DNA of 63,688 bases, the filler included, from Collodictyon triciliatum (Eukaryota): assembly GCA_043381765.1 (NCBI GenBank). It is 7 parts of 7 records of this genome, joined end to end, with 100 filler letters (N's around TTAATTAATTAA, not from the genome) between each part and the next. Parts side by side here need not be neighbours in the genome. Positions count along the whole stretch, not along the records: positions 13,888 to 27,665 come from JBHJMP010001921.1; 6 more parts are not named here. One strand, given 5' to 3'. The translations under genes were made by a program, and so were the position numbers. Shown here piece after piece: positions 1-63,688 of the stretch. A model generated the notes under the pieces. It did no database searches and was not told the DNA's origin. It was given only the letters and a program-made list of their open reading frames with translations. Position 1 is the stretch's first letter. The number at the start of each line of letters is the position of its first letter.

Positions 1-170
1 TCATCTATTCATCTATTCATCTATTCATCTATTCATCTATTCATCTATTCATCTATTCATCTATTCATCTATTCATCTATTCATCTATTCATCTATTCAT
101 CTATTCATCTTTTCATCTATTCGTCTATTCGTCTATTCGTCTATTCGTCTATTCGTCTATTCGTCTATTT
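1..170. repeat. 8-bp tandem repeat (TCATCTAT)n shifting to (TCGTCTAT)n
   Basis: Period-8 repeat visible directly; the variant unit starts at about 121. Confidence 0.95.
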
Positions 171-277
171 GTCTTTCATACCTTATTCCATATCTTATCC
201 TTTCTGCTGTATATATATATATATATTGTGTGGTTTCCAGATGGTACTTTAGATAACTAACGTTATCATCAAATCAG

Positions 278-740
278 ATTTATGAAATGCTAAGCTTTTA
301 TGATGCAAGCACAACCCTGCTAATATTTGAGTTTGAGAAGCCAGCAGATGGTCCAAAGTAATCGATTGTTTGCCTTTTTCTCCTGCAATTTTTATGACAT
401 CCACTTAATTGTTTGTTTGAGTAGGATAATATTATTTGAAAATTATTGATAGAATATCAATTGCATTTTTCATCATATAATCATTTGCATCAAATATATT
501 GAATTGAAGTGCAAACTTTTCATTCGTTTCTAAGGGAAGAAATAACTTTTCGGAAAAACGCTATCATGAATGCCCTTTACCATCGCATGGGTTCAGACAA
601 GGTGATCGTCTTCTGTCATGACATGTTTTTCTATTATGCAAGTTAACATTTGCTTCTATAAACAAATTTGATTGAATTACTTACAGGAAGCTGAGGAATT
701 CATCAAGAGGCAGCGCAAATTCGTGGATTCAGTAAAGTAA
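278..740 (+). CDS. 3' end (last three exons) of an unknown spliced gene, 5'-truncated
   Basis: GT-AG-bounded exons join in frame: IYEMLSFYDASTTLLIFEFEKPADGPK / EEITFRKNAIMNALYHRMGSDK / EAEEFIKRQRKFVDSVK*. TAA ends at 740. No family recognised. Confidence 0.6.
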
Positions 741-1418
741 TAATCTCTTTCGCCTTGGTAATCGCCTGGTCATCCGTGATTTATTTGGATGTGCTTCAAG
801 AACATGCATACAATACACTTTCCTAGTTATTACACTCTGAACCAAACATTTATTTGAAATTCAGCCACGCAACATTCGGGATATCTATCACGGAACCACT
901 TCTGCATGGTTCGTGAATTTTGATTCAAATCACTTTTACGTTCTCTCACTTATTTTCCATGCAGAATTGAGAATGCATGTAATAAAATCAGTCTCGCAAA
1001 TAGCGTTGCATCTACATATATTAATACTCGCCGTCGAATTCTATCGAACTAGTTTATAAGGTTTCGTATCAACCGGCTTCGAAGACTTCGATCATACCCT
1101 CTGTGAAATTTGGGACTGTTTACATATTTGAAAAGCATATCGCTTTCTACTCTGGAGGCATCTTTGGGTGGAATTTTTTAAAACAATAATAATAATAATA
1201 GTAATAATAATAATCTAACTATATGAAAATCAATCACTTCGAACATTGTGCTTGAATTTGAGTCTTATCTTATCAGAAATAAACTTATATCGCGCAGAAC
1301 AACAACTTTAATTATTCCAAGAGAAAAGATTCAACGCATTCGAAGATTTGAAAAGAACAGTGTTGAGATACATTTATTTGACGAGCTTGAGAATAAGGTC
1401 TCGTGGCTCTCTTTTACC

Positions 1419-1519
1419 TTTTGTTTTTGTTTTTGTTTTTGTTTTTGTTTTTGTTTTTGTTTTTGTTTTTGTTTTTGTTTTTGTTTTTGTTTTTGTTTTT
1501 GTTTTTGTTTTTGTTTTTT
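1419..1519. repeat. (TTTTTG)n microsatellite
   Basis: Visible directly; produces the spurious FCFC/FVFV ORFs. Confidence 0.95.
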
Positions 1520-3157
1520 CTCTAAGTGTACCTAATTGTAACCTCGATAAGCCTCAAATTTAATATGCCCTATAAATCAATTAATTTCTTTGTGATTTTA
1601 TTGGTGGGGACTAATATACTTCGCAAACACATGTGGTGGCATTATAGCACACCTTTTCAGTCAGAGACCATCCGCGCGACCAGTTCCACAACCACCTCAT
1701 ATCATGTTGGATGCCCAACGAAAAGGTTGTCTCGATGAAAGTAGAGAAGAATGCGTGCCCACATATTCTCACTATCTTGCAAACCTATTTAGGATCCAGA
1801 TAGTATCATTTTTAATATGGAAGAGCAGCAGACGGCCGAAAAAGCAAAAGCAAGATTCCAATTGGACCAGCTCGAAAAAGTTATTGATCGTATGTCCATA
1901 CATCTTACTTTATATCACTTGTGTTTAGATTCAACGCGTTTCTAAGTATGAATGTTAAGGATATCTATTTTTAATAGGCACATTTGAGCTATGTTTGAGA
2001 TTTCTTTTTTAACAATAAAACAATAATGATAAATTACGTCAAAAGATTGCTATTATTAAAATAAGGAAATCCTATTTTATCGATGTTTGAATTCTAGGAT
2101 TTGCATGTTCTTCTAATCTTATATCTGCTGGCCATCTTGTTGTCACACGCAACCACATTTGCTTCGACCCAGCGCTCGGAAATAGCACCATCAGCATTCC
2201 TTTCCAGAAAGTTACTTCAATCCAGAAGGTTTGCACCACGCGCTTCCTTCTTTGATAATGATCGTGTCTCTGTTTTTGATTCCGATTCTGATTATGGATG
2301 TCATATGTGATTACATCCATGTTAAAGGCAAATGAAGGAATAGACTCTGCATGAGTAACTTGCACACCCGCACAATTATGAACAACACAATATCAGTGGC
2401 GCCCAACATGCTCATGAAATCGTCTAAAACACACTTTTGCAATTCAGGAGCTCCTGCGGTCGATCAAAGTGACATACTCGACAGACTCGGGCGAATCACA
2501 CTTCTCGATTGGCGGCTTCTTTAGCGTCGACTCTGCGTTTGCATCGCTCACGGCGCGTTGGGAGCGAACAAAAGCATCAGCCCACTGAAAACGTCCGCTC
2601 CGTGCAGAATGGCGCGGTGCGGACAGAGATACGCGCAGCAACGGCAATCGGGCCCCACATCTTTTTCCTCTTTTTATACTTTTTCCACTAATAAAACGAC
2701 AATTACACAAAGACGGAGCAGAGAAAACGCGGTGTCCTCTAATGACAACACTTGGCAAAATAATATGATGTTTGGTGTAAGATATACACAAAGGATGACG
2801 TTTGTTATATATATAATTTGCCACCATTTTATTATTCTCTTCTAATTCACAGTGCCGGTTGTATTTTTAAGCATGTCTATCTAATCATCGACCATTTAAT
2901 ATAAATTCCAGATTAGAAAAAGATTCACTTTCATCGGGGGTTTCTTTATTGAATGTTTCGCCGAATGTTCCTTTTCGCCAGAATTATACCGATCATACGA
3001 CCGGAAAAACCTGATCACTTACATTCGCTGCTTCATTCAATGAACTGGATAATACGAATCCCACGCAAGCGCCAGAGTTTTCTGCATAAACGCAAACACC
3101 ACATAACAAACCACATCGCACATACCTTTGGTTGCCTTCCTTGAGCAGAGACAAGCG

Positions 3158-6100
3158 ATGAGACGATCTGTTGTTGCTGACTCAGCAAAGCAACCGCGCC
3201 GTTGTGTGGTGTTTGTTTGGGCAGTTTCCCTGTTGCTAACGTGGCCTTTGTTGTTTGCTGCTTTTGCTTTGCACTCGAATCCGCAAGAGTTTTCAGTCGC
3301 AGTGATCCCAACCGCACCGGACGCACGAAGAGCCCAGAGAATGTCCACCAAGCTCGATGTTTTGCCGGATTTTCTGGTCAAGTCTGTGCCCCTTATTATT
3401 TTTTTTCTTTTAAGTCTTCATCGGCCATGAAAACTTACCGTTTCGCCATATCCCACATACATCATGTACCTTTGATAATCAACGTATCCTGCATAATCCA
3501 TATATTCCAATTATTCCACATATCCTACGTATTCCATATATTCCAAAGCTCGCACACGTGAAATATGCAACATCTCAACTACAAGAAAACCCTCTCTTTA
3601 TTCTGACGACAAACACGATAGCCGTTTTCAATGGTATATTTTGATCTGCATTTAGAGACCACGGTGTTGTGTCGAAATCGCCTCTCGACATTTACACGTA
3701 CAAATACTTCAAGCTTGAGAATGAATTATCTGTCTTGGTAGCAAGCAATCCAAACGCCGAGAAGGTTTGATGTTTGTTGAATTCCTATTGTGGTTCCTCA
3801 TTTCCTAAACGGATAGATGGAGAGGGGGGGTTTTTTTTTTCACTCTGTAGCTTTTTTTTCATGGGACTGTAAACATATCTAAGACGCGAAAGGATGGTTT
3901 ATGTCTTTTCAAGAACCCTCTCACCTTAACACGATGAATTGATCCAATGAAAAAAAAAAAAAGGCTGCTGCTTCCATGAATGTTGGTGTCGGAAACTTTT
4001 GCGACCCTGAAAATACACCAGGAATAGCCCACTTTCTGGGTAATGACAATTCTTAAAATCACTGTCGTACATACAACCGAGATGATCTTACATTGCTGTT
4101 CAATATACATCTTATCACCTCCGATTTATTTTCCAACCCAAAGAACACATGCTATTCCTGGGCACGGAGAAATATCCATCGGAGCAGGAATACAGCGATT
4201 ATCTGACAAAAAATGGAGGCTCTTGCAACGCTTGGACTGACATTGAAAATACAAATTACATGTTTGATGTTGGCAGCGATCACTTGGAAGGAGCATTGGA
4301 CAGGTTCTGATTCATACTGAATTATCACATAACTCCCCGGCTTATTCCAGGCTTTTGCAGCCTAACCTTTGTGTGAGATAAAATTGATACATGAGGCATC
4401 CAACCACCGTTCCAATACCTGCCACAAAATACCCCAATGCTCTTTGAAGCGATGGTAATGTGAGGATATCAAAGAAATTATACATCCAATAACGAGTTAT
4501 TTACAATCAGGTTTGCTCAGTTCTTCATCGCTCCTTTGTTTACTGAGAGCGCCACACTTCGCGAGATGAATGCAGTGGACTCTGGTTTGACACGATTATG
4601 CACAGTCAAAATCATACGGCACTTTACTTAATAATCAGCCTTATTATCCCCCTTCTCGCCAACGCAAATGCTTATGTAAAAGAAAAAAAGCAACTCAATT
4701 ACAAATTAACTGTTTTATGAAACAGAGCACCGCAAAAATCTTCTGCAGGACTACTGGAGAATTATGCAACTCGACCGCACCTCTAGTAACCCAGAACATC
4801 CGTATCACAAGTTTGGAACTGGTATGCAATTCTCAAATGAAAATAATCTGATAATTATTTTCATTGTAACCAACTAGAACCCAAAACAGAGCGAATACGA
4901 CCTTTCCTTTGTATTCAACCCTATTCCTTTTCTTCTCCAAATAAAAAATCTATTTCGCTCGTAGGAAGTCTCGCTACCTTGAAAGACCAACCAGAAGCTG
5001 AAGGGCTTGTTATCATGGACATTCTGAAGAAGTTTCACAGCGATTACTACTCTGCCAACATCATGACTCTGGCTGTGATTGGAAAAGGTATCCCAATTTA
5101 TCATCCTTGCTCTTAATCATACCCCAATTGCATATTTTCAACTCCATTCCTAGGCTCTACCAGAAAATGTAATTTTTTTTAATTAATTCAATAATTGAAG
5201 ATCATTATGGCTTTTTATGAGAATTTAAGGCTAACTATTTTATGTGTGCTTCACTAACATAAATTTGGTATTGCAGACTCTGTTGATGTCCTTGAGAATT
5301 GGGCTCGTGAAAAGGTTTTCTATCACATATTTCCCATTCGCTTACAAGCTTGCCGATTCATTTGTACGAGTACATCTAGTTTCAAATAAACCATACATTT
5401 CATCTATTAAAAACTATTGCATGCAAGATAATGTTCTTATTCACCATTGGATAGTTTTCGGGTATTGTGAATAAAAACGTCGTGGTGCCGAAAGGGAACG
5501 GCATTCCCTTCCGTGAAGAAGACCTCGGAGTAAGCGCATCTAAAAAAAAAAAAGCCATCAAATAGTTCTTAGCGAATTCCCTCAGTGGCTTTAATATTGA
5601 TTTCATAATCGTCATTACATTCATCGTTTCAGAATCCTGTTTCATCGTCAAGAACATTCTTTTAAAAAATATGATACTTTACTCACCAAAGTTTAAAATT
5701 CAAAACTACACCAATATTTATCGGCCTAATTCCTCGCATAAACAGGTTATCTTCAAGATTACGCCAGTCAAGGATATGAAACAACTATTCATGACCTGGC
5801 GCCTTCCAAGTCTTTCGCAGCATTATAAGAAGGTCCAACAAACCTTTTATTTATAGCAGATGACGAGGACCAATTTTACACCAAGTGATAATTTAGAAAG
5901 CACCAAATTTATTATGGTGTTTTTTTTCCTTCTCAGAAAGCTGACCGATATTTGAGCCATCTTATTGGACACGAGGGACCTGGGAGCATCCTATCCTACA
6001 TCAAGTCAAAAGGTATTTATTTCACATTTTACGTGTTTTCTCTCTCTCTCTCTCATATTTCCCACCCAAGTCACACAAAGTTATACGCAAAAACTAGGAT

Positions 6101-9100
6101 GGGGAGACTCGTTGTCAGCTGGGGCCGGCTATGCAACACATGACTTCAGTCTCTTTGATGTCCACATTTCTCTTACGGAACAGGGGCTTGGTTATAATAT
6201 TTTCTTATACATTCTTATCACTTATATTTTACAAATATGTATGCAATAAGACGAATGGAAATATGCAAAATCATGACTTTATATCCACATCAGTTTCAGA
6301 ATACTACCTAATTTCTATCGATTTCAACAATAGAAAATGTGGATGAAATCATTAGTGTTGTCTTCCAATATATTCGCCTCCTCGAAAAAGAAGGCATTCA
6401 GGAATGGATATGGAAGGAGGTCAGCACATTCTTGTCTTACTTTTTATTTTTCCTTCTCTATACCTTCAAAAACAGCAGAAAAACAAGCTGTGCAGTAGAA
6501 ACCTGCGTGGTTTTTCTCTATCATGTGGGTTAAAATTAAGCTACTTATATAAAACAGTGCCAGGACATCGCAAATGTGAAGTTCCGCTTCGCCGATCAAG
6601 TGAACCCCTTCTCTTACTCGTCTTCACTATCGGAAAATATGCAGGTTTGTCAAATGATGAGTTTATTTTAAAACACTCATTCTATTCTAGTCAGAAGGCG
6701 CATAATGAGCTGGCTATTTATACTTGGCAACTTAACTTTCACTCTGTCTCGGAAATTAACGCAACCTAGAATCAGCAATGAAGCATGAATGTAATAATAC
6801 TCAAATATGTATATAGAATTATTCACCCGAGGACACCCTCACCGGTTCGCGTCTTTTCCGCATCTTCGACCCAGAACATATCCGAGAAATATTGCAGTTC
6901 TTTGGGCCGGAGAATGTCAGGTCATTGAGCCCTAGGCCGCTTTTTTGTAACTCCTTGCTGACTTCACCTTATTCTGAATACATAACTATTTCTAGCAATT
7001 ATTCTGCTTTCTGTGGTTTTCAATCCTGGTTGTATTTAAATACTCATGGACATTCAGTTATTTGTAACATATCCATTTACAACTTTACTGATGCTATTTC
7101 CAATCTAACAGAATCAAGTTGATGTCAAAGACGTTTGAGTCAGTCACGACACTTCGCGAAAGATGGTATCAGGTAATATTGAAATGGCTGTTACTTTTGC
7201 TCTTAATTGTAATAAACATTCAGAACAAATCAAATGGATATCACCGCTGCGGTTTTTATCCAAGAATAAAAGACATAAGTGTTTAGACATAGCGTGGGAA
7301 ATGTTTCGTCATGAAATATAAGTAATCAGGCGCTCCAAATACTAATCAGCCCCTTTTTATTTTAAACAAAAAAAAAACCCTTACAGACCCCATATTCTGT
7401 GGAGAAAATCTCTGAAGAGCAGCTCAAGGTATGTAATCTAGTCATCGCTTCTCAGCGAAATGTCTCCGTCGCCAACACCCGGACGTATACCTCATTCATC
7501 CCTCTCTGAGTCTCGAATTCTTTTTTTCTTCCATTTATCAAATCGATATAGAAATACAAGGAGAGCGATATATCAAGCGACATATTCATCGTGAAACCGA
7601 ATCCGTTCATGGCCAAAAACTTCGACCTGGTTGATGGACTAGAGACAGTTTGTCTTATAATCATAACATTTGCTACTCTTTATATATGAACACATGCGTG
7701 AAGAGTGGGGTTTCGGTGACAATTCAATTCATTTTTCTACTTATCAAAAATGAGCAGCGTGTCTCTGCTATCTTTCTCTTCACATTGTTTTGGCCAAAAT
7801 TCTTAGAAATCGAATCCCTCTTTGGTTTTGGACACTACCGAGCTCAAAATATGGTTCAAGCCTTCGCTCAAATTCAAGCAGCCAAAGGCCGTCCTTTACA
7901 TCCAATTTTTCAACCCAATGTGGTAATATATGATACATGCACTTACCATATCGCCGTCCAAGTTTTTATCGCACGAGCCATGACAATACCCCATAAGCAT
8001 TAAATACGTCCATTTCTGGTGGATATTCGGGTGAACCTTCATTCCTTCAATAGTTACTCCAACCCGAGAAATGTAGTTTTGACGTTCCTGTTCACTGATT
8101 TGGTTGTCCATGAGGTGAATGAGGTCACTTATTTTGCCGAAATAGCTGGCCTGGCCTACTCCTTCACAAAATCTATCATGGGATTTGAGGTTCGTTAACA
8201 AAAAAAAAAAAAATTCTCCCATTTCGACTTTGACCTTTTTTTTTTTTTTTAGTTTTATGATTAGCAATATTCACCATGTAAATCGGAGGGTTGAAAAATG
8301 TGGACGATGAAGTAGCTTATTTTATGCAAGGTAAAAATGAAATAATTTTAACAGCTGAGGATATCTGGGTTCAATGACAATCTCGCATCCTTGGCCAAGG
8401 AGCTTGTTCAAAAAATCAGAAACCTCGAAGTTAATGAGGATGTATTTGATATGTACAAGGAGCAGGTATAGCACATCACCACTGCCGTCGGTGACAACCT
8501 GCCGTCACAAAATTTACGGCTAATATATACCCAAGATGTGAGACTGTTTTGTTACCTCTATCTGATCATTTATAATGCTCCATAGACTCTCCGCACTTAT
8601 GCAAACTTCGACAAGAGCCAGCCTTACCAAATTGCCCGCCACAACAGCGCACACATGCTCTTCACTGTGAAATGGCACAATGATGACCAGTTTCTAGAGG
8701 CAAAAAGTATGTGTATAGTTGAAAATCTCAACCGCCTACTTTTCCATGAATGACAAAATTACTCTTTCCTGTAATCTTTATGAGGCTTTATTCATTAATT
8801 TATTCATTTACATATTCGTCATATCAGCTGTGACTGCATCCGAGTTGAGGGCGTTTGCAGAGAAATTTTCTGCCTCTTTGGAATGGGTGACTTTTTTGAA
8901 TGGAAACATGAAAGAAGAGGTAATCACTTCGAATGAAATAAAACACAACAATCGTACGAAATCCATTACAGCAAGAAAAACAAAAAGGAGATAAATGAGG
9001 TGAAAACTAGAAAATCAAGAATAAAGTATGCCTTTAGGCTGCCGTCAGCATGATAAAGGAACTTCGAGGGCTTTTTGATTCGAAGGCCCCGTACGTCTCG

Positions 9101-11103
9101 CAACACCTTTTCCGCAGACTCATCAAACTTCGCCCAGGTTTCCTCTTCTTTTTTTTTTTCCTCAGAAATAATGGCAACACTCTAATCCAGTTCTCTTTTG
9201 CTCCTTTTGATAGTAGCCTAGTCAACACACATCTATTAATATCTATTTTACTGCGCAGGTGTGGAGTTTATTCACCGCATTCCTGCAAGGAATATTCTTG
9301 ATGAGAATTCGGCCATAGAAGTTTATTTCCAAGCCAACCGCGGTTCATTAGAGGTATTTTAAGAAATAGTCGAATATGAAATCACTTCTGTCTTTGTTTA
9401 CCTCACTTCACTTTCTCTTTTATTTCGTACAAAAAGCAGAAACCAAAACCAAAACCAAAACCAAAACCAAAACCAAAACCAAAACCAAAACCAAAACCAA
9501 AACCAAAACCAAAACCAAAACCAAAACCAAAACCAAAAAAAGAAAAGACAAAAGAAACAACGAAAACAACGAAAACGACGAGAACGAAAAAGAAGAGTAA
9601 ACATTATGAAATGGACACGCGAATTTCGATTAACTTAATGTTCATGCGCACCGATGAAACGATTGCCAGTTTGACCTGGATAATCTTCGGGAAAATGTGT
9701 TGGCTGATTTTGTGTGTCATTTGATGGACAAGAATGCATTCCACCAACTTCGTACAGTCGAGCAACTTGGTATCATCATCCCTTAAGATTGTCAGATTCT
9801 CTCATTTCCTTCCTTTTTTTTTAAAAATTTTTTTTCTTTTTTACTGAACTACTGGGATACCTCGCTTATATTTCTGGTTGTTCGCTTTATAGATCGTCGT
9901 CGAAGAAAAGAAAAAGCATTTGACTAACTTCGAATTCATTAATAAAATAAAACAAAAAGGATATATGGTTTGGAGTGGCTCCAGGGTCGATTTGGGAGTC
10001 CCTGCTATCTACTTCCTCATTCAATCGCCAACAAAGGTGAGATTCGCTCTTTTATATGTATCAAGAAACTCCTCAAAAACAAAAACAAATTTTTTTTCGA
10101 CTTGCAGTGACATAGAAAGCGCTTAGGGTATAACCACCACAAGGTTATGCCTCACCTCTTTCATCGATACTCACCTTCCATCACCCCAAAAGGACCCTTC
10201 CTACCTGAACGAGCGTGTGGAGAACTTTATCAAAGCGTATAAGGTGAGAAGCAAAAATATAGGCAAACACCGATTCCCAACATCTCTCTTGCCAGAAAAC
10301 TCGCGGCTTATTCCGCCCCTTTTTCTTATGTACACAGACTACACTCGCTGAAACATCAGCAGAGGACTTTGAGACTGGCCGCCAAGGCTTGATTGTGAAG
10401 AAGCTTGAGGACGACAAAACCATCGGCCAGGAATCCCAGCGTCTGTGGTCGGAAATCGTCTCTGGATTCAACCTATTCGATCGAAGTAATTTCCTTGGAA
10501 TCGCACGTTTACCAATGCCATCCGTCTTGTCTATAATCTACGCACTCTCCTTTACTCGATGCTCAATTGCACTTTGACATCCGCAGAGGTGGCCGAAGCA
10601 GAGCAGCTGAAGAAGGTGACGAAGGAGGAGGTCATCGAGTTCTACGAGCACGGTACTTCCATGAAACAATACCTTTGTTGATGCAGTAAAGCCGTCTAAT
10701 CATTCCGTCTATACCAAATCATCCTCTGCAGTTGTTTCAAACATCGCTACACGCCGCAAATTTACGATTCAAGTCTTTGGAAAGGACAAGCCCTTCCCAG
10801 AAGACGCGGCACCAGATGCCAATATTCAGTCAGTTTTATTATCATCCTTTTGTTCATTGTTGGTTTTGTTAACACTTTTGATTTCGGTAATTAAAAGCAA
10901 AACAAGTGTCATAAGTTCATACCTCTCCGTTCATTTTTCGGCCTTCACATACACATCTTCATCTCGACGAAACAACCAACCACTGTCTGCAATCATAGAA
11001 ATCATCCTGATTTTTTTTTATTTATTTTCTTTGTTACAGATACATCAGCGACATGGACGTATTCAGAGCTCGCCAGCCGCTTTACCCGTCGCCTTTCAAC
11101 TAA
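3158..11103 (+). CDS. IDE: Insulin-degrading enzyme / insulysin (peptidase M16A), many exons
   Basis: Spliced exons give [42 protein letters not shown] (inverted zincin HxxEH motif), [51 protein letters not shown]. Ends [19 protein letters not shown] (TAA 11101-11103). A second in-frame ATG lies at 3341. Confidence 0.95.
9440..9537. repeat. (AAAACC)n microsatellite inside an IDE intron
   Basis: Visible directly; explains the TKTK/WFWF ORFs. Confidence 0.95.
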
Positions 11104-11739
11104 GCGGATTCGACTTCGACATAAACCTTTGTGGGATGCTTGCAATTCTGGAGTTAAATCATCTCGGCTGGATTCCATTATGTGCCCTCATTCTGGCATT
11201 TTCATTTGCTGTTTATAAATATTAAGTATCATCATTATTTTTTCTTTTAAAAAACAAAGTGGTTGCGTGAATTTCTTGCATACAGTCATTCCTCTGTTCT
11301 TCCCAATATTGCTAATCGGATGATTCTGTGTCTGTAAATCACACTATCAACACAATCATCGTCGCCTCCACTTTTGTTCCTCTCATCCGTACACTTTCTT
11401 GCAAAGTCATTCACAATCGAATAATAATGATAATAGTGACAATAATTCCGAGAGAAAATGTGTTTGTTTATCTGAATGAAGCGTTCAACTAAGCAGAGGC
11501 TCATGAAAGCAACTCTTGTTGGACGCATTCTCCAAGGACGGTGGTGTGATTCACTTTCAGGTGATTTCAATTCACATAATGATGATATTTGTTTGTGTGT
11601 GTTTTGTGTATGAATTGGACGAGAGAAAGGAAAGAGCATAACGAAAAAAAAAAAAACGCCAAGAATTAAGTGTGGGCGGAAAAGCATGTCTATTTTTTTT
11701 TCTTCTGAGGATAATCCGGGTGGTTTTTGTTATTGACTC

Positions 11740-13663
11740 TTAACGGCTCGTCGAAGATGTTGCCGAAGAAGCGGGAATCCGGATGTACTTAAAGTAATCC
11801 CCACTCCGCGAATCTGCAGATTAAGTCGATAGAAATCAACACTCAACTTGTCCATGATAGAGAAAACACTTTTCATTTGGGAAAAAAACAAAACAAGACA
11901 AAACAAAAATCAAATCAAAAAACAAGTAAGAAGAACATGTTGTTCAAGTCGTACCTGGCGATGTTCCGGCGCTGAATTGAATTTCGGCTTCCGTAAGGAC
12001 GCTGGGAAGAATGTGAAGAAGGTAAGAGGGTTTGTACACTCCAAAGAAAAGAGAGAAAAACAACAACCGAAGTAGTCGTATTTATGATGGCCTTGCTTTG
12101 CCAGTGCGATGTATACAAACCTCCCATCAATGATTCCGTGCTCTCTGAGAAGCTCATTTTCAAGCCGTGTTTGCTGCTCCTCCTCTCTCCATTGCTGTAA
12201 ACATGAATTATAATTCACGTTTGCAAGCACAAAGATAACATTTAAATCTCTTGCTGTTTCTTTCATTCTTTTTTTTTTTTTATCATATTCAATTATATAC
12301 ATTTTTCTATTTGAGGTACGGAGTAACAAATAAAATAACCAAAGCCAAAGGAAACACAGCCATCTCAAGTGAAATGAATACCTCATATCTTTGCTCGGCA
12401 AGGAACTGGCGAAATAGGTTTGTGTTCATAAGATAATATATTTGCTCTTTTGCCTTGTCAAACAGGGCAGGCTCGTATTTTCCTGCGTGGTTTTCGTGAA
12501 TTAAGTTCGCGTGTCAGAATGATTGGCAGGATACAAATATTCTATTCTTACATTCCTTTCTACCAATTATAATTATGAAACGAAAAGATTATTAATTTTT
12601 CTTTACGTTGGCTGCGCAGAATATGGTCCCGTGCGTCATGCGAAATATTAATCTCAAGAGGTGACGAAGGGGAGATATAGTTGCTGATGATTTCCTAGTT
12701 GAAATGTTGACAAAGTATAATAGGATTACTTTCAATATGCAAATGATTTTTTTTTTTTGCTTTTTTTTTTGGTTTTGTTTTTGTTTTTGTTTTTGTTTTG
12801 TTTTTGTTTGTTTGTGATGCTAAATTAAAGTAATTATGGCAATATTTCCGTGTCGTGAGTCTCTTTCTGTCAATACAACTCTCACATTTGTGTACTCGAG
12901 AAGCGTCGGTGAGTTTGCTTTGATGAGCTGGTTGCGAACTAAAAGCGCCTCCCAAAACTCGACACACTCTCCGCAATATTTTGAAGTCGCATAAACCTGT
13001 CAGGATTTGAGAGGATTTGAGAGGATATGGCACAATCGCAGACGCGGATAGTTTTGCATGTCTGAGCAATTATATGTGTGTCGTGATTTCATAGATAGGG
13101 TCACGGGATGAATAGATACTCAGGAGAAATGAATATAGAAAATGGCAATTAAAAAAAGAAAATAAAAAAAATGAAAAATGATTCACATGGGCTTTTTTTA
13201 AAAGCAATCATGAGTTATGTAAACAAGATTGATAAAGTTACTATTTTTACCTTAAAATTATGTCTCCATTCTGGGTCATACAATAAATCCTCCAGATTAG
13301 AATCAAAGAAGTCTGGGTTCGTTCTATGATACGAATGAAAAAGAAAAAAAATAGTTCGGTTTTATTAGGAGAAAATAAGTGGTCAATGAAAAATGTCATC
13401 GTATCACTCTTTCATCTCCGATTCGACTTGTTAGATTTCTTGGTCGCACGAGGAAAAAAAAGTGCATATTTTTCATTTAAAAACAAAAAAAAAGTACTTC
13501 TTAACAAGATTTCTGAAGTTAGAAAGGTATTGCTGGTCATTCTTAATGTAAGCTACCAAGCTCGCGCCGACAGTAAACCAGTAAAAATAATTGATGTTGA
13601 CAAGAGTCTATTTTTTTTTTAGTGATATAACTAAGTAAATAAATGCACCTGAAACAAAGATTT
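11740..13663 (-). CDS. Membrane-anchored RGS-domain protein (possible 7TM-RGS), 5'-truncated at the contig end
   Basis: Spliced exons give a hydrophobic segment (NYFYWFTVGASLVAYI), then an RGS box LEDLLYDPEWRHNFK|VYATSKYCGECVEFWEALL...EIISNYISPSSPLEINISHDARDHIL...LFDKAKEQIYYLMNTNLFRQFL, ending ...PASSATSSTSR* at 11740. The RGS box is not visible in the ORF track because the exons are short. Confidence 0.8.
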
Positions 13664-13787
13664 CTACACAGCAAAAGCGGGATACTCATTAATTATACAA
13701 AAGACGGAGTGGAGGGGGGGGGGGGGGTTTTAAAAAAAAAAAAAAAAAAGGAGAGGAAACCCATGTACGCATCGTGACAGCGTAAAC

Positions 13788-13887
13788 NNNNNNNNNNNNN
13801 NNNNNNNNNNNNNNNNNNNNNNNNNNNNNNNTTAATTAATTAANNNNNNNNNNNNNNNNNNNNNNNNNNNNNNNNNNNNNNNNNNNN
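13788..13887. other. Artificial contig linker (N-run + TTAATTAATTAA + N-run)
   Basis: 100-nt spacer with stop codons in all six frames; identical design at five other sites. Confidence 0.98.
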
Positions 13888-13995
13888 CTTTTCTTTTTCT
13901 TCTTTTCTTTTTCTTCTTTTCTTTTTCTTCTTTTCTTTTTCTTCTTTTCTTTTTCTTCTTTTCTTTTTCTTCTTTTCTTTTTCTTTCCTTTCCTT
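13888..13995. repeat. Pyrimidine-rich tandem repeat (CTTTTCTTTTTCTT-like)
   Basis: Visible directly at the contig start. Confidence 0.9.
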
Positions 13996-14022
13996 TCTCT
14001 TCGGTCTCATTCAGCCTGTAAG

Positions 14023-16734
14023 TGGATAAACTTCATTACAAAGGTTGTGACGAACTTGGTTTTGTCCCTTTCAATCCACAACACTTTTTATACAACGAAA
14101 GTGTACCCATATATAACAGTTTATTGCACAAACAACACCAAATTAAATACAGATTGATGAAAGCAGGAGCTTTGATGAATCCAAGACAGCACCTGAATAA
14201 CATAATAGTATGATTAGTATGTATAATAAGGCTAAAAATACTTAATAATATCATTCTATTCCTTTAATCAATTTATATTTTCTTTTTATATGTGTAATAT
14301 CATAAAAATTCAAAAATAACAAAGAAGCCCTTGCCTTCGCCCAGACAGAACCCAACCTATAAACCTTCCACCAAACCTAGATTTCAAAGAAAGCATACTA
14401 TCCACACTTGCGGCGGTAATCATGTTGTTTGGGGCCGATATGTTGACTTTCAGTCGAAATGGCCGTATGGCTGTCCTTTCGAACTCGCCGAATCAGCTAT
14501 CAGCGGTATGTCTCAAATCACTTCTGAAAAAAAAACTTTGTGTGTTTGTTTGCCACAATGTGCACATTTTGAAAGTCTCGGTAGATGATTAATTTTACCT
14601 GAATTATTTTTATTTATTTATTAAATTGACTGTTTTACTAAAGTTTGATTAAAATTGAAAACTCAGTGGTTTCCTAAAGGAAAAAGTAAAACAAAGACTT
14701 TCAGATATAGAAAAGAAAACCTCTTGAGTCTGAGAACCTAAAGTCTATAAAATCAGACTATCGAAATGTGAAAGCATCTCTAAAGTCGATTGTAAAGAAT
14801 GCGTATTACTATGACAAATCAACGATACAGGTTAGTGTCATAATTTGGTTACCGATGCTTATCTGTTTGCAAGATGTTACACATTGAAATCACAACCCCC
14901 AACAATCGATGAAAAGTTTTTTTGTACGCTTTAAAGGCAGTCGGAATAGTTTCACAAGATAGACCCACAAGATTTTAAAAAAAAAAATAATCCAGGTTTG
15001 AGAGATGACATGGTGACTTTTTATCTCAATGATTTTCGATTCCTTTTGTCCCGAGAAGAACGCTTTCCGTTGGTTGGACTGTCTATTGTATTACCGTACT
15101 TGGCGAATCAAATGTTAACAGCTTATCATAATAACATTAAGGAGCATTTTGTAAAGAGGTTACTGTGCTTTATAAAAAACAGTTCCTAAAGACGAGAATA
15201 TTACGGAAGCTATTAAAAAGGCAGAGTTACGAAAGTTGAAAAAAGCCATCTTCAAGAAACTCGAAATGCCGGAGCAATATAAATAATGGGCTACAATACA
15301 TTTGCATCGTATCATTCCCAGCGATATTGTAAATGGTATCAAATATATCGCCAAAGTCAATCCGAAGAAGTACACACATTCCGTGTCTGATTTACATGAA
15401 TCGTATTTTTGAGGATATTGGAACCAAACTGTTTCAACCAATCTCTATAAGAACTAACAATATACCATGTCATATTACTCAAGATACTGCATGTTTGATA
15501 GATCTGTTAGTATTATCTGAAAAACATTATTAATGAATATATCAGTATGAAAAGAGACACTGTGAATTGAGTTCTTTGAAATGAAGAAGAGGGTTTATCA
15601 TCAAAGAGACTACAATTTTAAATACGCGATACAAGCAGACGGCTTGGCAGTGTATTATTGTTTGAAAAGAAACGTATTTCAAATGCAAAATTCAAATATA
15701 ATAAAAATAAAAAAAAAACTCAAGAACATGTTTATATTGATGAACTTTCCGAAGAGCTGTTATCTTTATTAGCAACAAAAAATGTTTGGAGTGACGCAGG
15801 CAAGTTTAATTTTGTTTACATGGTGGGTGAGAAAGTTAAGGAATTATGTTACACTACTCACCAAACAAGACATGATAGCAAATCTCTTAAAAATCACAAA
15901 ATACTCTTGCGCAAGAAAAAAAGTACAATGCTTCAGGGATATGTATGGAAACAGATTTACAAAGTGCTATTTCTTTTGGTGTCACAGGACTTTTGAAGAG
16001 AATCAGCAGTTTGAGACATTAAGAGTATCTTATATCGATTAAGAGACAGAACTTAGTAAACATAATTCATACACGGTCGATTATGAAAAATTCGGGAATA
16101 TGTATATATGAAATCAAGGTACCACATAGTATTTTCCAGATTTTGTGAACAAGTAACTTTTCGAAAGATGAGATGGAGACAGTATGTTAATACAAAAATA
16201 AGTAAACCTTTTTTTATGGACCGAATCGAAAAGACATTTCGCAAGGATGTTGTACTTGCGTATGGAGACTGGAGTAGAAAATCTCAGATGAACCATTTTA
16301 TGGCAACAATCGGAAGAGGAATCCAAAAAATACCATCCAAACGTTTTGAAACAGTTAGTGTGGATGAATTTAGAACCTCCAAGATGTGCTGTAACTGCGA
16401 AAAAGAACTAGATTTTATGAAACTGAGAGGAAATACAAAAAAGTTTTATAGATGTCTCATATGTAAAGAATGCAATCGGTCAGAAAGCAAACAAAGTGTA
16501 TTCTCGACAAGGGACTTTAACAGCGCCAATAATATACCCAACAAAGTTCTTTCAATTCTTCAATATAAAGCATACACCTCCTCTAAAAAACAGGCTGTTG
16601 GATCTTTTCTTGCAGCCTTCGCCACTACACAATCTTCGTGAAAAAAGTGGTGAGACCTTGGATGCTGGCGAACCGAGTTTACCGTTCGAAAGATTATATA
16701 CTCCTTTTAGTCTATACTAGAAAGGAGATACTGA
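14023..16734 (+). CDS. Putative 3' part of an unknown host gene whose last intron (14506-16720) contains the Fanzor remnant
   Basis: Exon ...LMKAGALMNPRQHLNNII ends at a GTATGA donor. It joins in phase to exon 14325-14505 (KPLPSPRQNP...HTIHTCGGNHVVWGRYVDFQSKWPYGCPFELAESAIS), which ends at GTATGT (14506). The acceptor TATACTAG (16720) then gives ERRY*. Inferred from splice signals only. Confidence 0.4.
14666..16641 (+). pseudogene. Fanzor1-type (eukaryotic TnpB-family) RNA-guided endonuclease, frameshifted/decayed; non-autonomous element remnant
   Basis: Collinear fragments across frames: VKASLKSIVKN..CHNLVTDAYLFARCY; LPYLANQMLTAYHNNIKEHFVKRLL; KLFQPISIRTNNIPCHIT.DTACLIDL; YAIQADG; RuvC-I SDAGK.NFVYM (from DPG); VVLAYGDWS; RuvC-II VDEFRTSKMCCNC; Zn ribbon C-terminal half CKEC; RuvC-III RDFNSANNI. 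Intronless, about 2 kb, with several stops and frameshifts. Confidence 0.9.
16600..16727 (+). ncRNA. Candidate Fanzor omegaRNA scaffold / element right end
   Basis: Overlaps the ORF 3' end, where TnpB/Fanzor omegaRNAs lie. Stems: TCGCCACT(16619-26)/AGTGGTGA(16646-53), CGAAC(16669-73)/GTTCG(16684-88), CTCCTTT(16701-07)/AAAGGAG(16721-27). Boundaries uncertain. Confidence 0.4.
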
Positions 16735-17202
16735 GACTCGAAGCCTACACAAAAAGGTCATAAGCAGCTGCCAGGAGGGTGTTCTGCCCCACATCAACAC
16801 CCAGCAAGCGACCATTGCCGACCTAATCCTTTGCTCTCTTTCTCTCTCGTTCTCTTTCCCTCCTTCGCCACGAACATCATACTTTTCGTGTGATACGTGG
16901 ATCCCAAAGCAATCGTAGAGCCGGGCCTCTTACAAAAAGGGCCGGTTAATCGACAGATGCCAACTACGCACTAGGGGAGGCGTCGAAGAAAGGAGACAGA
17001 CGAGACACAGGTTTATATCTAGAGCCCAAGAGGGAAAAGAGGAGGAAAGGACTTGAACGTGAATAGACATATTATTATGCATGGGGAGGAAGGAAACGAC
17101 GAATGCGAGTGTGTGTATGTATATAAATGTATAGGTCTAGAGACAAAGGACAAAAAGAGCGTAGAGGATATCTGCCCCACCAAACAGCCCAATAACCGCA
17201 TG

Positions 17203-20200
17203 CTAGACCAGAGGCTGCGGATGAGCAAACTTGGTGGGGTTATTGACCCTCCGGACAAGGTCATCCGTCTCGTCAGGCGGGACAAGGTCGTCGTCATCCC
17301 CGCAAGGGCTGAAGTTGTCTGCAACAGAGGCGCGGCGGGCTCTAGGAGGAGGAAACGGGTCATGGGCGATGCTCGGGAGCGGAGGAAGCGTTGGATGGAC
17401 GTCTGGATTGGCAGAGTGCGGCATCAGAGTCTGGATTGGTGGAGTGAGGGACCGCAGCTTTGGCTTGGGGATGGGGAGGGGAGGATGATGGCTGGCCGGG
17501 TCGTGGAGGCCCTGAGCTGAAAACGACGGCGATAATGATGGGGACGAGGACGGCGAGGGCGAAGGGAAGCGGAGCGACCGCACAATGTCCTTTGCAGCTA
17601 CTGGAGTGAGTGTGCGGCGACGCAGCGGAGATGAGCGGGCCGATTGGTTCTGGGCCACAGTGCCCGGATGCTGCTTCGCGTGCCCGGACGTGGACTCGTC
17701 TTTGGCATTCTCTCTGCTACAGTCTGACGGGTCGGTGTGCGCCGCGTTGTCTTGGTTGGTGGCTTTTTCGTCAGCTGCTGCTTGTTTGCTCTCTTCCCTG
17801 TCATTGTCGCTGTCATCGTCGTTGCCGTTGCCGTTGTCGTTGCCGTTGTCGCTGCCAGCAGAGGCGCAGTCGTCCAGTGCTGGGCGGTGTGCGTCATCCT
17901 CACACCCAGAGGCATTCTGCTTACCATCTGGCTTTGCGGTTGCATCATTTGAATCGCCAGATTCTTGTGGCTCGGAAGAATTGTTCCTCGCGGCCAGGTT
18001 CTCATTTCTGCAATCATGCGATAAAAAAAAATTATTGTGAATCTCTTTTTCTCCTGCTTTCACCTTCTCATACTCAAAAGATATTTTTTTTTAAAAAAAA
18101 AAAAAAAAGAGAAAAATACATGGGGCGTGTCAATTCTAATTTTTAGGAAGACAAAATAATTACGAGGCTTGCTTGTGAATCGACTCGGCTGTTTGAGAAC
18201 GAGAAGCGGGAGAGAAGGTGAGTCCTTTAGTCTTTTCTCTTTCTTGGGCGACCTATTGTCAGATCCGTAAGCGAATAACACCCTAATAATTTTCCCCTCT
18301 TATTTTTATGATATTAGAATAATTAACCAGTTGAATCTTTCGGGCAACATTAGGATATTGTTTCACCAATTCATCAAAATCCGTTTTGTGTAACTGTGAT
18401 TTGGTGTTTTTAGAAGGGCGTGTCGATTTTTAGAAAATGTATAAATTTGGCATATTTCACGTGAGATCAAAATAATTGATGCATTCCTACAAAAACAAAA
18501 ACAAAAACAAAAACAAAAACAAAAACAAAAACAAAAACAAAAACAAAAACAAAAACAAAAACAAAAACAAAAACAAAAACAAATCAATAATATAATATAA
18601 TATTAGCGAAACACATAAATTCAATTGATTGCCATACCACAAATAATTCGCAAACTTCAACTGCTTGGGCAGATGCTGTTCTCATGACGTTGGTAAGAAG
18701 TGCGATTTCTCCTGAAATCATCAAAAATATATGTTGTTATTGCATAAACATAAAGCGTGCGACATGATTTTTTCCTCAACTTTTTATTTTTACCGCTGAA
18801 GAACGTTCAAATGCACAAACCAAAGTATGAACCATCCCCAAGCTCAGCAATAACTGTCGAATAATCGGCTCCTAAAATCCTTACTTTTCCCCGGCTTATA
18901 AAATACATTTCTGCACCTCGTTCACTATTTGGAAAGACATTTGGATATATATGTCAGAGAAGTTCAGCTCATAGCGCCTCATTCATATATTGGGTAATCA
19001 AAACGAATGCAAAGACAAACCACCATCATACAATAGATAGCGGGATATGAAGAAATATTGAGTTTGGCCCCAATGAGATGACGTCAAGAAAATAACTTCT
19101 CACCCCTGTCGAAATATAAAATCACCAGGCGGACAGATCTCTGGTTTTATTTTCAGACACAAGGCCCGAATGAATGCTTCTTCAGAATCTCGAAAGAGGG
19201 GAACTTTTTGAAGGAGATTACGGTGTACATGAGTTGCCACCTCCATTTTCAAATCTCGAGGAAGGTCTTCTAATATGTCCCTTTCGTCAAGTCCTGAAAA
19301 AAAAAAAAGATTTACATCATAAACAACCTCGCCTTACACAGGAACATTCGTATAATAACCCTATTTTCCCGTAAAAAATTCATATGCGGACAAATGAGAA
19401 TAAATATGATTACCTTGATTGAGATACCATATACGCTCATAGTATTGACGAATCTTGTATCTTATTGTGGTCGGCAGTCGACGATACTTTATTGGTGCGG
19501 TGCAATAGTAATCATAATAATCATAATCAAATATTAATAATAGAAAATGGGAGGAAATCCTAATCCATAACTTCAAAACCGCAAGATTAACAACAGAGGC
19601 TATTTGGAATATTATATAATCAACTCACTCTCATGAATTCGTTTACTCCTTGTAGTCTATCACGAAATCGAGATTGAGTTCGGTCGAGATTGGCTGTTTA
19701 TTATGATTGGTGTGATTATGTTACTGATCATTGAAGCGAATGAGTAAATTTGGCCTGATGATAAAAAAAATAATGAGCTGGACAAAAGGCAGATATCATA
19801 CCTATCGCTGAATTCATAGAACCGATAATTGTTGCGAATACAAAAAGGGATATTATAACTACAATCAAGGTGAGAATGCACTCTGCATCTGTCTCAGGGT
19901 TTAAATTTCCTCCGAGCCCAGCAAGATTCGTGAATCCCCACGACAGAGTTCGAAGATATTTTGACGTGGGAGTCTATCATAGCATTGTTTTGATTGGAGA
20001 AAATATAAGGAAAAGATATAAGATGGAGGAATTAAGTAGAACCTGGACGATACAAGTATTTATACAAATGATTATTTATTAATAATATATATGAATGGCA
20101 CGTATTCTAATATCAACTACACTAATGTCCTTACATAGTTACTTATGTCCTCCGTAGCAGAGAATCCATTATCTCGAAATCCCTAAAAGTAATTGTTTTT

Positions 20201-22465
20201 GTATCTTTAACATGACGCATATATATATATCCCTTATAGAAAAACTAAACCTAGGTAAGAAATAATAATGGGTATCTGGAAAAGAATATAAAGGGGACAA
20301 AATGAATGAAAGAGTTTACTTGAATCCTGGAGACGTAATACCATGCGCATCCTAACCAGTGAGCAACCACTGCAAATTGAGTACTCATTTGCATTACGCG
20401 TGAAGTATTTGACGTTGATGCCCATATGTTGACCTAAAATGAGAGCAGGTATAAAAAAAATGGATAAGAGGAGATATATGCGATGTAGAGACACATATAT
20501 ATTCATTAAGAAAGTGACTTTTGCCAAACGAAGGAGACGAGTCAGTCTTATCAATCTGGGAACTCTGAGCGGGTGGCTATATTTGGAGCTGTTGATAACC
20601 AAAGAAAAAGGAAAAGAGGCAACAATGTCAAGGATAAACCAAGAACGGAGATATTTCTTTCCAATTCTCCTCCAATCTGTTATAGTCTGAAAGACAATAT
20701 TTTGTAAGTATAATTAAACTTTATTGTTGGAGGGATGTTTAAAATGCTTGCCATTCTCTTAACTATCATAATTGATGGATAAAGACTTCTAAAAAAATAA
20801 ATTGTATAAAGTCGATTACATCGCTTTCGTCTACGACAGCAGTTCGAAAAATAACACCTATGTTAATCATGAAACAAAAATCTACTAGAACGTCCCACAC
20901 CATCCACCCGCCCATCAGTTCTACCTGTTTAATCAGGGATATCAGGTTTTGGAAAATAAATAATCGAGTGAATTTGTCTGACATGTTTTTTTTTTTATTT
21001 GAAGCGTTGTTGTACGACTTTTTATGCTTTGGTAACACCCAAAATGTTCTCTGGTATTGATGATTAACTTTCATAATACTGTTTTTTTTTATTTTTTTAT
21101 TTTTTACTTTCGTTTATTTATTTAATTTTTTGAGAGGAACCTTTATCATTTTGAACCAATCAAGTAAATACAAACCCCAAAGCCTAATACATAAGGTATT
21201 AGAAGTGCTGTATATAAAATAAGAGAGCCGATGAAAAGGTCCCAAATTCTAAGATTTGGAGAATCGGGATATATTAATGTTTTCTGCTCCCATCTGTCCC
21301 AGATAGTATCCGCTTTTTCGACCTATTCCGATAAAAGCATTCTTAATTTTCTCACGTTTATATATATTCTTACACGATTTTTTCTTTTTTATAGAAAAAA
21401 AACCATGCATGTAACTTTATGAAGTTTCAGGATTTCATAAGGCCAACCTTGTCAAGATTTCGAGCAAATATACTCTGCCGAACTCTTGCATTCTTCGGCT
21501 GGCTGATAATACGAGTACTTGATGAATTCGAATCTGTTTCCATAATGACAGGAATCGACCTGGAGTTAGACGGATACTCTTCCATTTTGTTTTCATCCAG
21601 AGATATAATCGAGGGAGCGCGTGAATCCGTCCTCTACACGCAGAAGGAGTAAGCGTGCGATTAAAAAAGAATCTTGCATATATATGATCCCAACATTTGT
21701 TGTGAATCTTAATATTTTCTTTTTGCCTCACAGCTTAATTTTGCTCAAGCGATGAAATTTTTTTTTAGCAGAAATGAAAGAATGATAATATATATATTAT
21801 AAAATATAAAATATTGACCATCATAATTATATCAGGATAGAATAGTAAATGGATCAATCCATGAACAGACAAATGAGTAAATGAAAGAAATTAGATGATA
21901 AATATATATGCATATAGTTAGTTATTTAGACATCCATCCAAACCGTTCCAAACCACTCAGAAAGCTGGTTCTTTATGGATCTGCGGTCATCAAAGGCATC
22001 ATCCGGGTCGCTCACGGAGGGGGCTTTCAGAGATCCCTTTCGGCCCGCAGCCGCAGCCCGAAACCAGGACGAGCGTCGCCGACCACGAGGGATTTGAAGT
22101 CGATCAGTTTCCGGCAAATCTGTTCGTGGAGAATCCGTGTTGGAGGAAAACTTCAAAGCGCGGGCGGCATTTGCAGCGGTTTGGTAAGTTGCGGCTCGGT
22201 GCAAGGCCTTCATGGTGGGCGCAGACTCTGCAGAATGGCTGGCTTTGGACCGAAGGTGGAGATCTTCCTGCAAAGGCTCCTGCGTCACAACCACCGTTTG
22301 GAGATCGGGGCTGTGAGGCGAGTCTTGCGAGTCAGTGCGAGGCTCGGACCGGCCTCCTGCAGAGGGCGAAGCAAGTGTGCGGTGCGGGACGTCTGTGTGG
22401 ATGTGGAGTCTTGCGATCGGCTTTGGAGGTGCGACCACTGGGGATTCGCAAAGGTTCTCGCTCAT
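17203..22465 (-). CDS. Cyclic nucleotide-gated / CNBD-family 6TM cation channel with long disordered N- and C-termini
   Basis: Spliced exons: S1 IYPDSPNLRIWDLFIGSLILYTALLIPY; S2 WDVLVDFCFMINIGVIFRTA; S3-S4 YLRSWFILDIVASFPF..LRVPRLIRLTRLLRLAK; pore SWGFTNLAGLGGNLNP; C-linker ILEDLPRDLKMEVA; CNBD EMYFISRGKV..LGDGSYFG|EIALL..RTASAQA. Start and last-exon limits approximate. Confidence 0.9.
18489..18583. repeat. (AAAAAC)n microsatellite in a channel-gene intron
   Basis: Visible directly. Confidence 0.95.
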
Positions 22466-23599
22466 GGCTTCTATGTCTCTTCTTCTTCTTTTCTTTTTCT
22501 TTTTTTTTTTTTCCCCCTTGCTACTGAGTTTCCAACTCTCGTGTAATTTCAATATAGTCCTTCTTTGTACACAGGAGAGAAGGCGACAACCTGCAGGCAT
22601 TGGGGGGCGATTAGAACAAACGAGGGAGAAAGGAGGGGAAAAAAATATGAATAATACAGGGAGTGATGTTGGGTTTTGCATTTTGTGACTGTTCTGAGTC
22701 TGTGTATCTATCTTCATATGAACATATCTGACAGTGTTGTTTCCTCTACGCTGGTCAACAGTTGTTATCCGCATTTCGCTCTTGTGTATTCTCCAAGCGG
22801 TCTTCTCTCACAACAGCTACTTTCGAAGTTGACAAAACAGAAAAGAAAAGAAAAGAAAAGAAAAGAAAAGAAAAACAAAAAAGAAAAAAAGAAAAAACTC
22901 CCTCCCCCCCCCCCCTAAAGTCACTTTCATTTTCGATCAAAGAAGAAGATGAAGAAAGCAACTACAAGAAAGAGGAGGTCCACTTCAGCGCCCAACACTC
23001 GTAGTCACGACCATACACTGTTTTCTGCACTGTCACACACTCCCTTCTTGCTGCTTCCTTTGCGCCACCAGCCCTCGAATGCAGAATGGCCAACAGACCA
23101 ATCCCCGCGTACGCATGACAAACTGAGACACTTTTATAAACCCACGTTACGGAAAACTGCCACACCCACATTGTCAATATCATGCCTTCAATGTCTACTT
23201 TCTATTTACCGATTACGTCCACAGCGAATAGTCTGGTTGAGGTATGTCGCCGTAATAGATGTACAGTACTTCAATTCAATGAATGTTCTGCCTGAACCAC
23301 AAATGAATCAAAAAAAAAATCCAGACTGGCAAATCTCAAACCCGAACTGCCTTTCCAACCATTAGGCAGGCCGCCAGTTTCCTCGAGGACAAAGGCTCCA
23401 ACAAAACTAGCATTCACAAACAAGAAAACACAAAGCAACAATCACGGCATACAACAATAAATTAAAAAAAAATCAAAGAAACTGTTGAGAAAGAATAAAA
23501 ACAAAAAAAAAAAGGGAAGAAACGGAAGGGGCCAACCCTTGCTGCAAAGCGTCCCATCACTTGCAAAAGATAATCAACAGCAAACACACGTCTAGCACG

Positions 23600-26479
23600 A
23601 TGCAATCCAAGCAGCTTTCCATCTTCCTCGTGGCTCTGCTGTTTGTGCAGTCCTGTGTTGCGGCACCAAAGTACGCATCCAAGGAGCTTGTCCAGCTTGC
23701 CCAGCAGGCCGCCCAGCGTTCGATCCTGAGTCTGATCACGCAGCAGAAATCAGCGACTTACCCAACAGCCTTCGACTACGCAGACATGCTCGAGTCTCCC
23801 TTTGTCCCCAAATCCGAACAGACGAGCGAGACTCTGTGCCGCAAGATCCAGCGCGAGGCCAAGAACGCCAGCCCCAGCCTGCTGATTCATCTTTCCCACA
23901 CGCTCAAGTGCGCCTCCGTGCCTGCCTCAACTCTGTCTCAGTCCGATGCGGCAAAGGGCTCGCTGGTTGATGTTGCTGCCTACGCCCTGACTCAGTCGGC
24001 CGATCCTTTGGCATTTGTTCTGCGTGTGCTGGAAAGCCGCGTCGATGCTCAGGGCTGGGTCAGCTGGACCGGCCAGTCCGATCACTCGCCTCGCGCGTCT
24101 GCCTTTGCCCTGCGCCTTTTGGCCCAGCTGGGGGCCCAGCAAAAGAATGTCCCGAGTGGCCTCAAGTCCACTGCCCGACTCATCACTTCGCGCCTGTTCA
24201 AGTCTTTGGACTCTGTCGACGAAACAGTCTTTTTCGTGGACGACGTTTCCGATCCGTCCAACCTTATTCCCGACACCGTGATCGCCACCTCTTCTTTGCT
24301 CAAGGCGTTTTCCGAGTTGCAGCCTTTTATCAATAACGTCGTCTCTCAGGTATTAGCTTCCTATGATCAGCTCGTTGGTTGAGATGATCAGCATAGTTGT
24401 ATTTGTATTCTCGAGTTTTAAAGGAAAAAAAAAAAAGGAGCATAAAAACGTATATGGTGTTTGTGCTACATATATGTGTGCTGCACTATTGAATCACGAC
24501 ATACTCTAAACTGCACTGCTCAGGCCTCTGTCCCCAAGTTTGGTGCTCATCTGATCCAGCAGCTTCATGTAGAAGATCTTGACCAAGCATTTGCTGTGTG
24601 GAAAGGATTGAAGGTTTTGAGCGATGGAAACATCGGTAAGCCCATCGTACTCACAGTTGAAGGTGGACCAAAGTACTCAAAGGATGCTTTTATTGCTGGT
24701 TTACAGGTTTGTCCATCAACATAAGATTTGTATTTGTTGTCAATAATAATCTTTTTATTATGACATATATCAGTCGCAAATGAATGAGGGATGTCTCTAA
24801 CAAATATCCGACTTCAGATAACCACCACAGATCTCCTTGGGCAGAAGGTGGATACCAACGCGAAGGTTCTTTCTCTAAAAGATAGAGATGAAAGCAACTC
24901 TGAAAACTATGCAGCTAATCTGAAGTTGACAAAAAATGAGAAAGGGCATACTCTTCAGTGGACCGGGTCTAACGCTAAGGCCGGTGTGCTTGTGCTTGAA
25001 TTGAGCGCAGAAGCCACAAAGGCTGGCGAAGGATATCTTCCCATCCGATCTCTTGAAGAGGCCGTCGTCATTACAACTGCGGTGGTTACTTCAGCTGCCA
25101 CATTCGGAGTACACCCATCAAAAAGTGATTATGAGGCACCTATTTCTAAGGACACGTAAGCTTACAACATGCTATTTATGATATTCTATCTTTATTATAC
25201 ATCTCTGTCTTTTGAGGTGGTTTATATGATTATTTTTTTCCATCGACCAATTGCTTCCTGACTTTCAAAATTATTCAGTATTCCTTTTGGAGGCAAGTTT
25301 AGCTCGGGTGTAGGCATCTCCAATGGAAATTACATAACCTTGTCTTTTGAATTGAATGAGATACAATCGAGTCTGCCCATCCGAGCCAACCAAGCCTTCC
25401 TAAGGCTAGTAAACAAGCAAAATGCAGACATGGTAGCATATCCGCTCAATTACCAGCAAGGGAAATACTCTGTTCGACTGGTGAGCCTCCTATTGAAAAA
25501 AAAACTATCATATCTGTTATTTAACATCAACCTAGGGTTGGGTAGCTAATAGTTGTGTTGGTATCTCTCTTAGGCTGTTTCTAACGATATAATCAGTCGT
25601 TTTGGAGTGAGTAACGCAAATTTTGATGCTGCTATTGTTATTGCCGATAGTAGTATTACAAATCCTGTCCTTTGGTCTCTTGGTCAGGTCACTCTTACTG
25701 GCTCCACCCAAGCACCGTATGTTGTAAACCCCGACTTTTATCTACGATTCATTAGTACGTGCACATACCTATTTCATTAGAGTAATTCCCTTCCTGAACG
25801 TACTCACCCAAACCGCCATTGATAGCACAAAGCCAGCACGCATCACCGATTCCCTACCAGAGATTCATCACCAATTCCGCCAGCCAGAGAAGCGCCCTCC
25901 CGCCATTGTTTCATATGCCTTCACGGTTGCATTGATCGCACCATTCCTGTTCTTTGTTATCGGGGTGAGATTCTCATTTTATTTCGTGATTTCCCTTCCT
26001 CCTTCGATTGCTATTGAAATTTCACTCCCGTGTGCCTAGGCCCTGAGGATAGCCCCAGGGGTTTCTCTACCAAGCACCGTTGGGTTCGTTGATGCTTTTC
26101 TCTTCCACATCGGCCTTGGCCTCATTCTCTTGCTCAACTTTGCATACTGGCTTCAACTAGACATGTTTACCGTAAGTTTCCATACGATATGTTCCTTTCT
26201 CTTGCATCTGCTTCAATAGCATGGAACTGCTACAAGTTGATTGAATTTTTTTTCTGATCTTTTCTTTTCTTTTCTTTTCTTTTCTTTTCTTTTCTTTTCT
26301 TTTCTTTTCTTTTCTTTTCTTTTCTTTTCTTTTCTTTTCTTTTCTTTTCTTTTCTTTTCTTTCTGCGACAGACTTTGGGATACCTCTCCCTTTTGTGCCT
26401 GGTGACATTTTTCTTTGGCCGCCGCGTTCTCTCGTCTCTGCCCGAAGTTGTCGGCACAGACAAAGTGAAAGCGGAATAA
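23600..26479 (+). CDS. RPN2: Oligosaccharyltransferase subunit ribophorin II (SWP1/OST delta)
   Basis: Signal peptide MQSKQLSIFLVALLFVQSCVA; QAFLRL; hallmark LPEIHHQFRQPEKRPPAIVSYAFT; three C-terminal TM helices (YWLQLDMFT|TLGYL); ER-retrieval-like tail KVKAE* (TAA ends 26479). Confidence 0.9.
26259..26363. repeat. (TTTTC)n microsatellite in the last RPN2 intron
   Basis: Visible directly. Confidence 0.95.
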
Positions 26480-26926
26480 CCATATGCTTCATTGTGTGCT
26501 CATCTCCGACCACCGCCAACCCTTTTTTTTCTCTCTATCCCTCTCCCTCTATCCCTCTCTCCCCCTCTTTCTCCATTTTGCCTTCTTCACAAGGGCCTCT
26601 GCGGCGCCCATCACGTCTTGGCACGGGATTTTGGAATAAAACCTCAACCGAGCGGCGTCAGTCCTTGAGCAGTGAACTTTCGGTGCAGAACGACGTGTGC
26701 TGTCGCCCGCTAATCGGTTCTGCCGAGTGACAGGCCGGACACTTCCTATTATGGAAAATGTCAAAGATTAGGCGAAGTGGCTTGACAGGTTCGTGCCCTA
26801 TGTTCGGTTTCGTGTTGGGCGTTTTCGTCCGGAAGCCAAAGAATTTAAGCGGGTTGTGTGTTTAAATTATACAGTCGCGCTTCTCATTCGATCATGCAAA
26901 GCGGCTCGGGTATGGTGTGTGGGTTT

Positions 26927-27408
26927 CTAATGCCTGGATCGAAGCGAGCAGTCCATCTGCATATGGTTGTGTCTGGCAATGAAGCCCACATGATAATCAC
27001 GGCAAACTGTAGCGTGTTGTGCATTGTGTGTTGTACATCGCGTGTTTTTGTTTTTGTTTTTGTTTTATTACATATTGTGTGTTTTGTGTTCTGTGCTTCG
27101 TGAATGCATCGTGAATGAGAATGTGAATGCAGATGTGAATGTAGATGTGAATGAAGGAGTGAATGTGATTTATAATGTTTAATCAGCTTGCTTTATATCT
27201 ATTTCATTCACTTTGCCTTTTTTTTTTTCTTCCTCTATGCTTTTGGGCTTCACTATAGTTCCTCTGGAACGAGATGGATTCAAAAAACGATGCTTTCGAC
27301 AGGCTTCCATCAATCCATGAATGGGCTCCTCCGCAAGTCATGGATTTTGAATCAGCTGGTCGCTCTTCATCAAAGCTGCAGCGCGGCATCCCTAATCCCT
27401 TGATAACT
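26927..27408 (-). CDS. Last two exons of an unknown gene, 5'-truncated by the contig end
   Basis: IKGLGMPRCSFDEERPADSKSMTCGGAHSWIDGSLSKASFFESISFQRNY joins via a phase-1 GT-AG intron to ICRDYHVGFIARHNHMQMDCSLRSRH*. Confidence 0.5.
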
Positions 27409-27564
27409 TTGTGGGTGGCCAGTTTTATCTTAAATAAATAAAAAAAAAAAAAAGAAAAGAAAAGGAAGAAATCAAAAATAATCATCGTAAATATATGTAT
27501 GAGATCCCTTCGCGTTTGGTGCAGCAGATTATTTTTTATTGATATGGTTGCCTTGAATTAATTG

Positions 27565-27665
<101 letters not shown>

Positions 27666-27765
27666 NNNNNNNNNNNNNNNNNNNNNNNNNNNNNNNNNNN
27701 NNNNNNNNNTTAATTAATTAANNNNNNNNNNNNNNNNNNNNNNNNNNNNNNNNNNNNNNNNNNNN
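27666..27765. other. Artificial contig linker
   Basis: N-run + TTAATTAATTAA + N-run. Confidence 0.98.
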
Positions 27766-27862
27766 TTTGGTTTTGGTTTTGGTTTTGGTTTTGGTTTTGG
27801 TTTTGGTTTTGGTTTTGGTTTTGGTTTTGGTTTTGGTTTTGGTTTTGGTTTTGGTTTTGGTT
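27766..27862. repeat. (TTTTGG)n microsatellite at contig start
   Basis: Visible directly; reverse complement of the (AAAACC)n intronic repeat at 9440. Confidence 0.9.
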
Positions 27863-27934
27863 TTTTTGAAGTAGGAGAGAGATTACATTTTCATCTTGTT
27901 AATAGAAACACGTATCACAGCAGCATAAATATTC

Positions 27935-30900
27935 CTAATTTACTTGGCTATCTCTTGCAACCTATATAAAAAAGGGAGAAGGAGAAAGTATTTTGGCCTT
28001 TTTATGTAAAACAATAGAAATGGCGTGGTCTTATTTTATCGTAAAAATGACAACTTGGTAAATGCAACTGATATTAAAGATGTTGGTGTTTTTTTTCTGT
28101 CGTGAAATGGCTAAATATTGCATCATTTGTATATATATATATATATTACCCGGACAACGTTAGATAGCTCTTCTCCCATGTCATTTGTGTTGGCGACTTT
28201 TGTCAATTGCCTGATTAAATCCACCATCGACTGGTATAAAGAAAGCACCGAATAAAAAAATACGAACCCGCCATTCAGAACCAGCAAAAGAACAGTTATC
28301 CATAAGTCCTGTTGAACTATGTATCCAACTAATGCCAGGAAGAAGGAAATAAATATTGTGTATAAGCTCAATATTTCCATCCTGTTTTCAATCTCGTCTT
28401 TATACGGGCTATGCTTGTGCTGCGCCCAAATTGAAACCTAAATAGAAAGGTATTAAGCATCCGAAATTAATATTTTGATGTCTTTTCCTTTCCCTTTCCC
28501 TTTCCCTTTCCCTTTACCTTTTCTTTTATTATTTTATTTATTCATTCCTATATGTTTTCCTGTCCTTTTATCAGTGTTAGACATACTCTTACCTGAATTA
28601 TCATCGCAAGAATTAAAAGTAAAACTGCTATGTTTGTGTACGGAATAACCGTGATAGCAAAAGAAAATGCAAGCCTTCTGCCTGTAATGATGATTTCCCA
28701 GAACGTGTAATTCTAATTATCAAGATATATTTGATTAGTCCCCCTGCACTATCATATTTTGTGAGAGTTTAGCATATTTATTGTGGATGTACCTCTTTGT
28801 AAGGAGAATACAGAAATCCGTATCTGGTTTGGAAAGATGATTCAGAGGAACGTTTGTTCAGTATTGTCCATAGGAATACTGGGAATGATACAACAAAGAA
28901 AAAGAATATTGGAACAGATAATCCAATCATCGAGCGATATTCGTCAGAGCTCGGGCTGCAGCGAATCCAAGGATATTGATTGAGAAAGTAAGCGTCCTCT
29001 CCAACATCGTACAGAGTGCAACTAAATACACTAAATACATCCTTTGCAATCGAGTAGTAGATGTGGTGAAGCAGATATATCGCAACAAATAGAGTCTGTT
29101 TGGTATAGGATGAATTTATGTTATTGTAAACTGTATGTAATACTGATTTAAGATGTATTCATTAATATTTATGAACAAATATTGCAATATTAAAGTGCAC
29201 TGCTGCAAGTATAAATGCAGATGAGTGACAAAGTAAACACACACACAAAATGTTTTGACACATTGCGATAATCAGGTGGTTCGTTCGTACTTTATCCCTA
29301 TTGAAGATTGGTATAATTGCTGCGACGAATCCCGTACAGACTAGAAACAATATCCTGAAGTAGCTCATGCCTAGAAGATATAAAGGACTGTCCGAATTTA
29401 ACAGACAATCAAGGTTTGGTAACTGGATTGAGCCAAACGATGATGTGATGCTCACTGCGTTATCAACTGCACTGGAATACTGAAAGACTGCAGATATGAT
29501 TGATAAAGTTTGCATATGAAACACGATAATCTTCAATTTGCCTGTATAAGGAGAATAAAGCTTACATACTTTGATTACATCTCGCTATGAAAAAGTTATG
29601 AAATATGTCGACAACTTTTGTTTATGTATGAAAATAATGTTAAAAATAAAAAGGTACCTGACGAACTGGATTTTAAAAAATACAAAAAGTAAACGAAAAA
29701 AATAAAGGCCAATGGGAAGAGAATGCCAGTTAAGTAGATACCACTTCTACTACATTTCGAGCAAGAGCGACCTTGCTGGGCATACCCGGTTCGGCATTTT
29801 GAACAAACGCGGCCTTCATATCCATCAGCACAAGCACTTCCGAGAGAGTCAACATAAGTGGTATTCAAAGATATATTTGGGATTGTATGCTGACATGAGT
29901 CGGGTTGAGGACAAGTAATGATTGCGGATACGTTGACTGTGTTTGGAGACGCATAGCAATACTTTAGAGAGACACCGTCCAAACATAGACACGAACTAGG
30001 GCACTCGATGCATTTGCCCTTGAATCCGTAGTAGTTTGGTAGGCATTGGCATAATATTCTGTCGTAATAACTGGGCTCTAAATCAATTTTGCCCATCATT
30101 AAGTCTGATTCTGGTCTGAATGATGGGCAAACTAAAATATCTTCCTTACTTTGTAAATTGAAAGACCCTGTTTCCTTGATAAATTGGGGCAATAAAGAGG
30201 ATGCTCCATGGTTCAGCTTTGTGTTCATCAGTCCCAGATATTGCAATTGAGAAAGTAAATTATATGTTTCAGGTATCGTCCCAGTAATGGGATTTCCAGA
30301 GAGGTCGAATTTGTTCCAGAGTAAAAGTTCAGGAACATATCCAAGCTCAGTAATTTGATTGTAGCGTATGCTTAGTTCTGTGATTTGGGGGACATAATCA
30401 AATATCCATCTGTCGACTATTCCTGTAAGATTGTTATTGTCCAACATAAGAATCTTGTAATTATATGATGAACCGCTGTGAGCAGGAACAATAAATGTAT
30501 GTACTGGACCAGAAAACATATTGTAGCTAAGGTCTATGTAATAAAGATTCTCCATGCCCCAAAATAAAACTGGCATTACTCCCACCAAGTCATTTTTTGA
30601 GAGACTGAGATATTGCAAAGATTTCATATTTGTTATTGCTTTTGGTATAGACGCATTGAGTTTATTGTATGAAAGGTCCAAATACTTTATGTTTGGTATG
30701 TGAATATCAGCAGGAAACTGTCCCTCAATATTGTTGTGACTGACATCTAAGTAATTCAGGTCGGGCAAGTCGAAGGATGGAAAGGTTCCAGAGAAAAAAT
30801 TATTGAATATCTCTATAACTTTGATAACTCGATTATGTTCCCATTTTTTTAAAAATCCTCCCAGCTTATTGCTGTAAACAGAAATTTGCTCCAATTTTTC

Positions 30901-33900
30901 CAAGTGACCAATCTCAGGAAGGCTGCCTAATTGTATATTGGAAGGAGAGTTTTAGCTGTAAAATCAAAATACATAAGCATCGACTGAAAAAAAAACCTGA
31001 TAGATCGTTTTCTGATAAGTTGATTTGCTGCAATGCAGGATTATCCTCAAATTCAGGGACTGTTCCTGTGCAATAATAAATATGTGTAAAGGGTGTGGCA
31101 ACCTCAAGCTTATGTGACAAGCTTTGTAAAAGGGTGTATAGTTCTTTAAAAAAAACTGTTGGCTATATCAGCTTTGAATCGAATAAAGGCTAAAAACCTT
31201 CAAGACTATTCTTAGACAAATCAATATCTTCTAGAAGAGGCGAGTCTTCGAAAATTGGTATCGTTCCTGTGTCAAATTAAATTCATCATTTGTATTTGGC
31301 ATATCAGTGATTTTTAAGCCAAGTTAAACCAATAAATTAAGCTATTTCTGATTAAAATAGCTCACCACTCAGTTGGTTATTATTTAAATGCAGCTTTTGA
31401 AGATTGTAATATGGAAATTTTGGTATATTTCCTAGACCAGTTTTGTTTTGTTTTGTTTTGTTTGAACTATTTTTTCAATTCCTGAAGATGCATACAAAAG
31501 TAGAAGATAACAAGAATGCTTAACACTTCCATATAAAGGAGAGAAAAAGTACCGCTGAATTTGTTTCCTCCAAGGGTTAATATTTGAAGGAGAACGCTGG
31601 GAAATGTTGGCAATGTTCCTAAATAAGAAATTTAGCACACTCTACAAAAAATAATCATAAATTGCTATTACCGCAGAAGTTGTTGTTATGAAGACGTAGA
31701 TGGTCAATATGAAAAAAATGACTATAGGAGGGTATTGTTCCTAAAAATATAAAAGATAGTAAATTTATGTGAGTGGAACATTATATCCTCGGGATGTAAA
31801 TGTAGACAAACAAAATTGAGTATTGAGAGGAAATTGCTTCTTTCCCTTGACAGAAAGGCTTTAATGTAGTGTATAAAAGAAAACCAGATAGTCTATTTCC
31901 GTAAAGCTCCAAGACGGTAATAAGTGGTGTGTTTTCAAACAAAGGCATGCCACCTTTCCGATCCGTAAATTGATTAACGATATTTATGAGATTTTAAGAG
32001 AGAAAGAAAATTATTATTCATTTCAGTTGGTGCAATTATTTCTTTTAACATTAACAAGGTTACGTATGTATATACCAGCAAATCTATTTGACGACAGAGC
32101 CATAACTCTAAGACTCGGTAAACAGCAGAAGTTTGGGATATCCCCTTTGAGGTGAACATGATGGTTCAGTCGCACTGATTTCTTTTTTACACCAAAATTC
32201 ATCATTTCATTTTTCATTCGGAAAAATAGTATGACAAGAAAAAAAAAAAAAGTACCCTCAAGATGATTTCCATATGCAAATATAAGCTGGACAAGCGGAA
32301 AATTTTGGAAATCTGGAATGCTGCCTATCATTTTATCAAGGTTGTAAATGTTAAAAAAAATTACAACAAAACAATTATAAATATGAAAACCACCAAGTAG
32401 ATATATGTCCGGCAAAAGGGTGATTGTGTATAGTTTGAATAATTCGATTCTGGTATAAACTACCCAATAATATCATGGAAAAAAAACCTTCGATAAAGTT
32501 TGTACTAAAATCCAGGGATAGCAGAGTTGGTAGAAAATTGAAAATGGTTAGACTTCCTTGTATATTGTTTGAATCGATAAAAATGTATCTTATGTCAGAG
32601 AATCCATCAAAATCCGGGATAGTGCCTAGGCAGAATGCAATAGAAGTAATGCAAAAATTAATGTTATGCATCCTATGAATTTTTGCAAGAAAGGTAAGAT
32701 TATTAAGTTTTCCTTTATTCGATTCAAGGATTATTAAGTTAAATGTGATAATATGTGCTCGTAAAAGAGTTCATGAAACCTGATATCAAATTGTCAGTCA
32801 ATCTCAAATAGATTAAGCTGTGTAGATTTGAAAAACTTGGTAGGGTTCCTGTGTTATTTTTATTAAAAAAAAAAAAAAAAAAGGAAACTGAGAATGAGGA
32901 TGAGGATGGAATCCTTTATATTGAATAATGGCAAAAAAACGCTAGAGAGGAATATATGATACGTCATAAAAGAGAGAAACCCTCCAACTTATTTTGGTTC
33001 AACCACAGGTCTTCGATGTAGTATGATTGATCGAATTTGGGTATGGTTCCTAATTACGATGAATGGATTAGTGTGGCGCAGATACCATTTTAATACTGCC
33101 TCATTTGCATCAGTTTATGTATGTCAAAAGAGAATATATTTGAGTAAGTAAATCTAATATCACCTGATACTTCACAATTCATAATGTACAAGTATTGAAG
33201 ATAAGGCGTGCCTGAAAAATCTGACAAAGCACCTATTTCCAAAAAAAAATTCTTCAAGGATAAACTATTGTATTGTGGGCCAGAATAATGTAATGAAATT
33301 AAATTAAAACGAAACAAACCTGATACAAATGTGTCTGAGACATAAAAGGTGTTGAGGACGGGCAAATTTTCGAAACCGGGTATTGAATCTTTTGTTTGGC
33401 ATAAATGAAAGTAAATTGATATTACAGTAGCAAGATTAATGATAATGTGACATAAAACAAATACGATACTTGATAGGAATCCCTCTCCTAGATAAAGTTG
33501 CTCCAATTCGATTAGATTGTCAAAGTTTGGTATAGATCCCGTTAAAGGATTTCCATAGAGTGATATTAAACCAATGGATGTGATATTTTGGAAGTTTGGT
33601 ATAGTTCCTTCGATTAAGTTGTATCCAACATCGAGGTAAAGCAAATTTGGTGCGTGGAAGTCTGGTAGCATCCCTGAAATATAGTTTGAACTCAGGTCTA
33701 AATAGTTTAGCATCGAAAAATTTTGCAATGTAAACTCAGCTTCCTCTAAGTTCCCGATTAAATTGTTGGATGGTAGGGATATCCCGGTTACCGGACAATT
33801 GTTGTCCTGATGGGAAAAATTAATGGGGGAAAAAAAACAGGCAAATGTTAGTATGGGTATTTTGGAGGGGATAATCTTGAATGAGGGCTGTTTTTCATTA

Positions 33901-34572
33901 GAACAGACAAAAATACTCAATTTGGACCAATAAAAAAAGTAAGTGTTGCCTTGGTGATTTCTTCGGTGCAAGAAGAATCACAGCTGATTCCTAACCAAGA
34001 ACAGATAGGTATGGAATGATTTCCCCATCCTGATTTATCAATCCACCCATCACCTCTCATTTGGTCATGAAATACCAAAAGAGCATTTAATTCTTTTTCT
34101 GCCTTATTATCCCGCTCAACACTAGTCATAACACCTTTTTTATTGAATTCGGCGGTATATTTTGCAGGCTCTAATAATACATCTATCCATGAATCCTCTG
34201 TGGGATTTCCTATTTGATCCTCATAAGTTTTTCTTGGAGGATAGTTCTCCTTAAAGGCCGCATTAATTTTCTGGTGTTCCTCATTACAGGATTCTTTGTG
34301 TTGACAATCGCGTTGTTCGGCCTTGCAGGAAATATCAAACAAATGAAGCAAAAGGGCGACTGCCTGCTCTTGGTCGAGACCTTGGATCTCACTTCTTTCT
34401 ATCGAGCACAGTTCATGTCCATGGTATTTGTAATTTGATGAGAGAATACACCTGCAAATAAATGTTGGTGGTATTGATTTGTATGTATGAAGAGTGATGG
34501 TGTTAAAGCGTGGGAATGGAATCTTTTGATACGGCAAAGTAAGACAAAAAAAAAAGTAGAGATCCTAAGCAT
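27935..34572 (-). CDS. Large LRR receptor-like protein: LRRNT cap, plant-type LRRs, Cys-rich/EGF-like region, multipass (about 7TM) membrane domain
   Basis: LRRNT LNALLVFHDQMRGDGW..CSWLGISC; repeats LxxLxLSxNxxxGxIP; CQCLPNYYG..CIECPSSC..CADGYEGRVCSKC; TM region KIIVFHMQTLSII, FWEIIITGRRLAF, PYKDEIENRMEILSL; ends VARDSQVN* at 27935. The start at 34572 needs a 1-nt correction in a T homopolymer, so the 5' end is uncertain. Confidence 0.85.
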
Positions 34573-35362
34573 ACGTCAAAGCTCCATGAGGTACTCCGAA
34601 AGTAAATACAGCTACTAATAGGATAACCAATATACAGCCCTGTTTCATTTATTTTTATTTTTTTTTTGGAAATATATGTTGGTGATGCCCGTCTTGAGCT
34701 CCTCTGACTTGATAAAAAAAAAAACGCTGCCATTAGTTTAACATCATTTATTTGTTCTTGCACCCATGGCACAGTTTTACAATAAACCCCTCATATATCT
34801 ACTTGTGAAGGGGCCTCGCCAAGCCTTCAGTATAATCCCACGGGAAGCGCTCCCAGCGGAAGAGGAAAAGGAAAAGGAACTGTATAACATCCTCTGGATA
34901 AGTCATTGAAGTGGCCATAATAAAACATGCACGAAAATGAAGAGTGGTTGCCAATCCAAAAGTACTAACCACAGAGAAGGAATGGGAGATACTTTGGTGG
35001 TTGATGATGTTGCGCACCAGACAGACTCAAGCATAGCAGCACCCTAGCACAAAGTTAGCCAGTGTCGAATATTCATTGCATAAAAAACAAACTTGGAAGT
35101 TCGCAACATACATAAAAGGCAAAAAAGTGCGATTGATTAAACAGCGCATATATTCCAATTATTCTACAATTATGGAATATATGTATTTTGCATATAAAAT
35201 CTCATATCAATACTTAGATTCCTTTCCATAAAATATTAAAATGTCACAATATATGTTTATATACTTCATTAAGAGTAGACATTTCCTATACGTGAAGTTA
35301 CATGTGCTAGCTCTCGATCGCGCAAGAAGTACAACACCCAGGCACCCACAGAGAAGTAGACT

Positions 35363-36376
35363 ATGTCGTCGTACGAGAACGTGATCCGCGCCCCATTGAA
35401 GCTGAAAGGAGGTCTTCCTGACGGGGCTGTGAAAAAGTAAGACTCCGTTCATCGGTTCTCGTGATCTCTTGGTGATCCTCACGAAAACGAGAACCTCTAA
35501 TCGAAAGAATTCGCACCATAGGAAAAAGAAGATGGCTTCTCAAACCGCAGAGAAAGAAAAAGTAAGGATCTCCCAACAGCGTTTGTTTTGTTGGGGTTTT
35601 TTTTTTTTTTTTGCTATTTATTCCTTCTTTTAAGCTCTTTTTTGGTTCATATTCACAACGGCCCGACATTGACTGCTCATTTCACACACTTTATAAACCC
35701 AGAGGGAATGTCACAGACACCTGTTCGACATAAAACGATCACGACTCGAAGTCACTCATTTTTAGACCCGATCTTATCCACTACTTTTCTGTCGCCTTTT
35801 CCCAACGCAGGAGAAAATAGTGGCTGTGCAGCCGATTAACCCAGATCACAAGACTGACTATGAGAGAAAAGTAGAAGAGAAAATGTTTGAACGAGCTTCA
35901 AAAACCATCATCGCCTCAGCCAACCAAACACACAAGCAGCGGATGGAGGTTTGTAGAAGGCGTCAGTTCGATGACAATTTGGGGCTCCCTGCATGATCTG
36001 AATTACAATATGTTTTACGTCTTATTTCAAAGCCTCGTTTTGATTACTTCATGGCTGGATATTTATAAATAGAAAACGCCATGTGCAGCTTATACCCTTG
36101 CTAAAATAATACAGATGCTATATCTTTCGCACAAAACCAACTTATATAAAGTCTTTTGCTCTAGTTTGTATTCCCTTGATCTAACCAACGTGCTCCCAAT
36201 CACATTTTCTCTCACAGAATATGAATAGGCAGCTAGCAAATCTCACAGAGCACTTTGATCTTCCAAAGGTTTTTTCCCTTTGGCTCAATCACCTCATAGT
36301 ATTCGTAATACAGGAACACTGAGTCTGAGTCTGAGTCTAAACCTTTTTAACCATCTACTAGATCGGCCCTGGATAA
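35363..36376 (+). CDS. FAM32A: FAM32A / DUF1754 family small nuclear protein (5 exons)
   Basis: MSSYENVIRAPLKLKGG...KTDYERK...ANQTHKQRME|NMNRQLANLTEHFDLPK|IGPG*, matching the family's conserved termini. Confidence 0.85.
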
Positions 36377-37410
36377 GCCGAGCTCAGTAAATCGCCCCTT
36401 GTGAGCCTTAACCCCCCTTAACAATCGAATGAAATAAAAACGAGAATCTAAAGACGCGTTATTACTGAGAGCGAAAGAACAGCCAAAAAAAAGCTTTGCG
36501 ATTCTATATGCGGAAAATATATATTATCATTAATATTGATCATTATAAAATCTTTTTGTGATAATTATATATCAATTTGTTATATATGGAATATGTTAAT
36601 ATATAATGCATAAAAAGCTGATAAAAGCAACGGTTGCGGTTCTTCGTATCGTATTGTGGTCATCATATGTATCTTGCAGTGACTTCCCCACAGTTTTTTA
36701 AGTAGAAAAAAATCTTAAAGTATATATTTTTACTGAAATTCAAAAGTAAATTATCTTTATGAAGCATGGATGAACTTTATTTCCTTTCTTGTCCAGAGCA
36801 CCGGCAGCATTCAAGCCAGCACACAGCCAACGTCACAACAGCAAAGCCAGGCCAAGAGCTGATCAACTCGCAAAGCGATTGGAGACAACGCCAAGGCCAG
36901 CGAGAGTGTTGGGTGTCGAGTGGAAACGAAGCAGAAGACCAGGCAGACATCCCGTCTCCTCAGATCACCCGACTCGAGCCTTTTATTTGAATCTCTTTGC
37001 TTCATCCCCACTTGTCTCCTTGTTCGACTGACGATCAAGAAAAAGAGATCTTCGCAAAGTGCCTTTATAGTACGGTGGATCTGATACGGTGATTTGTCCG
37101 TTTTGCCTTTTCACTTTTCCTCTTTTTCTTTTTTTCCCCCTTCTTCTCTTTGGCTGCCCCTGCTTTGTGCATATTCATCATCACTATCTTTGACACATAG
37201 TGCCCACCAATACCACTTTCTTTTTTTTTTTTATATTTTTTATTATTATTATTATAAGTTAGTAATCTACTACGAAACTGCAGGTACACACAATCGCCAA
37301 ACTCTTTCTCTTTACTTTTTCTTGTTATTGGCTCAAGTTTAGCCTGAAAACCAGATAAGAAACGAACATAACTCAAGAAAAGCACAGTTACAAGCGCACA
37401 AGAGCTCCAC

Positions 37411-39862
37411 ATGAGCCAGCAGCCGCCAAACAAGAAGCCCAAAAACATCGCTGGCAGGACGCTTTCAGTGGCTGCTCAGTTGGTGGACTGCAGCGATGTT
37501 CAGACAGAGACTGAATCGAGAGCCAACGAAGCTCCCTCGATTCTTGGCGATGCAGAGGACGATCACATCATAGTTGACATCAGCGACGGACGCATCGAAC
37601 AAGAGTCTTTGGACTCTCAGCTAGGGGTAGACGAGACGCATTCTATTCAGGTCAACATCACCAGAGCATACCTTGAGGGAGGATGCTATTCTGTTCTCCT
37701 TTCCTTCTGTCGCTTCTTTCTGTTTTCTTCTTCTCCTTCCTTTAATCGATTCAAGGGATCCGCTACATCTTTCTATGCAATTATTTTCTTGCGGTTTGGG
37801 GTCTTTTAGGGTGTCACTAAAATAATATTTTTTTTTATTGGGGTTTAATATGAATTGATTGGAGGGATTTCATACGTCCTATCATTATGCCTTTTTTTCT
37901 TTTCTAAAGAAAACTCACAGAGACTTGTGAAACGATATTAATACTGGTGCATGCTTTTCCCCCCTCCCTCAACACAGGTCAAATCCCACCTCGACGGAAT
38001 GATCACAACTCAATCAGGTAACAACCTTGATATGAAGTGATACTTTTTTTTTTATTTATTTATTTATCAGAACCGTAAGGGAACATACCAATAGGGAATT
38101 AGTCATGTGTAATCTAAAAGGATGCATCAGGATGATTATGTCTAACTTATAATTCGACCTATTCTCCCACATGGACTAACTGCTACATAAAAAAACAAAA
38201 AAACAAAAAGACATCCAACCGACAAAGGAGTCAAGCCAAGCGAGCCCAACGTCCGCCCAAAAGGCGCTTGGATTCTCCACACCAGCGATACATGCATCAT
38301 CCTTGGAAGCACAGGTAGCAGAGAGCCTGGCAAATCGCCTGGAGCCTCAACCTCAATCCCAACAGTCACAGCAGACACAGAGCCAAATCCAAAGCCAGAG
38401 CCAAACTCAAACATCAGTACAACATTCCTCACTTTCTACATCCATCCCAATACAAGGGATACTCACCGGGCAGACACATACTCAGTCCCAACTTCTAGGC
38501 AACATAAATACCAGCGTAAATCTTGTTGGAGTGATGGGAGGTAACGCCGGCCACGGACACGCGGGAGTCCAGCACACTTTACTGCCAGGAAACATCCCCG
38601 TGAATGTGCCACACAATAGTCTAGTTGCATCAGGGAATATCATGGGAAACAGTGGCCTTATGACAGAAGCAACGGGATATGGGTACATACCATTCCCGGT
38701 TCGGTCTGGATTCCCATTTGCAGAGGTGCGAATCACCCAGCAGCCCCATTACGGCGTGGTCATCTACAAGCAAAACATGACTCCTCCTTTCGCCATCCAT
38801 GTCATCCTCCGCGGGTGTGCTTCGTCCGGGTTTGCACCGTATGCCGTACAAGCAGAGCTTTTTGACGAGAATGACCAGCCTATCAACAACCAATCCATCA
38901 TGCGGGGCGGCTTTGCACCTTGCTCCAACGAGGTTGTTTCCCTCAAGGTTCATCACGCACAGCCAGGTGTTGACGAAGTGGAATACTCTGCTTCCTTCGA
39001 GCGTTTCCGCATTAACCTGTCTGGGCGCGGCAAATACAACTACGTCCGATTCTATGCGTTGAGCAGACTGTCCGGGGTTAACGGGGGCAAAGAATGCATC
39101 GGAGTCTCGGACCGGGTCCGCGTCATTGTTTCCTCCCAAGCCAACCACCAGCGCGACTTTATCTGCAAGCGCGTGTGGGAAAACATGGCTGTCTCCGCCA
39201 CTTCGCTCTCATCCCTGCCCCAGCTCATGCCGCAGTCTTCTCTCAGCATAAAGTCCGGACTGCCCGTGCCCGATGTTGTCCGTCACATCCAAGAGTCTTG
39301 GCGCCAGACGCTTGGCCGAGCGCCGCTGGAAAACGAAATCATGTTTCTGTATAGACACAGCTGCCAAACCTACCCGGCCGGCCGCCGCGACTCTGACTCA
39401 CTTCTGGCATCGTCTGACGAGGTTGTGGGGTTCTCCATCTTCCGTGACGGCCTTTGGCGAATCCTCTATGAGGCCGAGAAGGCACTGCGCCATGACACAC
39501 GGCTTGCTGAGTCCTGGCAGAAAGGATACATCCACGGCTTTCTGTCCCGCTCCGAGGCTGAAAAGCAGGTTGTTATGCAATCGCCCGGGACAATGGCTGT
39601 GCGCTTCTCTGAGACAGACCCTGGCGTTCTCTTGATTGCCGCCAAGGGCACAGGGGCGAATGTCCGTCATTGCCGCATCCCTCGCGACCAAATCGACCGC
39701 GGCCACTTTTTCGATATTCTTTCCCAGCAGCGCGAATGGGTATTTGTGTTGGCAGCAAACGGCACCGCCGTCCAGACGAGTGAGGCATTCGGGCCTTATC
39801 TGCCGAAGGACACGCACTCGCAGCGAAAGGAGGAACAATACGAAAACCTGGTCTTTAAGTGA
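37411..39862 (+). CDS. STAT-like transcription factor (DNA-binding-like domain, linker, SH2, C-terminal Tyr)
   Basis: Two short exons splice into a long final exon from 38211: VRITQQP (start of a STAT-type DNA-binding domain), WQKGYIHGFLSRSEAEK..PGTMAVRFSETDPG (STAT-type SH2 with the pTyr-binding Arg), tail EEQYENLVFK*. Confidence 0.8.
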
Positions 39863-40171
39863 AAATGGCCATGAAAAGGAAAACCGGGTTTACGCATTTT
39901 GTGCGATGAGCTCAGTTGTCTACAATTCCACCATTCGCTTTCTCTATCGCTCTCTCTCCTTTCTCTTTCTCATCTCGAAGGACACATTATAAAGTTAATC
40001 TCTGTCCTCTTTCCTGACTCACCCGACCAATCTTTGGCGGCGAGGCACTGATTGAAGCGATGCAAGATATCGCCTGAATGAGTAGATGTTCTTTCCTTTT
40101 CTTCTTTTCGTCGGTAAAGACTATACACAAAATTTTGTCGAGCTCATTTACATAAAAGCTTGAAAGTATAT

Positions 40172-41319
40172 TTATTCTTTAGCCGCACGCTGTCTTTTGT
40201 TTGAAGCAGGGGCGGATTCGGTTCCGCTACTCAGTCGGTCGGCGTGGTATGCAGGTTTGCGAAGGTTGATTCTAGATTATCAAATATTTTGTCAAGGCTT
40301 CTAATGCTTTTGTTTATTTTTCTATCTTAAAGAAAACAATAAATACAGCTACATAAGGAAACAAATCAATGACCACCGAGGTTCTCTATTTTCGTATCAC
40401 AGTGCATTAGAAATATATGTGTGCAGAAGGAAATCTATTCTACCCTGCATTTCGCAGAGACGAGGATAAGTCATCCAATACAAGGGTTACCCGACGGTCC
40501 TATTTGCAAGGAATTATTTTAGTTATATTAGAAAGTAGTTAGAACAAGAAAAAAGAAAAAAGAAAAAATGGCATCATGAAAAGGGATGGTTAGAATCTGC
40601 CTGCAATAAATAAATCTTTTAATCACGGAGGTTTGGTGTGTATGTTTGAAAAAATATAGTTTAAACCAATAGTGCGTAAGTGATTAGTGTGTACTCGTGA
40701 GTTTGGTTTAGTGCGGTCGCGATTGGTCTGCGTCCGAAGTTGATAATGGTGGAAGGAGTCTTCTGCAAGATTTGACAGGAATCGTTGGGTGGCGAGAGAT
40801 ATTAAGCGAATCCTAAGGGGGTTTAAATAGAAAAAATAAAAAAGAAAGATATATGCATGAATCTAACGAGATGATGTTGGGCATAACAGTACAAAAGGGA
40901 TATTTTCTCACGTCCTCCTATCTGTAGTTTGAAACCCGGTTCGGGTAAGGTAGTGAGAAACAACTTCATCTGGAATCTAGCACCACGTGATTGGTTTTTA
41001 TCAGAAGAAATTGTTCGAATATGTATAATATCACAGATTTTGTGGCGGTGAATATTATAAAATAAAGAGAATGAAAAAAGAATGAAAAAAGAATGAAAAA
41101 AGAATGAAAAAGAATGAAAAAAGATCAAAATTTGATATATTTTGGCGATCATGTTGTGGATTTTCATTTTCAGAGGAAGTGTAGATACCGTGGGAATGTA
41201 ATCATCAAGAGACTCTAAAAAGTTTTCGAGTTTTTCCCTCTCCTTGGTTGTTGCGCTGCTAACAACTTCTTCCATAGGCGCAGTTGGTACCGTATTTAAG
41301 GCGCTCCCAGCTGTCGATT
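40172..41319 (-). CDS. TAF10: Transcription initiation factor TFIID subunit 10, 5'-truncated
   Basis: LENFLESLDDYIPT|IPDEVVSHYLTRTGF..IRLISLATQRFLSNLAEDS..VTLVLDDLSSSL..G|INLRKPAYHAD; TAA at 40172-40174. Confidence 0.92.
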
Positions 41320-41361
41320 CTTTAAGAATAAATAGGCGAGATTATACCAAAAGATAATAGA

Positions 41362-41543
41362 GGAATAACAAAAGAATAACAAAAGAATAACAAAAGAATA
41401 ACAAAAGAATAACAAAAGAATAACAAAAGAATAACAAAAGAATAACAAAAGAATAACAAAAGAATAACAAAAGAATAACAGAAGAATAACAGAAGAATAA
41501 CAGAAGAATAACAGAAGAATAACAGAAGAATAACAGAAGAATA
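41362..41543. repeat. 11-bp tandem repeat (AAAAGAATAAC / AGAAGAATAAC)n
   Basis: Visible directly at the contig end. Confidence 0.92.
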
Positions 41544-41643
41544 NNNNNNNNNNNNNNNNNNNNNNNNNNNNNNNNNNNNNNNNNNNNTTAATTAATTAAN
41601 NNNNNNNNNNNNNNNNNNNNNNNNNNNNNNNNNNNNNNNNNNN
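41544..41643. other. Artificial contig linker
   Basis: N-run + TTAATTAATTAA + N-run. Confidence 0.98.
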
Positions 41644-43388
41644 AAAAAAACGGAGAGTCTCATCAAACCATATTTTAAGTAGAGAGAAAATATTTGTGTT
41701 CCTTATGTAATGCTGGATTCCAAAGTATCTCAAAATGAAATTCTCTCATATTGTATTGATGAGTTCCTGAACTAAGGTGTTCCGCCAAAAAAATCAGAAA
41801 TTTAACATACGAAAATTCAATGTACTTTTTTTAAAAAAAACATTCATCCAGTGGTTCGCTCGGTACATTAGGTTTCATAGATGGAAAGCTTAAGGTTTGG
41901 CTATTCTGGCCAAACTTTCATCTTACGAAATGCTTTCTTTTCATAATATTGATTTGCCAACTGAACATAGAATTCGTTAGCGCGAGGTGCTCGCTTTGTT
42001 ATTGTCTCAGCAATGCAGATTCTGTTTATAGCAAAAGCATAGCATATGTACTATTTTTGCTTTAAATGAAACCAATCATTCAATTTAATCACAAATCAAC
42101 CACCTCGAACTGATTAACTGCAAGCGTAATGAAACTTGAAAATTTTTTGCCCACCATATTCGTGATATAGCTTGGAAAAAGTGCTTAATGATTCTATTGA
42201 ATTCACATTAAAAAAATCTTAAGTATTATCATGTGTGTCCCTGTCGAATTAAACGCGAAAGTTCGAAAAGAAACCCAAAATCCAGGCATAATCTGCACTT
42301 TATGTACACCTAAAGTCCTGTACTAACTAAGTGAAATGCAAAAAATTGAATTCATAATTTCGCCTTTCATCTTTAAATAGCCACGCAATCATGTCATAAC
42401 TGCCAGCTCTTTATCTCATATTCGATCTGATGAATACATTCATCTATCAAAAATCCCTCTAAAACTGCGGTTCTCAATCGATTCATATACATCAAGTCGT
42501 TTACACAATTAAAATAAGATTATTTTCGGAAAAAAAACTGCCAGTAGGTTGGAAAATATTACAGAATAAACAAAATCTTTGTGCTGGCTACATCTGCCTG
42601 TACCCTTAATGAGAAGGTCTTGAATCTTTCCTCGATGCCTTGCTGATAAAAATAGGCGCAGTGGACGAGATACACAAATCTCATAGATACCAACGGCGGT
42701 CGACTAAACATCAGCCATATTAATGGCGGCGGGTGCAATCGGAGATTTTTGGATTTAGGAGGCGAGCCCCCTGATTGCGCTGGAATGAGAAGAAAAAACA
42801 AGTGTGCAGATTGTCGATGTGGCTACTTTTTCCTTTTCGTTCACAGACAACACAAAGACAAACACTCCAGGCAGTAATTCGTTACTTCAAGTGCGGGCAG
42901 CATACTTAGACACATGTAAACTTTTGAATATGCTGTCATTGCAGTCCCCAAACAAGAGTGTGATATTCTTATTCGTAATAGATATGTAAAGCACTATTTT
43001 ACGGAGTCGTTCGTAAGACCAATCCGAAGCTTATCGCACGAACTGAAATGGGCTTCATGGTTGGTATGACAGTATATGTGATTCCTGATAAATGAAGATA
43101 TTAAACTGACGTATTTAAAAGAAAAAGAAGCATACCACAGAGCGAAGGCGTGCATCATGGCGCGCTTCCGCAGACACTTTCAGAAGACAACATGCGGACA
43201 CGCATCGAGTTTGATGTGTTATACTATCATGAGTATGGTGATGGTGATTTGGATTCGAAAATTCGAGGCTGGCAGGAATCGAGGAAGAAGCGTAGAAGAT
43301 TAAAAGAGGACAAGGAGAAAAAAAGATAAGGCGGAAGAAGATAAGGCCACCAGCAGGGACTGAGCGAGGGTGCAAGGCATCAAAAATA

Positions 43389-43459
43389 TGCGCTCGCCGG
43401 GAATCGAACCCGGGTCGACCGCGTGGCAGGCGATCATCATACCACTAGACCACGAGCGC
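43389..43459 (-). tRNA. tRNA-Gly(GCC)
   Basis: GCGCTCGTGGTCTAGTGGTATGATGATCGCCTGCCACGCGGTCGACCCGGGTTCGATTCCCGGCGAGCGCA: full cloverleaf, GCC anticodon, followed by a T5 Pol III terminator. Confidence 0.96.
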
Positions 43460-43549
43460 TTCTTCTTATAAAACTTTGATGAGACAATGTATATCAATAC
43501 ATCAACATTGAATTTTTAGCACTTTTCATTTTTTCTTTTTTCTTTTCTA

Positions 43550-43850
43550 CATAAATGATTTCAAATATATTATTTCTAATACTCTGCGCTGGGGCAAATG
43601 GTGAGTTCTAGTGGAAAAGAACCATCCGCATAAATAATGGAACGGATAGTTATTTAAGCATCAGCTCACATCCAAACGACTTTTCAAACGCAGCTTGCGT
43701 CCCAAAGTTATATCTGCCAATGGTCATGAAAGTAATAATATGCGGATTACCGATAGGGAGCTATATCACAATAATAACCCATTACCAATTTGCTTTCTCT
43801 TCTTAATGTTTGAGAGATGCATAGTCATTCTTTCATCTCATAGCAAAACT
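43550..43850 (-). pseudogene. Decayed paralog of the 3' end of the membrane-protein gene at 49498-51221
   Basis: Alignable by eye to 49500-49790 (shared CCAAACGACTTTTCAAACGC and TGGAAAAGAACCATC; MTIGRYNFGTQAAFEKSFG vs VTIDKYYFGIHVAFEKSFG), with stops. Upstream extent unclear. Confidence 0.65.
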
Positions 43851-45495
43851 AAAATAAAACGGAATCGACGGAATGATAACATGTTATGTGTTTTCAGTCC
43901 GCCCACAACAATCATCACCTGTTGGCCGCTGGAGCCAATACCTGTAGTCCGATTTTTGTAGGCAAGTATATTTTCATTGTGACAAGCCCATTATTCGGGT
44001 TTAACGCAGCACAAGACTACACTCTTCCACAACAAGGTATACACTATACCCACGGACCATACGACCAGACAAAAAGCTGAAAGAAATCATGCAAGCCTTG
44101 TATATACATGCTGATGAATATCCCAGCACACGGGTTAGTATATTTTTGTTTACATGATGACTGCTACTTTGGGGAATGATTATTTTCTTTACAAAGACTG
44201 TGTGTATATTTTTGGAACAATAGTCCGACTCTCAGATGCGCGGTGGTGGGTCAGAAAGAATTTAAGCAAGGAATGAGCGAGAGATGTTGGTATATCTTAC
44301 AGTATCTCTATCGCTCAGCTAATTATACAGACGATATCATATAGTGCGTCTCTTGAATGAGAATCTCCAAAGCTTATGAGACAAGTCTTACAAATATGTG
44401 AAAAGAAATCCAATCCAACTTTGGAAAGGTAGAAGGGATGTTTGCTTCCGACCTTGTTGGTTTACTTGCACAAAACATGAAAGCATCACGATATAATATC
44501 GCTGAAATGGGTGATTGTCCGAATACATATAAAGAGCAATAACACATTCGAATACTTTGATTACTCGCATGGTTTGACAATATACGATTACATAATGAAG
44601 GTGTATATGGTCGACGTCGTTAAACGTGAAACAATAGAAGAAGAAAAAGACGAGGATAGAGGAATCAATACCTGAATGAGGAGGCGGATGTCTGGAGGAA
44701 GATAGCAGACGGATTAAACATCATTATGGGGGTCATATTCACTGTGCTAATACGTCCTATTGGTTGTAGTATGGTGAATTTTTATAAGACTTCGCATGTC
44801 TCAGCTCAATGGGGATAGCTACATGGTCGAAAAGTAAAAAGTATTTAGAGTAATTCGAGGGCGTGGGTGCGTTCTTAGTGGTATCCATCCTGTGACACAC
44901 CTTTAGTGTCTCTTTGATTTGAAGAATGGAGGATTTAGTTTTCTATTTCAAGAAGCGAGATTCACAAATCAGTCCAACAGAGTCTCAAACACGACTATCT
45001 TCTTTTCGACATAATTTTTGATGGGGCATCTTTACATTTTAATGTTGATTTTTTTTTTCTCTGCTAAATAAATATTAGTATGAGGAAAATCGAATAAAGG
45101 AAAAAAAAAAATTAGTATGAGGAATGAAGGACTATGCAGCTTGATATGGAGGATTGGGGACCCTTTAAGAAGATTCTTTATGGACCAGTAGTTTGATGGT
45201 GGAGGAAATGATGCGCGCATGGAAGGAAGCAAGGGCGTCATTCGTTTCCATTTTTAAAGCCTCTGCGTTTATTCTCTGTATTTGGTGTCTTTGGGGACTA
45301 AAAAACGAGTATGCCATTTCGTGAAAAGAAAAGATGAAGAATAGCAGGTATCAGCTTGATGAATATGGAATCATTACTATGGGACTATATGATGTGTGGA
45401 GACTCTAAGGACAACAAAGGCTGGGCTTGGGCGAAAAGAAGAGGATGATATAACTCCACAAAAGGAGACGGGTGTGATATGAGCAAAATGTAATC

Positions 45496-45568
45496 TGGAG
45501 GTGACGGGCATCGATCCCGTTACCTCTCGCATGCTAAGCGAGCGCTCTACCATCTGAGCTACACCCCC
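45496..45568 (-). tRNA. tRNA-Ala(AGC)
   Basis: GGGGGTGTAGCTCAGATGGTAGAGCGCTCGCTTAGCATGCGAGAGGTAACGGGATCGATGCCCGTCACCTCCA: G3:U70 identity pair, AGC anticodon, intact arms. Confidence 0.96.
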
Positions 45569-46437
45569 TGACCTGTTTGACCAATAAAAGTAAAGTAATA
45601 AAAACACAATATACTACGTTTCTTTTCTTTTTCTTTTTCTTTTATACTTGTGTGGATTCAGTTTATCGCTATTTTTTTTTTAATTCAATACATGTTTTTT
45701 TTAAACTTTCTCATCCGAACAATTTCTTTTCAACAGGTTATTGAGAGAATACAAGGCCAAGGAAAACGACTCCATCTCCATGTCAACAATGAGCTGTTGA
45801 CGAGTCAGTAGAAAACCGGATTGTGTTAGTGTTTTTGTGTTTTGGGTGAAGGAAAAGAAAGGAAAAGGAAGAAACGAAAATAGAAAGGTGAGAAAGGTGG
45901 GAAAGCATTCTCACAGAGTATTCCACCCGAAATGATTCAGCTCCAATGCGATTTCTGGTTGTATTCGATACTAACAGAAGAGCGGGTAAAGTTTTCGGGT
46001 CGATGAAAGTACGCACATGGCGGTTACTTCGAAGTCGATTGCGAAGTAGTCATTTCAGATATATATCTCACACAAGTCTGATATCCTATTGTATTCAACA
46101 GGATGAGTCTTTTAAGGGGACAACGGGTCACTTTCCTTGCGTTTCTTGCCGGGCGACTCAGACAAAAAGCGACACATCGTTGTTTGTCTGGTATTAGCGG
46201 AAGTGGCGCTTGACCGTTCCTTAGTTTCGGACCCATGCGTATCCGGCAGTGGACTTTGTTAACCGGAGTATGTCTATGCGTTTGTGGTTTTAGAAACATA
46301 CGTTGTTGCCTTTTTGGACTGTCATTAACGTATGGAGTTCCCAGCTTGGATTCGACTTGTGCTATTTGCTCTTGCTCCTTGGTTCTCGATGCGAAAGGTT
46401 GCCGCTGATGTCTTCGTGGGCACTTTCATTCTACAAA

Positions 46438-47315
46438 CTATTTTATTCGTTGCTTTTCGGACATAATCCTAGTTGAACTCTTCACCACTTTTTGGATATT
46501 CAAAGGCATTCTATCTGTTATGAATAATATGCGTCCGATATCTGAGCTTTTCTTGTTGATGCTGCCTTCTCAATTGGCTAGATATGAGAATAATGCTGCT
46601 ATCGCGTAGCGTTTCTTGGCTAGTTCTCTTTTCAGAGTGGCATACTTAATTCTTCTTGCGCCTTCTTTTTTATGTGGTTCTGTGGCATCTCCACTACATC
46701 GACATGATGTATTTTGTTATATCTGTTTTTATAGGCAGCTTTGTTAGCTTTTATAGCCGAGGTCTGGACTCCAGAGTCAAAGTTACTTTCGAACTGTATC
46801 GTGATGTAATGCTCTGCAATTGCTTTATCTATTTACTCCACTTTGACCTTTTAGACCTTCTAGGCTTTGCATTTGAGGCTAAAGTGTTTGTGAATATATC
46901 GCACTACTTTGTAATGAAGTCTTCTGCAGTGTGGCGGATTTACAAAGCAGGCTCCGGTTTCGTAGGTATCAATCCTATTTGACATGTAAGTATTGTATTT
47001 TGCTAAAGAATATGTTCCCATATTGTATGTTAAAGTACGTTGTTTCTTTCCTTCGGGAACTGGTTCCTTTTGTGAACTATTGAATGCAGTCATTTTGGCG
47101 TACGCTTCCTTTTCTAAAGATTTTTTGAGCAGAGGGGAAGTACTATCTTCCTGTTTCTTTCCCTGAGGTGCTGGCTTTGATAATTTCTCAACTTCATGCT
47201 GATAAACTCCTTGATTTTGAGCTCTGGATATTTTAGTAGAATATAAGCCCTTCATAGTGCCCACGAGTACATTCGTATTTTTCTGATACTTATATGTGCC
47301 CCAGCTGTCAATCAA
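46438..47315 (-). mobile_element. Decayed 3' fragment of an RLE-type (R4/Dong-like) non-LTR retrotransposon ORF
   Basis: Reading through stops and one frameshift: LHYKVVRYIHKHFSLK...IHHVDV...RIKYATLKRELA...FSYLAN*EG...ITDRMPLNIQKVV. Order and spacing follow the RH-x-x-V-x-x-x-IH ... (RPD) ... IEV ... KxxKY ... IPYVxxWxG ... IQ pattern of RLE domains. Catalytic residues are eroded and no RT domain is seen. Confidence 0.6.
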
Positions 47316-47477
47316 AATTCACAGAGGAATTAAGAACAAATAAGAAGCAATTGTAAGTTTTTATTAAATAATCATACTAATTAAAATCAAGAAGACTCTA
47401 TTTGGGGCTCTCTGCAGCAGATGTGCATAGATGGGCATTCTCACTGAACTATAATGATGCTTGAGGTTAAATTATTA

Positions 47478-48612
47478 CCTTCGAGCCGACTGCTTTAATG
47501 CTTTTTGATGAGCAGTGGGCAGAATTAACCAAGAAATTATGGACACAAGTTGCCGATTGGTGAAATAAAACTTTTACATATAGGAATTGGAATCAAAGAA
47601 ACTAAACATTAATGTTCGATTAATTATTCAGATTTGTAAATTTATATACAGAAGCAATCATATGACATATAATTACTATTCAGCTAAAGCTGACATACCT
47701 TTTTATGCTATTTCAATCGAAATCAATATTGACTTCCATTCCCCTAATCCACTGCACGATAAAGTTTTTCGCATTACCGGGGGTGGGGGTAAATGAAATT
47801 CCCTATAATTATCGCAATTAAAGTTTTCTACTAGACTTTACTCAAAGCTGGATGCAATCCAGACGATTTAGCAATACTCTCACAAAGCAGAAGCGTTAGC
47901 TGTTTTCCACTTATTTGTTGAAAAAGAACCTTCATTGCATTCATATTCATGGACTTGCTCATAATGTTTCATGAAAATTTCCTCTTTTCGATTCCATCTT
48001 ATGGATGTTAATTTTAAAGTTGTGTGATTTGAGAGAAACAGACTGCGATGTATAATTGGCGATTTTAAACAAAATTCACTTATAATATATTACAAGACTA
48101 GGAGATGGGTTCTTTCATACAAATCCAGATGCCACATAATTCTCATTTGCCTCGGTCTGTTATCAACAGTTAATAAAGAGAGAAGAAATTCAAATCCATA
48201 CGCAGCCATCCAAATACAAAGTTGGAGTATTTCAAAGTCATATCAACTCGATATTTTGCTACGTTTTTATCTCCTTATTTTTTTGGATTTGCAATTATCA
48301 GATTACAATTCCAGGCATTATGATTTTCCAAATGCCTTACAAAGTTGATATAACGATAATAAAATCTCAATAAAAGCCAGTGATTTTGTTTGTATCTTTT
48401 GAGGTCTCCAGATGAAAATAGAATGATGAAAATAACTTCACATTATTACCCTATTTTTATTATTAGGTTTTAAAGGTGCATGTACTATTATCTGCATTCC
48501 ACAATATAAGTCCACTTGATGTAATCACTCCGACGAATATAGCGGCGAACATCATAATATCCAAACCAATATACATATGAACATCTGCGTTGACAACAAG
48601 AGCAGATTCTTG
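47478..48612 (-). pseudogene. Probable decayed TM+RGS-domain gene
   Basis: In order: hydrophobic MYIGLDIMMFAAIFVGVITSSGLILW; SLVENF; AKNFIVQWIRGMEVNIDFD* (RGS EVNID motif at 47722-47736) followed by a GTATGT donor; LFHQSATCVHNFLVNS (resembles the RGS C-terminal helix). Many stops. Confidence 0.4.
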
Positions 48613-49315
48613 TTTCGACCATCACTTTTTTTTAATACCGAATAACAATTTCTAAAATAAAAGGGAAAAAAAGTATTACTTTAAATCTATCTGAAGCAAA
48701 AAATCAGTGTTTGATGTGATTCTGAAGAAAATTATATTCCATCACATTCTTAGTAAGAATGACTCTTGACTCAAACGCACATCTGGATTACGACGATGAC
48801 CGACACAGATAAGAATGGAAAACATCAAAAAAAAAATGCTTTCAATAGCGAAGTGCTTCGTGATGCTATAAGTTCATGAAAAGGAATAAACCTGGTTTTT
48901 TCTTTTGAACCTTTCGGTCGCATAAATGTGTTACCAAGTACAATGGACGCGCCACTTGAATGTTTGTGCGGTTTTCATCCCTATGCAAAAAAGTTCATTT
49001 CAAGAAATAAACACAAGGTGGCGAAGATGATTTATTTCACAGTTTTCTTTGGGATGTATGAATTCACCAGAACAAACAAGTTCAGAACCCCTTCTAAGAC
49101 ATTAATATGTTCTCCTTCGAAGTGTGTGTGGCTGGCGTTGATTGCGGCACCTGCGAATATTAGGAAACGTCGGAGCGCCCATTCAAAGAAACAAAGTGAG
49201 TTCAGGCTACACCATACCTATCTTTTATGAGAAGAGAGTGAATCTCGCGTGAAAAGCGTTTGGAGAGAAAAGGAAAAGAGAAATACATCCCAGCACAACA
49301 CATGACTCAAAAATA

Positions 49316-49386
49316 TGCGCTCGCCGGGAATCGAACCCGGGTCGACCGCGTGGCAGGCGATCATCATACCACTAGACCACGAGCGC
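49316..49386 (-). tRNA. tRNA-Gly(GCC), identical to 43389-43459
   Basis: Same 71-nt sequence and same TATTTTTG trailer. Confidence 0.96.
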
Positions 49387-49497
49387 TTTTCTTATGTGGA
49401 GGGGATTATATAAGGTATATGAATACATCAACATTGAATTCTAAACACTTTCTATTATTTCTTTTTATCTTTTCTCCCTTTTCCCCCCTTTTTTTTA

Positions 49498-51221
49498 TCC
49501 TAAATAAATGGTTTCTAAAAAGTGTTTATTCCCAATACTCTGTGCTGGGGCGAAAGGCGAGTTCTATTGGAAAAGAACCATCAGCGAGATGAATGTGGCC
49601 TGAACAATCACCCAAGGCTTCAACACAAATCCAAACGACTTTTCAAACGCGACATGAATACCAAAATAATATTTGTCAATGGTCACGGAAACAATCTGTG
49701 TGAATAATTCGATGGGAGCTGTATCATAATACTCACTACCAATTCGGTTGCAGTTGTAAATGTTTGAAAAATCACGTAATCATCGATTGGCTTGCACAAA
49801 AACAGAATCAGGGAAATGAAAAAGACAAGTTGAATCTCGTTCATGTACACAAAAAATGAGCGATGCGACCTGTATGCAAGAATGTAGTTTGCGATGTCGC
49901 GGCTTCTTTTATCTACGATATGTTGGAATCTGTTATTCGGTTGCACTATGTCCTCCTTTGTATCCTTGCACTCTACCTTTCTTTCGTTTTTCATTTGAAT
50001 GCCCGATAGAGATGAGCCCTCCAAGGGGTCGTCATTATTGATATTCTCTATCTTTTGCCTGCAGAAGCAGCACTTGTATTTATTTATTTCGTAATATTCC
50101 AAAAGGCTTATGGTTAGCAATGTGCGATGCATGAACATAGCACGGAACAGTATCTCGAAGAACCCAGATGACAATGCCACTAATGCCAGCTCAAAAAAAT
50201 TTGGCGAGTTTGTGACCATCAGCCTGAGAATAGCCAAAGAGGTAAAATTCATCAGGTTTCCCGTCAACATGCGATGCTTCAAGAGCTCTGTGGACTTGTC
50301 AATAAGTAAGTTGTTCTGGTAAGCATCGATTGTATTGAACAGAAATGGAACCACAATAGTCCTCCCTGTGATTCTCATTATGATGTTCGCATTCATGAAG
50401 AAAGGAACAACATAGTAAGATAATATATAGTAAAAGATAAAGAAGGGGATAATTCCTTGGAATATGGCCATCGGTGTCCCATCTGATGCTAGCACACCAT
50501 ACCGAGGCTTATCGTCTTCATCGCCACTTTCAGGATTGTATTTATAGTCTCTGACCCCCTTGAGCAAAAAATAACAATGCAACAGAAACACCCCGTAGTA
50601 AAAAAAAGACAAAGAAGGCCACTCATAAACTTGCCGAACCACATACACTGAAACATGAAATAAACAACAAGGTATGACGACGCGATATATGGACCGGGCA
50701 ATTCTCTGCCAGCCAAAAGTGAAAATGAATATTGTAGAGACAGAGGCATACGTCGCGACTGCAAAAACTGAGTTTGAAATGATAAAGTGATAGAGGACAT
50801 TCTGATGATTAAAGTGAAATAACCACGTGCAACCAAAAATGATGAAAGTAAACGCGGCTGAAAATGAGGTGTCAAAGTGAATCCAGTTCCTACAGCTTGT
50901 CTCGTCGCTGAGTTCGTCTCCAAACCGAATGCGCGGTCGAGTACGCTATGTGAGTCGCAATTGGAGTCATTTCTTGCAGTTTCTTCGGCAATACCATCCA
51001 TCAGTTCTGCGCGTAAGGGAAGTCACTCCTGCTAGGAAAAATGGGAATAGTCCAGGGCGTGCACAATTTATATGAGATGGGTCATCTGCAACATGATAAG
51101 GGCGATTTAGGATTCTGTTGTGTTGAGCAGAAGCCTTCTCTCGCTTTTTCTCTGCTTTTTCATTACTCAAGGAACGAGCCCAAATTTGGATAATCTTCAG
51201 TCCTTCTTTTACTTCCGCCAT
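49498..51221 (-). pseudogene. Largely intronless multipass membrane protein gene with frameshifts (unknown family)
   Basis: A stop-free frame of over 400 codons runs from about 50945 to 49683 with many TM segments. The N-terminus (MAEVKEG, ATG 51221) and the C-terminus (IELFTQIVSVTIDKYYFG...) lie in other frames, implying shifts near 51003, 50945 and 49715. Confidence 0.7.
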
Positions 51222-51427
51222 CCCAATCCCAATCATTTATGTGCAATGAAAAGGTGTGTGTGTTTCTCCAATTAAGGAATTGGGTGCTCGTGTAACTTAC
51301 TATCGAAATATATATATAATTATTTATATACAATTGATACGCATTAGCAAGCATTAAATATATTTGACCTGCAAAATAAGAATCATTGTATTTTCCACAT
51401 GCGATCTGTTGGATGGCCAAAACTTTG

Positions 51428-51500
51428 TGGAGGTGGCAGGCATCAACTCCATTACCTCTCGCATGCTAAGCGAGCGCTATAACATCCGAGCTACACCCCC
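51428..51500 (-). pseudogene. tRNA-Ala(AGC) pseudogene
   Basis: 73-nt copy of 45496-45568 with D-loop GG changed to GT and an unpaired T-arm (ATGGA GTTGATG CCTGC); acceptor and anticodon arms retained. Confidence 0.85.
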
Positions 51501-53471
51501 TTCCTTGTTGGGAATAAGAGCATAGTAGAAATCTTATAGTTACCACGTTTTCTTTAGTGGCATTATTCTTTCACATTCTCTTTTGTGGCATGATTGTTTT
51601 TAATTATTTATTATTGCCTCATATATTTTCAGGCCACTTTCAAATTCCCATTTCACCTGATGGCGTTTTGAAAATCAAGTTCCGTCGAAATGATGGACAT
51701 TAGATTCACAACCCGACTGCATTGGGAGACTTGCAAGAACGACACCAGCAGGAGATAAGAAATTAAAAAAAATTCAAACTTTATACTCACACCCAGCTTT
51801 TCCTGTTATTTTATTTAGGAACATGTTAACTCAGGTACATGACAAAGTTAATCAAAATGATGTTTTGAGAAATCTTTTTTTTTTTTCAGGATTGACCCAT
51901 GTTTTAAGTTGCAATAGATTTGGGCGCAAAGCGTGTGAGACATGGTATTGTATTATATTGTTTGTTTTGTTTGTTATTCAGGGGCACCCAATATAGTATG
52001 AATCATGGCCTGTGCTAGGGTTAGGCGAGGGTCAGGCTAGGGTTGGGGCTGCAAGGGTTGGAGCCGTATGGGCCAGCACGTGTTGTGGAAAGGCCAGATA
52101 TGGCATAGATGGGCCTTATGTGGTATTAGATGGGGCCAAAGATATGGTACCTGAGCAAGTTAGGTAGTTTGGACAGATTTTTTTTTGTGATGGTGGGTAA
52201 GCAGGAAGGAAGGCTGTGCTGTGTGTATAGGTAGTTGGGGTGTTATTATAGAGCAAACAGTCACTACCGAAAATGGAAGCAGATGGTGTGGCGTGGGAGG
52301 GAGACAAGGGGCGCAAAACCGTACATAGGCGGCAGAGAGGATGACAAGCGAAGAAGCGCAGCATATCGAAGAAGGTGATGAAGCAAAAGCAAGGAAGCAG
52401 AGGTGGGAAGCAAGAGACACGGGTGCATGGTGTGGAAGGCAGATGGGAACAATGGGATAAAGTGCAAATATATGGCAATTGGCGTGCTGATTGATGTGGA
52501 TAGAGTAGAAATGATGAGAAACTCTCAGAATTATGCAAATAAATATGAATTGATATGAGTTGGTAGGGAATGACACGCATTGATATGAGTAATGCTGTGC
52601 AAGATAATATGCAGTACATGCATAAAAAATTAAAATCGCAGATAATAGATTAATAGTATAGCACATCATCTACGATTGATACTGACTTTTTTAATTTTCA
52701 TGTTACTTTTGTTGCATCAATAATTTTTATTTATGTTCATAGCGTATTAGGTTGATTCTATTATTCGGAATTCGAGGAAGTTAATTACAACGACGCTGAT
52801 ATATTTCTAGTGAATAAGTTGGCCTCAAGACTTTTCATGCTAATGGATATGTAGAATCTTATATGTCAAAAGAAATACTAGACCGTGTGATTTGTTTTTT
52901 ATATTATTTTAAAATCAAATCTTATGCGCAATTGTTATTGTCCGATGAAATCTGGCCATGAATGATGTTGAAGTCTAGAATCTAGGTTATTGTAGCAATA
53001 TATGTGATGAGATTATTATTGATACTTACTAGGCGCATAGGAGGGAATCCTAAATTCAGTTCCTGCTCCGACCTGACATGTAGCCCAATCCGACTTGTGT
53101 CACTACTTTGTAGCGAAGGCACAACTGTATTATTGGGCTGTAGAAGAAAAGGGAATGCATCAAATACAAAACCTCCGTCATTTTGGACAAATTGAAAGGA
53201 AGAAGAAAAATGAAAAAGTAATAGAAAGGCAATTTTGGTAAATCAAAATAATGCACAGAATGGCTATGCACATGTTATTTATTAAGATATATCGAACTTT
53301 AGGACGGTGTAGGTAGGTTAAATATAGGGATGCGCTAACGATTAATTGACAAAAAAATTTTAATTATCGATGAGTTTTATGTTCAACTTTATGTAACCAG
53401 TTCATTTTTTGTATGGCATAACCTCGCTGCACTTTGAATCGAATAAAGGAAAAATATGTAACCAGTTCATC

Positions 53472-53526
<55 letters not shown>
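53472..53526. repeat. (ATT)n microsatellite
   Basis: Visible directly; gives the poly-Y ORF. Confidence 0.95.
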
Positions 53527-55522
53527 TGTGTGTATCAGCAACACCATCATTAATGCGTAAATATTGTGATTTTTTTTTAAACAAAAATCGTGTATGGGCT
53601 GCGTTATCATTGTTGGCTCTTGAAGACCGCGATTACGCTTGCAGTGTGCAGTGGTTTATTGATATCTCAAAATCTTATTTTGCATCATTTGTGAATGACT
53701 TATTAAGAAGAGTCGAATATTTGAGTAAATCAAGTATCCCATTATTATTATTTGAGACGAAATGGATATAATATAAAATGAGTATATTCATGGTTCGTGA
53801 AATACATTTATTTGTATAATTCATGTTTAGCATTTGATTATGTTTAAAAAAAATCCAGTATGATGAAAGTGAATAACTAGTTTTTGTGCCGGAAATATGG
53901 TTTATACTGCGCTACATATTACATATTGGTCTTTGTGATTGATGGCTTACAGAAAAATGACTAGGCAAATTTTACTAGAAAGAAACTGTTAATGAATTTT
54001 ATTTTATTGAACCTTAGTTATCTTTGATATATTTGTTTACTTTTTAAAGGGCTGAGTTTGATTATTTGGTACATTTATTTATTTATTTTAAAGCATCAGA
54101 GCGATATAAATTTATTACCCATGGTGACAATAACACGATTTAAAATAGTTTTACCAATATCCTTTGACATGCGTTAAACTTGTGAGCAGGTTTTTTTGGC
54201 ATGCTTAAAATACTTTCGAGAGTTTTTCTCTCTTCATATAGCATTTAGTTGATAGATTAGGGTTTATATATATTAGCAGTGTGGACAAATTTTGGTGATT
54301 TTTTTAATTGTAGTATTTGGCCCAAAATATATGTATGCTTGAGTGAGTATGGCTCGATAGTATTATGATGGCAAGGTAATATCTTATTGCTATTAAGAAT
54401 GGGTATTTTATGTTAAGTTATGGAAAATATCTCTCGGTCCTGCACAAAAGTTGAAAGGAAGAATAAAAAAAAAGTTATGGAAAATATATAATCATTTTTT
54501 AGGTCTATGTTAAAATGTTCCGTGTTTATATGTTTTTATACTTGAAGACATAATTTGGTGTTTTGTCTAGCTCACCTCTTTATCAATTTGTGTTTCATCA
54601 TGCTATTTATTTGTTTAATTATTGATGTATGATTAAATGGTTAAAAATAACTTGGTTTGCTAGACATATTTTTGGTCTTGAGTCAATTTATTTTCCATCG
54701 GCCATATTCTAATGCACATACCCATAACATAGCGAATACGTATCGATACTTGAATGATGATGGACATGATTAAACTTAAAGATTTGTAATCTCCTAAGGC
54801 ACAAAAATAGTCCTACACTTAAGTCGGTGATACTGAATGTGAAAATGGAAGTCGTGTACAGTGCTGCTTGAAAATACCGAACTATTTGGCGAAAATACAC
54901 TTACCCTAGCTTACCTACCCCAATTTATTTGAACTTGATTATGAGCCGTCGTGCTTAAATAATTCCATATTTTAAAAAAGTGTCGTAGAATAAAATTGGT
55001 TAGCAGATTACAATCTTAAAATAAATAAAATATCTTTTATCACAAGATTTTATAATGAGGATATGTAAATCAATTGCTCACAGATACATATGACTTGAGG
55101 TATGCTTCACGGATGGCTGTGCATATCTGCTACATAGTATGTAAGATAAGCAGTGGGTGGCAGTTTGTAACATCGCTAGTTACCGTTTTATTCCAGCCTT
55201 CTCTGTTGTCAAATATTGATAAATGCTACAATAGCATAATTATCATTTTTTTAATATAGGACGGTGATAAGGTTTATAAAAGGATTTTGTCGGGATATTA
55301 TGTTATGACTGAACAACTATAAACCTCAAATCATTACTTCAATAAAAGCATAACAGAAAGTGTAGATGAGCAAAGAAGAGAGAGAAAATGAGAAACAAAA
55401 TATATAAATAAATAAAAATATAAAAGAAAACAATAAAAAACAATAAAAAACAATAAAAAAAACAATAAAAAAAACAATAAAAAAAACAATAAAAAAAACA
55501 ATAAAAAAAAACAATAAAAAAA

Positions 55523-55622
55523 NNNNNNNNNNNNNNNNNNNNNNNNNNNNNNNNNNNNNNNNNNNNTTAATTAATTAANNNNNNNNNNNNNNNNNNNNNN
55601 NNNNNNNNNNNNNNNNNNNNNN
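55523..55622. other. Artificial contig linker
   Basis: N-run + TTAATTAATTAA + N-run. Confidence 0.98.
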
Positions 55623-55707
55623 TTTTACTGTTATTATTGTTATATCATTATTGTTATTATCATTAGTATCAATATTCCTTAATATCAGAATCAAATTTTT
55701 ATTATAG

Positions 55708-58173
55708 AGACAATCTGTGCCCCACCCCATCGCCCAGCTCTTTGTGCGCATTTCGATTTTTGGAATGATTCACGTCTTCTACTATCCCATGCTTACGGTG
55801 TGTTTTCTTTTTATAGTTTTCTTTATGTAATCACATCCAATTAGAATCTCCATCCAACGTCTCGTTTTGTTAGAGCCTGATGGGTATCATGAACTGTGTT
55901 TCGTTTGAGGACCATTATGTCATCTCTGGAAACGAGAATATTCGGTGCTTTGAAGGCTCGCATATGGGACTGTTTTTTCTGTCGATGATTACGTGTGTCT
56001 TGTTCATCACGTTCGCATATGCTGCCTCACTGATGTATGACTTCTCGTTTTACATTAAAATATTATTCATTACTGAATCACATAAAATATCTTACAATTA
56101 CGTCGTTGTTTTTTTTTTTTTTTTTTTGTTTACCGTCCTTTTACATATGCTACATAGATATTTTGATGCTGCCCCAATGAGCCGCAAATACCTTTCGCGT
56201 CCAATTAGCCGACAAGAGTGCTTCATGTTGTTTTACAAAAAATGTTCGTTGATTATTTCATCGTTATTCTTCGGTAGTGTGCTTCAATCGTTACATTACT
56301 TTCCGTAATGATCGGCGCCTCTTTGATTTGTCTGGCTTGTCATACCCCATGTACCTTCGTTTAAAGAGCGACCAGATGGTTTGTTCTTTTCGACGAAATG
56401 AAGGGAACCTTCTTTTAACTCTTATCTTTCATACATATAATTTAGTTTAAATCGCACTAAAATTATATTTAGCGCTTGCTTCCTGTTTGGTGTTTGGAAT
56501 ACATGGACAGCCTTGATTTGTCTGGTTACACAAACCAAGGGGTAATAGTGTTGCGGTGCGTTTTCGGTTTACATGGTTGGGATTCCCCTGGCATGGCTCA
56601 ACATGGTATCTCGCAGGTTTTTTTTTAACAAAAAAACGAATATTTGTTGCATGTTCACAGATATTGGATTAAACTCATGAATCTCAGAACGAAGTTGACG
56701 ATAATTTTGTATCTTGTTGTATGATGTGCAGGAAGAAAGCATGCTTGTTGTTGAATGAGTGACATAATGGAGAACGAAACGTTGCGGCCGTTGACCAAAA
56801 AGTGTTGACATCCCTTATGGTCGAACTTTCGACCCCGAACGCATTAAATCCATGGAAAGGACAAGTGACACAGCTACGTAGACGTTTCACCTTTTCTCCA
56901 TTCTGTCAATAATTATACATTTGTGTCTTTTTACTCATCGTCAATTTTTTTTTACAAACGTGAGGTGGAAACAACAAAATACCTCTACAACAAGGCGTGA
57001 AAAAGTGTCCTAGCTCCATTTATGTTCGAACTAATTACTTGTCTCTACTGTGGCTATATACACCACAGGACCGAGCGCGAATCCAGATGCCACGGTCACG
57101 CTTGGTATGTTTTCCAGTATTTATCCTGGCTTCTTTTCCCTCCCTAGTTTTCATCCCTTTTGAAATTGCATTATTTTAATACATCCTTACTTAAAAAAGC
57201 GACGATTTAAATTCCATGGATAAATGATGTGCGTAAGTAAAGATGAATTTCGGAAAAAAAACAAGGTTTTGGATGCAGAAGATCTACAATTTGAATGAAC
57301 GATACCTCTCCTTTTATCTGCGAAAATTTGCGCAAGACATGGAACAAAGTCATGGATGCCTCCTTCCACTCTCTCTTTGTCTCCGCCCTTTCTCAACTCT
57401 ACCTATTTTCCATTTAATTGATAAATATAGCATTGTAATTTACTACCGTCACTCTCCTCTTTACGCATTGATCGATTGTTCGTTTGATTAATGGAAATGA
57501 AACATGTTCTTTTTGATTAACACAGACTGTTCCTATGAAATATTTCTTGACCGAATGATACCAGAATGCAGTACATTTCCTTAACACGACATCTCTTCCT
57601 TTCCATCCATACTTTCTTTTTTTTTTTTTTGATGAACACTACAAAAAAAATTCTTTCCGGTCACATTTTTTGGCACCAAAAATTAACCAGGGGTTTGGGG
57701 ATTCACTGAATGATGGAGATGCATCACTGACGTTATGTTCCTCAAGGCGTCAATTTTATTGTCAAGTAAAAAAACAGTATAAAATTGTCTTTCTTGTACC
57801 TTTCCTGAAAGGGAATGATTTTATCAACACATATTCATGATTTTCCCCTTTATTCGTACAATACCAAACAAGATCTCTTATCCCAAATTTTTTTCCATCA
57901 GGCACTATACCAACGGACGGGAAATGCCTTCCTTGAATTCTGGAGACAACATGGCTTAGCTCGTATTACTTGATGCGATGATATTGAAAGGCAATGCAGA
58001 AGATTTTGAAGCTATTTAGAACAAGGACTCTTCTGTTTGAGTCGATTATGCGAAGTTCTCGCATCGGTGAAGTTATGGCGCTCGTTTGGCCAGTTTGGAT
58101 GGATATTTCAACAATGGATGTTGTGCAAACGATTCTTTTCGCTTGGCGATGAAATTCGAAGAGGAGGAGGCCA
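55708..58173 (+). pseudogene. Fragment of a TmcB/TmcC-like (tiny macrocysts family) membrane protein gene, apparently disrupted
   Basis: Exon-like pieces: FYYPML, NIRCFEGSHMGLFFLS, LSRPISRQE, QGVKKCPSSIYVRTNY, LNERYL, FRLAMKFEEEE. These follow the TmcB-like N-terminal TM and TPR-like layout. In-exon frameshifts/stops occur near 56290 and 58040-58070. Confidence 0.55.
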
Positions 58174-58468
58174 GGTTATTAATTGATGTACTTATGTGGC
58201 ATGAATGATGACCCAGTGCAAATATTTCTTACAGAATAAAAAAAAAAAAAAGGGGCAAAAAAGCAAAAAGGCAAAAAAGAAAAAGCAAAACGCAAAAGTA
58301 TTAAAGAAAAATTAAAAAATCTACATAATAAGTCTCACAAACAATTTACCTAATATTTGTAACTTTCATAATAACAAAACACAAAACAAAAAAAGGGCAC
58401 GCAAAAGCGAGGTTTGAGGGAGCTAACAACGGGACGCAATCAAGCCATCCTATGATATCTGAGACCAC

Positions 58469-58568
58469 NNNNNNNNNNNNNNNNNNNNNNNNNNNNNNNN
58501 NNNNNNNNNNNNTTAATTAATTAANNNNNNNNNNNNNNNNNNNNNNNNNNNNNNNNNNNNNNNNNNNN
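58469..58568. other. Artificial contig linker
   Basis: N-run + TTAATTAATTAA + N-run. Confidence 0.98.
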
Positions 58569-58657
58569 TGTTTTCATTTTGTTTTCATTTTGTTTTCATT
58601 TTGTTTTCATTTTTTCTTTCATTTTTTCTTTGTAATCGTGTCTGGTAGCATATCCTA

Positions 58658-60606
58658 CTTTTCCTTAAGGACAGGGAGCGGGTTCGGGTTTGTCTTTGAG
58701 TATGTGGTTGTTGCTGACCAAGAACTCAAGTACGTGATGTAATCGGAAATGGTCATCTCTTTCTCCATAAACAAGCCGATTCTGTGTGAGCAAATGAAAA
58801 TAATAACGGGGCTCACAGATTACATTATCATGCACTACTCATCATGAAAAGACTTCACTATATGCTCTCTATGTACAGGAGATAAAATAGAAAAACTATG
58901 ACATCCGTTTTTATATTCAATAGTCATGAATATAACTGTTTAACCTTGAGGTATTAGAGAAAGGAGGAACGATACTACGGTATTCATCATCGAGCATTTG
59001 ACGACGGTCCGACCAATATCCATCGAGTGTGACAGAGTAGTACTTTGGAATGATGGTTTCAGTTTAAAAACACATATAGCCAACTGTAGTACTTCGAAAA
59101 AAATGATATACACCGACAAGGAGAATAGCTCAAGAAATCATGGGTATATTATGGGACTAAAATAGATATGTAGAAAATGTCTTGAAGTAAAAAAAAAAAA
59201 CTACCTCGCGAAGAATGGCATCAGCTTTTTCGTGGTCAAACATATTAAGTCCATAACCCCACATCTAAATTTAAAGTAAAATAATCAAGTTCTCTTTCAA
59301 TACCCTCATTCAATTTAAACAATCAGGTAATAATGCCATCAGTTCACAATAAACAAGACATCCCCTAAAATAAAGTAAATTGGCACAAACATATTCTTCA
59401 TCTATATTATCTCTGAATTAAACACTTTAAAAGTGACTATCATACCGCCAAAACGCCTCCGGGAACTAGAACACGATTCACTTCCTTGTAAAATACGTCA
59501 AAATCGAACCAGTGGGCCGCCTGGCCGATTGTTACCAAGAAAAATTATGGGCGTTATTTTAGATTGTTTTGCTATTTTAATAACTTAAATCTATCTTCAA
59601 ATGGACTTTCTAAAGAACCATGTGGCACATTATGAAGAGGTAATGCTAAATAGTGAGCTTGGCAACCTGAGCAACAGTTATCAAGTGGACTGACTCGTCG
59701 CTTGCTGGTAGTGACTCAGCTGAACCCTTCATAAACGAAACGTTCTCTGTGATGCCACAAGAAAGGAAGGGGTCTTACTGACAAACGCAAATGCGAATAA
59801 AAAAAAGAATTGATTCTGTCTAAAACGTGAATGGTTTTCCAAGCCACGACATAGGGTTTATTTCCTCCGATACAAATAAATCACATATTGAAATAGGTGA
59901 TTCAGGTAACTTCACGAACCCGAAGCTGCCACAGCGTGTTGTATTTGCTGTTCACTCGGGTCTACGGCAATAACCTGAGGAAATTAAAAAAAAAACAGTA
60001 AAATGAATGCTAATAAGGTATGTAAATGAGTCACGAACAACTTATTCACAGGCATGATGTTACCTGCTTTTTGACTGTGGAACCAAAAAAAAAGTTAAAA
60101 ATTCAAGATATAATGGTCGGCTGCTGCTAAAAACAATTAAGAAAACCTTTCCACAAAACTTCGCCAGGTCGTTGGAGGCTTGGCCCGAGCCGGCACCGAC
60201 ATCCAAGCAAACTGTGCGTTACGAACATGAAAAATTAGGCATGTGTGAAGAAACTCCTTCCCTGAAGAAAAATGGTATGGCTCTGCTTTGTGAGGAGCAA
60301 AGAAAGGAAAAGAAAGGAAAGGAAGGGAAGGGAAGGAAGGAAAAGAAGGAAAAGAAGGAAAAGAAAGGAAAGGAAGGGAAAGAAGGGAAAGAAAAGAAGA
60401 GATGAAGGATATCATTATAAAAATAATATTTTACGTCCAATAGAGGCAGATGTGCCTGAAGCGGCGTTGTTTGCCTTGGAGAAGTATGCACGGATGTGCT
60501 CGTATAACTCGGGCGGGTATGTTGGGCGGCTGGCGGAATAGTCATCGGCCTGCTTCGTGAAGAGCGCTGAAAACGGCGCGGTGTTTGATTCGCTGGGTTG
60601 GGACAT
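58658..60606 (-). CDS. Class I SAM-dependent methyltransferase (Methyltransf_11; TMT1/CRG1-like), 3'-truncated
   Basis: FTKQADDYSASRPTYPPELY; motif I VCLDVGAGSGQAS; VIAVDPSEQQI; GSAESLP..SVHLITVAQ|AAHWFDFDVFYKEVNRVLVPGGVLA; YLSSWSA. Confidence 0.9.
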
Positions 60607-61990
60607 AGCCTGGAAGTTTTTGTTCGTGGTTGAGTGGATTGGTGTGTCTTATCTTGTGCTTCGGCAGAGTGGTCGAGTTCTTCTTTTCTTTTCTTCTTGT
60701 CTTGGTTTTACACGGGTTTTAGGCCTTCTTAGTTTTTGGGAAGAAAAAGTATGCGACCTGCCAAAGTGGCGATAAGGTTTGGGATTTTAGTAATGATACC
60801 TTATTTAATTTTTATTATGGAATTAATATTATATATGTAAAAACACTTATATAAAATATATTTTGTATTCAGTAAATATAAATATACAATATGTATAAAA
60901 TGATATTATATTATTCGCATTTGTTCCAGATAGGAGATGAACTTTATCATTCCTTTTTTGGATGACCTTCCTTTCCTCAAGCTCCAAAGACGTACCACCT
61001 GATTTATCGATTTTCAGTGAAAAGTTGGAGCCCTTCGACGGGTAAAAGCTGATGAATCACAGCCTGTGAAGCAGCCGAAGCTGTGATTGAGCCCGCCGAG
61101 TTTGGACGAGGGTTGGGGGCCGGCTCAAGAGTTCTCCGTTTTGGCTCCAGGCTGCAGACTCACAGTTTTCTTTTGAATGTTTTTTTTTTTTTCTGTAGAA
61201 GCCGACTCTCTTGTTGACCGTGACTGTTCCGACGCGGGTGGGTTGAAGAGGAATGAGCCACGCAGCCGGCCGAATCGCGTCGAAGGCGCGGCTCACAAAT
61301 ACGAATACCAACGCAAACCCCAGTGCAAACGCAAACTCTGTCGCATGGAAAACAAACGCGGTATGCTATCATTTCGTCTGCGCTTGTACGTTTTTTCGAG
61401 CCTTATTTTATTTTTCTGTTTTTTTCTGTTTTTCTATTTATTTATTTTTTTTATCTTTTTGATTTAGTCAGAGTTTTCATGCATAGCGTTGATGCTTGCA
61501 AATAGCTTGGGGCATTCCTTTTTTTTTCTTATATTGTAATATCTATCTATCCTTTCTATTTTTCTTATGTTCTTATACCTTCTGCGCTCATAATCTCAGC
61601 TTTATTGCAGCCGAACCTTACACAACACACATCATAGGACACATTGCCTGAGTCAGGGGAAATGGACCAAATCTTTGCCAGTAACTCGATGACTACGTTT
61701 CTGCGCACCCTCGAAGAGCACTTTTTTGAACTTGTTTTTCTCCTCCTCAAGCAAAAGTCCAAGCCTCGAATGGATATGATTGGCGCATATTCCGGGCTCT
61801 TTGCTGACTTTTGGTGTATGTAAAAATACCGCTGATGTACATTCACACCATATTTTTTTAAAATAATAATGTATAACTTTTGTTCCATTTATACCGCACT
61901 TTACTCTGCCTTCCAAAGCATAATAGTTATTGTTGTTTTCGATTCTTAATGTTATATAATCGGGCATGCAGTCTCGTTTCTGATGTGTTT

Positions 61991-62090
61991 NNNNNNNNNN
62001 NNNNNNNNNNNNNNNNNNNNNNNNNNNNNNNNNNTTAATTAATTAANNNNNNNNNNNNNNNNNNNNNNNNNNNNNNNNNNNNNNNNNNNN
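61991..62090. other. Artificial contig linker
   Basis: N-run + TTAATTAATTAA + N-run. Confidence 0.98.
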
Positions 62091-63207
62091 CAAGGAAAGT
62101 CCTGTAGCGAGTGGCGGCGCATGGTAGACGACTCGTGATACAGTTTGTACATGACAGCTCGCACGAGACATTATTGTGGATTCCAAATAAAGGATGAATC
62201 CGTTTTACCCAATAAAGGCCTTTTCCCGAAACCGCATCACCCAACGACAATCCCGTCATCGATCAACGGAAACAGCTCTTTTTTCTATTTTCTTTTCATT
62301 TTTTTTCATTTTCATTTTCATTTATTCTTTTTTTGTTGTTTTTGTTTTTTTTGCCTGATCGATTAACAGTCGGATAAGAAAAGAAATGACACACACAGTC
62401 CAGGCAACCCGTCACGGGACAGGCAGAAATTAGGCAGACGAGAACAGAGTAAGCACATATAACCAAGAGCCCGTGCGTGGAGTTCGTTGGCCCGCGGATT
62501 GATTCTAAACTGCTCCGAGGACCTCCTTTGGAAGCTCCTCGATTGGCAACACCAAACCCAACCTAGAAGATCGAGTTGTTCCGAAGACTCGGACCTGAAA
62601 GCAGACATATGACCCGAAAAAAAATCCTGGCGGCGTTTTTTGTGACCAATGTCCACGTTGGAATCGTACAACGGGCCAGTCTTTTTTTTTTTTTTTTTTT
62701 TCAACTTGAGTGGTAATAATATAGCAAGGGCTCTTTTTGGTTGTCTTTTGTTTTGTTTTTGTTTTGTTGTTTTAATTCCTCTTTATATGAGTGACACACC
62801 TATAGTCGAACGGCAACGAGGAGTCCCAGCGTTGGCCTCGCTGGCACCAAGTCGCGGCGAATATGCCGTGGTCTGTGACTTAAGCCACAGGAAAGAGAGA
62901 GAGAACGGTGAGGAAACACGTCGGTTTCGTTTTTCGTTTCACTGGAGTTTCTCGACGTAACAGTTTGCAAGTGGCCCTCTTGTGAATCAGGGACTAATAA
63001 TTATTTTGGTAATATATACAATCTGTTAGCCCGTGCAGGGGGCATATGGGCGCCCAAACCGCCTCGTTTCGATGATGTATGTGCAACCACACCACGCTAC
63101 CGGAACAAGCACTACCCCGTATCACCGCGCATACACCCCCACCACCCGCGCTCGTATAATTAATTTTGGATTAAAGCGTCGCTATGTTCTCTAGGGTCGT
63201 ATTCGAC

Positions 63208-63458
63208 ATTCTTTTCTTTTCTTTTCTTTTCTTTTCTCTTCTTTACTTTTCTTTACTTTACTTTACTTTACTTTACTTTACTTTACTTTCTTTAATTTAC
63301 TTTTACTTTAATTTAATTACTTTACTTTACTTTACTGTTACTTTACTTTACTTACTTTACTTACTTTACTTTTACTTTACTTTATTTATCTTTACTTCTT
63401 ACTTTACATTTTCTTTTCTTTTCTTGTTCTTTTCATTTTCTTTTCTTTTCTTTTCTTT
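63208..63458. repeat. Compound (CTTTT)n/(CTTTA)n low-complexity tract
   Basis: Visible directly; explains the hydrophobic ORF 63184-63543. Confidence 0.9.
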
Positions 63459-63688
63459 TAATTGCAAACAACACCAGAATTGTGCTTTTTTTTTTGGTCT
63501 CATACTGTGGCATCTTTCTTTATTTTTTTTGTTTAAGTTCTGAAATGTCTAATTCACTATTGAATCGCCACAGAACGGTCTTCTTCATTTTCGATCAGTG
63601 CATCTCGGTTAGTCATCTTTATAATGTTCCTCTTTTTATTTTATTTTTCATTTGCCTTCGAGGCAACTCTTACAACATATCAATATAT

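Follow-up and report, generated by a model that had tools for sequence, protein, structure and literature searches.

Fanzor1 proteins are eukaryotic TnpB-type RuvC nucleases guided by omega RNA. Protists, fungi, algae and giant viruses are known to harbour their genes, in some cases as dead copies. Solved members of the family are SpuFz1 (8GKH, 9CEU-9CEZ), PpFz1 (9CF0-9CF3) and GtFz1 (9CER-9CET). The mimivirus Fanzor2 ApmFz2 (9B0L) and ISDra2 TnpB (8H1J) have the RuvC and zinc-ribbon core and the RNA-guided mechanism in common with Fanzor1. The Fanzor signature, a Gly replacing the canonical Glu together with a Glu further downstream, is given in passages of Jiang 2023 (PMC10530073), where the alternative Glu is placed 'approximately 45' residues downstream and a relocated Glu is described for Fanzor2 as well, and also in the corresponding passage of Bao & Jurka 2013 (PMC3627910), as G500/E536. 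The sections of the latter paper on Mariner elements place Fanzor1 in such elements, Fanzor-only and viral ones included; PGv-1 from Phaeocystis globosa virus, PUl-1 and the Fanzor-only PUl-4 are Fanzor1-bearing Tc1/mariner elements described there.

Analysis of a 63.7-kb window (the whole stretch of DNA studied, made up of several contigs with N linkers between them) indicates, with a probability of about 0.9, that positions 14705-16641 hold a decayed Fanzor1 copy from a DNA-transposon family with many members in the genome of a poorly sampled microbial eukaryote (Table 1). The original prediction had placed here, at 14666-16641, intronless and collinear fragments covering a whole Fanzor1 protein. 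These coordinates fit, the gene proper being the shorter interval. The closest relative of all is P0001, an intact 648-aa metagenome protein encoded on an unassigned contig of 2.6 kb. When P0001 was compared with the whole window by tblastn, collinear plus-strand pieces were obtained at 14711-16629 alone (E 7.7e-57 and 6.4e-86), the remaining matches across the window all having E >= 0.13. Frameshift-aware alignment covered P0001 residues 3-642, with 627 aligned codons of which 367 were identical (58.5%), 13 protein-side gaps, seven extra codons and no intron-sized gap. The fragments are thus collinear with one Fanzor1 protein, in agreement with the predicted arrangement.

Table 1. Positions of the pseudogene, its diagnostic codons and the surrounding parts of the repeat unit, counted along the window.
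Feature	Position	Strand	Remarks
Linker N44-TTAATTAATTAA-N44	13788..13887	.	Left edge of the relic's contig; anything further left is physically unlinked
5' non-coding part of repeat unit	14400..14704	+	Multicopy in public runs; left end at or before 14400
Fanzor1 pseudogene	14705..16641	+	Start-codon remnant ATA (ATG in other copies) to TGA stop; intronless, collinear with intact relative P0001
RuvC-I Asp codon	15793..15795	+	SDAG; D364 of P0001, invariant in family
Longest surviving open piece	16087..16641	+	184 aa with RuvC-II, zinc ribbon and RuvC-III; 62% identity with P0001
Gly at canonical RuvC-II Glu position	16264..16266	+	AYGDWS; G521, invariant; Fanzor-type rearranged site
Alternative catalytic Glu	16366..16368	+	DEFRTSK; E555, invariant
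Zinc ribbon (TNB)	16387..16473	+	Cys codons 16387, 16396, 16462, 16471; PF07282 E 0.0025, below cut-off
RuvC-III Asp codon	16513..16515	+	RDFNSA; D604, invariant
3' tail of repeat unit	16642..16700	+	End near 16700 inferred from depth; no significant TIR

The family of P0001 has numerous relatives (3147 representatives at E <= 1e-3), and an alignment query gave at least 330 related loci in IMG/VR and at least 417 in JGI metagenomes; a query of viral contigs with P0001 alone gave 36 pattern matches, none of them confirmed. No near-identical copy was found in the JGI metagenomes, where the best locus was 53-56% identical over the C-terminal piece. In a tree of 132 sequences the relic and P0001 were paired with a support of 1.0, enclosed by a 33-leaf clade (support 0.979) together with loci L001, L002, L086, L093, L098 and L102. 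A pair of terminal inverted repeats (TIRs) flanks the gene in 84 of 160 related loci, duplicates being kept in this count, and in the 17 of these 84 that were inspected by eye the element ends read TA/CACC.... A DDE_3 (IS630/Tc1-mariner) transposase adjoins the Fanzor gene in 25 of 80 viral loci, and Fanzor-only forms are common, with about 40 of the 84 TIR-bounded elements measuring 2.27-2.5 kb. The 3' module of these relatives is conserved at the nucleotide level and covarying, with compensatory changes in 20 of 32 predicted pairs; a covariance model of it (R1) was successful in 71 of 97 held-out loci. The sister lineages of the relic, many of which reside in giant-virus genomes, resemble PGv-1, PUl-1 and PUl-4 in their architecture, as this is described in the relevant parts of Bao & Jurka 2013 (PMC3627910): a Mariner/IS630-type DDE transposase with Fanzor1, or Fanzor1 alone, with TIRs and TA flanks. 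By analogy with these lineages, the relic's own family would also have been a TA-flanked, TIR-bounded element of the Tc1/mariner-IS630 type, an assignment to which we give slightly better than even odds.

Unlike PGv-1, PUl-1 and PUl-4 as described there, the relic itself has no detectable TIR, TA duplication or transposase. Comparison of its flanks for inverted repeats gave nothing significant (best inverted E 0.69-2.4), and the TIR profile of the relatives had no match at the relic, the best hit (E 4.9) being located inside the ORF. In Smith-Waterman comparison with the TIRs of the clade, the best region was 14366-14394, with a score of 24 against shuffled maxima of 20.6-22.8 ± 2-2.7. Three TIR candidates picked by eye (14366-14394, 14470-14498 and 16666-16700) were discarded, none of them exceeding shuffled controls; the one at 14470 also conflicts with contigs of other copies that join 14400-14502 to the gene. 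A 9-nt inverted match, CTTTCGAAC/GTTCGAAAG, includes the palindrome TTCGAA. No transposase remnant was found on the relic's contig, either among its 61 ORFs or in a dedicated search (best E 0.03-0.6); because Fanzor-only forms are common, the missing DDE_3 is compatible with membership of the Tc1/mariner family. Covariance model R1, run over 16500-16800 with filters off, and Rfam gave no match at the relic, and the fold of 16500-16700 was not better than that of shuffled sequences (z-score -1.21). The flanks (13888-14710 and 16630-17000), compared with the 160 related loci by blastn and tblastx, gave one 24-nt low-complexity match only. The 3' RNA module may have decayed or diverged at the relic. 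As to the element ends, decay may have obscured them, or the left one may be situated outside the readable sequence; since the contig has just ~820 bp upstream of the gene, it may simply not include the element's left portion.

The lack of a detectable TIR, TA duplication, DDE_3 remnant and relatives' 3' module at the relic also fits a non-autonomous element that depended on a transposase from some other superfamily (hAT, Helitron, Sola or CMC) instead of Tc1/mariner-IS630, and so do published descriptions: hAT is the most frequent Fanzor1 partner in the survey passages of Jiang 2023 (PMC10530073), and Fanzor elements are called often chimeric in those of Bao & Jurka 2013 (PMC3627910). We consider this origin possible but doubtful, given that the relic lies within the 0.979-support clade, whose members with readable ends have the TA/CACC... 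TIR and in some cases DDE_3, and that its stop-codon region can be aligned by eye, though without statistical support, with the GCCACAAATC..TGA region of the relatives.

The multicopy nature of the element is indicated by two public sequencing runs, X1 and X2, from organisms A and B, which may or may not be the organism of the window; whether these runs are RNA or DNA is guessed. Run X1 yielded 390 contig pieces, of which 33 were at least 99% identical to the relic, 78 at 95-99%, 135 at 90-95% and 144 below 90%; the 361 pieces of X2 were distributed over the same classes as 31, 71, 119 and 140. These contigs, with a likeness of 80-100%, cover the region from 14400 to ~16700, with nothing past 16749, and the related contigs reach a depth of 48 at 16575-16661, of 8.6 at 16662-16748 and of 0 past 16749. 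The AT-rich stretch 14400-14704 is variable, some other copies skipping 14503-14667 or 14580-14668. Copy-specific indels were observed in X1/X2 at or near two frameshift sites of the window copy, 15913 and 15981 (+AAAG behind 15918 and -2 at 15979). Seven further runs, X3-X9, come from river, lake, estuary and freshwater metagenomes, with shared-word fractions of 0.05-0.08; X3 and X4, the two whose contigs were aligned, contain a few short near-identical ones, and we read no habitat into this.

The graded divergence of these hundreds of pieces in two runs, from at least 99% to below 90%, favours repeated transposition over one insertion, and we judge it improbable that the relic is an endogenous viral element, in which a piece of giant-virus DNA carrying a Fanzor1 transposon became integrated, as opposed to a member of a host-spread transposon family. 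Such an integration would fit the location of most named relatives in giant-virus contigs, as with L003, flanked on its 173-kb contig by a helicase gene on one side and an mRNA-capping-enzyme gene on the other, and the label 'viral metagenome' borne by one relative; it would also fit the GC content of ~33% in 13888-16640 vs 48% immediately downstream, and there is precedent in the account by Bao & Jurka 2013 (PMC3627910) of some Fanzor elements in host contigs that are actually integrated virus. However, the viral affiliation of the closest relatives is partly a database effect, since IMG/VR contains viral contigs only, and P0001 itself comes from a contig that is not assigned to any source; cluster records yielded no taxonomy for the closest relatives either. 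On the relic's contig (window 13888-27665), moreover, none of the 61 ORFs of at least 70 aa had a viral Pfam match, although the left side offers only its short upstream stretch; the only domains found were Ion_trans and Ribophorin II, and the relic has genes for an ion channel and for ribophorin II as neighbours. Elsewhere in the window, a different contig carries a STAT-like gene (a STAT-type SH2 protein) whose sole relative found is a EukProt transcriptome protein, at 51%. The assembly is eukaryotic, and it is plausible that the host is a protist.

The copy in the window is non-functional and cannot encode a protein, as had been predicted. It has ten frameshifts (14819, 14923, 14970, 15175, 15374, 15519, 15650, 15913, 15981 and 16094), and the alignment revealed five in-frame stops: 14833 TAG, 15284 TAA, 15548 TGA, 15563 TGA and 16040 TAA. 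The frame from 14705 opens with ATA TAG, whereas other copies in the public runs open with ATG AAG, some X1/X2 copies retaining an intact start codon; the start codon is thus lost and a sixth stop is present, all three kinds of stop being represented. The last 535 nt are free of lesions, a stretch that we do not take as special (chance p ~0.12, a first-order estimate for 15 lesions in 1.9 kb). That the gene is functional and only looks broken, owing to errors of assembly, programmed frameshifting or a variant genetic code, is hardly credible: although some frameshifts fall at homopolymers (A11 at ~14975, A7 at ~15915) and the last 184 codons are open, ten frameshifts plus a lost start codon speak against it, the lesions recur in independent metagenome contigs (X3 at 15868-16018 with 0 gaps and at 16028-16178 with 0 differences; X4 at 14581-14830 with 0 differences), the ORFs adjoining the relic read normally under the standard genetic code, and no single codon reassignment rescues the gene because TAA, TAG and TGA all occur in frame.

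Sequence and fold agree in supporting an assignment of the relic's family to Fanzor1, and not to Fanzor2 or TnpB. When P0001 alone was searched against the PDB, the three Fanzor1 proteins of solved structure were its only matches (E 2e-28 to 4e-23), and a profile of 48 family sequences gave PpFz1 at 1.3e-83, SpuFz1 at 2.9e-77 and GtFz1 at 8.9e-57, aligning SpuFz1 end to end (positions 3-606 of 617). The next profile match after these chains was Cas12g, at E 0.04. An AlphaFold model (pLDDT 82) submitted to Foldseek had Fanzor1 chains as its top seven PDB matches (TMq 0.63-0.73, E 4e-26 to 6e-23), followed at a distance by ApmFz2 (E 2.6e-5, TMq 0.22) and TnpB (E 4e-5, TMq 0.20). The best profile and structure matches being Fanzor1 in both searches, the earlier preference for Fanzor1 over Fanzor2 holds, and the 650-aa size and the N-terminal half fit it as well. 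The family shares with SpuFz1, PpFz1 and GtFz1 a full-length profile match, a common fold, the rearranged RuvC triad and the zinc ribbon, and its basic N-terminus MKKRK fits the Fanzor nuclear localisation signal (NLS) as characterised in part of Jiang 2023 (PMC10530073). It differs from the solved chains in that these are only ~18-21% identical to it, the window copy is a pseudogene and the omega RNA of the lineage is putative.

The motifs that the original prediction had read in the decayed sequence, the three RuvC acidic residues, AYGDWS and the CxxC..CxxC ribbon, were all found at the relic. Residues D364, G521, E555 and D604, as well as C562, C565, C587 and C590, are invariant across the 48 family sequences, and the relic retains the four catalytic-site positions and all four Cys codons; overall, 27 of the 32 invariant columns and 39 of the 53 nearly invariant ones are preserved in it, these eight included. 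In the family, the alternative Glu stands 34 residues after the Gly. Among seven relic fragments searched with Pfam, the C-terminal piece had a sub-threshold PF07282 match and the other six none; P0001 matched no Pfam family in our search, and its database entry lists PF26935. The RuvC and zinc-ribbon motifs, common to the whole superfamily, and the weak PF07282 match are what a Fanzor2 or a prokaryote-type TnpB (IS607/IS605-like) would also give, but we regard such an identity as negligibly probable, because these proteins are much shorter (about 400-500 aa) and reached TMq values of only 0.20-0.22, the profile gave no Fanzor2 or TnpB chain at E <= 1, the long N-terminal half aligns end to end with SpuFz1, the transposase partner of the relatives is DDE_3 vs the serine recombinase of IS607-type systems, and no serine-recombinase TnpA was found near the relic (ORFs of the contig, Pfam).

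The intact ancestor most likely worked like the characterised Fanzor1 enzymes. On this analogy, a protein of ~650 aa bearing an NLS would bind an RNA transcribed from the right end of the transposon together with the 3' end of the gene that encodes the protein, and the RNA guide would direct DNA cutting beside a short target-adjacent motif. The omega RNA, like any past activity, is something we infer for the relic's family from those enzymes.

Taken alone, the relic is an ordinary example of a known element and matters little. Its value is as a pointer to a Fanzor1 family present in many copies in a eukaryote that has been poorly sampled, with the nearest intact relative ~58% identical, and it ties this family to a clade from giant-virus contigs that is very large and mostly unannotated and has well-defined ends and a covarying, RNA-like 3' module. 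A bolder and tentative reading, which we think unlikely as a whole, is that an undersampled protist lineage harbours this transposon in hundreds of copies, the relic among them, that some copy or a consensus encodes an active nuclease, and that its right end and its omega RNA are unlike the module of the viral relatives, this last point because the covariance model of that module fails at the relic. If true, it would document that transposons have moved between giant viruses and their hosts, and it would provide a new guide-scaffold variant. Intact copies, should the organism have any, would offer another compact RNA-guided nuclease to test and a further data point on the exchange of transposons between viruses and hosts.

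Sequence, profile and structure matches agree that the locus at 14705-16641 (plus strand) was correctly recognised as a relic of a Fanzor1-type nuclease. The stop-to-stop ORF list showed short open pieces in all three plus frames between 14711 and 16641, and a search with the longest of them led to P0001, an intact metagenome protein of 648 aa (62% identity, E 2e-66) that was the closest to the relic among the matches listed. In a tblastn search of the whole window, collinear pieces of P0001 were confined to 14711-16629 (E 8e-57 and 6e-86), and elsewhere in the window the best E was no better than 0.13. Frameshift-aware alignment placed residues 3-642 of P0001 on the relic, with 367 of 627 codons identical and no intron-sized gaps, bearing out the original observation of about 2 kb of intronless, collinear fragments. 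The same alignment revealed ten frameshifts and five in-frame stops, with TAA, TAG and TGA all present. In addition, the window has ATA TAG at 14705-14710, and the corresponding codons in publicly available contigs of related copies are ATG AAG, so the start codon has been lost and a sixth stop added. These lesions are not artefacts of assembly: in metagenomes of other studies, short contigs align without gaps to 14581-14830, 15868-16018 and 16028-16178 at 0-3 differences, and these stretches span the ATA and five of the lesions. The relic is a dead Fanzor1 gene copy, as had been anticipated.

With regard to family, the only Pfam match of the relic was PF07282, below the cut-off (E 0.0025). 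Among solved proteins P0001 had only three matches, all of them Fanzor1 (GtFz1, 2e-28; PpFz1, 3e-24; SpuFz1, 4e-23), and a profile of 48 family members matched the same chains at 9e-57, 1e-83 and 3e-77, respectively, spanning SpuFz1 with profile positions 3-606 of 617. The next profile matches were Cas12g (0.04) and LaTranC (0.1), and Fanzor2 was absent among its matches to solved structures. The AlphaFold2 model of P0001 (mean pLDDT 82.3, pTM 0.80) had Fanzor1 chains as its top seven PDB matches (TMq 0.63-0.73), separated by about 17 orders of magnitude in E-value from Cas12X, Cas12f, mimivirus Fanzor2 (TMq 0.22) and TnpB (TMq 0.20). The best matches thus do not lie outside TnpB/Fanzor, and the data support the predicted assignment to Fanzor1 rather than Fanzor2. 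Residues D364, G521, E555 and D604 (P0001 numbering) and four cysteines are invariant across the 48 sequences and all retained in the relic; overall, it preserves 27 of the 32 columns that are invariant and 39 of the 53 that are nearly so. A Gly at the old RuvC-II Glu site followed by a conserved Glu further on is a published Fanzor signature (Jiang et al. 2023, PMC10530073), also given as G500/E536 (Bao & Jurka 2013, PMC3627910); in its light, the three RuvC acidic residues originally read in SDAG, DEFRTSK and RDFNSA were rightly identified.

Relatives of P0001 are numerous, with 3147 representatives at E <= 1e-3 and 537 at <= 1e-30. A word-indexed search returned 104 relatives of 560-680 aa, nearly all unnamed, one of which is labelled 'Transposase, viral metagenome'. 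IMG/VR contains at least 330 loci encoding relatives, many of them in MAGs of giant viruses, and JGI metagenomes contain at least 417. In a FastTree of 132 sequences and 614 columns, which the relic entered as a read-through with X at the breaks, the relic and P0001 were sisters (support 1.0), nested in a 33-leaf clade (0.979) with the relatives L001, L002, L086, L093, L098 and L102. The clade to which the relic belongs is very large and is mostly observed on contigs of giant viruses.

The architecture of the element is visible in these relatives. At locus L003, on a 173-kb giant-virus contig, the Fanzor1 gene lies between genes for a helicase and an mRNA-capping enzyme, within a 3.3-kb unit (L003:4627-7949) with 33-nt inverted repeats that carries Fanzor1 and a divergent DDE_3 (IS630/Tc1-mariner type) transposase. 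The same compact arrangement occurs in L001, L060 and L096. In a survey of 160 fetched loci, duplicates kept, a TIR pair (E < 1e-3) flanked the gene in 84; about 40 of the 84 units contain Fanzor only and measure 2.27-2.5 kb, the others spanning 2.6-5.7 kb. The right TIR ends 42-96 nt past the stop codon in most units, and in the 17 of 84 loci inspected by eye the ends read TA|CACC...ATTTAAAACGCCGACTT, the TA being present on either side. A homologue of the L003 transposase was found near the gene in 25 of 80 viral loci. These elements show the Mariner-plus-Fanzor1 and Fanzor-only architectures described by Bao & Jurka (2013, PMC3627910), giant viruses included.

Nucleotide conservation in the relatives extends over the last ~100 nt of the gene and across the spacer that separates it from the right TIR, and persists in loci with an earlier stop codon (L002, L004, L005). 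For this module (for example L003:7797-7949) RNAalifold predicted 32 pairs, 20 of them with compensatory changes, one predicted helix connecting the right TIR's tip to the stop-codon region. A covariance model detected it in 71 of 97 loci outside its training set, two of which are near-duplicates of training loci (80 hits, E <= 0.01), nearly all hits lying at the gene's 3' end on its strand. Judged by position and predicted structure, the module likely corresponds to the scaffold of the omega RNA that Saito et al. (2023, PMC10432273) described for Fanzor1.

The relic itself has no detectable transposon ends, partner transposase or guide-RNA module. No transposase remnant was found on its contig, and its flanks share no significant inverted repeat; the long arrays listed in the table give spurious 'inverted repeats' around the region. 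The TIR profile had no match there, individual clade TIRs gave nothing above shuffled controls, the covariance model had no match with filters off, Rfam returned no family, and the fold of 16500-16700 was not unusually stable (z -1.21). Two resemblances seen by eye are no more than hints: that of the stop-codon region to GCCACAAATC..TGA of the relatives, and a loose one between 16666-16700 and a right TIR.

Among public sequencing runs, none contains half of the stretch's words. Contigs of four runs were placed on the relic region from 14400 at >=80% likeness. Two runs of one study (X1 and X2, organisms A and B; contigs, not reads, the run kind being guessed) gave 390 and 361 pieces, respectively: 33 and 31 at >=99%, 78 and 71 at 95-99%, 135 and 119 at 90-95%, and 144 and 140 below 90%. 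Contig cover extends from 14400 to ~16700, being 8.6 in 16662-16748 and nil past 16749, a drop that places the end of the repeat near 16700. This end, ~59 nt after the stop, falls within the relatives' stop-to-right-TIR range; ~500 bp further on, at 17203, is the nearer end of a 295-aa ORF. Other copies have indels at or near the relic's frameshift sites 15913 and 15981 (+AAAG behind 15918, -2 at 15979), and also breaks of their own, such as +A at 16290 and +AA at 16436. In an AT-rich segment that lies shortly before the relic's start codon, some X1 and X2 copies skip 14503-14667 or 14580-14668, the skips measuring 89-171 nt; either the relic copy may have gained the segment by insertion or the other copies may have lost it. 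The graded pieces in the runs from A and B have the look of a transposon family in decay, with copies that differ in age.

The relic lies ~820 bp from the left end of its contig (13888-27665), where Pfam found no viral or transposase domain in 61 ORFs scanned. The window strings together individual contigs joined by linkers, three of ~13.8 kb and then shorter ones, so genes across any linker are not neighbours.

Coordinates of features in the window
Feature	Position	Strand	Remarks
Longest open piece of the relic	16087-16641	+	184 aa; AYGDWS, DEFRTSK, CCNC...CKEC, RDFNSA
AT-rich segment	14503-14667
295-aa ORF	17203-18090	-	GC-rich, low-complexity; directly downstream of relic; no Pfam match
Ion-transport domain	20237-20713	-	Pfam; relic's contig
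Ribophorin II domains	25262-26036	+	Pfam; relic's contig
Long microsatellite (CTTCTTTTCTTTTT)n	13888-13982		very start of relic's contig
Long T/G-rich and (CAAAAA)n microsatellite arrays	12743-12812, 18489-18600
LRR receptor-like ORFs	29596-30951, 33090-33977	-	cysteine-rich transmembrane tail; LRR_8 E 4e-22; contig other than relic's
560-aa open frame, STAT-type SH2	38180-39862	+	Pfam SH2 E 3e-6; nearest Atlas clusters are STAT families
Six linkers N44-TTAATTAATTAA-N44	13788-13887, 27666-27765, 41544-41643, 55523-55622, 58469-58568, 61991-62090		six-frame-stop

Across 5.8 billion proteins, the STAT-type SH2 protein, encoded on a contig other than the relic's, has a single relative, a protein from a EukProt transcriptome (51% identity). 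The host is a eukaryote, probably a protist from a poorly sampled group. Published work already covers the occurrence of Fanzor1 in protists and giant viruses, the Mariner association and the rearranged active site (PMC10432273, PMC10530073, PMC3627910), and the relic's clade is built like these known Mariner/Fanzor1 elements.
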